From the NCBI GenBank assembly GCA_000442015.1, contig KE561174.1, positions 1 to 56,547 of the forward strand: a stretch of 56,547 nt of DNA. The letters are read 5' to 3'. Made by a program: the position numbers and the translations under genes. Every line of letters starts with the position of its first letter. Position 1 is the first letter of the stretch. The stretch is from Rozella allomycis CSF55 (Eukaryota). The notes beneath the pieces are model-generated. The model did no database searches. It was not told the DNA's origin and was given only the letters and a program-made list of their open reading frames with translations. Positions 1 through 56,547 of the stretch are shown here, piece after piece.

Positions 1-5
1 TTCTA

Positions 6-40
6 TTTTTAATGCGAGCGAAGCGAGTACAACCGCTAGT
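6..40 (+). mobile_element. Helitron-like terminus (GC-GAA-GC hairpin + CTAG-T), copy 1
   Basis: tttttaatgcgagcgaagcgagtacaaccgctagt, identical 35/35 to 23211-23245 with different flanks. A hairpin shortly upstream of CTAG followed by T is the Helitron 3' end signature. Confidence 0.6.
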
Positions 41-85
41 CATATAACTGTTGAAATACGGTCACTAGGTCAAGAGAGTAAACAA

Positions 86-3000
86 ATGCAATCAAATCGC
101 TTACCTGAAATAAGCCCTTCATCTGAAACGCTAAAGTCTGATAAATTATCTTCAAAGAGCCGCGAAGATGAGTTGCGTGATATTCTTTTGCGAAAGAATA
201 AGTGTTACACCTTGAAAGGTTCGAATTACCAATCAACTAAAGTAGAGCTCTGCAGAGTATCAAGAGAATATCGCCGTTTGCAGCATCCGATATTGCTTGA
301 AAAACAGCGAGAGCTTTGCAATTACCCTATATGTACATCTAGAAATAATCAAAGAAAACCAATGAAGCCTCCCCTCAGATTGCCTTCCATCAAAGCGAAA
401 TATGGTGACGAGGAGCCTCTTACGGATGATCAACGTTATCAAAAAACCTTTAAGCATATATTTGTAGAGACTGTTGTAGAAAAGAAAAACAAAAACATAA
501 AATTCCCAAAAAGTAAATATTGCATACCAAGGAAAGATATAGAAGAACCCCAATTATTAGATCCTACACTGTTTATATCCAATGAAGACGAGAAATTGAT
601 AAAGGCTATTGATTCTGCAGCGAACAAAACAAAGGAAGATGAACTGAGAGTAACAAATATCATTCATGATAAGTAGGCGAGTACCAATTTTTTCATTCAT
701 TCTATTCGACGCAATATAAAGGTTAATTTCCCCGACACTGCAAAGAAAGGAATACTCAAGTATATTTCTAAAGAGCTCTTGACTGACCATCCATTACTTG
801 CAAATACCCTCCTTGATGAAATTAAAGATGAATACATTGAAAGTGAGACTCAGTCTGCTTTAAAATTTGTTTTGAAGAATCCCAATGTTAATACTGAACA
901 GCATGTTCAATCCTTGTTTTACGTCAAGGAACACGTCCCAACACTCCCTGCGCCCTGGCATGAATCTTTTGTCGCAAACAAAAAACGGCTTGAAGGTCAC
1001 CTGATGATTGGACATCCCGCGATGATAAGAATTCTTGAATTGAGCGGTGTTGTTGATCATATAAGACTATGTGATACTCATGAAATTTTAAAATCTGCTC
1101 AGAAGCTTCGTTTGACTAGCTTCAAATCTATGGTTTTAGTTCAGTCTGAAGTTTGCCGCGACCGACTTGTGAATGGGTAATTTACTATTTTTCTTATTTA
1201 AAAGATGGCTAAAGACTGTGATTGAAATTTTGTCTTCATTTTTCATGCCTGAAAAGAAGAATGAACGGGCTAAGAACATGAGAGTTTTTAGATGTGCCAC
1301 TGCATTTGTGCAAATTCAAATTCGCAGTTTGATTTTAGATTCTATAGATAGATATTGTTCCATTTTTGATGATATTGAAAAGAATCCCCACTTTTTTTTA
1401 AAAGTATTTGAATGTGAAAACCAAATTGCTTGTGAACCTAGGATCGAAGATGTTGAAGCCGCAATATTGGAAAGTATTGATATCATGTTGACCACAGTGG
1501 ATTCCTTGCCATCTTTGTATTACAGTGTTAGTGTTAAGCCAAACGAGACAGAAGATACTCTATCTCTTGTAGATGAAGATATTAAGATTACTATTAATGA
1601 CGACCATGTAGAAAATGTGAAGCAAATATTAAAAGAAAAGATGAAGTTTGGTCATTCGAGTATTTTGAAATACTTTGATACTTTCGAATCCTATAAATTT
1701 TTGTGCAGCAATGGACTTCAAGATGAAATTGCTGAATTTTTCAAATTTAGTCATTCATTTGAAGAATTATCAATGGTAATATGTGATATATATTGTGTTA
1801 GCAAATTGAAAAGTATAGGAATATGCCAAATGAGATCTATTCGAATGCAAGAAATGTAACGATACCCTTATTTCATGTGAACATGGAAGAATATTTCAAA
1901 TACTTATCCGATCGTGCGATTTCAATATCTGATCAATTTTTATCAAAGATGATGCAGGACAGCATTGTTAAACAAAAAGGGTAAGAAGTAAAATTCAGTT
2001 GAATAAAGAATATGCAAGAGATTTGAGAATATCCAAGATAGGGCATTAAGAACCCCAGAAACATTTAAAGAAATGGCTGATCTGATGACTTTTATGGAGC
2101 ATGTAAAGAATGTTGAATTGCCAAGTTTGAATGAAGAACTTGAAGAAGCAAAGAGAAGATTCCTTTATATAATCAATCTCGGATTTTTGACTGAAGAGAT
2201 TGTCGCTTTGAACACAGTAACATTCACATGGCCAATGCGACTTCAACCAGTGCTTGATCGCAATGAAGAAATCTTACTGAGCGCGAGAAGGCAGAATGAA
2301 AAATTGTTAGAAGAGAGAAGAAATAAGTTTTTGGAAGAATTAGAAGAACTTGAAAGTCAAGTTGTGGAGCTTGAAAAGGTGGAAGATTTTGATGAAATGC
2401 AGTTTTATGTGAAGAAAGTTCAGGGGATGATGAAACAGCTTGTTAGCGCTCAGGAAACGATTGCTGCTTTTAACAAAGAAGAAGGATTGTTTGGATGGCC
2501 TTTAACAGATTACCCTAAAAGAAATGCAATTATTGATAAATTGGAGCCTTACAATCAGTTGTATTCTGCAGCGGTGTCATTTCAAAAAGCTAATAAGAAA
2601 TGGATGGATGGAAATTTCGCTGAATTAGATCCACAAAATATTGAAGATGAGTTAGATTCTCTTAGAAGAGAAACCTTTAAATTGGCCAACATTTTAAGTG
2701 ACGCCCCTGCTCCTAGGAACATTCTTGCGATGACGAAACAAAAGATTGAAGAATTTTCAGTTAATTTGCCAATGATAAAGATTTTGTGCAATCCTGGAAT
2801 GAGAGAAAGACATTGGATCAAACTGTCTCAGATTTCCAACATAAACTTGAAGCCAGATGCAACCGCTTCACTTCGCAAGTTTCTTAAGATGAATTTAGAG
2901 AAATTTATTGATAGTTTTCAAGAAGTGAGTGATTGTGCCAGCAAAGAATATTCACTTGAAAAGGCTTTGACTAAAATGAAAGGAGAATGGGACCCAATAT

Positions 3001-6000
3001 TGTTTGTATTGAAGCCTTACAGAGAAACAGGAACGTGTGTGATTGCAGCTGTAGATGATGTTCAACAGCTCTTGGATGATCAGATTGTTAAAACACAAGC
3101 CATGCGTGCATCGCCATATAGCAAACCGTTTGAACAGGATATTAAAACGTGGGAACAAAAACTATTGCTTACACAGGAAATAATTGATGAATCGTTAAAA
3201 GTGCAAGCGACCTGGCTTTATTTGGAACCAATTTTCAGTTCAGAAGATATAATGAACCAAATGCCAATCGAAGGCAAAAAGTTCAAACAAGTTGACGCGA
3301 CTCGGAGAGAAGTTATTAAAGTAAGATCATTAAAAATGTTGAGATAAGACATTTGAAGCACAAGGGCAGGTTCTTAAGGTTGCCGATATTCCTGCATTGC
3401 TCGATGAACTAAAGGGCTGCAATAACTTTTTAGAAATAATTCTAAAGGGCTTGAATGATTATTTAGATGCAAAGAGATTATTTTTTCCAAGAGCTTTCTT
3501 TCTTAGTAATGACGAGGTAACAATTGGAATCAAATAATTATAGCTTTTGAATATACTCAGTCAAAGCAAGGATCCAAGAAGAGTTGAACCGCATTTAAGA
3601 AAATGTTTTGAGGGAATTGCATCTTTGGATTTTGATGAACAGCTACAGATTGGTGCTGCTTTGAGCTCTGAAGGCGAGAGATTACAATTCGAATCTAAAG
3701 TTACCACAGCCGATGTAAAGGGAGCAGTTGAAAAATGGCTTTTGAAGGTGGAAGCAGCCATGCTGGCTAATGTTCGCATAGTTATCGAAAAAGCATTACA
3801 AGCATATAAAACAACTCCAAGAGAACAATGGGTTCTTGATTGGCCCGGTCAAGTTGTTTTAGCCGTCGGCCAAATATTCTGGACGGCAAATGTTGAAAGG
3901 GCAATAAGCGGCGGTGGCAAAAAAGGTCTTGAAGAGCTTCATGCTCGATTGACCAGCGAATTGAATGATGTCATCAAGCTGGTTAGAGGAAACATATCAA
4001 AAATGGCCAGGATGACATTAGGCGCACTAGTGGTTATTGATGTGTAAACATATTTTGATTTTATAAAAAGACATGCAAAGGATGTTGTATATCAATTGAT
4101 GCAAGAAGGCGTCAAGGACGTTAATGATTTTTCGTGGCTTGCCCAGTTGCGATACTATTGGGAAAACAATGACGTTTATGTCAAAATGATAAATTCTACT
4201 GTTAAATATGGATATGAATATTTGGGAAACACTAGTAGACTTGTTATTACGCCGCTTACTGATCGTTGTTATCGAACATTGTTTGGAGCACTTCAGCTAA
4301 ATTTAGGAGGTGCGCCCGAAGGCCCAGCAGGCACAGGGAAAACAGAAACAGTGAAAGATTTAGCGAAAGCTATTGCCAAGCAGTGTGTTGTATTTAATTG
4401 TAGCGATGGGCTTGATTATCTAGCAATGGGAAAATTCTTTAAAGGTTTGGCGGCATCAGGAAGCTGGAGTTGTTTTGATGAATTTAATAGAATTGATTCT
4501 GAGGTTTTGTCTGTAGTCGCCCAACAGATTTTGGTTATTCAAAGGTCTGTAGCTGCGAAATTGGAGAAGATTGTGTTTGAAGGAACTGAAATTAATTTGA
4601 AGCAAGGATGCGCAGTGTTTATTACGATGAATCCTGGTTATGCTGGTAGATCTGAATTGCCTGATAATTTAAAGGCACTGTTTAGGTCTGTAGCTATGAT
4701 GGTAATAGTTTTGGAAATTGTTGAAAAGGTGCCCGATTATGTTTTGATAGCTGAAATAACTTTATACTCTTATGGATTCATTGAGGCGAGAAACCTGGCA
4801 AGAAAGATAGTGGCGACATACAAACTCTGTTCTGAACAACTTTCATCGCAAGATCATTATGATTATGGAATGAGAGCGGTTAAAAGTGTTCTCGTAGCTG
4901 CTGGAAATTTGAAGCAAAAGAGTGGCAACTTATCAGAAGAAATAATAGTTCTCCAAAGTATCATTGACGTCAATTTACCTAAATTTCTTGCACAAGATGC
5001 TGAATTGTTTAAAGGAATCACTTCAGATCTATTTCCAGGTGTTAAATTACCAAAATTAGATTACTCATTATTTGACGAAGCATTAAGATCGAATTGCAAG
5101 AAATATAATTTGGAGCCAACACCGTATTTTCTAGAAAAAGCTATTCAAGTGTATGAAATGATGTTGGTGCGTCATGGATTCATGCTTGTTGGCGAACCGG
5201 CTGGCAAGACAAGTTTATACAAGGTTGTTGCTAATGCCCTAACAGATTTATCTAATGCTGGTCATGAAGAGTACCAGAAAGTGCAGTACAAGATTATCAA
5301 TCCCAAGTCCATAACACTCGGTCAGTTGTATGGGCAATTTGATCCCGTGTCACATGAATGGCAAGATGGGATTTTATCAGTGACATTCCGCTATTTTGCA
5401 TCTATGAACACTCCCGAACGCAAATGGTGCATTTTCGATGGCCCAGTTGATGCAGTCTGGGTGGAAAACATGAATACTGTGTTGGATGATAACAAGAAGC
5501 TGTGTTTGATGAGTGGAGAAATTATCCAGTTGACCAATACGATGAGTTTGATCTTTGAAACAAGAGACTTGTCTGTAGCTTCCCCTGCGACTATTTCAAG
5601 ATGCGGGATGGTTTATTTGGATCCAGAGTCTTTAGGCACTGAACCGATGCTGAAATCGTGGCTGTCTGTTTTGAATATTCCAAATCAAAGTAAAGAAACG
5701 CTGGAACATTTGATCCAATATTTTGTGAAAGATTGTGTTCATTTTGTGAAAAAGAATTGTAAAGAGCTTTGCATCACTTCTGAATTGAATTTGGTGAAAT
5801 CGTTTGTAAATTTGATGGAAACGCAGTTGACAGATAAGACAAAAGTAGATTTAATTGGCATTTATTTTAAATTTGTGTAAGTTTATATTTTATTGATGTT
5901 GTAGATTCGCAATTGTTTGGTCTATTGCCGGTTGTTTAGATACAGAGAGTCAGAAAAAGTTTGACGAGTTTTTCAAAACAAAGCTGCAAAAGGCTGTCGA

Positions 6001-9000
6001 TGACAATTTAATGCATTTAATGGTGCTTCCAAAAGAGGACGAGTCATGCTTTAATCTGGTGCATAAAGAAAGCCAAGGATCGTGGATGTGGAGACCCTGG
6101 TCATCATTGATCGATCCATCTTTTAATATTCCCAATAATGCCAAATATTCGTCTATTACTATTCCAACAAAGAATACAGTCAGATATAGTTATTTATTGA
6201 AAACATTGATAGAAAATAAGAAACCTTGTTTAATTACGGGCCCCACAGGTAATTATTTTCAACAGGGTTGAAAGGGACTGGCAAGTCAAAGTACATAATG
6301 AATGAATTGATGTCGCTGCCTACCGATCAGTATGATTCTACAGTGATAACATTTTCGGCGAGAACGAGCGCCAACCAAACGCAGGACATAATCATGTCAA
6401 AGCTGGACAAGAGAAGAAAGGGAGTCTATGGGCCTCCGATGGGCAAGACGTCTCTAGTGTTTGTTGATGATTTGAACATGCCGACCAAGGAGCGCTACGG
6501 AGCGCAGCCGCCCATTGAACTTTTGCGACAATTTATAGATCACGGATACTGGTACGATCGCAAGGAGATAACCAAGCTGGAGTTGACTGATGTGTTATTG
6601 CTGTCAGCGTTGAACCCGACTGGTGCGTATGACAAGGTGACGTTACGGTTCCTGCGACATTTCAATATGCTGAGTGTGAATCCATTTGATGATCAAACGA
6701 TGCAGACAATATTTGAGCGTATCTTGCAGTGGCATTTTGCGGGCAATGGGTTTGTGGAGAGTCTGCAGATGTTTGTGCCAAAGATTGTGCAGGCGACTAT
6801 TGAGGTGCATAAGCGTGTTTGTGTGAATCTGCTGCCGACGCCTGAAAAGACGCATTATACGTTTAATTTGCGGGATCTTGGCAAGGTGATCCAGGGGATG
6901 ACGTTTGCCAAGGGCAGCGAGTATGTGAGTGAGCGGGGTGTGATGCTGTTGTGGCTGCATGAGGTGTATAGGATCTACAATGACCGGCTGATTAATGTAG
7001 GGGATAGGGAATGGATGTTTGACCAGGTGAAGCAAGTTGTTGTTGATGTTTATAATGTGCGAGTTGAGGAGATTATGGAGACGCGGGAAGTTGAGTGTTC
7101 TGATTTGTGTGGGATGATGTTTGATTTTGTGCCTGATGAGAGTGGGCAGAAGAGCTACAAGGTGGTGAGATCGCAGCAGGGGTATTTGGATATGCTTAGC
7201 CGACAGCTTGAAGATTATAATAATATGAATAGGAATAGAATGAACTTGGTCTTGTTTAGATTTGCGCTGGAGCATGTTGCTAGGATTCATAGGATATTGA
7301 AGTTGCCTGGTGGGAATGCGTTGCTTGTTGGATTGGGCGGCAATGGACGCAGCAGTTTGACGCGGCTGGCGGCGTTTGTAGCTGGCTATGATTTGTTTAC
7401 GATTGAGCTGACGAAGAGTTATGGCAAGGAGAATTGGAATGATGATATGAAGAAGATGATCATGGCTGCTGGAGTTGAGAATAAAAAGTGTGTGTTTCTG
7501 TTTAGTGATTCGCAGATAAAGGATGAGTCGTTTATAGAGGATGTGAATACGCTGTTGAATGCGGGTGAGATACCGAATTTGTTGGCTAGTGATGAAAGAG
7601 CGAATGTGATTGAGAGGGTGAGGGGTGATGCGCTTAGTGAAGGAGTGAGTGAAGTTGGTGGAGTTTATAACTATTTTGTGGAGAGAGTGAAGCAGAATCT
7701 GCATATTGTGTTGTGTATGAGTCCTATTGGCGATTCGTTTAGAAACCGGTTGCGGCAGTTTTCTAGTTTGGTGAATTGCACGACGATCAACTGGTTTGAC
7801 TCGTGGCCTGGTGATGCGTTGAAAGCAGTAGCGTTTAGGTATTTTGAGAGTGTTGAGCTGGAGGGCGGATTGAAAGAAAAGATTATTGAGATGTGTCGAA
7901 TGTTCCATGAGAGTTTGGGAGTGTTGTCTGAAAAGTATATGGCTAATCTGAAGCGGCATACGTATGTGACGCCCACGTCGTTTTTAGAGTTGTTGTTGCT
8001 GTATAAGAATCTGTTGAAGAAGAAGAGAGATGAGATATTGGAGATTAAGAATCGATATGATGCTGGATTGGAGAAGCTTGATTTTGCTGCGAACCAGGTG
8101 GAGAGAATGAAGAAAGAGATTAGAGAGCTGCAGCCGCAATTGAAGAAGACTTCGGAGGAGACTAGTTTGATGTTGAGTAAGATTGAAGTTGAATCTAAAG
8201 AAATTGAGACAACGAGAAAGGTAAATGGAAAGATGATTAATGTTAATTAGGTAATTGTGAATTTATTTGAATGAAAATAGGTAAACTTTGATCATTAGTA
8301 CTTTAAAATAGGTAAACACTTTTAATTCAACTTTAATAGGTCGTAGCTGCAGAGGAAATGATCGCAGAAAAGAAAGCGAAAGAAGCAGAAGCAATCAAGG
8401 CAGAATGCGAGAGTAATTTAGCAGAAGCATTGCCATTACTGAATGCAGCATTGAGTGCGCTTGACACATTAAAGAAGAGCGACATTGATCTAGTGAAAGC
8501 GATGAAGAATCCCCCGAGCAATGTAAAACTTGTGATGGAGGCAGTGTGTGTGATGAAAGACTTGGCGCCTATGAGAGTGCCTGATCCGAGTGGCAGTGGC
8601 AAGATGATAGCGGATTACTGGAAGACGTCGTTGAAGATGATATCTGATGCGCATTTCCTAGATTCACTGAAGAGCTATGACAAGGACAATATACCTGTGC
8701 ATGTTGTGAAGAAGATTCGGCAGACGTATTTGCCGGATGCTGATTTCAAGCCAGAAAAGGTGAGGAACGCGTCTAGTGCTGCTGAGGGGCTGTGTAATTG
8801 GATTATAGCGATGGAGGCGTATGATAGGGTGGCGAAGATTGTGGGGCCAAAGCAGGAGGCGTTGAAGGCTGCTGAGCAAGAGTATAATGAGACTATGGTA
8901 GGGTTGGAGGCGAAGAGGGCTGTGTTGAGGGTACGAATATGTTTAGTGTGTGTTTGTAGGATGTGTTGGAGCGATTGGGTAATCTGCAGACTAGTTTGGA

Positions 9001-12000
9001 AGCGTTGACTATAAAGAAGCAGAATTTGGAGTTGCAAGTTGGCACGTGTGAGAAGCAGTTGGACAGAGCGGAGAAGCTGTTGGGTGGATTGGGAGGTGAG
9101 AAGAGTCGATGGACGATGGTTTCGCAGCAGCTGCAGACGGCGTACCATAATCTGACTGGCGATGCGCTAGTGTCTGCTGGAGTTATTTCGTACTTGGGTA
9201 GATGATTTTAATTGTTGTTGAGAAAGGACCGTTTACTAAATCGTATAGGATGAATGTGATTGAAGAGTGGATTGCCGCTGCGAAAGAAAAGGGGATCCCG
9301 ACGAGTGCCGAGTTTTCGCTTNGAGTGGATTACCGCTGCGAAAGAAAAGGGGATCCCGACGAGTGCCGAGTTTTCGCTTGGCAAAGTGTTGGGCGATGCT
9401 ATCCAGGTAATGAAATGATGAATTGAGTATTTTATAGATAAAGTCGTGGATCATGGCGGGACTTCCAACTGATCAATTTTCTATAGATAATGCGATAATA
9501 GTGCAGAATGCGAGGAGATGGCCATTGATGATAGATCCGCAGGGGCAGGCGAATAAGTGGATAAAGAATATGGAGAAGAGTAATGGGCTGCAGGTGATAA
9601 AGTTGACTGATGGAGATTATATGAGGACGCTGGAGAATGCGATACAGTTTGGGATTCCGGTGTTGTTGGAGAATGTTAAGGAAGAGATTGATCCTGTGTT
9701 GGAGCCATTGTTGCAGAAGTCTACATTTAAATCTGGTAAGTATCAAGTAATCAACTTAACATAGGTAAATAATATCATTTAAATTAACATAGGTAAGTAA
9801 ATAGTTTAAAAATTTTACAGGTGGAGTGGTTTGTATAAAGTTGGGGGATAATGTGATTGAATATTCTAAAGATTTTAGATTGTACATTACAACTAAACTG
9901 TCTAATCCACATTACTTGCCAGAGATTTCTACAAAGATATCATTGTTAAATTTTATGATAACAAGAGAAGGATTAGAAGATCAGTTGTTGGGAATAGTTG
10001 TAGCGAAAGAGAGGCCAGAGTTGGAAGAGGAAAAGAACCAGTTGATATTGCAGAGCACAGAGAATAAGAAAAAGTTGAAAGAGATTGAAGATAAAATATT
10101 AGAAATATTGTCGTCGGTGCAAGGGAATATTCTGGAAGATGAAACAGCTGTGAATGTATTGTCATCTTCTAAAATGATATCGAATGATTTGGAAGAAAAG
10201 CAAAAGATTTCAGAAGAAACTGAAGGAAAGATTGATGAGACTAGAGAGAGTTATAGATCTATTGCAGAGTTTTCATCAGTGTTGTTTTTTTGTATAGCTG
10301 ATTTGTCTAGTATAGATCCAATGTATCAATATTCCTTAAACTGGTAAGATTGGATTATTAAAGTTAAAATTTAGGTTTGTTGAATTGTTTATTTCGAGTA
10401 TTTTGCAGTCTAATAGATCTAATCAAGTGAAAAAGAGATTGAAGAATTTAGAAGGACATTTTCTGTATTCTTTGTATTGCAATGTGTGTAGATCATTATT
10501 TGAAAAAGATAAATTATTGTTTTCATTTCTATTGTCAATTAATATTCTCCTCAACCAAAAAGAAATTAAAATGGAAGAATACCAATTCCTAATGACAGGG
10601 GGTGTTGGAATAGAAACAACTGATGAGAACCCAGCGAGTTGGTTGAGTGACAAATCATGGCAGCAAATAAACAAATTGAGTCAATTGGAATCATTTAAAT
10701 CATTCAAGAGTGATTTCAAGCCAAATGAGTGGAAACCATTTTACGATTCAAATGAGATTTCTCATTATCCAGGCAAATGGAATTCATTGAATGAGTTTCA
10801 AAAGTTGTTGATTTTGAGATGTTTGAGACCAGAAAAGATTATTCCAAGTGTGCAAGAGTTTGTTAAAATAAAGTTGGGTATGTGATCTAGTTGGATTTGA
10901 TAGGGAATAAGTTTATTGAGCCGCCCACTTTTGATTTGGCTAGTATTTTTGATGATTCTAATAATAGAACGCCACTTATATTCATTCTATCACCAGGTAA
11001 GATGTTAAAGAGTTGAAATAATTTAGGTAAGATGTTAAAGAGTAGAAATAATTAGGTAATTCTGTCTCATTAATTAAATATTAGGTAATTCTATCTCATC
11101 AATTAAATAAAGGCGTCGATCCAATCGCTTCATTGATAAAGTTTGGTCAAGACAAGGGCTTCACCAACAACAAATTCCAATCAGTGTCACTTGGTCAGGG
11201 TCAGGGTCCAATAGCCACTCAACTAATAAAAACAGGATTGAAAGAAGGCAATTGGGTTATTCTGCAAAACTGTCATTTAGCGACCAGTTGGATGTCCACT
11301 TTGGAAAAGATTTGCGATGACATTCAAACTGCATCTGTTCATAAAGAGTTTAGATTGTGGTTGACTTGTTATCCTAGTCAAATGTTTCCTGCGTCTATTC
11401 TTATGAATGGAATCAAGATGACTAATGAACCACCAAAGGGATTAAGAGCGAATATTTTAAGGTAATCAAAAGGGAGTTTGTTAACATTAGGTAATCAAAA
11501 GGTTAAGTAGTTAATAATAGGTAATTAGAAGTGGGATAGTTAACCTTAGGTAATTAGAAGAGAGTTGATTAACATTAGGTAATCAAATGTTCTAAATTCT
11601 AAATCAAAGGTCCTATTTGAGTGATCCAATTGCCGATGAAAACTTTTTCAAGAAATGCAAAAAACATTTGGAATTTGAAAAACTTTTATATTCTCTTTGC
11701 TTCTTTCATGCTCTAGTTCAAGAAAGAAAAACTTTTGGTCCACTAGGTTGGAATATCCCCTATCAATTCAATGAATCTGATCTACGTAACTTGCTAATAT
11801 TAATCTTTAATAGGCATTAGTATAAGACAATTACAAATGTTTTTAAATGAATATGATGAAATCCCATTCAAAGCTCTATTATATCTAACGGGTGAATGCA
11901 ACTATGGCGGAAGAGTCACCGATGATTGGGACAGAAGAACTCTACACTCCATTCTCTCTCAATTCTACAACCCACAAGTCCTAGAAGACCAATCATACCT

Positions 12001-13158
12001 CTACACTCTAAATCAAAACTACATTGTCCCGCCAAAAGGCAACTACGATTCCTACCTCCAGTTCATCAGAAACCTACCACTCAATGCATCCCCCGACGTC
12101 TTTGGCATCCACGAAAACGGCGAAATATCTAAACAACTCGCCGAAACAAAATCGCTCTTCGACTCTCTCCTCCTCACCACCGAAAACATCTCCTCGCAGA
12201 AAAACTCTGCCTCCAACCTGCTGGAAAACGTCGTTTCCGATATCCTCGGCAAACTAACCACGCCCTTCAACATTGACCTCGTGCAGCGCAAGTTTCCAAT
12301 CTCATACAACAATTCTATGAACACTGTGCTCGTGCAGGAAATGATCAGGTACAACAAACTCATCTCGGTGATCCACTCCAGCCTCGTTAATGTCGAAAAG
12401 GCGCTTAAGGGGCTGATTGTCATGTCGAGCGAGCTGGAGGATATTTGCAAGAGTATACTTATGGGAAAAGTGCCGGTGCAGTGGGCATCCAAATCGTATC
12501 CGTCCCTGAAGCCGCTTGGAAGCTATGTGAATGATCTGCTCAAGAGGATAACGTTTTTGAATGCGTGGTTTGAGAATGGTGCGCCGTTGGTTTATTGGCT
12601 GCCTGGGTTCTTTTTCACGCAGTCTTTCATCACAGGTAATGCAGAGAGTATTTAGTTAATCTAGGTAATAAAGAAAATATTTAGTTTAATTAGGTAATAG
12701 AGAGAAAATTTAGTTAATTAGGTGCATTGCAGAATTACGCTAGAAAATATACAATTCCAATAGACGAACTATCCCTAGACTTTGAACTAGTCTACAACGT
12801 CACAGAACCACCAACAGACGGCGTCTACGTCAACGGTCTCTTCCTTGAAGGCGCCCGCTGGTCCAAAACTAAACACTGTCTCGCTGAATCATATCCCAAA
12901 GAATTATACGACGCCCTCCCAACTATTCTCTTCAAACCAATCAAATCAACTGAACTCAAACCGAAAAGTGTTTATGAATGTCCAGTGTACAAGACTAGCG
13001 AGAGAAAAGGTAAATGGGTTGTTGAAGATTGAGTAGGGACGCTGAGCACTACGGGGCATTCCACTAATTATGTGCTGACACTTAGGCTGCCGACTGATAA
13101 GCAGGAGAAACATTGGGTTAATGCGGGAGTTGCTGCTTTACTACAATTAGACGATTAA
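86..13158 (+). CDS. Axonemal dynein heavy chain, single-headed inner-arm class (DNAH3/7/12-like), multi-exon
   Basis: AAA1 [48 protein letters not shown], stalk/[28 protein letters not shown]-terminal [13 protein letters not shown]...LLQLDD*. ORF pieces are joined by 26-31 nt GT-AG introns and five stacked intron arrays; N-join at 9322. Confidence 0.96.
8221..8339 (+). other. Stacked mini-intron array 1 (4 units: 8221-8250, 8251-8280, 8281-8311, 8312-8339)
   Basis: Each unit is GTAA...TAG (30/30/31/28 nt). Removing all four joins TTRK|VVAAEE in frame. Confidence 0.9.
9736..9820 (+). other. Stacked mini-intron array 2 (3 units: 9736-9764, 9765-9792, 9793-9820)
   Basis: Each unit is GTAA...AG (29/28/28 nt). 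Removal restores [14 protein letters not shown]. Confidence 0.9.
10997..11112 (+). other. Stacked mini-intron array 3 (4 units: 10997-11026, 11027-11055, 11056-11084, 11085-11112)
   Basis: Units are 30/29/29/28 nt; units 1 and 2 are near-identical, as are 3 and 4. Removal restores the conserved [11 protein letters not shown]. Confidence 0.92.
11462..11609 (+). other. Stacked mini-intron array 4 (5 units: 11462-11490, 11491-11520, 11521-11549, 11550-11578, 11579-11609)
   Basis: Units are 29/30/29/29/31 nt, all GTAAT...YTAA...AG. Removal restores [14 protein letters not shown]. Confidence 0.92.
12636..12721 (+). other. Stacked mini-intron array 5 (3 units: 12636-12664, 12665-12693, 12694-12721)
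   Basis: Units are 29/29/28 nt and mutually homologous (GTAAT...TTTAGTT(T)AAT...TAG). Removal restores [14 protein letters not shown]. Confidence 0.92.
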
Positions 13159-13221
13159 CAATGGAGAAACAATAAATAGAACTTGAAATTCATTGCATTA
13201 TTTATTTTTACATCTCATCAA

Positions 13222-15187
13222 TCATGATTGCCTTTTAATTCTTACTGCCAAACAAATAAATCCAATAAAGCGCACCACACATATAAAAACAATCATATTC
13301 ACTACCATCCCACTATACGAAACTTCTTTTTCAACTCCGAATTCCGTCAAATACTCACTCCCCTCAACCTTCACCACACAATGCCCGCCAACCACATCCC
13401 GTTCCGCACATTTAAACAAGTGTCCTCCAAACTGCGAATACAATATCGCCTTGTACGCAAACGCCATTGGATTGATATACTCTATCCATCTTAAATACAC
13501 AGGCACTCCACTCAATTTAACTTGTTCAAACACACAAATTACATTACCGAAAAACCCGTTGAAGAGTGTAAATATCACTTGCACGATATTCGCTACAATG
13601 TTGCACGTCTGCACCTTGCCACACAGCGCGCCAACAGCAATATACAAAGACACAGATGACAGAAGCATCAGCATCATGAACAGCTGGAACACGCCAAACT
13701 TGTATTCATCTAATGGAAGCCCAATCATAAAGTAGATGATCGTTGACGCTATACATGAGCAGATACAGTGCACAGGGATCTCAGCAATATTGCGCGCCAT
13801 GTAAAATGTAGCGATTGAATACATCCCCGAAAGAGATTCGCGCTTCAGTGTTGCCAGTTCAATGGGGAATAAAAGAACAACATCGAATGGCAAGTAGGAA
13901 ATTAGTACAACGGAAAAGGATAGCACACTGAATATGTCGCGAATAGAGGCTGTTGTGTCGTCTAGCTGGTAAAACACTGATCCTATTAGAAGCGGAATCA
14001 AGGTGCAGAAACATAGTTGCGTCCACACGGCTGACGGATCTTTGAGCTTGAAAATAAAGGCGCGCTCGAGCAAAATCAAAAATTTGGTGAATGACGAATT
14101 GCTTAAGAGCGGTGGTAACGCCGGCAGCTTTTCTATATGCTCTGTTTTCACATTCTTGAGTCGTTTTTGGAATGAAGTGACCAGTCTTTTTTGGACGATG
14201 GATTCAGAGTTTCCACGCAATTCAATATCATCCTTGTTTGCAACAATGATATCGTGCTCATCGGAATTGGTTGTATCAAGAACATCAAGAAAAAAGTCAG
14301 CGGCGTTTTCATAAAGTGGGACTTGCAATCCATTTTCACTGTAAAAGTCTATGGCGTCTTTGAACTTGCCAAAGAATACTGTGCGGCCTTTACTCATAAT
14401 CATCAGATTGTTGATTAAATTTAGAATTTGGATGCGCGGTTGATGAAGGGTAACGATAATCGCCTTACCCTCCTTGGCAAGATTCTCGAGAATTTTCATG
14501 ACTTTTAAAGAATTCACGGCATCTAATCCTGATGTAGGCTCATCCAACAATAAAACATCGACACCTGATATTATCTCATTAAATTTGCAAATTGAATTTA
14601 CTTGGCATCCAATCATTAAACGTCGAAGCTCACCGCCAGAAATTCCTTTCCCTTTCATCTCTGATTTATGAATTTACTCATTTCATCTCCGATTCTTACA
14701 TTCGCACAACTACTTAATCCAAGCTTCTCCAATGTTTCATCAACAATCTGCACAATTTTCTTCTTTGAATGAACTCCAGACAGCTTCAATCGGGCTATTT
14801 AAATTAAATATTGCAAGGAACCTTCATACATCATTGTCTCACGGACAGTTAAACATGAAAAGTACTTGACATTTTGATACACGTACCCAATTCTCCTCTT
14901 GATGTCATTAGGATATGGTTGCCCGAAATACTTTTTGGATCCTTGAATTGTAAATTGATGCAAATCACGATCCGCTAGAATATTTAACAATGTTGTCTTG
15001 CCACTGCCGCTGAATCCAAGGACTATTCCATACATTAATTTATCGTACTTGCCAAGATTTCACCGGGTAACACATAGCCACTACATTTTCTTAGGATTGT
15101 AATACTTTTTGATTGCTTTTTCTTCAAAATGGGAACAATTGACTTGGATCTTATTTCACCTTGGACGTTAAGATCTTGCCATTCCAT
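13222..15187 (-). CDS. ABCG (white-like) half transporter, multi-exon
   Basis: Walker A GFSGSGKTT, signature ISGGE, LLLDEPTSGLD, LHQP, then a C-terminal ABC2 membrane domain. The start (MEWQDLNV) was read by hand. Confidence 0.9.
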
Positions 15188-15319
15188 TATCAATTATAGT
15201 TTAAGCATGTGACATTCTTTTAAAAGGTAAAAACCTTATATAATTAGATTCAACGTAATCCCAGTAATGCTATTTTTGTCATTCCCGAAATTTCAGGTCC
15301 TGTTCAAAGGAACCTGGTC

Positions 15320-16130
15320 ATGTCAAAGCAAACTGCCAAACCAGTCGATGAGTTTCGAAATGGTATTAAAGAAAAGGCTCTAGATACAGTACACAAAATT
15401 TTCCCAGCCAAAGTGGAACATCTCACAAGGTTGATCAACGTAGTTTTGAAATATTTTTTTCGAGCTAGGATATGTACAAATATGATTCTTTGCCATTTGT
15501 TTCTCAAATGAACGAAGAAGATAACAAGATTAAAAGGATAAAGATGTATCACGAACTTGATAAAATATATGATGGTGAGCACCTCATATCCAAGGTATAG
15601 AAATTTGTGTTTAGTGAAAAGAGTATTGATGAAATGCTTGGTCAATTGAAAAATGAAGTATCAGAATTAATGGAATATGTTAATTGTGTCAAGATTTTTA
15701 TTCAGCTCAACATTCCGGTAAACTTCGTTGTTATTCTTTGAAAGAAAATCGAAGATGGAAATAACTTTGGCGTTCAAGTACAAGAAGAGGCTGTTAATGA
15801 GTTGAGCAGAGCTGAAGAGTCTGGATTTGCATTGCTTGACACCATCAACAAGTATTTTATGACGAGAGGAAAAGTGTTAAGCAAGGTATAAATTGTACAT
15901 TCAAATAATCAGGTATTTAAATATCCAGACAATCAAGACTATAAGAGGGGTATTAAAGAATTGGATGAGAAACAAATATTTTCAATCAGACTGTCCATGG
16001 TTGGTAAATACATTATCTTTATGTAATTATAGATCTTAGAAACAATTATGTTATTTTATACGACATGATTCAAAAGAATATTGATAAAATCATGAAACCT
16101 AGATCGTCGAATGCTGCTGCATTGTATTAG
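15320..16130 (+). CDS. Proteasome activator PA28/11S (PA28gamma-like), multi-exon
   Basis: Spliced translation has the activation loop IQLNIPKIEDGNNFGVQVQEE, KYP..DY and C-terminal KNIDKIMKPRSSNAAALY*. Confidence 0.9.
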
Positions 16131-16158
16131 AAGAATAAATGAAGTCATTTTTATTAAT

Positions 16159-17466
16159 TTATTTTCCATTTCGCTGAAGATACTTTCGATACGCAATTCC
16201 TAGTATCGCCATACATGATAGAACGCCAACAGATATGTAAACGAACATTTCAATGGTGAAATCGCGCTCATTACTTTCGTCCACATTTACATTCGCATGC
16301 TCGGTCATAATTTCTGTGTCTTTAATGTTTTGTATATGACCTTGAATTTCATTCTCAATTTCCTTTTCTTTCATTTGTTCTGTGGCTTCAATAACGCTGA
16401 TTTTTCCAGTATCAGGGGCAGTCTCAGTCTCGGGCTCAGGCATTTCTAAATCGCAGTCATCATTTTCACTTTCTGGGCTTGTCAAATCAGAATCAGCTAT
16501 GATTTGATCTTCATTCACATCTTTCAAGATGATTTCTTTTTCACCAATCGCAAACTTTGAACAGTCGAGGTTTTCTTTTCGGATACTTTCTCCATACATC
16601 AATTTATTAAATTTTGAATAAAGACCGTCGGGTTGTGAGTATTGTTCAAGTGTCATGAAGGCACTTTTCATTGGCTTAAACTCAATAGGCCCTTTAAATT
16701 TATTTGTTCCGATAGAAGACGAAATATCCTTAATTGAATTCATGACATAAATATTGCTCATGGATTTCTTTATGAAATCCTTGTTAACATTCATTTGCAA
16801 GCGTGTTGGGAAAGGGGCATCAGAGACGCATATATTAATAGAGCATATAGAATTAGATTCCATTAATTCTTCAGAAGATGAAAATACCATAGTGTAATTC
16901 GAACTTTTCTTCAGATGTAGTAGAAAATCGTTCAATGATGGTTCTTTTAAATCACTATTCGTATCTTCCATTTCATTGTATCTTAATTGAATCATATTAG
17001 TTTTTGATTCGAAAGCTATGATCATCACAATTTTGATTATCGGTGCCAATTGCTGATAAATCACATCGATATCAATTTTCTCAAAATCTTCTTCGTCAAA
17101 GATTATGACAGCCATGTCAATGTCTTTATTGTAGTATTTAAGGAATGGAATGGTTTCCTTTATAATAGTGTCTTTTGTAGTTTCAAGTTTGAACACATTG
17201 TGCCAAAGTCTAGCATGATGGTTCACTGTTAAGTCATTCATAGTCCCTACGCTTTCCATTTTGGAAGTCTTGTCAGAAGGATAAACAATGTTGTTGTTGC
17301 AAGTCTTTGAAGGGGAAATGGATTGAATAATTTTGCTGATTTCAAGGTTGGCAGTTTTGTAGTATGACGAGTATGGGTCTCTCAAGTACGAGCGTATATA
17401 TACATTCATACTGTAGACATGGTATGTGACCAACAATGCAAAGAAAATAGACCCAAGCTGTACCAT
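16159..17466 (-). CDS. Hypothetical type I membrane protein (signal peptide, acidic stalk, C-terminal TM), intronless
   Basis: 435-aa ORF with hydrophobic N-terminus, E/D-rich linker and TM (FVYISVGVLSCMAILGIAY) followed by a basic tail. No family recognised. Confidence 0.7.
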   Translation of the reverse strand: MVQLGSIFFALLVTYHVYSMNVYIRSYLRDPYSSYYKTANLEISKIIQSISPSKTCNNNIVYPSDKTSKMESVGTMNDLTVNHHARLWHNVFKLETTKDTIIKETIPFLKYYNKDIDMAVIIFDEEDFEKIDIDVIYQQLAPIIKIVMIIAFESKTNMIQLRYNEMEDTNSDLKEPSLNDFLLHLKKSSNYTMVFSSSEELMESNSICSINICVSDAPFPTRLQMNVNKDFIKKSMSNIYVMNSIKDISSSIGTNKFKGPIEFKPMKSAFMTLEQYSQPDGLYSKFNKLMYGESIRKENLDCSKFAIGEKEIILKDVNEDQIIADSDLTSPESENDDCDLEMPEPETETAPDTGKISVIEATEQMKEKEIENEIQGHIQNIKDTEIMTEHANVNVDESNERDFTIEMFVYISVGVLSCMAILGIAYRKYLQRNGK

Positions 17467-17619
17467 AAAGTTATAAATGTGGCTGTCAATTTAATTTATG
17501 TTGATCTTTAGCTAATAAGGAAATTAATTTCATTCATTCGATTGTTCAACATATTAGTTTCTCTCACATTTTAATAAGAGGCAATCGTTTTGCTGAGCCT
17601 CAAAGGCAAGGAGTTCTTT

Positions 17620-19615
17620 ATGAATTTTTCTTGGAATACAAAGTCTTTGAAGAAGCCTAAAGTTAGCCTTTTTGAAGATGATGAAGAAGAAGATAAAATG
17701 AATCTAAAGAAAAAAGTAAAATTGGAAGACAAGAATAGCGACAGTGATGATGTTGACCTGGATAAATATCTAAACGAGATGGAATGCCAGGCAGAAAAGG
17801 ATTTAAAAGACGCTGGCAGTAATCAAAATATTGTAATTACATTTGGTCCATGTAACAGATAAGACGGGATGATATTGAAGAGGAGGACTTTGTCGAGAGC
17901 TATATTAATGAGCTTGAAAAGAAAGGAATAGCCAATTTAGAAAATATGTAATAATTAATGCGAAAAATTAAAAAGTACAGAAGAAGATGCTGAGGAGCAA
18001 GCAAAGTTAAAGGCAAAAGTAGTAGAGCCACTCCCTCCAGTGGATCATTCATCTATTGAATATTTGCCAATTAGCAAATATTTTTACAGGGAGCATGAAG
18101 ATATTAAAAATCTTGATAAAGAAAAAGTAGAATCACTTCGAAGAGAAATGGATATTCATGTTTTGGGGACAGACGTTGCAAAGCCTTGTATATCGTTTTC
18201 GCACTTCAATTTGGACAAGGAATTGTTGAATGTCATTTCAAAGCAGGGATACTCACAACCTTCTGATATTCAAAAACAGGCAGTTCCAGTTGCCCTTGAG
18301 GGACGAGACATTATTGGGATAGCCAAGACTGGGAGTGGCAAAACAGCGGCTTATTTATTACCATTAATGGTCCACATTATGGATCAGCCAGAATTAGAGC
18401 AAAGTACTTTTTTGAGAGTGTTTTAAGTAGATGAAGGGCCAATTGGATTGATTTTAGCACCAACAAGAGAACTGGCAATTCAGATATACAAAGAAGCGAA
18501 AATATTTGCAAACGCGTATAAATTAAAGTAAAAAATATATGAACTGAAGACAAGGGTATCTTGTGTGTTTGGCGGTGCTTCGAAGCATGAACAGTTTAAG
18601 GCACTACGACAGGGATACGTAGATATCTTAATTGCTACTCCTGTAAATGAATTAGATTATTAAAATAGGGCCGTTTGATTGACATGATAAAAATGAAAGC
18701 AACAAATTTCAAAAGAGTTTCATTTTTAGTGCTAGATGAAGTTGATCAAATGCTTGATTTAAACTTTGAGCCACAAGTCATGTCAATAGCGAATAATGTA
18801 AGACCCGATAGGCAAAGTAAAAACTAAGAAAAAAACATAAATTAGCGTTGCTTTTTAGTGCGACATTTCCTGAAAGAATCCAAAATATTGCAAGGTCATT
18901 AACAATGAATCCTGTCACAATAAGTATTGGAACAGAAGGATTAGCGAATGAAGATATTGACCAAAAAATTGTTTTACTCAAAAATGAAGAAGAAAAGAAT
19001 AAATGGTTAATTAAAGAGTTGGAAAATTTTCTTTGTGATGGAAGCGTTTTGATTTTTGTGGCAAGAAAAGCATTTACAGAAGAATTATCAAAATTGTTGA
19101 CTGATCAAAGGTACCCTTGCATTGTTATACATGGTGACTTGAATCAAATAGAAAGAGACGCTGCCATTAAACAATTCAGATCGAATCCTGTTTCTGTTTT
19201 AATAGCAACAGATGTGGCAGGTAATATTATTTTAAGTGTAAAATAGCGCGCGGGCTTGATATTAAGCACATCAGAAACGTTGTCCATTACAATCCAGCCA
19301 AAGATATAGAGACTCACATTCACAGAAGTGGTCGAACTGGAAGAGCTGGTAAAAATCTTCTCTTTATTTCATCAAGGTGCTAAAGGAACTTCTTTTTGCC
19401 TTTTATCACCTAGTGATGATCGATTTGCTGGAGAATTAGTGAAAATGTTAGAATTGGCTGGAAAAGATGTTTCTAAAGAATTAATGAATCTTGCAATGTC
19501 GGTAAAATATAATTCTTATTGTTATTAGAATTTCAAGTTCAAAAGGGCGAGATTGGGCATTTCAACTGGGCCGAGAAGTGGTCAACGAAGATCAAAGAAA
19601 CACAAAGGATTTTGA
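17620..19615 (+). CDS. DDX42: DEAD-box RNA helicase DDX42 (SF3b125)-like, multi-exon
   Basis: DHSSIEY N-terminal motif, Q motif, [58 protein letters not shown]. Confidence 0.8.
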
Positions 19616-19694
19616 TTATAATAAAAATGATATATTGAATCTCAGCTTAGCTTGGTAGTAAGTAATTAACAATTAGAATTTCGATGTATATCTT

Positions 19695-20266
19695 TTATTT
19701 CGTTTTCTTCAAATCGTTCTTTGCTTTAATCTCATCCAGTGATTTGACAATGTTCAGCATCCATCCTCTAATATAATTTGTGTAAACATACAATGCGCCC
19801 TAAGATCACCCCCACTCTATTCGTTTACATTATGACTGAACAGCCAGTATAAAAATGTTGCCTTGACTAAATAATAAAACGGAATCCAGTAAAGAATCAG
19901 CTCTGAAAAGAATTCAACAATAGAAAATGCAGCGAAAACCATCCAATATGTTAGCCATTGCGTGTCATCTTCTTTTTCCTTTGATTCAATTGCTAGGAAT
20001 GTGGCATAGGCTGGATACACAAAACCAACCAAATTGACAATTAAATGACCACCTACATTGAAGATAACTAGAATTAAAACTAGGCACACGATAATCCCTG
20101 TAAGATGCACTTTTGGGACACCGGTCTTTTTTTCTAGAAATAGCAAAGGCGGATATTTAGCCAGTTCTTTATCAAGTTGAGATTGCAGATTTTTAACGTC
20201 CAAGTTATTTAACTGCTGCTTTGCCAAACTGAAAAGTGCGCTCGGAGAAAGCGGTTGCGAACTCAT
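19695..20266 (-). CDS. YOP1: ER-shaping protein Yop1/REEP5 (TB2/DP1 family)
   Basis: LEKKTGVPK, VGFVYPAYATFLAIES, DDTQWLTYW, WIPFYY; one short 3' intron. Confidence 0.9.
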
Positions 20267-20503
20267 TATGTGGCTTGGTGGTTCAGGAAGATTAATGGTG
20301 TTAATATTTGTGCCAATTATTGAGATTCATTGAATGGCCGAGTCTTAATGATACGCGAATTAATCATTGACTGTTTTGGTAATGGTAGAATCAGTATTTA
20401 CATGGCGGATTGAACAAAGCACTAGAAAATTCATGAGCGACGCTAGTAAACTTCTAATAAGAAAAAAATGAAATATGTATTAAAAGTTTATTATAATGCC
20501 GTT

Positions 20504-22789
<2,286 letters not shown>

Positions 22790-22856
22790 TGTGGCTAGGT
22801 TTGGAAATAGTCCTATTTTAACTATGAATCTCAACATATGTAATACTAAAAGCGGA

Positions 22857-22870
22857 GTTGCCATGGTAAT
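22857..22870. promoter_or_regulatory. RFX X-box-like palindrome
   Basis: gttgccatggtaat is close to consensus GTTGCCATGGYAAC and lies about 70 bp upstream of the inferred RIX7 start. Confidence 0.35.
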
Positions 22871-23210
22871 TGGTTGTCAAGAATATAATTGAACCTTCCA
22901 TGATGCCAATAATGAGTAGTATTTTCTATTTTGAATGCTTATAAGTTGTCGTCTGAGCCTAAACTACTCTTTACGAGTGATGTGAGTACAAACCCTCAAC
23001 TATGGACAATGGCATCGAACCTGGATGTGCTAATTAAAGATATGCGATCTAAGAAGACATATCTAGAATCAAACTCTTTTTAGTTAAGCGCAAGTATGGA
23101 GTACAGATGCCTCTCAAGGCAATTGCAAAATTATACCATGCTTACCATCTGGATTATAGTATCGGTTTTATCTATGCGAGAATTGAGAAACATAACGAAC
23201 ATAATCCAGT

Positions 23211-23245
23211 TTTTTAATGCGAGCGAAGCGAGTACAACCGCTAGT
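23211..23245 (+). mobile_element. Helitron-like terminus, copy 2
   Basis: Identical to 6-40; intergenic, about 70 bp upstream of the protease start. Confidence 0.6.
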
Positions 23246-23314
23246 ATCTCTTCAAAATTCAACATCACAACTTTTATTTCACATATTTTCGGTTATCATG
23301 GTTACATACATTGA

Positions 23315-25786
23315 ATGTTTTGCTTTGCATGGCTCATCTTCTGGACTGATTTAATTCTAGGGTTTTCAACAGATTACAGTAACATTTATTAGTATTTTAC
23401 AATGGTTCATTTATTAAACAAGTTGGATCATTTCAGAACTCACAAATATCCCAAATTGGAGCAAGAACATTGTTGGAAAGTTCGCAGGATGGTCAAACAA
23501 TGATTATAAACCTCGGAGAAAAGTAATATAGTTTAAAATCGTTCATAGGGCATTTCAAGTTTACTTGAAGCCTTCCAATATTGTTTCTCCCGATTCCAAT
23601 ATTCGCAACTCAATTGATCATCTACAATTATTGCAGGGATCGGTTGTAGGGCATGAAAATGATTCTACAGTTAGTATGACTATAAATTCAAAGGACAATT
23701 CATTTCATGGGAGGATCGTTATTGGTGATGAAGTGTATCACATCGACACGGTAGAATTCAACTCTACAAGCCATATCGTAAGTTACCAACCAAAAGATGT
23801 TCCTCAAAATGATTTCGGAAGTTGTAATGCGGGTGAAAATGAAGTGTTTCAAGGAAGAGAGAGGATTGCTGATTTTGTTCCTCAGCCTGTGCCGAGATCA
23901 GTAAATATTGGAAAGAAATGTATGATGGCTACTGTTGCAGATTATTCGTTTTATCAAAAATGGGGTGAACATACAATTGATGTCATACTTTCTGTTATGA
24001 ATGATGTTGATGCAATATACAAAAGAGACATTGATGTTTCAATCGGCGTCAAGTATATTTATATTGCCCAGAATAACGATCCTGTTATTTCTGTTAATCA
24101 AACAGTTTTGTCTAATTATTTGGCTAGCGTTCGAACACTCGTTGAAAACAATCAACTTCCGGACTTTGACAAAAACGATTACTGTCTGGTTAATGTACTT
24201 TCACATACATCATTTCAGGGGCTATTAGGTTTAGCTAACGTAAGATATCACTGAATCAAATTATAGTTGGATACACTATGCACATTCGGACCTGGAGTTT
24301 CCATCTCTACAGATTCATTAAATAATTGGACAAACTTAAGATCTGTTTTTGTAACGACTGTGGCCCATGAAATCGGACATAATTTCGGTTCTAGACACGA
24401 CACGCAAAATACAGTAAATCCACCTGATTGCGACCCGACCTATAAATACATAATGTACCCAACAGCTCAAGCGCCATCCATTAATTCGCAGACTTTTTCT
24501 TCGTGTTCCATAAGTTCAATGCAATCTGCCGTTGAATCAACTGGGTCTTGCTTTGTCTTCAGCAATGAATCCTCTTCTCTGAATTGGGATAATTACACCA
24601 ACTTTTGGGACCAGTATCCAGAAGATCAATGCAGGGTAAAGCATTTAATGATTCTTAAAAGAATCTATTTGCACTTGGTAAACTACCAAAGCTATCGGAC
24701 AACGACTATTGGACAGACTGCTTAAAGACACAATCTCCTAGCGATGTTTGTAACCTTGTCTGCACTAAAAATTCACAGCAAAATATCCAATGTACAAAAT
24801 TTTTAAATTCAGATCCACTTTTATCATCTCAATATGTTCCGAAAAGAGATGGCACTCCTTGTGATCCCTTGGACAGGAACAAAGTGTGCATCCAAGGTTC
24901 CTGTGTTACCGATACGAGAACAAACCTGTGCGATCCAAATCTTCAATGCTGTGATTCCTTTGGTAATAAAATGAGTAATGGCATGATTTGCAACATTGTG
25001 CAAAACAAAACGATCGTTAAATCTTTGGGATGTAGATTGCCTTATGATACTTGTGATGGACAATCTCTATTATACTGTCCTCCAAGAACTGCTGTCCCGA
25101 AATCTTCCTGTTCATGTAATAGCAATGGAAACAACTGCAAGGGTATTTGCGGAGATGCTCAGTATTTGGGTTCCTGTTTGGANATGATACTTGTGATGGA
25201 CAATCTCTTTTATACTGTCCCCCAAGAACTGCTGTCCCGAAATCTTCTTGTTCATGTAATAGCAATGGAAATAACTGCAAGGGTATTTGCGGAGATGCTC
25301 AGTATTTGGGTTCCTGTTTGGATAAACAATCAAAATCTCTATTGGGTTACAATTCTACCTTTAATTCAACATATTCACCTTGTTCTTCAGTGTCTTGTCC
25401 TACTGGTACTGCCTGTATTTTGGTTACAGGCGATCCATATTGTGCCCCTATTCTTTCAAGTATTTTATCTTTCTTTACAATTATTAGCTTCATGCAAATA
25501 CAGGTGTAATAATGACAATTTAAATGGACCTGGCTACCCTTGTTCATGTATGCCCACTTGCACTTCAAATTCCAATTGCTGTTCGGATTATAGTGATCAA
25601 TGTGTTGCTCTACCCTCTGCTTTAAGTTTGGATGGAATCGAAGAAAGGATGTTGAGATTTTGGTCAAAATATCAAACTTATATTATTTATGGGGGCGCAG
25701 GAGTTGCTGTCATTGCCGTTGGTTTAATCGCTAGAAGCGTCATTAAATCACGAGCTCGCTCTAGAATGGAAAATAATAAAGTGTAA
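23315..25786 (+). CDS. Membrane-anchored ADAM/reprolysin (M12B) metalloprotease with Cys-rich, disintegrin-like and somatomedin-B-like domains
   Basis: Signal peptide, prodomain (FHGRI...YHID), zinc motif HEIGHNFGSRHD with Met-turn YIMYP, DGTPC...VCIQGSC, CCD...CDGQS..CP, SCKYRC..CSC...C..CCSDY...C, then a TM. Start is approximate; N-join at 25183. Confidence 0.85.
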
Positions 25787-25838
25787 AAGATTTTAATCTC
25801 CCATTGTATTTATTAGCAATTTTTTCATGTTTTATTGC

Positions 25839-26682
25839 CTAATCTAGGGAAAGTAGTGCGAGCAAAGCTATGGAAAGTAAAGCTAAAGCTATAGTATTTC
25901 TAGACGCCAAAGATGCACTGGTAGGTGTAGAAGTGCCTTTTCTAAATTAAAAGTAATCATGTACTTGAAGTTGTTTCTTCAGTTCGGGTGGAACTAGATG
26001 ACGTTGAAGTGCTGTTCTTGTCAGTAGCGGGACTACTTTTTATCGAAGAGGTTGGGCGATCATTAGTATGAGAATCTGTGGAAGTTATTGGAATATCTGG
26101 TTGAGTAGTCTCAATAGGGGATTCAGATGTCGCTGTTGTGGACTCCAACGATGTGTTTGTTTCTGGATCTCTGCTTCTGGTATTAGAGCGAGTATTTCGA
26201 TCTGGTGTAGACCTTGTTTGTCGATCATTGCTCCTAGAAGTTCTTGTGTTCTTATCATTGGATGATCTGGTTGGACTTGGGATATCAGATGTCCTTGATG
26301 GCGTTCTTCCTGTGCTGCTTTCTCTTCTATTATCAGGTCTTTGATTATTTTATTTCAATTTATACCTTGAAGTGATTAAATCGCGGTCAGGGGTTGTCTC
26401 TTCAGGTTCTGGTTTAAGTGTTATGGTGATAACTTGATCATCTTCATCATCATCATCATCCCATGTAGTTTCCCTTTCTCTGTTTCTTTGTGGTTCACTT
26501 TTGATCAGTGCAGCTGGCGCTTTAGGAAATTCTCTAGCTTTAGGCCTGGCTGTTGGTTTCCAATTTCGGCCCGGTGATTCAGGAACAGCAAGGGGCACCA
26601 AAATGGCTGGGTCAAATACAATACTTTGGAAAAGGAAACCGCTGTAAAAGCAAGCTAAGAATATCACAAAACTAACAACCAT
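25839..26682 (-). CDS. Ser/Thr/Arg-rich mucin-like surface protein, probable GPI anchor
   Basis: Hydrophobic N-terminus, S/T-rich low-complexity body across two mini-introns, hydrophobic C-terminus (IALALLSIALLALLSLD*). Confidence 0.7.
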
Positions 26683-26832
26683 GCATATCAATCCGAACCA
26701 TGCAATGATATTACAAATTGGCACAAATATATTTAGCTTTTGAAGTTTGTGAATATGACAACGACAACGACAACGCTACATAGTTGAAGACATTTGAAAC
26801 AAGAATGACATGTGACCCATGACGATTGCAGC

Positions 26833-28217
26833 ATGAAAATTGTTTTCTGCACATTTCTACTGGCTAGTGTTTTCGCTCACAAGAATGTATGGGAAGAATT
26901 TTTTGATTTCAAAGATAACTATTTGGTAGATAATAATTACTTTCCTCAAACCAAAGCTGTTTTAAAAGGGCCTGAGATTATGTATAAACCCGACAAAGAT
27001 ATCTTGAATGGGAATATATGGCATATTATATCAAGAAAAATATCTCTGGACGATTTTTTAAAGCTTCAAGTTGGAATACCTTGGTTTAGAAGCATGATGC
27101 CAACCTTACCTATTCATCATGATGACTTGATTGAATTTATTACATTCTGTTTAACATTTGACAAAAAGATTAAAAATAATAGACTGGGAATATGTCAAAA
27201 GCATCTGAATCATATTTTCAATAACCCCAATATTGTCAATATGATAGCAATGTCTCCAAAATTAATGATAGATTCTTTCCATGCTAGTTCACCTGTTTCA
27301 TTAAAATATTTGAGGAGAAAATTTAAAGTTTCCCATTTATCAGCTTGGATTATCGCGGGTATGAAAACATCACAAATTTATGATATACTTCACAAATTTC
27401 TGTCTTCCAATTTGTCAATAACAAACGATGTATTCGTTTTATGTTTATCGAGAGGTATTGATCTAAGTCTTCTACTTAAATTGTTTAAAAGTGATGTCTC
27501 TCAACGGGGAGTTGTCAAACACTTCTTGTTTGCGAAACTTCATAAATGGGGTTGGCATATGAATTTCGATTATATCACGCAGATGTTGATACCATTAATT
27601 GCCTTTTATAAACCACATAATTTTTTAGAATTTGAATCCCACTTTCTCAAATTATCGATAGGTATGGAAAGCCTTCATCAAAATCGTCATTTTTTCATGT
27701 CAATCTCATTATTGTTCGACAACGTCTCTATGTTTAAATTCATTAACAAACACTATACCAATAGATCTTTAACGATAGATTTAATACATTATAGACAATT
27801 TCTTTTAAAGCCTTCAACTGTTCATNATGTTATAAACCGCATAATGTTTTAGAATTTGAATCTCACTTTCTCAAATTATCGATAGGTATGGAAAGCCTTC
27901 ATCTAAATCGTCATTTTTTCATGTCAATCTCATTAATGTTCGACAACGTCGCCATGTTTAAATTCATTGACAAACACTATACCAAGAGATTTTTAAAGAT
28001 AGACTTAATACATTATAGACAATTTCTTTTAAAGCCTTCCACTGTGCATCACTTTTTAAATTCTGCAGCCGAATCATCGTTCAGTATCTATATTCATGAA
28101 ATTAATCGGCATCGCACTTCCAAAAACTTTAATATTACAAAGAAAACCAAAAATGTTATAATGACAAGGCGATCAACGGTTAGGCATCAGAAAATAAAGG
28201 CGATATTGAATTTGTGA
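26833..28217 (+). CDS. Secreted hypothetical protein, intronless; split by an N-joined duplicate segment
   Basis: Signal peptide MKIVFCTFLLASVFA. ORFs 26812-27852 and 27888-28217 overlap in sequence across the N at 27826. Confidence 0.65.
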
Positions 28218-28641
28218 TTTTATTACATTACTATACAATTTATTCAAACATCTGCTTAATGTTTTTAGGAGTGGAATCATCATTTAGATGCTTTGTGCTA
28301 TACTTTAGCGCGTTAATTAAAGCGTTAGAATGGTTTCCACCTTCGTTTTCTATAATTTTTAATACATTTTTAATCTTTTAATTTGATGAACATATGTTAC
28401 TGATATAGGCGAGCTTTTTGCAAAGACACCGTCTGAATGAAAATTATCGTACAACACAATGCAACAAACCATTACATGCAAACACAATATCACTTGGTCC
28501 TCAATGACAATTCTTTAAATGCCAATGAATATAGGTACCTTTTCTTTGATATATTGTTTAAGCAAATTGAAGACATTAGTGACAAACAGTACGTAACACT
28601 TGAACTCACTATATGATCCTTTTAAAAGAATATCTTATAGA
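28139..28641. repeat. ~500-bp near-identical copy of 28649-29151 (3' part of CYRI gene), probable uncollapsed haplotype
   Basis: Direct repeat abutting the single N at 28642, with scattered substitutions. Confidence 0.8.
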
Positions 28642-28749
28642 NTATTTCAAAGAAAACCAAAAATGTTATAATGACAAAGCGGTCAACGGACAGGCATCAG
28701 AAAATAAAGGCGATATTGAATTTGTAATTTTATTACATTATTATACAAT

Positions 28750-29883
28750 TTATTCAAACATCTGCTTAATGTTTTTAGGAGTGGAATCATCATTTAGATG
28801 CTTTGTGCTATACTTTAGCGCGTTAATTAAAGCGTTAGAATGGTTTCCACCTTCGTTTTCTATGATTTTTAGTACATTTTTAATCTTTTAATTTGATGAA
28901 CATATGTTACTGATATAGGTGAGCTTTTTGCAAAGACACCGTCTGAATGAAAATTATCATACAACACAATGCAACAAACCATTACATGCAAACACAGTAT
29001 CACTTGATCCTCAATGACAATTCTTTAAATATCAATGAATAAAGGTACCTTTTCTTTGATATATTGTTTAGGCAAATTGAAGACATTAGTGACAAACAGT
29101 CCGTAACACTTGAACTCACTATATGATCCTTTTAAAAGAATATCTTATAGATACTTTGGTAAAATACAGAGAGAATGCACTAATAGTTGCTTGCAACATC
29201 GGAGTAGGATATGCATAAAAAAGTGACATCTTGTCAGCCAATTCACCTTTAACAATAGCCGAAGACATGTTCTCATGTAAATGATTGAATGAAAAATACC
29301 ATGTCTCCTGAATTTGACCTAAGCTTCGATAAAGTTCGCCGATAATACGAAAAGTCATTTTGAATGTTTGGGTTGCTCATCTATGTAAAATGAGCTATTG
29401 ATATCATACTTTGAAAGAGTCGAAAATCATAACGAAATGTAGAACCTTAGCCATTGTGGCGGATAGCGCTTTGTTCGTTTCCAAATTCTTCAAGGGCTCG
29501 CCAGCCCCTAAGTGTTTCATTAGCATTAAGAGAACTTCGTGAATCACGATGGAAAACTCGTATGCTTGCTTTAAGGTGAGGACGCTGGGTAAGAGGCTCT
29601 CCCATGCCTTCTTTTCATTGTCTTTTGTGGGTGAAGATATGGCCTAATTATTTTTCCAAAGGTTTTATTACTGATCGGATCTCTTCACTGCATCCTTTGT
29701 ATGATTTTATTAAATCAATGATAGAATCTGACTGTTTTAACATGGCGTTGACCTTCTTATGCAATTCTCTCTCATCGTCATTCGGTTGTACTTTTAATCA
29801 AAGAAATTCTAATTACTCTCTAAATCCAGTATAACATGCTGCGTCGGATCATTTTGGGTTCTTGTAGATAGAATTAATCCCAT
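28750..29883 (-). CDS. FAM49: CYRI/FAM49 (CYFIP-related Rac1 interactor), multi-exon
   Basis: Spliced translation: N-terminal MGLILS, NPNIQNDFSYYRRTLS, KMSLFYAYPTPML, LINALKYSTKHLNDDSTPKNIKQMF*. Confidence 0.9.
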
Positions 29884-29972
29884 AACAAAGACGATTGGTA
29901 AACAAACACATTACCCAGTACAATGAGTTCTATTAGTTTGACACAGCTGTGAATTAATTATAAGTATATTTA

Positions 29973-30863
29973 TTAAAGATAATAGGCCACGAGAAAAGAT
30001 ATCAAGAACGATATGAAATAGGCGGGCGCTGCAGAGTTGCTGTCTGATGAAATACCTCCACCATTACCCCCGTTTGAGGTTCGTGAGTTTGGAGATATCT
30101 TTGATATTGGATTATTTGTAGCAGGTGGAAGACATGTATTAGTGCCATTTGAGTTTGCCACTATCTTGAATAGCTGCGAGTTTCCTCCGAATTGTTCAGT
30201 ATAACCAGGTTGACTTGATGGAGGATTATATTGCGTAAAAATGCTGACCAAATATATTTTGCTATCTGAAGGAGTAACTGTGCTAGGAACTTGGAACGTT
30301 ATGCCTTGGACTTTCGCCTCTACTGATCTTGTAACAGTGTAAACAGCTGAATTTCCTCCATTTTGGTAGATATGCACCGCCAAATTCGCTGGCATTTGGG
30401 GTACTCTTGGATAGTCCCACGATATCGTGACGTTTCTACATACTTCCCAGGTTGTATCAGGAGTTGGACTGAGTATTTTAAACTGCTTCAATGGTTCACT
30501 TCCTGTATTAGTTATAATAAAGTATTCGCTGTAGGTAGAAAATGCAGCTTCCGTCTTTCCAGCAACAGAGCCCCAAATGTAAAGACGATAAAATGATGAT
30601 GTTTCCAAATTAGTTGGCACAGTCATCTCATAAGAGTTTAATGATGTACTTATTGATCGAACGACAGAAACCGGAACGTTCATTAAATTATCACGATTAA
30701 TAAGGTCAATATTGAGTTGGGAGGTGACTTCACCAGTGGTTTCCCATTGAATCAATATAGTAGATCCTGTAGTATAGTTTCCACCGATTGGATTAGTGAC
30801 TGTTATGTTTCCAAAGGAAAATACCTTTGATAATAGCAAGAAAAAGCAAATGAGCCAGACCAT
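29973..30863 (-). CDS. GPI-anchored protein with two Kre9/Knh1-like (Ser-Thr-rich GPI family) beta domains
   Basis: Signal peptide; two repeats of the form (I/L)xxP...(G/C)xx(I/V)xIxW...VP....Y....S..F.I; S/G/N-rich linker; hydrophobic C-terminus. Confidence 0.75.
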   Translation of the reverse strand: MVWLICFFLLLSKVFSFGNITVTNPIGGNYTTGSTILIQWETTGEVTSQLNIDLINRDNLMNVPVSVVRSISTSLNSYEMTVPTNLETSSFYRLYIWGSVAGKTEAAFSTYSEYFIITNTGSEPLKQFKILSPTPDTTWEVCRNVTISWDYPRVPQMPANLAVHIYQNGGNSAVYTVTRSVEAKVQGITFQVPSTVTPSDSKIYLVSIFTQYNPPSSQPGYTEQFGGNSQLFKIVANSNGTNTCLPPATNNPISKISPNSRTSNGGNGGGISSDSNSAAPAYFISFLISFLVAYYL

Positions 30864-30955
30864 TTGAGATTCGGAAATTAGCGGAGTTTTGAATTAATAG
30901 GCATAAGGCAATAATATAAAATTAAACGCTATTTTCAAATTTTATTTTAACAATT

Positions 30956-32476
30956 TTATTTTAATTTATTTAATTCGTGCATTAATGTTTCGATATCTGG
31001 AGAGTTGTCATCGTCAAAAGAGTAAGGTGGAGGGTTACCTTTGAGATCTGGCTCTACCTTTACTGAAATGTTAAACATGTCCTTTGGAGAATGAAAAGGC
31101 TTTGTAAGGATAAAGTACTGTAGTGAATCGTCATGTTGAAAAGGATATTGACTGCCTTTAAAGTACATAAACAAATCCATGGCTTCTTGTCTTTGCTCTA
31201 ATTAAAAAGTGAAATAAAATTATGATACCCGGTTTTTCTAATTCAGAAAAGTCATGAAGAAACATGCCAAGGAAAGGAATCGCAGGACTAGGCCTTCTTT
31301 TTAACAACCCTCTCAAATAACCAAAATTGTTTTCCTCAGATACACTAAAAAATCATCATTCAGTGGTTTACAGTTTACTCAATGCCTCAAGAGCAGAGCA
31401 TGAACTTTTTGAAACTCTTGCCCACGTTGAATTTAATCTGTTGATGGGCAAATCCAAAAGCGAGGTTACCACACATTTAAGCATATTGAACGAGCATAAC
31501 TCTGAAAGATGTTGACAAACATTAACAAAAAATTGAATGACATTGGCTCTTTTTCCTGGGTCATCTTGAGTTAAAATGGATAATTGAACAAAACTAATCA
31601 TGTAGTTGAAAAAGTCAATATTTTGTGAAATATTTGGTGAAAGATTCATTCTATTCATTTTAGTCCAATTAGAGTCTTTGAACTCATGTTCCTGGACTCT
31701 TCTTAATATTTCAATATCAATTAAGGTGATTTGTTTTGCTAATAACTTTGGATCCAAATCAATAATCTTTTTCTCAGTAATATTGGCAACTTTTGTTTGA
31801 ATAGCTCCCCTTTTAACTTTTAAGATTTCATAAGTTTCGAGGCAATTTCTTAATTTAGGCAAAAATGATGTTTTCTGGTTTTTATTTTTTGATTCAAGCT
31901 GAATAAATTCTATTTCATTCTCAAGTTTCATGATGTCCATATTTATTTTATTCAATTCTACATATAATTTGGGAGCAGGTATGGTGGGACGATCGTATCA
32001 ATTATAGTATAGCTATTTTCTTCAAAATCGCGTACAGTTTCAAGATNTTTTCATGACCTCCATATTGATTTTATTCAATTCTACATATATTTTGGGAGCA
32101 GGTATTTGTGGGACTATCGTATCAATTATAGTATAACTATTTTCTTCAAAATCAAGAGCAGTTTCAAGCTTAGATTTATCATCTTTTACGTTCACCACAG
32201 CGTTTTCATTTGAATGGGTATTTGATAAAACACTTTCGTTGATGTGGACAATAACATCTTCGCATTTCGCACTGCAAAGCCTAATCATACCCCACAAACT
32301 CTTTAATGAATCTTAGTTATGAATTAAGTGATTAGTAGACCTTTGTCGCTTTCATAAGTTTTGAGGCAGTTGAACAGTTTTTGACAAGCTTCATGGTAGC
32401 CTTCATACGCATTTAAATATTTGCCTTGTTTATGATATTCCAAAGCGCTCTCCAAAATGGCGTCAATTTCTTGCAT
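30956..32476 (-). CDS. RasGEF (CDC25 domain) protein with N-terminal helical domain, multi-exon
   Basis: LDPKLLAKQITLID, SPNI....FFN, RANVIQFFV..CQHL....SFN, INRLNSTW, PAIPFLGMFLHD; N-join at 32047. Confidence 0.85.
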
Positions 32477-32549
32477 TCCAATATATTTGTCAACTTGTCA
32501 AAGGCTGAGCTGTCGAAACGATGAAAAATTTAAATACATCGAAATAAAT

Positions 32550-33949
32550 TTATTGCGCATTAAAATATGGTAACTTTTTCACTTGTGATATTGTTGGTCT
32601 CTTCCGATAATCTGTAGTGAGAATTGATGAAATTAATTCTTTCAATGAGCTGTTTTGAAAAGATTCAGGAAATGGCTTATACTTGCCGCTTATTATTGAC
32701 AATTGCAGTCTTGGAGGGAAAGAGTCAGAAAAGGGAAGATTACCTGTGGCCAAAGCATAAAATACAACTCCTAACGACCAAACATCAGACGCTTTAAGTC
32801 TGTCAAACACATTTCCATCTATTGAAAGTCTGTGCGAAGAAAGAGATACCTCTTCAGGGGGACTGTAGGCCAAGGAGCCAGATGCTAAACATATTTTCTC
32901 AGAAGAGCAAAGGGCAAGGGATTCTGAAAGACCAAAATCACATAGCCAAATATGATAGTCAAAGTCTACAAGAATATTCTCTAATTTAATATCACGATGC
33001 GCTACATTTGCGTCTTCGTGCAAGTACAAAATTGCATCAGTAAGTTGATATATGACATCTTTAAGTACATTATCATCCGAAAGAGCACCATTTTTCATTA
33101 AAAATTGAAGAAAATTGCCTTTAGCAGCAGCCGGACTTACTGCGATTTTTGTTTCCTCTGTGACAAGAATTTCTATCAGAGGCAAAATGTTTGGGTGATC
33201 CAATGTCTTCCATATGTTAATTTCTTTTTCAAAAATATTCATAGAGGTCTCGTCCGCTTTTTGAACGACCTTTAATGCCACTTTTACTGACATATTTGAG
33301 TCCTTATCATCTGCCGGTAGTTGTGTGAATGCTTCTCGTACTTCTGAGAAAGCGCCAGTTCCTATTACCTCACCGATAACGTAGCCTTCAACTATTTCTC
33401 CTTTCTGGAATGAGAACGAAGTATTTTTCATTTCTGCCATTCCCGATAAAAATTCAACTGCGGGACTTTGAGGACAAGAAGAGTAAGAAATTGAAGAGTT
33501 TACAGATTTTGAACGATGATGATAACGGGATTTCCGATCCCCAAATTCATGAGCTTTAATGCTATTTTTCCTTAACCTGTTCGTTATGAAGTCTCTATTT
33601 TGAAACGTATAATTAGTTGTGCCGCCATCAATAAATTCATTTTTTATGGTGTTTCTGGTGGGTTGAAGCATTATACCTAATGCAGATGTTCTGACAGGTA
33701 ATTTTCCTTGAGTATTGATTTTTTCCAAGGAAAGAGGTCTTGCTAAAAACAAAGATTCTTCGTTATTTCGTAATTCGAAGTCTAAAAATAATTTTTCTAC
33801 ATTTTACTGTCTTCCCTCCTAGCATATTGTGTAGATTCAGATTCCTCCTTGTGAGGTACGTCTGACTGATTCAATTGAAGTTGATCAAAAGTTTTACTGA
33901 TTGTTTGTGTTTGAATTTCGTCATTTGATATCCTCGATTCATCATTCAT
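32550..33949 (-). CDS. Ser/Thr protein kinase, CAMK group (fungal Nnk1-like)
   Basis: IGTGAFSEV, VALK, HRDIKLEN, DFG, GSLAYSPPE, DVWSLG; SPAVEFLS motif before the kinase domain; one 5' intron. Confidence 0.88.
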
Positions 33950-34248
33950 GATATAGTTTCTAAGGTAAACAAATGTTGAAAATTCGCAAAAGGTTACACG
34001 GCATTTCAAAAAACTGCTGAGATTCTGAATAAAGAAATTGCGAGACAATTTTGTATTATATCTTTGGCATTGTGCCTTTCTGGCCAAACCGCAATTGATA
34101 TTGTTGTCTGTTTCTTCTTTCGCCAAATTTTGAGTTGCTGAGTTGTTGTCTTTTTTCGATTAAAATTTAATTAATTAATATTAACAACAGGCTTTCCCAG
34201 ATAAAAAAGAATTTATCAGATTCTTACTATAGTGACCCTTGTAAATTT

Positions 34249-34847
34249 ATGTTTCGATTTTATCCCCTCACCTATCGCAACCTTGCGAAACCCCACATAA
34301 TTGATAAGATTAGAGTTCAATCAAGATGCTTTTCTCAATCGCGTGAGACTGCAAATGAACTGTTCAAGTTCACGAATAAAGTGGTTCACGAGAAGGCTCC
34401 ACCATCTTTAAGGACATGTAATCAATATTAGTAATAATTATAGTGTATGGTAGAACCAAAGATATTACCATGTGGACGGTGAACCACTGTATCGCCTACG
34501 GCACATTGTTTCGCAGAGTAATGCGAGAATTTCAATTCAGATTACCTACAAGCGAGGATTTCGACCCGGCATTTCGTGGTTACTTCAATGGTCTAAGATC
34601 CTTTGTTTCCAAAGGTCCTTTTGAGTATACATGGGAAGAGTTGATATATTGGGCCAGAATCGCAGCTCACATAGGCGCGTTTTATTACATGTCAAAGTTA
34701 TTGGCTATGGCTGTTTCATTTCTTGTGATTCGTGAATTCCGTTTATATGAATACAGAAAAATAAAGCGTGAAAGATTGAAAGCGTTATCATCAGGACAGG
34801 CAAAAGTTGAAGACGGGGATATTGTTCCAGTTAATAATAAACATTAA
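34249..34847 (+). CDS. Probable mitochondrial membrane protein, divergent ATP synthase subunit g-like
   Basis: Arg-rich presequence-like N-terminus. LPTSEDF...YTWEELI...AAHIGAFYYMSKLL resembles subunit g (PPT....LTVKEA...ATEV..WFYVGEII). One intron. Confidence 0.45.
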
Positions 34848-34900
34848 CGTTCCTCAAGTCTAAACCCAAATTTATTTCCAAATTTTCAAATTTCGTGTTC

Positions 34901-35840
34901 ATGGATTTCTACACCTTTAGAGAAATATTAGATGCAAGAGTAAATAAGCATTAATAACGCAAAAGGCAGAGCAAAGAGAAAAGGTAATTGCAGCTTCAAA
35001 ATCAATAACTCGAATGTCAAAGAAGATAGGGTTTGCTATTGCAAGATTTGGTTTCAAACTTGGTAAAGCCATTCCAGTCATCTCAAAAGAACAAAATGTG
35101 CATCAAGAAATCAAAGACCTGATTGCATCGTGCTCTCGTCAATTTAAGACTCTAGAACAACTGCTTCCTCATAATATGGATAATGAAAAGTAAAATTTAG
35201 TTAGATCGCTCATGAAAGATATCATTCACACACAACTCATTGTCTTCAAGAATTCATTGAGGGAGTTTCCTCTTATCATTTTTTATGTGAATTTAAGATA
35301 ATAGGGTACCATGATTTGGTTAAAAATTACTTTGAAGAGTCAATAGTAAAAACGTGATTTGAGTATGATAGATTCAACCAACCGTGATTGACTATCTACT
35401 AGGCATTTCCGACATGACAGGGGAGATCATGAAGGTATGTGTGGCTTCATTTAGTCACGCTAATATGAATTTAATTACAATTTCACATAAACTTCTTTCC
35501 AAAATATATCAAGGTATATGTCTGCAATTAATTCTTATAGATTGTTCCTTTATATCTTGTTTTCTCATAATAAAAGACAAGCTTAAGATTATGAAAAACA
35601 GTTTAATGAANGAAAATATATCAAGGTATATTTCTGCAATTAGTTCTTATAGATTGTTCCTTTATATCTTGCTTTCTCATAATAAAAGACAAGCTTAAGA
35701 TTATGAAAAACAGTTTAATGAAAATAGAGGCATGTAATTTTGTTTAAAAATACCGATGCCTAGGTATATGCTCTGTACATTTAAGAACCGTTGAATTTGA
35801 CGAAAATCAATTGATAAATTTTTGCAAAACAATCCAATAG
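34901..35840 (+). CDS. Translin-family protein (TRAX-like), multi-exon
   Basis: EKVIAASKSITRMSKKI, LQEFIEG, DYLLGISDMTGEIMK, KLKIMKNSLMKIE; N-join at 35611. End is approximate. Confidence 0.82.
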
Positions 35841-35959
35841 ATGTGGAATTACCAGAATAAATATGAAGATTATTTAAAATCTTAAACAGCATTCTTTTTT
35901 TTCCATTCATTATTCTAGGCTAATATTTATATATTCAGCCACATCTTTCCAAAACCCTA

Positions 35960-36349
35960 ATGGCCCAAGTAGAACCAAACTTGAAAGGGGCAATAAATAT
36001 CGGTCGAAGAAACGTGAAAGAATTGCTCAATGAAACCATCGGATTTACTCCTAAAGGTACAAAGTAGGGTTTACAATAATATGCAGATGCCGTTGGGTGG
36101 CTTTACGCAGCAAGAGGCTTTTATAAGTTGAGAGATTATCATTCTGTTATCGAATGCATTGCACCATCTTTAAGGAATGAGAAAACAAAGCGAGAAGCGC
36201 AGCATCTATTGGCTTTCAGTTTTCTGCATACTGGGCAGTTAGAAGCATCAGCGAACGCATTTTTTAAAAGTATTAGTGCTGGAAATGAAACTGATTGGCA
36301 GCCTCTTGTGGAAATACTTATCGAAAATCCCGGGTTAAGATTAACTTAA
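35960..36349 (+). CDS. Small TPR-like helical protein
   Basis: Two-exon ORF of about 120 aa with a TPR-like pattern (AQHLLAFSFLHTGQLEASANAFFKSI). Confidence 0.65.
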
Positions 36350-36583
36350 AATTCGAAATCGAATCCTACTATCGAATAAACTGTAAAGTGTATAATACAT
36401 TGTCATGATAATATTTATTCNAGGGTTAAGATTAACTTAAAATTCGAAATCGAATAAACTGTAAAGTGTATAATACATTGTCATGATAATATTTATTCTA
36501 TTACGGTTCTTAATGAAAACTTGAAGTTATAGATAAATTGCTAACTGCAGTTTGTTTGTTGTTGTTTACAATCAAATATTCTC

Positions 36584-36937
36584 ATGCCATTAGGAGGAAC
36601 AGCAGATATATGCGTAGCTTGTAATAAAGCAGTCTACAACATGGTATGATCAATGAAATTCTCATATGTAAAGGAACTATTAAGAGCAGACAGTAATACA
36701 TTCCACAAGAATTGCTTCAAATGTTGCCAATGTAGCAATCAACTAAAGCTGGGTAATTATGCGTCTTTGGAGGGAAAATACTACTGCAAGCCTCATTACA
36801 AGCAAACATTCCAAGTTAAAGGAAACTATGACTTTGAACGTAAAGATCAGCGAAGTACATCATTTGATGCTCGGCCGACTTCACTACTAGGGAATGCTCC
36901 TCCATTGAAAGAAGAAAGTAACAAATCTGCCAATTAA
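36584..36937 (+). CDS. Single LIM-domain protein (LIMD2/EPLIN-type LIM)
   Basis: CVAC.KAVY.ME....[35 protein letters not shown]; one intron. Confidence 0.9.
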
Positions 36938-37092
36938 TAAATCTTGTTTAAGTAATGGTTGAGAATAAAATATCTTATACTCTTACAGACTTACTTTCAT
37001 TTAGAAAATCTTGTATAAGCTTCTAACACGAGTTATTTCCATCTGATTATCCCTTGTCCGAGAAAAGTAATTCTTTTCCTGAAATTTCGTAA

Positions 37093-39667
37093 ATGGAAGA
37101 GGTTACAGAAGAAAACGGTCAGGTTGAATTTAACAACGCTAATCCATACCTATCACATTTAAACGGTCAATTTTATAGTTTTAATTTATGGGAACAACTT
37201 TTAGACAATCCCCCTAACGACTCTGAACTTACTCGGGACATTTATGAAAGGTGTGTGAAACAGTTTCCAACGATGAGCAAATCATGGATGGCTTATTTAA
37301 GATACGAAATTGAACAAAAAGAATATAAAAAAGTCGAGGCTATTTTTGCCCGTTGTCTTAAAAGTGTTCTTGATATTGATCTTTGGAAATTTTATTTGGA
37401 GTATGTCCGCTCTGTTAATAAGCAGTCTCTTGAGGAAGCATCATTAGATGCAAGAGCTACAATGATAAAAGCTTATGAGTTTGCCTTGTCACATGTCGGT
37501 GTCGACATTCGTGCCTCTGAGCTTTGGCTAGATTATATCAATTTTCTTAAATCAGGCCAGGTAATTTTTTAAAGTCAATACGAAAGTCTTCTACCATGTT
37601 TGACCAGCAGCAACAAATGGAATCAATTAGACGAGTTTTTCAAAACGCAGTTTGTATTTGCATGGATGGGTTAGAAAATGTATGGAAGGAATTTGATGCT
37701 TATGAAAATACATTAAATAAATTAACTGCAAAAAAGTTTCTTGCTGATAGTAGTGGACCATATATGACTGCGCGATCCGCTTTAAAGGAATTTCGTGGAA
37801 TTATTGATTCAATAAATTATGATGTTGTTGTGAAGCCACCTGCGGGGACCATGGATGAATCCCAGTTGCTCGAGGCGTTTAAAAAATGGATTGCATGGGA
37901 GCAAGGCAACCCTCTGAACGCTGACGAAACTGTTGTTTTTAATAGAACTGTATATGCATTCAAACAAGCGTGTATGTATTTAAGATTTTTTCCTGAGATT
38001 TGGTTCGATTTCTCTTACTTTCTCTGCAAACAGAAGAAAGAGGACGAGTCCATTACTTATCTCGAAAAGGCTTGTGAAATACTACCGCAAAAGTATATAA
38101 ACTTTTTTTTATTTTCTAGTCTTTTAATTCATATCGCATTGGTTGAAAGATTACAAAGCAGGAAGAAAATTAATGAAGCAAAGGCGATTTTCGAAAGATT
38201 TATTTCTTCTTTACAAACTTTGATCACTAATCTTAAAGAGGAAAAAGATAATGAATCACATTATACCAGTAGGCAAATAAAACATAAAATATGGGTAGTT
38301 AAAGATATCCCGTCTCTTATAAACATTCTGAATTTGGCCTATATTGAGTTTATGAAATTTTCTAGGAGATCAGAAGTAAAAATATTATCAGGCCTATAAA
38401 AGGGATTCAAAGCGGCTAGGATTATTTTCAGTAAAGCTCGGAAATGGGCTGATTGTTCATTTCAAGTTTATGTTTTCTCAGGTATTATAATCCCATTGAT
38501 TGTAATAGCTTTAATGGAATATTATTGCGGTAAAGAAAAGGATATTGCATTTAAAATTTTCGATATTGGACTCAAGACTTTTCCCGATGAGCCACTATTC
38601 ATTCAAGAGTACTTGAAGTTCTTAGTTCAAATAAATGATGATAATAGTAATTTTTTATTAGTGCATAAACAGATCTGAAAGTTGTTTTTGAAAGGGCTTT
38701 ATCGTCACTTCCCTCCCAAAAATCTAAAGGTGTTTGGAAAGTCTTGATGGATTTTGAATGCCATTACGGCGACTTGGATAGTTCTGAAAAATTAATGCAA
38801 AGATACAATGAAACTTATCCTACAGGTAGCAAATTATTTTCCATGATAAAAGATCAATCAATGTTCTCAATGTTCGTTGATAAACATTCAATGCTTGATC
38901 TCTTTCCTTTGGATGATAATGAAAAGAAAATACTTGGTAACATTATTTATTTTAAGCTAATGTAGATGCATCCAAGCCTGTTATCGTTAAATCAAAGTCG
39001 ACAACGCACTTTATTCATCCGATGGCGGCTAATATATCTGTTACTCCTGGAACCTATAATATCTTTGCCTCAGTGGGAAAAACAAAATTTGCCAGGCCAA
39101 TGATCAGTTCAATTGCTCAATACAGAGTGGATCCCAATGCTGTCAATAGAAACATCACTATGAAATATCCTACTCCAATTATATCAAACACAAGACAAGA
39201 ATCACCCCAGCTTAAGAAATCAAGTGTTTCTGTTCCTGAAAAGTTCCCTATGTTACCTTCAAGTACTGCAGACAGTAGATTTCCTGGTGAACCTCTAAAT
39301 TCATTTCTCCAGAGACTTCCTTCAAAGGCGTATTTCGACGGTATATTTTAATATCTTTTAAAAAAGGTCCTGTTATAAATGTTGATCAGTTTTCTCGAGT
39401 CCTATTATCCACAACAATGGCTGTACCGTTACAACATTCTTCACAGGTACCTATGGGCATGCCTCAATTTTATGGCGCCCCAGGATTTCCACAGATTCCT
39501 CCAGGTTATCCTCCTTATTATCAGGATCCCAATACCTTGGGATATAGACAACCTCAAGTAAGTGAATCTATGTTACATAATAGGCATTAAACCGTGGTGG
39601 AACTAAAAGAAAGATGGAAGAACCAGAGAGAAGAAAAGGTGACTCGTATCGACCAAACCGACGATAA
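37093..39667 (+). CDS. RNA14: Cleavage stimulation factor CstF-77/Rna14 (HAT repeats), multi-exon
   Basis: FARCL....IDLWKFYLEYVR, AYEFAL..VGVD, WKEFDAYEN.LNK.TAKK, WIAWEQGNPL, RRSEGI.AAR, ALMEYYC.KE..IAFKIF. Confidence 0.92.
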
Positions 39668-39713
39668 ATAAATTGATTGCTTCTAATGTATCAAAACAGT
39701 TTTATTTATTCAT

Positions 39714-40064
39714 TTATTGTTCGTGAGGGTTTTGGATCACAATCAAGATATATTCTTTATCTATATTAACTTTGATGCAAGTAAATACCTGGGGCGACCA
39801 TAATTTCATGTTTTTTAGACCGAACTCTGAGAAACGTCAAGTCATTTTGTGGATCCAAGTCTCTAACGACACTTTTGGCCTTGGCTGCAAGTTGAGTAAT
39901 CAGGGCAGAATATTGGACAGTTAAAGAGTTGTCCAAAGTAGTTCGGATAGGTATGCCCTCATTATTTACTATAACTATACCTTGAACACCCTTGTGCGAC
40001 GACAATCTTTTTAGCGTTTCTTCTACTTCGGCCTATATTGGGTTTGGAGATTGCATTTTACCAT
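39714..40064 (-). CDS. DYNLRB: Dynein light chain roadblock (LC7)
   Basis: [18 protein letters not shown]...[40 protein letters not shown]-only first exon. Confidence 0.95.
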
Positions 40065-40140
40065 TTTTCAGGTTGTTTGTTATTTGAAGATTGCAAGGGT
40101 CAATAAATGAGAAATAAGGTCATAATCATTAAAATATGTT

Positions 40141-41460
40141 TTATTTTGTTTCGTTTCTATTAAAAATATAGTCATGAATCAGCTCTTTTATTTTGGGACA
40201 GTTTAAACTCGTTTCTTTCAAGGTTTGCACCAACCCAGGGTTTGCAGCAATTGACCAGTGACTTAACAAAAGCCTAGTGATCTCGTAGTTATTATTTTTA
40301 ATTGACATCAGCAGAATATTCAAAGGAATTCTTGACCTGTTTACAGCGTCATTTTGAAGAAGAACGTTGACGACATCCAATTGATTGCGAAACACAGCAA
40401 GACCTAGAGGCTGATTATGATCACAACTTGGATCTATGGAAGGCAAACGCAAGAGAACATTTAGCAGTCTCACATTACCTGTACCAGTCGCGTATTTAAT
40501 TAAGATATTGTCCATTAGTGTAGGCTCGAATCTGTTATTTTCAGTAAATAATTTGATAATTTTTTGATTTAATAGGCTATCTTCATGTTGAAAAACATTA
40601 CGAAATGCAGCAAAACGATCAAAGTTAGGATCTACTCGTTCATCCCTTAACAAGATCTCGATAACTTCCAAGCTTTGGTACTTAACAGCTTCTATTAGGC
40701 TCATAGAATTCACACTTATGTGTGGATGAGCAATTAAGCAATTAAAGATTTCATCATCGTTGATTCTGATTGCATTGGCTAATGCTTCGTTGTTATTGAG
40801 AGTTGGGTAAGTACGAATATCATTAATCAATAGTTTCACGATACCAGGTTTCCCTAATTTTGTAGCCGAATTCAACAAGTTTCCTGTATTTGGATCAAAA
40901 TCTGGGTTTTCCAAGAACAGCATGAAAATATCAACGTCGTTGTTTTCAATAGCAAAATATGCGGCCTCGTGGACATTGGGATTTACATGATAATCAAATA
41001 ACAGAGTTTCAACCAATTCATAATTTCCTTGATATACTGCGTGAGGCAAGATGTTTTCGAGAGCACTATAGCTGATTGATCTGTGAAGAGAATTTTGAAC
41101 TAGAATATCATTGATCTTGTGAAAATTTAGCGGAGTTTGTCCCAGTGTTTGGTAGAATTCCATCAATGCGGTACGGTGACAAATATTGTTAGCAAGAAGC
41201 AATGACGCAGGACTCTCTTCTAATAACCGTGCGTTACAAGAAGAAGAAGATGAAAATTTCCTTCTACCCAATCCCATAGAAAACTTGGAAAATACACCTG
41301 CCTTGGATTGCTCAGTGGCTCTTTTTAAAATATTGCGAGGAGCGAGTCTGGCAATTCTTGAAATTAAAGATGCTTCAATGTCTAAGAAAAATAACAGAAA
41401 GAGGCAGACAGCANAGAAGAATAACAGAAAGAGGTAGATAGCATTAATTATTTTCATCAC
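40141..41460 (-). CDS. Secreted ankyrin-repeat protein, intronless
   Basis: Signal peptide (partly duplicated across the N at 41414), then repeats such as AVYQGNYELVETLL, ATKLGKPGIVKLLI, ATGTGNVRLLNVLL..PSIDPS. Confidence 0.85.
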   Translation of the reverse strand: MMKIINAIYLFLLFFXAVCLFLLFFLDIEASLISRIARLAPRNILKRATEQSKAGVFSKFSMGLGRRKFSSSSSCNARLLEESPASLLLANNICHRTALMEFYQTLGQTPLNFHKINDILVQNSLHRSISYSALENILPHAVYQGNYELVETLLFDYHVNPNVHEAAYFAIENNDVDIFMLFLENPDFDPNTGNLLNSATKLGKPGIVKLLINDIRTYPTLNNNEALANAIRINDDEIFNCLIAHPHISVNSMSLIEAVKYQSLEVIEILLRDERVDPNFDRFAAFRNVFQHEDSLLNQKIIKLFTENNRFEPTLMDNILIKYATGTGNVRLLNVLLRLPSIDPSCDHNQPLGLAVFRNQLDVVNVLLQNDAVNRSRIPLNILLMSIKNNNYEITRLLLSHWSIAANPGLVQTLKETSLNCPKIKELIHDYIFNRNETK

Positions 41461-41654
41461 TTGTCACTTGAAGCAACGTGACTCCAGCCACTAATGAAAT
41501 AGGAATCCATCAATATGTCGAGTTGTCAAAATTTATGGTTTAATGATGAAAATCTACATCGACTTTTAAAAGACACACGGAAAATCCCGCACACGACAGA
41601 TGCAGTATAAAACGACGTTTACGAAATTTCGAACCTGTTTATCTTTTTTTCTAA

Positions 41655-43960
41655 ATGGATATGGAAGAAGGAAATAAACGTTTACATTCAGATGATACTA
41701 TGACTATTACACCATTAGGTGCTGGAAGCGAAGTGGGAAGGTCCTGTCATATTTTATCGTTTAAGGGCAAAAAAATTATGGTAAAAAGAGCTGCATGATT
41801 TAAAAAGTTGGACTGTGGAATACATCCCGCGTATTCAGGAATAGCAGCGCTTCCGTTTTTTGATGAGATTGAGTGTGACGAAATCGATCTAGTTCTGGTT
41901 ACCCATTTCCACTTGGACCATGCTGCTAGTCTGCCGTATTTTATGGAAAGAACAGAATTTAAGGGTAGAGTATTTATGACTCATGCTACTAAAAGCATCT
42001 ATAAATGGTAAGATGGTTTATTTACAATGAAAGGCTATTGTCGGATTATGTGAAGGTCAGCAACATTTCAACAGAATCCATTATTTATACCGAACAAGAT
42101 CTACACAATAGTTATGAAAAGATTGAGGCTGTTGATTACCACCAAGAAAACGAAGTGAATGGTATAAAGTTTACAGCCTACAATGCTGGTAGTTATAATC
42201 GTATTATGAAATAGGGCATGTTCTTGGTGCTGCGATGTTCATGATAGAAATAGCAGGTGTGAAAGTCTTGTATACAGGTGACTATTCACGTGAAGAAGAT
42301 CGACATTTGATGGCCGCTGAAAAACCTAATGGACAAATGGATATTATGATATGTGAATCTACTTATGGAGTCCAATCGCATGAGCCTAGATTGCAAAGAG
42401 AGTCTAGATTTACTGGACTTGTTCACGAAATAGTGGGGCGTGGAGGTAGATGTTTACTTCCTGTATTTGCCCTTGGTAGAGCTCAAGAATTACTATTGAT
42501 ATTGGATGAATATTGGCAAACACACCCAGAATTACATTCAGTTCCGATATATTTTGCATCTTCGCTAGCTAAAAAATGTATGACTGTGTATCAAACATAT
42601 ATCAATATGATGAATGAAAGGATCAGAAAACAATTTACGATATCAAATCCATTTGTTTTTAAACATATTTCAAATTTGAAAAATATGGAGCACTTTGAAG
42701 ATATTGGACCTTGTGTTATGATGGCCAGTCCTGGTATGCTTCAAGTAAGTGATGATAAGTCTTTTCAAGCGTAGAGTGGTTTATCCAGAGAATTGTTAGA
42801 ATTGTGGTGCAGTGATGCAAAAAATGGAGTTATTATTTCTGGTTACTCGGTTGAAGGAACTTTGGCGAAGCATATTCTAAATGAGCCTTCAGAAATAACT
42901 AGTATGAATGGATCCAAACTACCACTTCGTATGTCAGTCGAGTACATTTCATTTTCTGCGCACGTTGATTTTACTCAAAATTCCCAATTTATTGATTTAA
43001 TTAAACCTATTCATTTAGTTCTTGTTCACGGGGAAGCAAATGAAATGATGAGATTGAAGAATGCGTTGGCTCGTCATTATGAAGACGTTGAAGAGAAAAT
43101 GGAAATCCATACACCAAAAAATTGTGAAACTGTTGAACTATATTTTAAGGGAGAAAAATATGCCAAAGTTATTGGAAGAAAAGCTAGAAAGATTGCAGAT
43201 GCTGATGAGATATTTTCTGGAATTTTAGTTTCTAAAGATTTTGAATCTTACATTTTGGATCCAGAAGATTTAAATGAGTTTACTCAAGTCAAAACATGTT
43301 CTATTCTTCAGCGGCAATTAGTTACAATTAACGCCCATTTTGGGTTGATTGAATTTCATCTTAAACGAATGTTTGGGAAAAAATATCAAAAGACTTTCAA
43401 TGATGACGAAGGTCGTTATATCGTTAAAGTAAGTTTATTTCATGGCTCAAATTCATAGATTATGGATACCGTTGAAATCAAAGAAGAAGATATTGCGATG
43501 TATTCTATTGAATGGGAATCTAATCCTGTAAATGATGTCATTTCAGATTCCGTATTGTCTATTTTAATGGGTGTTGAATCAAGTCGTTCATCAGTTAAAT
43601 GTAAACTTTTATCTTTTTACTAAAATAGTGACCAAAGGTGATTCTCATGACCATCACCACCATGGAATGGAGGAAGATGAAGAATTTGTTGGTCCTTCCG
43701 TTCGTGCAGTTGATTCAAAAGAAAAACGGAATTTACTTTTAAATCTCTTGAAAGAACATTATAAAGATATTATTGTCACTGAAAATATTCTATCATTTGA
43801 AGTTATGCATGAATCTGCTCATGTTCCTGTTCAAGTGGATTCAGATACTTTGATGGTCAACTGCCCCGATGAAGATGTTAAAAGGAGAGTATCCAGCGTC
43901 TTATCACATTGGGAAAAAGTTTTAGACGCTGACGTTATATTTCATAATCATTCCAAATAA
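41655..43960 (+). CDS. YSH1: Pre-mRNA 3' endonuclease CPSF73/Ysh1, multi-exon
   Basis: [72 protein letters not shown]. Confidence 0.96.
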
Positions 43961-43991
43961 AGACTTAATTTATAATCAAATACTTCAAAAT

Positions 43992-44253
43992 TTATTGTGT
44001 TGATGTCTCTAATGCTTGGTTCTTTAATATTTCCGCTTCTTCTTTCTGAAAAAATTAAAATCAATTATTTTACCTTTAAAATATCATGTAAATCATTTAG
44101 ATTCTGTAAAGTAGATTGTAAGAATCTTTCTTCTGTGGCAAGGTCATTAAGCATGTACAGTACTTTGTCTGCTGCTTCTGATTTTTTATTGTCTAGTTAA
44201 ACATTTAACAAAATGTTACCTTTATCAGACTCTACTCTGCGTTTTCGACCCAT
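43992..44253 (-). CDS. SNAPC5 (SNAP19)-like small coiled-coil protein, 3 exons, not in ORF track
   Basis: Spliced 68 aa: MGRKRRVESDKDNKKSEAADKVLYMLNDLATEERFLQSTLQNLNDLHDILKKEEAEILKNQALETSTQ. The L..L..L..EE..L......L.D....LK.EE spacing matches SNAPC5 as recalled. Confidence 0.6.
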
Positions 44254-44545
44254 TTACTTCGCCGCCACCAAGCCTCCTCTAGTCCAAGTATAAATTAATC
44301 ACAGGCTATATGGTTAAAACTATAATTATGCCTTAACAAAAATTTTCATTAGCTTTCTATATTTATTTTTATACATGAAGCCCAAAAGGCTCAAGGCAAA
44401 AAATATCAGCTTTCATTATTCCCAAAGTTAAGCATAATTTATAGAGATTGTCAAATACTGAAAGATACAAATAAATCGTCAAAATTCATTCAAAAACATT
44501 ATCGGTGCAATTCCGTAAATTCCAGAATTGACAGGCGCCAAAAGC

Positions 44546-47500
44546 ATGACACTGGAAAACCAGCTAACAGAGGTTATCCACGCGCCGCCTGAAATTTCCA
44601 AAATACCAAGCAAGCACCATTTCGCCGTATCCGTGCGAGTTCGTCCTTTGACTCCCCAGGAATCATTGATGGGCGAGCACGCGTCTACGATCAGTGTGTT
44701 TGACGAAAACGTAGTGATATTTGATCCGAGTGCTGCTCGGGCTAGCCGTTCGCGCAAGGGTAAATTTGTGATGATGGTGTTGTAGGGATTAGCGACCACC
44801 ACAAGCGAACCAAGGAGCACCGGTATGCGTTTGACCGTGTGTTTTCTGCTGCGACATCTCAGATGGAGGTTTTTGAGCATACGACGAAGCCGTTGATTGA
44901 TGGTGTTTTGGATGGGTATAATGCGACTGTGTTTGCGTATGGGGTAAGGTGGTTGATTGTGTGGGATAGGCGACTGGCGCTGGGAAGACGCATACGATGG
45001 CTGGCACGCCTAGTGATCCTGGGATTATGGTGTTGACGATGTGTGAGTTGTTTGGGAGAATCAAGGAGCTTGAGAATGAGAAGATTATTGATTTGCGGAT
45101 GACGTATTTGGAGATATATAATGAGACGATACGGGATCTGCTTGTTGATTCGAGTGGGACGCTTGATATGCGGGAGGATGATAAGAAGGGGATTGTGATA
45201 CCGTCGTTGAGTGAGCATACGCCTGAAGATGTGCAGCAGGTGATGGCGCTTTTGAAAAAGGGGAATGCGAATCGAATGATGTCGCCGACTGTAAGTGGAA
45301 TTTGATTGGTGGAGTAGATGGCCAATGCGACGTCGTCTAGATCTCATGCAGTTTTGCAGATACATATCCAGCAGAGAGATAGAACAGCGAATATAGCGTC
45401 TGAAGTGCAGTGTGCGAAGCTTACGTTGATTGATTTAGCGGGATCAGAGAGAGCGTCTGTTACACAGAATAAAACTGAGAGGTTTAGAGAAGGAGCGAAT
45501 ATCAATCGATCGCTGCTTGCTTTAGGTAATGAGATGAAATTGAAAAGAAAAGGAAATTGTATAAATGCGCTGTGTTCACCTAGAAAGGGGCATCATATTC
45601 CATATAGAGATTCCAAGCTAACAAGGTAAGATTAATTGTGGGAGGGGATAGATTGTTAAAGTATTCACTTGGAGGCAATTGTAGAACAGTGATGATAGCA
45701 GCCGTTTCACCGTCGATTGTGCATTTTGAAGATACCTATAATACCCTTGTTTACGCCAATCGTGCAAAGAATATAAAAACGAATGTAGAGAGGAATACGG
45801 TGAGTGTTAATTATCATATTAGACAATATACACAAATTATATCAGATTTGAGATTAGAAATAGCAGAATTGAAAGAGAAAATGAACAATGAAAAAACAGA
45901 AGAAGCCACTGTGACTCTGCCACAGATGAATGAAATTTCAATTTTGAATTCTAAGAGACAGATGGATGAGATGATAAAAGAATTAGAAACAATAAAGAAT
46001 ATTTTGGTGGCTAATGAATCGTATTGTGCAGCGTTGAATGGACAATCTACGTTGTATGAGGTGTTGATTGATATAAAGTGTTTCTTGGCGTCTATAGGAG
46101 ATTATTTAGAGGAGAAAGAAAATGAGATTTATTTTAGATTGGAAGAATTTGAAAAGTTTATTTCGATGCAATTTGAACAATTGGAGGTTGATTTGGCTCA
46201 TCTGTGGAATGAATCAGAAACCATAAGGGCTGGACTGATAGAGTTGAATTCACAAGCGAATAATAAATTGCTGAATGATCATTTAGTTTTATTTGAACAG
46301 TTGGTTGGACAATCGAGAACCGAAATAGAAAAGGAAGAGTTTATGATGTACCATCAAGTGCAACAAACAATAATTGACTTTCAAAGGTTTTGGACATTGA
46401 GAGTTTTTGATTATTTGAAAGAGAATCCAAATCATTCGAAATCATCCTGGATGAATTTATGTGAAAATTTCTTTTCTATAGATCTTGTTAAATCTGTTAT
46501 TAATGAAGGTGAATTTAGATCTTGTTCACGACTATCAATTTCATCACTTGATAAATCTAGATTGTCTATTCTCTCTGGCCATGAATTTGTTATTCATTCT
46601 CCAAGATCTTTATCAGCTAGAAGACCCCAAACATCTGTTAAAATTGGTTCATTGAAGCAAGATTCTTCTGATATTCTCATTAATTCTCCTTCGACACCAA
46701 AAATACAAAAATCTGCTCCTTTAATAAATTCTACTGTTAAAGATGCACTTCAAACTTGGTTTCAAAATGATTCTCTTAAATCTACACCAAGAAAACATAA
46801 AAGTCTATCTACTACGCCACTTTCTAGATCTGTGGCTGATTTCAAAAAATTTAAGAAAACAAATTCATTTAGCGCATCTAAAGAAGGTTTATTTACAAAT
46901 CTTCAAGAGAAATTAGAAAAAGCTAAAAAATCAAAACAGAGTCTAGAAAAGATAGATGATGTTAGAGAAGTTAAAGAATCTTTAGAAAATTCATTTGGAT
47001 CTGTTAAAGAAAATTCATTTGGATCTGTGGCTGATATAGATGAAATAAAAATAGATAAAATAAAGAGAGGTGAAATAAAGATGGATGAAATGAAAATAAA
47101 TGAAGTAAAGATGGATGAAATGAAAATAAATGATTCAATTTCAGATTCAACTTTAATATTTTCAGTTCCAAAAGATATTTCTGAAATTCCTTTAAATGAA
47201 ATTAAAATTGAGAAAAGAATTTCAACGCCAATTAAACAGAAAAAGTTGAAGAGAAAAAGTTTATCTGAAAAATCTCTCGTGGAAAAGTTTGAATCTTTGA
47301 AAATTACGAAATCTCAATCTTTAAAAGATTTAAGAAGTTCTAATCAATCTAATTCTTTTTCTGTCTCAAATCTAAAAGATCTTAANAGATTTTAAAGTAT
47401 TCAGAGAATCATCATTAAAGGAATCATCATTAAAGGGATCTTCATTGAAGGAATCATCATTAAAGGGATCACTGAAGGGATCTTTATCTGCATCTAATTT

Positions 47501-48160
47501 GAAAGATTCATCATCTAATCTCAAAGAGTCGCCGTCTTCATCTAATTCTTTTAATCTTAAGGAATCGCTATCAACAGAATCAACTTTGAGAANAATTCCA
47601 ATTTAACAATTAGAGCTTCTTCTACTCTAAATGATTCATCTGCTACATTAAATCAAACAGATTCACCGTCAAGTTCATTAAAAGATTCTCCTTCTACTTC
47701 AACATTGAAAAAGTCAACAAAGAAAGCTTCAACAAATCCTGTAAAAAGACTCCCATCTTCACTATCAATAAACAAACCTGAAAGACTACGCAGAGCAACT
47801 GTAGTAGGAAACATTCAAACTTCAAAAGTTGAACTCAACGATAGACAAAGAAGATTAAGCACTACATCAGTCTCCTTGTCACTAAAAAACAAAGATTTAA
47901 AACCTTTAGAACACAAATCAAAATACCCTCAGGAAAGAAAATTCTCCAAATCTTCAACGCAATCTCCAAAATTAGATCCAAAAGAAACTCCAAAGAAAGA
48001 AACTCCCAAAAAAGAAAAATCTTATGGCAAGTATTTTAAAAACATCATTCTAAATCCCTTTAAATCTCCTGAAAAGAACAGCAAGCTGCCTATTCCAAGA
48101 AAAACTGCACCAGGTCTCAAAGCATTACTAGATGATCAAGACAAACAAACATCCAAATAA
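44546..48160 (+). CDS. Kinesin-8 (Kip3/KIF18-like) with long Ser/Lys-rich tail, multi-exon
   Basis: [92 protein letters not shown]; Ns at 47386 and 47593. Confidence 0.92.
46966..47480 (+). repeat. Coding tandem repeats in kinesin tail
   Basis: ENSFGSV x2, 30-nt E(I/V)KMDEMKIN x2, and 15-nt (E/G)SSLK units x4-5. Confidence 0.8.
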
Positions 48161-48198
48161 ATTTTCACTTTATATAATCACTTTTATTTCAATGCGTA

Positions 48199-48688
48199 TT
48201 ATAAAACAGCAACACATTCAACTTCAATTGATACATCTCTTGGCAATCTAGCCACTTCAAATGCAGCCCTAGCTGGCTTATGCTCCCCAAAAAACTCATC
48301 ACACCTTAAAACCTACTCGTACCTGTGCATATATCTCATTCATCTTTGCGAAATCATTCATATCCTTCAATAATACGGTCGTCTTCACAACCTTATTCAA
48401 TTCTACTCGTCCATCAATCACCAGTTTACCAGATTCTGAAGCTTCGACCACATTCTTCAGATTACTCAGCACAAGTTTCTTTTCAACTAAAATTATACAG
48501 ATACCGTCTGCTCTTCAATCGACCCATAAACAACAGCACCGGTTTTCGGATCGATTGGTATCTGCCCTGATACAAACACCATCCCATTCGCTATAATCGC
48601 CTGTGCTACATTGCCATTTCCGTAAATGGTTACAGTATGGGCCGATGGCTGCTGGTGCGTTAGACGTATGAACAACCTTTAATGACAT
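48199..48688 (-). CDS. RidA/YjgF/UK114 reactive imine deaminase (Mmf1-like), multi-exon
   Basis: [49 protein letters not shown]...IEVEC. Confidence 0.93.
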
Positions 48689-48742
48689 TCTATAAATCAA
48701 TTTATGCAATTTACAAAACCAATTGGAAACGAAATGATTTAT

Positions 48743-50272
48743 TTATTTGTTGGTAAATCCACTGGCTCTTCGTTGTCTTTGCTTCATTCTCAAGAATTTT
48801 GACGAGTTGGCTATAGATTCATCTTTTAGTCGGATTAGTTCTGCCAAAACGTTTCGCAACGAGATAAGCTGGGACTCGCTTGGCTGCGATAGTATATTTT
48901 CAGTAATTGCTATTAGTTTGTTCAAAGTACGCAGATCCCGGGGACCGGATTTTAGAGTGCGAAGAAACTCCGGGAGTCTGAGAACCAGTTTCCATGCCTT
49001 GTTCGAGTGCTCTAGAGGAATTTTGTCAAACAGGTCCAAGAATTTACTTGGAGATAGTTCTTTAAGACAATACTGGGAGATTACGGATATCATTCTGTCA
49101 TTATTTGAAATGGTTGCCATGTTCTTTTCTATTTGCCGCATGATATCCGTTTTAGCCCGCTCACACAGTTTTTGTGAGAGGCAGAATTCTACATTTGCAG
49201 GCAGATTATGCTTTAAAGAATCTTCAATTGGAAAAAATCCGTTAATTATGCTTGACTTTCTGTACCGATTATTGTGGTAACATATGCTCGGCGCTTGCTC
49301 GAAAAATGCGATTCTATTGAACAAGTCGTTATTGACAAAATCTATCACGTCTTCATTTGGAATACCGGGAATTAGTATGGTTTGGTCTGGGTCATCTGCA
49401 CGCTCCGCCTTGTCAATCATTGCTTTAAGGCTCTGGCGATCGGTTATTGAATTGCATATTTTGCTGAAATTGTTGGCTGGGTCGCTACACATTGGACTCG
49501 AATTATAATATTCAGTGATTTTCTCGAAATGCTTGTGATATACCAATTTCAGTGTTTCTACGCAAAGTGGCCACTGTGTCCTTTTCATTCCATTGTACTT
49601 TTGGAATATATTTCCCGCGTCGTATTTTAAAATTTCATAAAGGATGTTATTCGGAAGTTGAAAATTTTGTGCCAAGTAAATGAATATATGTTCACTGTCG
49701 TGCTTTAATACCGCTTTCAATGAATTTAAATCGATATAGGGCTTTATAAGCTCCCAAAGACTTATAGCTTCAATCGAATTGAAAATTATTGGGGAATTAG
49801 AGTTGCATAATATCTTCATAATTTTCATTTCCCTTCGTTCAGGCGTATCACTATTCAAAACTTCAAGCATATTAAGATCGTTCAGGACTTTGCTGTATTC
49901 CAAAACTTCCTGTACAACCATTCTAAAAAATTCATCTTCATTTGTTTCTTTGCACAATTGCAGATAATGTAGAATATCGGGAATTCCATAGCTTTGAAAG
50001 AACTCCCGCCGCTTCAATCCATTGTCAAATAACAAGGAATGATCAATGTTGTCTTTGGAATCTAGCAATTTTAATATATCGTTTGCAAAGAATACTGACA
50101 TTTTGTCGCTGGCACCTTTCAACTGATTCTGGTCTTCTAAAGTCAAGTTTTCCTTGAGTAAATATAGTATATCATCTGGGAGATTGTCAAGCTGAAATAT
50201 CTCTGCCGGTTTTGAAGCCTTTAAGGAACGCGGGAAAAGTATGCAAAATAATAATATGAAAATATTTTTCAT
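48743..50272 (-). CDS. Secreted protein with N-terminal F-box-like motif, intronless
   Basis: Signal peptide MKNIFILLFCILFPRSLKA followed directly by LDNLPDDILYLLKENLTLEDQNQLKGASDKM. Confidence 0.7.
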   Translation of the reverse strand: MKNIFILLFCILFPRSLKASKPAEIFQLDNLPDDILYLLKENLTLEDQNQLKGASDKMSVFFANDILKLLDSKDNIDHSLLFDNGLKRREFFQSYGIPDILHYLQLCKETNEDEFFRMVVQEVLEYSKVLNDLNMLEVLNSDTPERREMKIMKILCNSNSPIIFNSIEAISLWELIKPYIDLNSLKAVLKHDSEHIFIYLAQNFQLPNNILYEILKYDAGNIFQKYNGMKRTQWPLCVETLKLVYHKHFEKITEYYNSSPMCSDPANNFSKICNSITDRQSLKAMIDKAERADDPDQTILIPGIPNEDVIDFVNNDLFNRIAFFEQAPSICYHNNRYRKSSIINGFFPIEDSLKHNLPANVEFCLSQKLCERAKTDIMRQIEKNMATISNNDRMISVISQYCLKELSPSKFLDLFDKIPLEHSNKAWKLVLRLPEFLRTLKSGPRDLRTLNKLIAITENILSQPSESQLISLRNVLAELIRLKDESIANSSKFLRMKQRQRRASGFTNK

Positions 50273-50406
50273 GGTGGCTTGGCCCGATCTAAGTACATTT
50301 TCATTAAGGGTTCCTTGTTACTTTCTGAAATACTCATGATCAGATAACTAATTTGTCATGTTATGCCAAATAATTATAAATTACCACTATTTTTGCTACT
50401 ACTATA

Positions 50407-50751
50407 ATGAAGTTTACAATCTTGGCTCTGTTGTCTGCATTTTCTCCTGCCTTATTGGCCCACGGATACGACAAATATTCTGACGATTATTCCCCATATG
50501 ATTATAACGGATATGAATATGGTGGTAGACATCATAAACACGGGCATTTCGGAAAGCGTGGGGATGACGACTCTTATGATAACTACTATTCTGACAAATA
50601 CTCTGATGGAAAGAACGACTATTACGACTCTTACGAAGACTATGGCTATGGATATGGACACGGTAAAGGTCATGGTCACGGTCACGGACATAACGGCCAT
50701 CACGGAAATCATCATGGCCACGGACATCACAAGAAGTATTACTACTACTGA
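50407..50751 (+). CDS. Small secreted Gly/His/Tyr/Asp-rich protein
   Basis: Signal peptide, two D/Y-rich plus G/H-rich modules separated by KR, ending KKYYYY*. Confidence 0.8.
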   Translation: MKFTILALLSAFSPALLAHGYDKYSDDYSPYDYNGYEYGGRHHKHGHFGKRGDDDSYDNYYSDKYSDGKNDYYDSYEDYGYGYGHGKGHGHGHGHNGHHGNHHGHGHHKKYYYY

Positions 50752-51082
50752 ATAAATTAAGTATTTGCTTGATGTTTCAAAGAACTTTATTCTTTAATAA
50801 CAGTAGTATAATTAGTTCCCTTGTTAATTTTTACTATCCCAGACTCCCTGGCAACAGACTCATGAGTTTTCAACCTCACCCTGATGACATTATTAACAAC
50901 ATCATTCAAGAGATTTGCAAAAGATCTAAAGCNATCATGGACATCACGGCCACAGACATCACAAGAAGTATTACTACTACTAAATAAATTAATTATTTGC
51001 TTGATGTTTCAAAGAACTTTATTCTTTAATAACAGTAGTACTGGTTAATTTTTGATATCCCAGGCTCCCTGGCAACAGACAC

Positions 51083-53406
51083 ATGAGCTTTCAACCTCAT
51101 CCCGATGACATTATTAACAACATTATTCAAGAGATTTGCAAAAGATCTAAAGCGATAATCGTGAAACAAAAGAATGGAGCATCTAATTCAGATCATTTGA
51201 ACATTCCGGACAACGTCTTTGAGATGCNTTGGCAGCATTCATCGTTAGATCTACTATTGTAAATTCGGACAAGAAATTCAATGTGGAAAATGAATTTACC
51301 AATGAAGAAGTTGAAAGATTGATGGACGTACATACTTAGCTTCTGATTAATAGATTTGTGTCAAGGAGATTGTGCAAACGGATTCGCCTAGGTTAGAAAC
51401 ATTGAAGATGCAACTATTATTTGATTCGTCTTTACCAATTCAATGTAATACCAATTCTTTATTTTTAGAGACGAACATTTGAAGAAGAGTAGAAATTCTA
51501 AAACGTCACAGCTCGCTCCTCTTTTGCGAGAAATCTTAGATTTTTCTTCCAAAAATTTAGCCAATATTGATGGTATGATACAATGACGAAAATATAATAG
51601 AACTTTACAGGAAAATTGTAATGTACGTGATTATAAAAAGTGAACTGGGTGATCCAATGAATCTCAACGTTGTAAAAGAAACGACTGGTACAGTATCGTT
51701 CTCATGATAATGATAGCTGGNATGTTGTGAAAGAAACTACAGGTATAGTCTGATTTTTATTTTAAAGATAGCTGGATTGGAAAGCACATTTCCAACATCG
51801 GAAGTTCATGTTTTTATTAGTTTGCCGAGGCCGGAGAAAGAGACTCAGCTTAATGGACTAGTCCAATTAGTTGCTGGAATAAGACTTTTTAATAAAGATA
51901 TAGGAAAAGGAGGTGAAGGGATAGAAGATCGTACGCCATTAACTCTATTTTAACCTAGTGCCATCATTCTGTGATCAGAAATTTGAAGTGCTAGATTCAG
52001 ATATAGGCAAAAACAATGAATTGTTTAAGCAACTTATTCAGAGATATACTGCGATGGCTAAAGTTTGCGAATTAAAAGAGGATGAAGAGGAATCCAAATT
52101 ATGTCAAAGGTCGAAAGAAGCTTTGATTTTTTGCTATCAGATAGTTAAATATTTAGAAGTGATAAGAGTATATTATTCAGTTCCCCATTATAGGATCATC
52201 AGGCATCAAGCTTAAAGACATTGTCAGAAAACAGACAAAAGTATTTCGAGACAATAAAGAACCTTAAGCAAATTTGCAAAGCAAAGACAGCAGTACCTGT
52301 CGATCACGTTTATGTAAAACTTTTATATGTTTAAAACTTTAGCCTCTCTTTATGTTATTGAGCACTTGTTGGAACACTTGGAAAGAAGAACTTTTTCTAT
52401 TGACATTCAGAGATGAGATATTTAAGAAGATGGTGGGTTTTTCTAAAGTAAGGGGATATCATTATAATAATTGAATTTCAGGATCATTGTTCCACCGACA
52501 TATGAGGACGCCATAATAAGAAATACGAATTCTACTTATGTTATTACGAAAACAGATGTAGAAATAATCAATACGGCTGCTGATCTGATGAGTACAGTGG
52601 GTCTTTACAATCGAAAAATTGAAGTTCTCCATCCTGGAAACTCTTCTGTCTATCACAAATTATACACAGAATATGCTGTAAAAAATGATGGCTTCCATAA
52701 AAGGGGTTTTGTCCAACTTCTGTGGCTACAAAGGAAGCCTTCTTAATTCCTGGTACAAAGAATGTTGGAATCCTTCGATATAAGGACCAACTATTCTCAT
52801 TTGCCTCATTTGATGCCGCTATTGAATTTGCTAAAGCGCCAGAGGAGTATGAATATATCCTATATAAGACTAGAATTTTGAAAGGAATTGTTGATATGGC
52901 ATGTTCCTACCCTCAGCTAGTATACATTTTGAATCTCCACCGCTATTTCCCGACAATTGCTGCATTAGAAAATGTGAGATCTTTTGCGAAACAAAAGTTA
53001 CTCGGGAAAGTAGCAATAAACTTTGATGCTTCATGTCAAACGGATACGCATATTATTGATCAAAATATTGACCCTGATTATGAATGGAATGAATGGGAAA
53101 TGAGACGAAAAGCAATAATGCTGGTATGATATACTTTAATCCACAATAGGTTAATTTGAGACACAAAAGGACTCATGCAGCACAGACTGACAAGAGCCAT
53201 TTTAGACGCGAAAATTTTAGTCAGCATTACGAACCAAAGTAAAAATTAAGCTTATCATCTCAAATTTTAGGGTTTCAGAAACGCAAACTAAAAAGGATTC
53301 ATCAACAAAAGTACCCAAGAAGGTGAATTTCTTGGCTGGATTGAGGCATGATGGAAAGAAGGGAACTCATTTAAACGTTGTTGATTTAACGCTAAATATA
53401 GGCTAA
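51083..53406 (+). CDS. CFAP206: Cilia- and flagella-associated protein 206, multi-exon
   Basis: IINNIIQEI, LAAFIVR, PRLETLKMQ..FD, LVAGIRLFNKD.GKGGEGI, KTAVPVDHVYP, QTDTH....NIDPDYEWNEWEMRRKAI.LVNLR, QTDKSHFRRE; Ns at 51228 and 51721. Confidence 0.9.
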
Positions 53407-53482
53407 AAAATTAAAGAATTTTATAAATGTTATCTATCATTGAATTAAAATTGTTTCCGCTGGCAACATTTCAATAATCTTC

Positions 53483-56443
53483 TTAGAATATCTGAACACA
53501 AACTAATTGATCATTTCGATTTCCCAAACAAATATAATTGCCATTTGTGACTGGGCTACTAAAAGTTTCACCTACATTAATAGTCTTTTTCAGTATTAAT
53601 GTAGACAGATCAATATTGACCAAGTATTCGTTCTGAATATTCCAAGCAGTTATAGAGCCTTCTTTTGCCATAAAACAAAATGAGCCATTGAGTGGATGTG
53701 TTAGCTTTATTGTCTTCAGTACAACGCCGCTATTAGCATTTATAACAACCAAAGAATCCTGAGAACTAATAATACAATTGGGGCCGTTAATCGAATCAAC
53801 GAAAAATGAGGGCGTTTGAAATATTGGCGACCCCAGGGATCCTTCAAACAACTAATTTATCAAAAATGAATTAATTACTAATATTCCATCGATATCAAAC
53901 GACATGTACTTGCCATTTACAGTGGACACCAAAAATGAGCACGGTGACAATTTGATAGGACTGGCAAAGCAAGGTGCATCTAGTTTTTTCGACCATAAAA
54001 TATGATTTTCTTTCAAGCAAACAATTTTCCCCTTTAATGTGCAAAATACTACAAGCCTTTGATTGTTAAACAGAACTAGTTACCCTGGCAATTCCAAGGC
54101 TTTACAGCTGATAGCCTCTTCAACAGACAAAATGTTTACAACAATTTGATGTGGAATGGAAACAGTATAAAATTTACCATCGTGAGATCCAAAGTAGCAC
54201 AAATCATCCACAAACAATACGGTACTTTTTACAATATCATCTGTTGGTATGAAGAACTCTTTTCTGCCATTTAAGGCGTCAAAGAAATACACATTGCGAT
54301 CATGACATCCGACAGCGACTAAAAGGCTTTTCGAATCAAAGGAGGCGTTTGCCTCAATTCTGGAAGGTAACAATGTCGACCAAATCATTGTATTTGATAC
54401 GATTTCATAACACATAAAATATCCTGCGTGCGAGCCACAATAGATGTATTGATTTAAAAATCCTGATCCAACTTCCTTGAAATCGACCATTAATGGTGAC
54501 GAATCTACGCAGCTACGCATATCAATTGCAAATGCAGTTAATTCATTTTTAGTTTCCTTAAAATGAGACATTGATCCCTTTTCATATACTCTTGATAATG
54601 TTAAGTTCTTTTCTACATAAGTTGTAGTTGGAACTCTCAGATCTATAGAGTTATGCTTTTTCTTACAACTCCCGCCAATCAATAACTCCAAGCATGTATT
54701 TATTGGATAATTCAACAAACGATTTAAATAATCTTGCTGCTGCACTTTGCTATTGAATTCAAATAGAATTATGGAAAACGCCATCGCAGATATTGATGAA
54801 CCTCCTAACTGAGCCCAGTAGGATGTTAAATTTTCTTGCATAAATCCATAATTAACTCCCAGTAAATGACATCCATGATGAATGAAAAAGAATTCGGGAT
54901 CTTGGGATATCGTTAATCTAAATTCCCCATTCTCCAATTTTCTGGTCAACGCTCTTCTATCAATCTATTTTACTTCATAGACACTCACATACCTTGGCAT
55001 TACTGTTGAGATATTTAGTAAAATCATCAGGAGGTATTTCAATTATAATGTCAGGGATCATTGGGACTGGTAACTGAGAATGTAATAATCGAAAACAAGA
55101 TTCTTTAGAAGAAGCAGAATCAAGGATGAAAAGGTATAACAAATTTTTAAAGTTTATACAACAGGCCTTTTTAACACCTAAAATCCTACATGCTTCATTC
55201 TCAACAACTTCTAACTGCACTCTTTTTCCCAATCGTTTAATTTGGAAATCCTTTCTCCCAACAATAAACAAATTATTATTTTCCAATTTAACCAAATCAC
55301 CTGTGTGATGTTCACTATTTATTCAAATTAACAACATTACGAGCAAACTTCATCGTTAATGATTGAAAAGCGTTTATCACTACATATAATCAATTCACCA
55401 ATCTCATTTTCGGTTAAAGAATCGTTTAATTGTCCATTGCAAAAAAAATTAAAGTAGGTTTCTGTTAACGGCATTCCAATCGACGACAATGGACTCTGTA
55501 TATCTAATTGGCTGATGGAAGCCCAACATGAGATTTCAGTTGTTCCATAAATATTGAACAGCTCAATTTCGCGCTCTCTTATTCGCTCCTTAAATTTAAT
55601 TATCGATCCCAGTGGAAATTGCTCACCGCCAAACACAATCTTCAAGCCACGAATATCAAGGATTGCATCATGATTTAAAAATCCCCAGAATGAAGGAGTA
55701 AGCATTAATAAGCTTATATTCAACAACTTTGCGTGATGGCTGAATAGTTTATTCTTTTCTTCATCAGAATCACAAACAAAAAGAGTTCCATTGCTTTTTA
55801 GACAAAGAAATACTTCAATTATACTGGGATCAAAAGTTAGAGGCGCTGTTAAAATCATTCTAAGCGGTTTGCTTTCCTTGTCCAGTCGAGAATACAAATC
55901 ATCAATATTTGGGATAATACATTCCGATGGAACGTGGACAAGTTTTCTTGTATTTGAAGTAGTGCCACTGGTCATCATTACATATTCTATGTGCGCTTCA
56001 AATCTTTTAATGCTATCGGCATGACTGTTTGAAATCGTTATCATATTCAGATCAACACCCAATGAACTATTTTTATATCCACACTTGTAATAATCAAATT
56101 GCAACTTTTCAACAACCTCATCCACAAGTTTTTCACAATTTTTCGAGTACACGATTTTTGTTGGTCCAACCTGTCGCACTGTTTCTGCCAGTTGACAAAC
56201 ATTATTAAGGTCAAAAGGAATCCAGCACGCTTTTTGATAAAAGATACCCAGCATTATAATCACATCACGGATATTATTCTCTACGATGCACAACACTTTT
56301 TCATCAACAAAAAATGGAAAAGTTCCTATTTCTTTGGAGATTTGACCAAACGTATATTGAATTGTTTTGGAGGTATTCGAGATTGCTGTTTTGGTATTGC
56401 TTTCAATAAAGTTTTGCGAAATAGTATCAAATAGGCATACCAT
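53483..56443 (-). CDS. AASDH: AASDH/ACSF4-like NRPS-type enzyme (adenylation + carrier + PQQ-like beta-propeller), multi-exon
   Basis: YVMMTSGTT, LTFDPS, FGGE, NIYGTTE, GRKDFQIKRLGKR, carrier-site LGGSS, propeller CVDSSP...IYCGSH...W...L..RIEA. Confidence 0.88.
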
Positions 56444-56547
56444 TTAAGCTTTGAAAATCCAAAAATATGAAACAAGCCTCACCGTCTCCTTTAAATAGGT
56501 ATTAAGGTAGTGATCTTTATCCACAAGAGACACACACATTTGTGTAG

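Follow-up and report, generated by a model that had tools for sequence, protein, structure and literature searches.

Here, we propose that five long introns in a Rozella allomycis gene for an axonemal dynein heavy chain are minisatellite-like arrays of minimal spliceosomal introns, and that each array is removed in several steps over zero-length exons by way of its internal splice sites, a reading of the sequence that we consider fairly probable. The arrays lie in a stretch of 56,547 nucleotides, here called the window, and consist of complete intron units that abut one another head to tail. The features discussed are the following:

2..13155, + strand: axonemal dynein heavy chain gene (inner-arm, DNAH7/DNAH3-like) of Rozella allomycis, its 5' end open at the window edge
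8221..8339, + strand: array 1, 4 units (30, 30, 31 and 28 nt), 119 nt, old
9265..9322, no strand: 58-nt duplicated stretch beside a single N at 9322, an assembly artefact within the dynein gene
9736..9820, + strand: array 2, 3 units (29, 28 and 28 nt), 85 nt, old, with CAG as its final acceptor
10997..11112, + strand: array 3, 4 units (30, 29, 29 and 28 nt), 116 nt, in two near-identical pairs
11462..11609, + strand: array 4, 5 units (29, 30, 29, 29 and 31 nt), 148 nt, the units mutual mosaics
12636..12721, + strand: array 5, 3 units (29, 29 and 28 nt), 86 nt, the units mutually similar

The dynein gene and the anatomy of its arrays

The exon at 6253-8220 is 99% identical to a public protein, P0001, whose record is named 'hypothetical protein ROZALSC1DRAFT_28837, partial [Rozella allomycis CSF55]'. 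After P0001, the best protein matches are dyneins of the DNAH7/DNAH3 type (~46-54%), and a fungal dynein of 3111 aa (P0007) is colinear with the window over 2883-13155 by tblastn. The standard genetic code is used by R. allomycis in the window, and this code, together with the protein match to Rozella, rules out a ciliate as the source. One irregularity in the gene, the duplicate at 9265-9322 (TRF: period 58, 2 copies, 96%), is an assembly artefact with no biology attached to it: the 58 nt are absent at that place in contigs from 4/4 DNA runs, and P0001 is continuous across it without the duplicate.

Ordinary introns in the window are single units of 26-31 nt, as an earlier sequence-only reading had claimed for almost all of them. 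We identified 32 of them (mean 27.4 nt), all in that range; 16 lie in the dynein gene, which holds these and the five arrays, and are supported by P0001 or by tblastn boundaries, and the other 16 are supported by ORF bridging only. No introns of 32-84 nt were found in the window, where gene models outside the dynein gene are partial. ORF bridging also yielded 16 long non-array candidates of 43-191 nt, none of which was periodic or convincing on reading. One of these candidates enclosed an ordinary 26-nt intron (19221-19246). The introns of R. allomycis S23 are called 'short (~30 nt)' in the consulted part of an earlier study (PMC6349667).

The division of the five long introns into 4, 3, 4, 5 and 3 abutting units, also put forward in that reading, was matched exactly by our own reading and by a chain search. 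As had likewise been stated, every unit (19/19, each of 28-31 nt) starts with GTAA and ends with AG. Each of the 14 internal junctions reads TAG|GTAA, the units meeting directly, such that a 3' and a 5' splice site are juxtaposed without an exonic nucleotide at every one of them. The YTAA motif that had been described as usual is found close to the 3' end of 16 of the 19 units. In the window, the regular expression (GTAA N20-26 AG){3,} finds 5 places on the + strand and 0 on the - strand, and 2-unit arrays are absent; when the window was simulated 100 times with a first-order Markov model and both strands were counted, the mean was 0.0 for arrays of >=3 units and 0.21 for arrays of >=2 units. 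The unit structure is far beyond chance. Looser GT..AG chains on the + strand (15852-15937, 30505-30562 and 33831-33880) and on the - strand (27143-27046 and 12022-11965) are taken as chance, since they have no GTAA starts and irregular lengths, and the ones examined fall within coding frames or opposite them. There are no Rfam matches in the window.

Removing all units of each array restores the dynein, in keeping with the earlier claim: the alignment with P0007 is then colinear and free of gaps at all five arrays, with HSPs that join at query positions 1723/1723, ~2139, ~2517, 2633/2633 and 2967/2966 (arrays 1-5). The exons flanking array 1 are joined identically in the public model P0001, and the junction at array 2 (...KS|GGVVC...) agrees with P0007. 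All five arrays fall within 4.5 kb, where they account for 5 of 11 introns as against 0 of 26 elsewhere (Fisher p ~0.001, hand calculation).

Origin and turnover of the units

That the arrays are real in genomic DNA is confirmed by contigs of four public DNA runs (X1, X2, X3 and X6), which cover them in 4/4 runs and rule out an assembly artefact; a single X6 contig of 5422 nt spans arrays 1-4 and an X1 contig of 5346 nt spans array 5. None of the public runs that contain the stretch is recorded as RNA, and one RNA run labelled with the same species has next to none of its words. The same contigs reveal alleles that vary by whole units, with differing unit numbers co-occurring within the same runs. 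Array 3 has a variant of five units, with one additional 30-nt unit behind 10994 (X3 and X6 contigs). Array 4 has a variant of three units, one of them a hybrid, in which 11511-11568 (58 nt, that is, 2 units) is skipped in 4/4 runs, at full depth in X6 and at partial depth in X1-X3; its breakpoints lie within units and have only 4 letters in common. At array 5, contigs of X2 and X6 diverge from the window at 12674/12715 and then cross another TAG|GTAA junction into a unit absent from the window. Units still appear to be turning over, given that public DNA runs contain two forms side by side with unequal numbers of them. Such whole-unit change in copy number is expected from repeat slippage under any splicing path and does not discriminate between them. 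Among the 40 of 213 SNPs listed, 10 fall in the arrays and 0/10 of these in GTAA or AG (p ~0.1, hand estimate), a count on the side of the internal sites being used.

The sequence-only reading had described unit interiors as diverged throughout, which is correct for arrays 1-2 but not for arrays 3-5. Interior identity between units is 0.43-0.62 in array 1 and 0.50-0.62 in array 2, as against a mean of 0.53 among unrelated introns, and neither array is detected by TRF, being too diverged. Arrays 3-5, in contrast, hold near-copies (0.77-0.91): identity is 0.91 for units 1-2 and 0.86 for units 3-4 of array 3, and 0.77-0.82 among the units of array 5. TRF reports array 3 with period 29-30, array 4 with period 29 and 4.4 copies, and array 5 with period 29. 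Given their near-identical adjacent units, arrays 3-5 are recent duplications.

How might such arrays arise? In our proposal, the starting point would be an intron of ~29 nt in the context exon..AG|GTAA...TAG|GT..exon, with a direct repeat, AGGT, on either side. If the AGGT repeats slipped or were exchanged unequally, exactly one intron length would be duplicated, after which the 29-nt repeats would drive whole units to be gained, lost and recombined again. What is repeated is an intron, and the coding sequence is present once. The preceding exon ends in AG at 4/5 arrays and at 7/32 single introns (Fisher p 0.02), and the following exon begins with GT at 4/5 arrays and at 1/32 single introns (p 0.0004), with n = five arrays for this flank statistic; the AG|...|GT exon context of the arrays suggests duplication through AGGT microhomology.

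The same context could also be read as the mark of insertion, in which a mobile or reverse-spliced family of mini-introns (introner-like) entered AG|GT proto-splice sites and stacked head to tail, each intron end recreating an AG|GT site for the next. This option would account for the mutually unrelated units of arrays 1-2, for array units being a distinct class (~29 nt, GTAA...YTAA...TAG, versus 27-nt singles), and for the crowding of the arrays into one part of the gene. Yet we regard it as improbable, for adjacent units are the most alike (0.86-0.91), while units taken from different arrays are about as alike as background (mean identity 0.55, max 0.74), and no single intron in the window is a close match to any unit (interior identity max 0.76). 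Moreover, the breakpoints of the array 4 variant, inside units and at 4 shared letters, speak for unequal exchange rather than for precise insertion or excision at junctions.

Removal of the arrays from the transcript

The array units differ from single introns in their signals as well as in their arrangement. The GTAA donor is present in 19/19 units and 26/32 single introns, and YTAA near the 3' end in 16/19 units and 7/32 single introns, although the comparisons of length and YTAA are weakened by the dependence among units of one array. The units are a distinct intron subclass with stronger intrinsic signals than the singles, and such signals are what units without exon context would need. 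No conserved element besides the splice signals was seen in the units. A single retained unit brings an in-unit stop in 18/19 cases and a frameshift in the remaining one; products of incomplete splicing would thus be non-coding. The stronger-signal subclass, the flank bias and the tandem-duplication origin were all absent from the sequence-only reading.

We infer that the spliceosome pairs a donor with an acceptor ~26-31 nt away and so recognises each unit as an intron in its own right, in which case each array would be excised by several splicing reactions over zero-length exons. Each excision would leave ...AG|GTAA..., and any order of removal, or a 5'-to-3' co-transcriptional one, would give the same mRNA. 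In the old arrays 1-2, all 5 internal junctions and all 7 unit lengths are intact despite interiors at background level, suggesting that the internal splice sites are under selection: for 30 junction letters (5 junctions x 6, AG|GTAA) decaying neutrally at the interior rate, the chance of retention would be ~0.55^30, roughly 1e-8 (hand estimate). This reasoning presumes that duplication gave rise to the units of arrays 1-2; had they instead entered as unrelated introns, the differences between them would be uninformative on age.

Multi-step removal has to be weighed against one-step excision, in which each array is an ordinary intron of 85-148 nt, spliced from first donor to last acceptor, with the internal GTAA and AG as unused leftovers of duplication. 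Most spliceosomes have no difficulty with 100-nt introns, and the P0001 model does treat array 1 as a single intron of 119 nt, although this is annotation and not RNA evidence. In arrays 3-5 (identity 0.77-0.91), the duplicates are young enough for internal sites to persist unselected. The intact sites and lengths of arrays 1-2 are harder to reconcile with one-step excision, as is the failure to find single-unit introns above 31 nt in the window, and with intron definition, transcription reaches the acceptor ~29 nt downstream, the nearest one, before any other. Nor does RNA structure join the array ends: the folding of the arrays does not surpass that of shuffles (z +0.85 to -1.5), which argues against a structure that would shorten them for removal in one step. 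We consider one-step excision unlikely. The sequence data speak for internal splice sites that are functional, and fit a spliceosome restricted to ~30-nt introns, with units removed piecewise in any order, the length limit being based on one 56-kb window in which 16/32 single introns were checked by homology. A more demanding version of multi-step removal, namely that the R. allomycis spliceosome has a hard ceiling of ~31 nt, such that introns can grow only in whole quanta and recursive splicing is obligatory, has in our judgement an even chance of being correct. If such a ceiling holds, tandem duplicates of a minimal intron would be viable, each being spliced alone over zero-length exons, and intron gain and loss by tandem duplication would be visible as polymorphism inside one strain.

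In light of multi-step removal, what might the arrays do for the gene? The sequence-only reading, whose anatomy stood and whose internal sites the sequence evidence favours as functional, went on to suggest that they could delay the maturation of the dynein mRNA or tune it. As a regulatory device, the arrays might, for instance, time the expression of flagellar genes in zoospores. There is circumstantial encouragement for such a device, in that the arrays are confined to one flagellar gene in the window, and n serial reactions would multiply any inefficiency, retained units leading to premature stops. However, forms that co-occur within runs differ in their units (array 3 with 4 or 5, array 4 with 5 or 3), the units recombine as those of a minisatellite do, and they hold no conserved element apart from the splice signals, so that we find regulation very doubtful. 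The co-occurring unit-number forms, the mosaic units and the plain repeats of 29-30 nt that TRF detects in arrays 3-5 lend no support to the idea of delay or tuning and look like the turnover of a minisatellite, not like a device that has been tuned. Probably, the gene tolerates the arrays as passengers.

Known systems and significance

One close mechanistic parallel is in the long introns of Drosophila, where zero-nucleotide recursive splicing at ratchet points is described in the consulted parts of two reports (bioRxiv 10.1101/006163; PMC8605326). As at ratchet points, the array junctions juxtapose acceptor and donor (AG|GTAAGT-like) with zero exonic bases, and a usable 5' site would follow each excision. 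Ratchet points, however, divide very long introns into long segments, whereas the Rozella segments are complete introns of 28-31 nt in arrays of 85-148 nt; the likely cause would be a ceiling on intron length in Rozella and excessive intron length in Drosophila. Multi-step removal is demonstrated in Drosophila, whereas for the Rozella arrays we infer it.

Fungal stwintrons and complex intervening sequences, such as those of Lipomyces with abutting donors (sections consulted of PMC7138796; PMC8469720; PMC9024468), offer a second parallel. They too are U2 introns of the fungal lineage with more than one intron unit and consecutive standard splicing, and small duplications of splice elements have been proposed as their origin. 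A stwintron has an external intron whose donor, branch or acceptor is interrupted by an internal one, and the interrupted element is formed only after the first excision (PMC7138796, part consulted). In the arrays, by contrast, GTAA and AG are intact in every unit and no splice element is interrupted; and unlike stwintrons, which impose an order, the Rozella units are non-overlapping, complete in the primary transcript, removable in any order and up to five in number.

As to origin, intron gain by tandem genomic duplication bounded by AGGT has been proposed before (consulted parts of a review, PMC3443670, and of the potato RdRp case, PMC4974935). The arrays resemble this model in that a new intron is precisely spliceable and leaves the coding unchanged, in their AG|...|GT context and in their near-copy neighbours. 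In the classical model, an exonic segment gives rise to one intron, whereas in Rozella the intron itself would be duplicated beside its parent, repeatedly, and is polymorphic. The similarity between copies that the model entails is seen in arrays 3-5 (0.77-0.91) and is at background in arrays 1-2 (0.43-0.62). With minisatellites (VNTRs), whose units are roughly 10-100 nt, the arrays share a tandem unit of 29-30 nt, copy variation by whole units, and mosaic or hybrid units; unlike minisatellites, the repeat unit is a complete intron, and the old arrays conserve only splice signals and unit length. Tiny-intron genomes, finally, include Paramecium (~25 nt), Stentor, Nyctotherus and myxozoans (PMC8997360, PMC9505925 and PMC2633312, each in part). 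Rozella is like them in a very narrow length distribution near the physical minimum and in the premature stops that retained introns produce, and differs from those compared in being a rozellomycotan with the standard genetic code.

We found no prior description of head-to-tail mini-intron arrays in the portions of the literature consulted, and neither tandem nor recursive introns came up in a term search of the available parts of PMC13644364 and PMC5014332. In metagenomes, the pattern TAGGTAA N21-24 TAGGTAA N21-24 TAGGTAA occurs in at least 118 stretches with at least 130 arrays of >=3 units. Among the matches listed, these are mostly satellite-like, as judged by unit similarity and the lack of flanking ORFs. 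Of the 11 metagenome arrays read, a set outside the group with ORFs on both sides (L022, L091 and L114 among them), 0 were convincing as introns of a coding gene, and no analogue emerged.

If the units are spliced singly, the arrays would provide a test of a strict upper length bound in tiny-intron spliceosomes, with quantised intron lengths (1, 3, 4 or 5 units and nothing between) as its signature, and would place zero-length-exon recursive splicing outside long animal introns, for the opposite reason. Intron gain by AGGT tandem duplication, rarely caught in the act, has apparently occurred here repeatedly, and forms that have gained or lost whole introns still segregate. There is also a consequence for annotation: gene finders tuned to ~30-nt introns break genes at the arrays, and those tolerant of long introns mask the division into units, as happens in the public dynein gene model.

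Stacked mini-introns in a dynein gene

The stretch 8221-12721 falls within the 3' portion of a long gene on the + strand of Rozella allomycis (Rozellomycota, Fungi). In a protein search, the gene's translated exon 6253-8220 is 99% identical to P0001, a public protein model of strain CSF55 (source name 'hypothetical protein ROZALSC1DRAFT_28837, partial [Rozella allomycis CSF55]'), followed by axonemal DNAH7/DNAH3-type dynein heavy chains (~46-54% identity). The standard code keeps the dynein exons open. Five introns of this stretch consist of abutting GTAA...AG units, and their positions agree exactly with those of the sequence-only reading.

Mini-intron arrays of the dynein gene (sequence reading and chain search)
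8221-8339, + strand: array 1, units of 30, 30, 31 and 28 nt
9736-9820, + strand: array 2, units of 29, 28 and 28 nt
10997-11112, + strand: array 3, units of 30, 29, 29 and 28 nt
11462-11609, + strand: array 4, units of 29, 30, 29, 29 and 31 nt
12636-12721, + strand: array 5, units of 29, 29 and 28 nt

All 19 units start with GTAA and end with AG, and TAG|GTAA stands at 14/14 internal junctions. A regular expression for at least three abutting GTAA-N20-26-AG units, applied to both strands of the window, matched these five on the + strand and nothing on the - strand; two-unit arrays were found on neither strand. Simulating the window 100 times with a first-order Markov model gave on average 0.0 arrays of at least three units and 0.21 of at least two. 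The stacked mini-intron observation is confirmed. In tblastn with P0007, a fungal dynein of 3111 aa (source name Coelomomyces lativittatus), HSPs adjoin gap-free over all five arrays, and the P0001 model joins exons across array 1 and ends directly before array 2. The arrays are present in real DNA, being seen in contigs of four public runs that cover the region (X1, X2, X3 and X6); a single X6 contig (5422 nt) spans arrays 1-4 and a single X1 contig (5346 nt) spans array 5.

The ordinary introns of the window had been described as almost all single units, and all 32 identified by ORF bridging are of this kind (26-31 nt, mean 27.4), 16 of which, in the dynein gene, were verified against P0001/P0007. 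Among 16 longer ORF-bridging candidates (43-191 nt) none was convincing. Within the reach of ORF bridging and the dynein gene model, no introns of 32-84 nt were found, and the window search found no intron length between one and three units. An independent paper describes a pair of introns in R. allomycis as 'short (~30 nt)' (PMC6349667). The arrays are clustered, making up 5/11 introns at 8221-12721 and 0/26 elsewhere in the window (Fisher p ~0.001, by hand).

Removal of the arrays

Judging from the genomic sequence, the best-supported mechanism would be piecewise splicing over zero-length exons. In arrays 1-2, identity between the interiors of units is 0.43-0.62, a level also seen between unrelated single introns (mean 0.53, maximum 0.80), yet 5/5 internal junctions and 7/7 unit lengths are intact. 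Internal sites that were not used should have decayed along with the interiors, and hence the integrity of these sites favours their use; we estimate by hand the chance of keeping 30 junction letters under decay at ~0.55^30, roughly 1e-8. The numbers that follow are weakened by the non-independence of units within one array: GTAA starts 19/19 array units vs 26/32 single introns, YTAA lies near the 3' end of 16/19 vs 7/32, and mean length is 29.2 vs 27.4 nt (Mann-Whitney p 9e-6). This shift is in the direction expected for recognition without exon context and favours internal-site use. No helping RNA structure was found, the arrays folding no better than shuffles (z +0.85 to -1.5); both this absence and that of intermediate intron lengths favour use of the internal sites.

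Because each excision leaves AG|GTAA, every order of removal leads to the same mRNA, and removal from 5' to 3' would be the natural expectation if splicing were co-transcriptional. A single retained unit brings a stop within the unit in 18/19 cases and a frameshift in the remaining one.

Origin of the arrays and comparison with known systems

A tandem-duplication origin is well supported. TRF detects arrays 3, 4 and 5 as 29-30-nt tandem repeats; neighbouring interiors agree at 0.91 and 0.86 in array 3, those of array 5 at 0.77-0.82, and the units of array 4 are mosaics of one another. The divergence of unit interiors proposed from sequence alone stands for arrays 1-2 but not for arrays 3-5, where neighbours are recent near-copies. 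The public runs also carry whole-unit variants of arrays 3-5, which is minisatellite behaviour. Array 3 has one additional 30-nt unit in X3 and X6 contigs, and in array 5 the X2 and X6 contigs pass a TAG|GTAA junction into a differing unit. Array 4 has a 58-nt (two-unit) deletion in contigs of X1, X2, X3 and X6, whose breakpoints lie inside units and have only 4 letters in common, so that a hybrid unit results. The deletion has full depth in X6 but partial depth in X1-X3, and therefore both forms co-occur. With unit number varying between co-occurring forms and units recombining freely, the suggestion that the arrays delay or tune dynein expression is not supported.

The upstream exon ends in AG at 4/5 arrays vs 7/32 single introns (Fisher p 0.02), and the downstream exon starts with GT at 4/5 vs 1/32 (Fisher p 0.0004). 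An intron in an AG|GT...AG|GT context would be flanked by AGGT direct repeats one intron length apart, and slippage between these could duplicate or delete exactly one intron. Such an origin would be a variant form of intron gain by tandem genomic duplication, a model that, unlike the Rozella arrays, starts from exon sequence and yields a single intron (PMC3443670).

The array junctions correspond to the ratchet points used in zero-nucleotide recursive splicing in Drosophila, but the latter divides long introns into long pieces; stwintrons are nested, whereas the array units abut. No description of head-to-tail minimal-intron arrays was found in the literature searched, although prior mention of Rozella intron lengths is possible. 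A metagenome scan for the array pattern gave satellites, not intron arrays, among the matches inspected. In several metagenome contigs of AT-rich composition (L005 at 4330-4511, L021, L031, L043, L105 and L111) there is a common family of repeats, made of 30-31-nt GTAA...TAG units, with an internal ~15-nt periodicity, a conserved upstream flank and last unit, and a location outside open reading frames; it is a dispersed satellite-like element.

Composition, assembly and other repeats

The dynein gene is a compositional mosaic over 1-13800 (+): GC is 0.43-0.51 with a skew of +0.27 to +0.44 in exons 6275-9735, 0.31-0.33 in exons 9821-10877, and 0.41-0.45 with a GC skew of -0.16 to -0.26 (locally down to -0.5) in exons 11814-13799. 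The change from G-rich to AT-rich falls at array 2. Long stop-free antisense frames opposite conserved dynein exons (6643-7983, 7671-8246 and 12052-12522, all -; 446, 191 and 156 aa) are most likely a by-product of skewed composition, not genes. The last tblastn match of the dynein ends at 13155, and a 483-aa - strand frame (13222-14673) begins near, and overlaps with, + frames (13187-13735) located just 3' of the dynein end; the genes here look convergent and tightly packed.

Several single N letters of the window are each straddled by a direct repeat in two copies, 30-224 nt in size. At 9322, the 58-nt copy adjoining the N is an assembly artefact and not biology, being absent from contigs of the four runs; the remaining six have the same appearance and would distort gene models.

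Repeats straddling a single N
9265-9380: N at 9322, shown artefact
25044-25322: N at 25183
27606-28049: N at 27826
31926-32168: N at 32047
35501-35722: N at 35611
41384-41443: N at 41414
51669-51777: N at 51721

Finally, 15-nt (5-codon) tandem repeats cluster at 47036-47133, 47406-47486, 47699-47736 and 47980-48017, within or beside long + strand frames (45608-47395 and 47561-48160), which suggests a repetitive low-complexity protein.

Follow-up and report, generated by a model that had tools for sequence, protein, structure and literature searches.

Introduction

Is a 148-nt interruption in a gene of Rozella allomycis CSF55 one intron with a repeat inside it, or a chain of five introns that leave the transcript one after another? 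The question is raised by positions 11462–11609 of contig KE561174.1 (assembly GCA_000442015.1), analysed within a stretch of 56,547 nucleotides, hereafter the window. The interruption lies in the gene of an axonemal dynein heavy chain and is composed of head-to-tail units with the termini and length of ordinary introns. The reading preferred here, with a probability of about 0.6 on the evidence of the DNA sequence, is that of a copy-number-variable minisatellite of self-sufficient mini-introns, which would be removed unit by unit through zero-length exons.

Dynein Gene and Position of the Array

The proteins nearest to the gene bear the name dynein heavy chain, and matches to the Pfam families Dynein_heavy, AAA_lid_11 and Dynein_C were found on two of its exons. 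The spliced model comprises 4032 aa with a lone stop at its end and gives one collinear alignment with each of the homologues L001, L004 and L005 (45, 43 and 48% identity, respectively); the dynein model was the one covered by the homologue check among the gene models of the intron census. The gene has 21 intron sites, represented by 16 single introns of 26–31 nt and five arrays (Table 1).

The exon upstream of array 11462 encodes the D6 P-loop region of Dynein_heavy (Pfam, E = 1.3e-41), and its final two bases, AG, are the start of an arginine codon (phase 2). The gap between the two dynein exons is the entire interval 11462–11609, and the junction of these exons is collinear, without a gap, with the three homologues named above, which are intronless. 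The AAG of the upstream exon and the GTCCTA of the downstream exon place AAGGT at both ends of the array. A metagenome scan with exon 11816–12634 gave 19 loci, none of them close, with identity of at most 55% over the full exon.

Table 1. Dynein gene, flanking exons, arrays and units of array 11462 in the window.
Feature	Coordinates	Strand	Description
Axonemal dynein heavy chain gene	2..13158	+	5' end may extend past the window
Array 8221	8221..8339	+	Four units of 30, 30, 31 and 28 nt; interiors unrelated (scores -4 to 2, as in the null)
Array 9736	9736..9820	+	Three units of 29, 28 and 28 nt; interiors near chance level
Array 10997	10997..11112	+	Four units of 30, 29, 29 and 28 nt; pattern a a' b b'
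Exon upstream of array 11462	11113..11461	+	Ends ..AATATTTTAAG
Array 11462	11462..11609	+	Five head-to-tail mini-introns, 148 nt, zero exon bases between units
Unit 1	11462..11490	+	29 nt, GTAAT..TTAAC..TAG
Unit 2	11491..11520	+	30 nt, GTAAT..TTAAT..TAG
Unit 3	11521..11549	+	29 nt, GTAAT..TTAAC..TAG
Unit 4	11550..11578	+	29 nt, GTAAT..TTAAC..TAG
Unit 5	11579..11609	+	31 nt, GTAAT..CTAAA..AAG; most diverged
Exon downstream of array 11462	11610..11785	+	Starts GTCCTA
Array 12636	12636..12721	+	Three similar units of 29, 29 and 28 nt

Structure of the Arrays

The initial annotation had described five units of 29–31 nt, each starting with GTAAT, with the ends ttaacattag, ttaataatag, ttaaccttag, ttaacattag and ctaaatcaaag; direct reading of the interval agrees, and the ends read exactly so. 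The AAG of unit 5 is the only acceptor other than TAG, the four internal junctions have the form TAG/GTAAT, and TTAAC, TTAAT or CTAAA begins 10–11 nt from the unit end in all five units. Tandem Repeats Finder reports 11460–11587 with a period of 29, 4.4 copies and 74% matches.

Interiors of the units were scored against unrelated introns, for which the 99th percentile is 4. The interior of unit 1 matches unit 4 best (score 12), with 8 each for units 2 and 3, and unit 3 likewise matches unit 4 best (score 10). Unit 5 resembles only unit 2 (score 7); its scores against units 1, 3 and 4 (0, -2 and -6) are at the level of unrelated introns. Pairwise interior identity within the array is 0.38–0.77.

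Four further head-to-tail arrays in the same gene, 8221, 9736, 10997 and 12636, bring the total to 19 units together with array 11462. Gaps of more than 34 nt in the dynein gene, namely, those of 85, 86, 116, 119 and 148 nt, tile completely into mini-intron units in 5/5 cases, and no dynein intron outside the arrays exceeds 31 nt. The form GTAA..AG, which has the terminal dinucleotides of a U2-type GT-AG spliceosomal intron, was found in 19/19 units and TAG/GTAA at 14/14 internal junctions; neither a decayed junction nor a fused unit of about 58 nt is present in any of the five arrays. Unit interiors across the arrays range from near-identical to no likeness beyond that of unrelated introns. 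In array 10997, the scores are 18 for a-a', 15 for b-b' and -1 to -6 for a-b, and array 8221 was not detected by Tandem Repeats Finder. At array 8221, an intron occurs at the same codon boundary in L016 and L011, a position common to distant eukaryotes, and the intron position of array 12636 was also found in L017.

Complete tiling into GT..AG units of 24–34 nt occurred in 0/20000 shuffles of the 148-nt interior. A chain of at least three units appeared in 1/200 dinucleotide shuffles of the window; the real window contains five such chains, all on the + strand and in one gene. An RNA fold bridging the ends of array 11462 was not found (z = -1.31; 19/200 shuffles fold equally well), and a search of the whole window against Rfam matched no family.

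All 31 partial-retention products of array 11462 carry an in-frame stop, and over the five arrays the same applies to 75/75 such products. Since the exon junction is free of gaps as well, complete removal of the array is required.

Array Units and Single Introns of the Window

The intron census of the window is based on our own shortest-path gene models, which are crude and whose cost function favoured 24–34 nt; by these models, 69 single introns are 26–34 nt long, and the 19 array units, at 28–31 nt, fall within the same range. A GTAA donor is present in 19/19 array units and in 52/69 single introns. The internal acceptors of the arrays are TAG at 14/14 sites against 41/69 in single introns (p = 0.002). 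The motif YTRA ([CT]T[AG]A), 7–14 nt from the end, was found in 17/19 array units, 28/69 single introns and a fraction of 0.25 of shuffled interiors. The branch-motif consensus is weak in the single introns, and the motif is referred to here as a branch-like candidate.

The flanking exons of the arrays also differ from those of single introns. The downstream exon starts with GT at four of the five arrays and at 4/69 single introns (p = 3e-4), AG precedes the intron at 4/5 and 10/69 sites, respectively, and both flanks together are present at 3/5 arrays and at none of the 69 single introns.

Conservation of Splicing Signals and Drift of Interiors

Seven signal columns were defined per array, GTAA and the last three letters. 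In array 11462, one of 21 minimal changes falls in these columns (binomial p = 0.033), and over the five arrays 3 minimal changes occur in 35 signal columns against 95 in the 115 others (p = 2e-8); both tests count each unit as independent and so overstate independence, since many units are related by descent and only the five arrays are independent of one another. The initial annotation had proposed a comparison of signal positions with unit middles, and it is the signal positions that prove more conserved. All three signal-column changes affect the last unit of an array, at its position -3.

In array 11462, all 28 internal signal sites are preserved at an interior mismatch of 0–50% to the array consensus; the probability of this is about 1e-4 by a rough estimate that assumes independent sites. 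For the five arrays together, the figure is 98/98. The TAG/GTAA junctions of arrays 8221 and 9736 are perfect despite interiors at chance level, and the same is seen between the a and b halves of array 10997 and between unit 5 and units 1, 3 and 4 of array 11462. Units 1–4 of array 11462 are clearly recent relatives in a locus that turns over, and part of their likeness reflects youth, not selection. The earlier proposal of purifying selection on every unit as a functional intron is partly supported, in that signals are kept while interiors drift, with the firmer support from beyond array 11462; part of the conservation may be due to the youth of units 1–4.

Copy Number Variation

Variation in copy number was detected in word-graph contigs of the DNA runs X1, X2 and X3, in which introns are present. 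Contigs in all three runs join 11510 to 11569 and skip 58 nt, or two units, beside contigs that match the window. The skip is in register: its breakpoints are position 20 of unit 2 on the left and position 20 of unit 4 on the right. Run X3 contains a 30-nt insertion behind 10994, equal to one extra 'a' unit in array 10997, and run X2 contains a form of array 12636 with a different last unit, as well as loose ends at 12674, 12715 and 12719. None of the runs listed as carrying 9400–13160 is an RNA run, and the RNA run X12 gave three pieces of 33–36 nt at 10493–10528, with 90–95% likeness, and nothing on any array.

With a head-to-tail unit in the range of 10–100 nt and a copy number that differs between forms, array 11462 is a minisatellite. 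The conserved unit signals had been put forward in the initial annotation as the strongest argument against a neutral minisatellite inside one 148-nt intron; a choice between two exclusive states is mistaken, as an in-register form shorter by 58 nt occurs in three runs.

Alternative Explanations

It is unlikely that the 148 nt are one ordinary intron, excised at once by use of the first donor together with the last branch site and acceptor, with a young neutral minisatellite inside. The internal GT and AG would then have no role of their own and would persist because the units are recent and homogenise one another. In favour of this view, copy numbers change in register, as they do in minisatellites generally, the interiors of units 1–4 are related (scores of 8–12 against a 99th percentile of 4), the column test for array 11462 alone reaches only p = 0.033, and a possible 59-nt intron elsewhere in the window (52448–52506) would mean that longer introns are tolerated. 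Homogenisation, however, would keep entire units alike and not their ends alone, whereas arrays 8221 and 9736 combine perfect junctions with chance-level interiors. The intact state of every internal signal site, the excess of TAG among internal acceptors over single introns, the lack of decayed junctions and of fused units in the arrays, and the upper length of 31 nt for the other dynein introns also argue against removal in one step.

The units could also descend from a very small mobile intron, similar to introners, through repeated insertion at AG/GT sites; with two such sites recreated by each insertion, arrays would grow by insertion and not by local duplication. This origin is improbable. 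It is consistent with the unrelated interiors that adjoin within array 8221, within array 9736 and between the a and b halves of array 10997, with the location of arrays at AG..GT sites, and with the 17% of unit pairs from different arrays that score above the 95th percentile of the null, where 5% are expected. The most similar units within arrays are nevertheless neighbours (a and a', b and b', units 1–4), which points to local duplication. No close copy of any array unit was found in the window, either among the 69 single introns, against which the best interior scores are 0–10 and within the null range (maximum 12), or among the other arrays. Arrays 8221 and 12636, moreover, occupy intron positions common to distant eukaryotes, so at least one unit of each is ancestral.

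It is highly improbable that the array is kept for a function, for example, slow serial excision that throttles or delays the dynein mRNA, or couples it to nonsense-mediated decay, in the flagellated stage. Arrays are present at 5/21 intron sites of the flagellar dynein gene and at 0/59 modelled sites in the other genes of the window, and every partly spliced product contains a premature stop; both observations favour such a role. Copy number, however, differs among forms within the same runs, against a tuned number, and no array is seen in the FAP206-like gene of this stretch, whose name comes from a family of flagella-associated proteins.

An assembly artefact, that is, a collapsed or chimeric repeat absent from the genome, has a negligible probability: the window holds single Ns between duplicated contig ends and the contigs of all runs break within arrays, but an X1 contig (record 6) spans 11466–11664 with 0 differences to the window, contigs of X1 and X3 cover 11148–11495, those of X2 and X3 resume at 11605, and the exon frame is restored only if exactly 148 nt are removed.

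Proposed Origin and Removal of the Array

The array of mini-introns preferred here would have originated from an ancestral intron of about 29 nt between an exon ending in AAG and an exon beginning with GT, so that each end would have borne AAGGT. Through these short direct repeats, slippage or unequal exchange may have produced a precise copy of the intron, from its GT to its AG, and once two copies were present, in-register unequal exchange could have gained and lost whole units. The AG...GT flanks seen at the arrays form a short direct repeat, which would promote slippage. Array 11462 contains no repeated exon sequence; the duplicated unit is the intron itself.

As each unit has its own donor, branch-like motif, acceptor and an ordinary intron length, the spliceosome probably removes the units singly. 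An internal TAG/GTAAT would serve as an acceptor and, once ligation has rebuilt the donor, as the donor of the next step, in the manner of a zero-length exon in recursive splicing; the AAG of the upstream exon and the GTAAT of the next unit restore AAG/GTAAT at each step. Only a few bases separate the donor of a unit from the acceptor and branch motif of the preceding unit, and neighbours are probably not engaged together; if so, the five excisions would be sequential. Complete removal alone would yield the dynein reading frame. Selection would keep the signals of each unit, while interiors drift and copy number is free to vary.

A further proposal, tentative and put at somewhat less than even odds, is that the spliceosome of this organism may have a hard upper length limit of about 35 nt, so that longer sequences would occur only as chains of mini-introns with obligate serial splicing. 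Four of the 59 modelled introns outside the dynein gene exceed 34 nt (38, 41, 49 and 59 nt). The longest, 52448–52506, could be a 59-nt GT-AG intron or, equally, a 26-nt GT-TG intron; were the 59-nt form real, the argument for a length limit would be weakened. A general feature of the splicing machinery would not by itself predict that, within the window, arrays occur in the dynein gene only.

Comparison with Known Systems

Recursive splicing at zero-nucleotide exons is represented by the ratchet points of long Drosophila introns (PMC8605326, PMC5126111) and by a zero-length exon in a 336-nt intron of SPNCRNA.445 of S. pombe (bioRxiv 10.1101/226894). Common to these systems and the arrays are the AG/GT abutment of acceptor and donor inside the intervening sequence, the regeneration of the donor and an exit in pieces, which for the arrays would be the predicted route. 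Known recursive introns, as described there, have one or a few ratchet points in hundreds to tens of thousands of nucleotides, whereas array 11462 has four ratchet-like junctions, one every 29–30 nt, and each piece is a complete minimal intron. Stepwise use was demonstrated by RNA in the known systems and is deduced from sequence here.

Human UBC and VCX3A are described as having dual-specific AGGT sites within tandem repeats, and the same paper reports 77 human introns with lengths that are multiples of the repeat unit around them (PMC10809524). The repeat unit of UBC and VCX3A is likewise bounded by AGGT, which, in that account, is usable as donor or acceptor. The unit of UBC, however, is coding (the ubiquitin monomer) and stochastic splicing between units changes the product, while the unit of array 11462 is a 29-nt non-coding mini-intron and all copies must be removed.

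According to PMC3265369 and PMC4974935, introns can be born when a genomic segment that contains AGGT is duplicated in tandem. There, as in the origin proposed here, a single step between AGGT-type boundaries makes an intron that can be spliced immediately; in that process an exonic segment becomes an intron, whereas in the arrays an existing intron would have been duplicated exactly, without an exon between the copies.

The spliceosomal twin introns known from fungi as stwintrons (PMC8469720) need more than one consecutive excision of the U2 type, as is proposed here for the arrays, in a fungus-related lineage. A stwintron is nested, by that description, with a signal of the outer intron broken up by the inner one. 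Array 11462 was considered as a stwintron and this assignment is ruled out, since the units abut exactly and the signals of every unit are uninterrupted.

Ultra-short introns only, of about 25 bp, are attributed to Paramecium and Nyctotherus in PMC5014332; as in the window, there is a narrow length peak below 35 nt and retention leads to premature stops. No report of head-to-tail intron arrays in genomes with ultra-short introns was found in the literature searched, including, among the passages listed, those of PMC13685798. The literature search likewise found no paper on mini-intron arrays or on intron lengths of Rozella allomycis: the organism is mentioned without intron lengths or arrays in the passages of PMC8476143 and PMC6349667, and is not among the organisms given in the supplement of PMC11649378.

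Significance

If the 148 nt leave as a single intron, the array is a tidy but ordinary polymorphic intronic repeat. If the units are spliced singly, it would exemplify multi-step recursive splicing in a natural and compact form, with up to five rounds in 148 nt. Three questions are raised by the arrays: whether intron length in organisms with tiny introns is bounded above as well as below, how AGGT microhomologies allow an intron to be duplicated in place at no cost, and why internal splice signals persist within a repeat. Gene predictors and annotators will call such arrays single odd long introns, or will model them wrongly. Should the reading of a length limit be true, the arrays would be the natural trace of a molecular ruler by which introns are recognised, and would also show how introns can multiply in place harmlessly.

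Host gene and intron arrays

The gene carrying the arrays encodes an axonemal dynein heavy chain; the closest proteins carry the name dynein heavy chain (51% identity), and the domains Dynein_heavy, AAA_lid_11 and Dynein_C were found by Pfam on two exons. The exon–intron model, built by a shortest-path search over GT..AG introns with subsequent reading of the problem regions, contains 21 intron sites and encodes 4032 residues with one stop, which is terminal. It is collinear in a single stretch with the intronless metagenome homologues L001, L004 and L005 (45, 43 and 48% identity, respectively). Five of the last 12 intron sites, within the 3' third of the gene, are occupied by arrays of head-to-tail units; the remaining 16 introns are single and 26–31 nt long, and none of 32–84 nt was found among the 21 modelled sites. 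All 19 units of the five arrays have the form GTAA..AG, and TAG/GTAA is present at all 14 internal junctions, where the acceptor of one unit adjoins the donor of the next.

Positions of the dynein gene and its intron arrays
Feature	Position	Strand	Units or basis
Axonemal dynein heavy chain gene	window start to 13158	+	nearest proteins, Pfam, homologue alignment
Array 8221	8221–8339	+	four units: 30, 30, 31, 28 nt
Array 9736	9736–9820	+	three units: 29, 28, 28 nt
Array 10997	10997–11112	+	four units: 30, 29, 29, 28 nt
Array 11462	11462–11609	+	five abutting units: 29, 30, 29, 29, 31 nt
Array 12636	12636–12721	+	three units: 29, 29, 28 nt

Each of the five units of array 11462 starts with GTAAT, and their ends, TTAACATTAG, TTAATAATAG, TTAACCTTAG, TTAACATTAG and CTAAATCAAAG, are identical to those listed in the initial annotation. 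The first 4.4 copies were detected by Tandem Repeats Finder (period 29, 74% matches). Tiling of the 148 nt into GT..AG units of 24–34 nt was obtained in 0/20000 interior shuffles, and any chain of at least three units occurred in 1/200 dinucleotide shuffles of the whole window, against five in the real window; by these shuffles, the tiling of array 11462 is not expected from chance.

Complete removal of the array sequence is needed. The exon junctions at all five arrays are gap-free against homologues; at array 11462 this holds for L001, L004 and L005, and exactly 148 nt must therefore leave the RNA. An in-frame stop arises in all 31 combinations of partial unit retention at this array, and a stop in 75/75 partial-retention products of the five arrays together.

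Eighteen other gene spans of the window (13200–56547, both strands) contain 59 modelled introns, 55 of them 26–34 nt long (mode 26); these counts come from crude models without a homologue check, whose cost function favoured 24–34 nt. Arrays were absent from these 59 introns of the crude models and are, within the window, confined to the dynein gene. Four modelled introns exceed 34 nt (38, 41, 49 and 59 nt), two lying at arbitrary span ends and one across an assembly artefact. In a FAP206-like gene, assigned by Pfam PF12018 on three exons, the frame across 52448 can be closed either by a 59-nt GT-AG intron (52448–52506) or by one of 26 nt with TG at its end (52448–52473); the possible 59-nt intron is a caveat for a length limit of splicing. 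No Rfam families were found at gathering score in window 1–56547.

Splice signals and kinship of the units

Splice signals are conserved across the arrays. In per-array alignments, the seven signal columns of each array (GTAA and the last three letters; 35 columns in total) required 3 minimal changes, and the 115 other columns required 95 (binomial p = 2e-8); all three signal changes affect the last unit of an array, at its position -3. In array 11462 taken separately, 1 of 21 changes lies in the 7 signal columns of 31 (p = 0.033). This comparison of signals with unit middles, suggested as a check in the initial annotation, shows the signals to be the more conserved. All 98 internal signal sites of the five arrays are preserved; judged against the mismatch rates of the interiors, the probability of this is ~1e-4 for array 11462 and ~1e-17 overall, values that are only rough because sites and units are treated as independent, which is untrue.

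Kinship of unit interiors differs among the arrays. With the 99th percentile of unrelated introns, a score of 4, as the yardstick, units 1–4 of array 11462 are related (interior scores 8–12 in 5/6 pairs), and the only likeness of unit 5 is to unit 2. The four units of array 10997 form two pairs in the order a a' b b', without kinship between a and b, and the units of array 12636 are homogeneous. Unit interiors of arrays 8221 and 9736 are no more alike than those of unrelated introns, and Tandem Repeats Finder did not detect these two arrays; they thus represent complete mini-introns with unrelated interiors, joined head to tail by perfect junctions. Perfect junctions despite unrelated interiors are the strongest argument against neutral decay within one long intron.

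Compared with the modelled single introns of the window (26–34 nt), the units are longer on average and richer in splice signals; the YTRA motif 7–14 nt from the end occurs in 0.25 of shuffled interiors.

Array units and single introns compared (units of one array share descent, so that the p values are too favourable)
Property	Units	Single introns	p
Mean length	29.2 nt	27.8 nt	4e-4
GTAA donor	19/19	52/69	0.018
TAG acceptor	14/14 (internal junctions)	41/69	0.002
YTRA motif 7–14 nt from end	17/19	28/69	

Flanks and positions of the arrays

The arrays are associated with AG..GT exon flanks. The downstream exon begins with GT at 4/5 arrays and 4/69 single introns (Fisher p = 3e-4), the upstream exon ends with AG at 4/5 and 10/69, and both features are combined at 3/5 and 0/69, respectively. 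AAGGT is present at either end of array 11462; slippage or microhomology-mediated duplication would depend on short direct repeats of this kind, spaced 29 nt apart.

The codon boundary of array 8221 also bears an intron in the distant eukaryotic dynein genes of metagenome contigs L016 (about 675–865) and L011 (about 155–225), and the phase-1 Gly codon of array 12636 in a third such gene, L017 (about 5118); these introns are single, roughly 70–190 nt or more. Since both positions are common to distant eukaryotes, the arrays there grew from an old intron. No intron was found at the site of array 11462 in L011, L016 or L017.

Variation among sequencing runs

Contigs of three sequencing runs (X1–X3) match the array region with the introns included and therefore represent DNA. 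One X1 contig spans 11466–11664 with 0 differences. A second contig in each of X1, X2 and X3 (depths 24, 110 and 907; summed bin depths 83, 330 and 1313) joins 11510 to 11569. The breakpoints fall at position 20 in both unit 2 and unit 4, so that 58 nt are omitted and, by coordinates, a hybrid unit of 30 nt remains in which every signal is present. A three-unit form of array 11462 thus appears to exist beside the five-unit form. X3 carries the first unit of array 10997 in an additional 30-nt copy, and X2 contains a form of array 12636 with a different last-unit interior, again starting with GTAAT and ending with TAG, the latter read from the window's next letters. Arrays 11462 and 10997 thus vary in copy number. 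Among the differences listed, neither GTAA nor TAG is altered at any of about 10 variable places inside the arrays.

In the single 28-nt intron 11786–11813, X1 has 7 differences, all interior (positions 6–21), while the surrounding exons differ at about 1 site per 100–200 nt, so that there are two diverged haplotypes or strains, in which intron interiors evolve fast and the ends are fixed.

The window also contains 13 single Ns, at least 7 of which lie between near-identical direct copies (at 9265–9322 and Ns 25183, 27826, 32047, 35611, 41414 and 51721; copies of 58, 140, 224, 124, 112, 30 and 55 nt). These look like unmerged contig-end overlaps; at 9322, contigs of three runs omit exactly one copy. 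Such overlaps, if kept, introduce false frameshifts into gene models, here that of dynein.

Proposed origin and removal of the arrays

Several elements of this organization are already known. Juxtaposed acceptor–donor sites serving recursive splicing are described in long Drosophila introns (PMC8605326, PMC5126111), and one 336-nt intron with a zero-length exon in S. pombe (bioRxiv 10.1101/226894). AGGT sites inside tandem repeats are reported to work both ways in human UBC, VCX3A and 77 introns (PMC10809524), and experiments have shown that tandem duplication at AGGT can give rise to an intron (PMC3265369). The array of 3–5 minimal introns is a variant not found in print: the published literature searched contained no case in which chains of 3–5 complete minimal introns occur repeatedly within a single gene and the organism's introns are otherwise all about 26–34 nt.

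The main alternative, a 148-nt intron containing a young neutral repeat and removed in a single step, is rather unlikely: it is compatible with copy-number variation, but explains neither why signals stay intact in arrays whose interiors are alike only at chance level nor why acceptors are more uniform than in real introns. No significant RNA structure joining the outer sites of array 11462 was found (z = -1.31). Repeated insertion of a mobile mini-intron is improbable, a role of the arrays as a regulatory timer slightly more so, and the probability of an assembly artefact is negligible.

The anatomy of the arrays, the requirement that they be removed completely, the conserved signals, the link with AG..GT flanks and the change in copy number are direct observations. 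The favoured reading of them has a probability of roughly 0.6 as a whole: the arrays would have originated by duplication at AGGT, and their units would be removed stepwise, through zero-length exons, by a spliceosome that may have a length ceiling.
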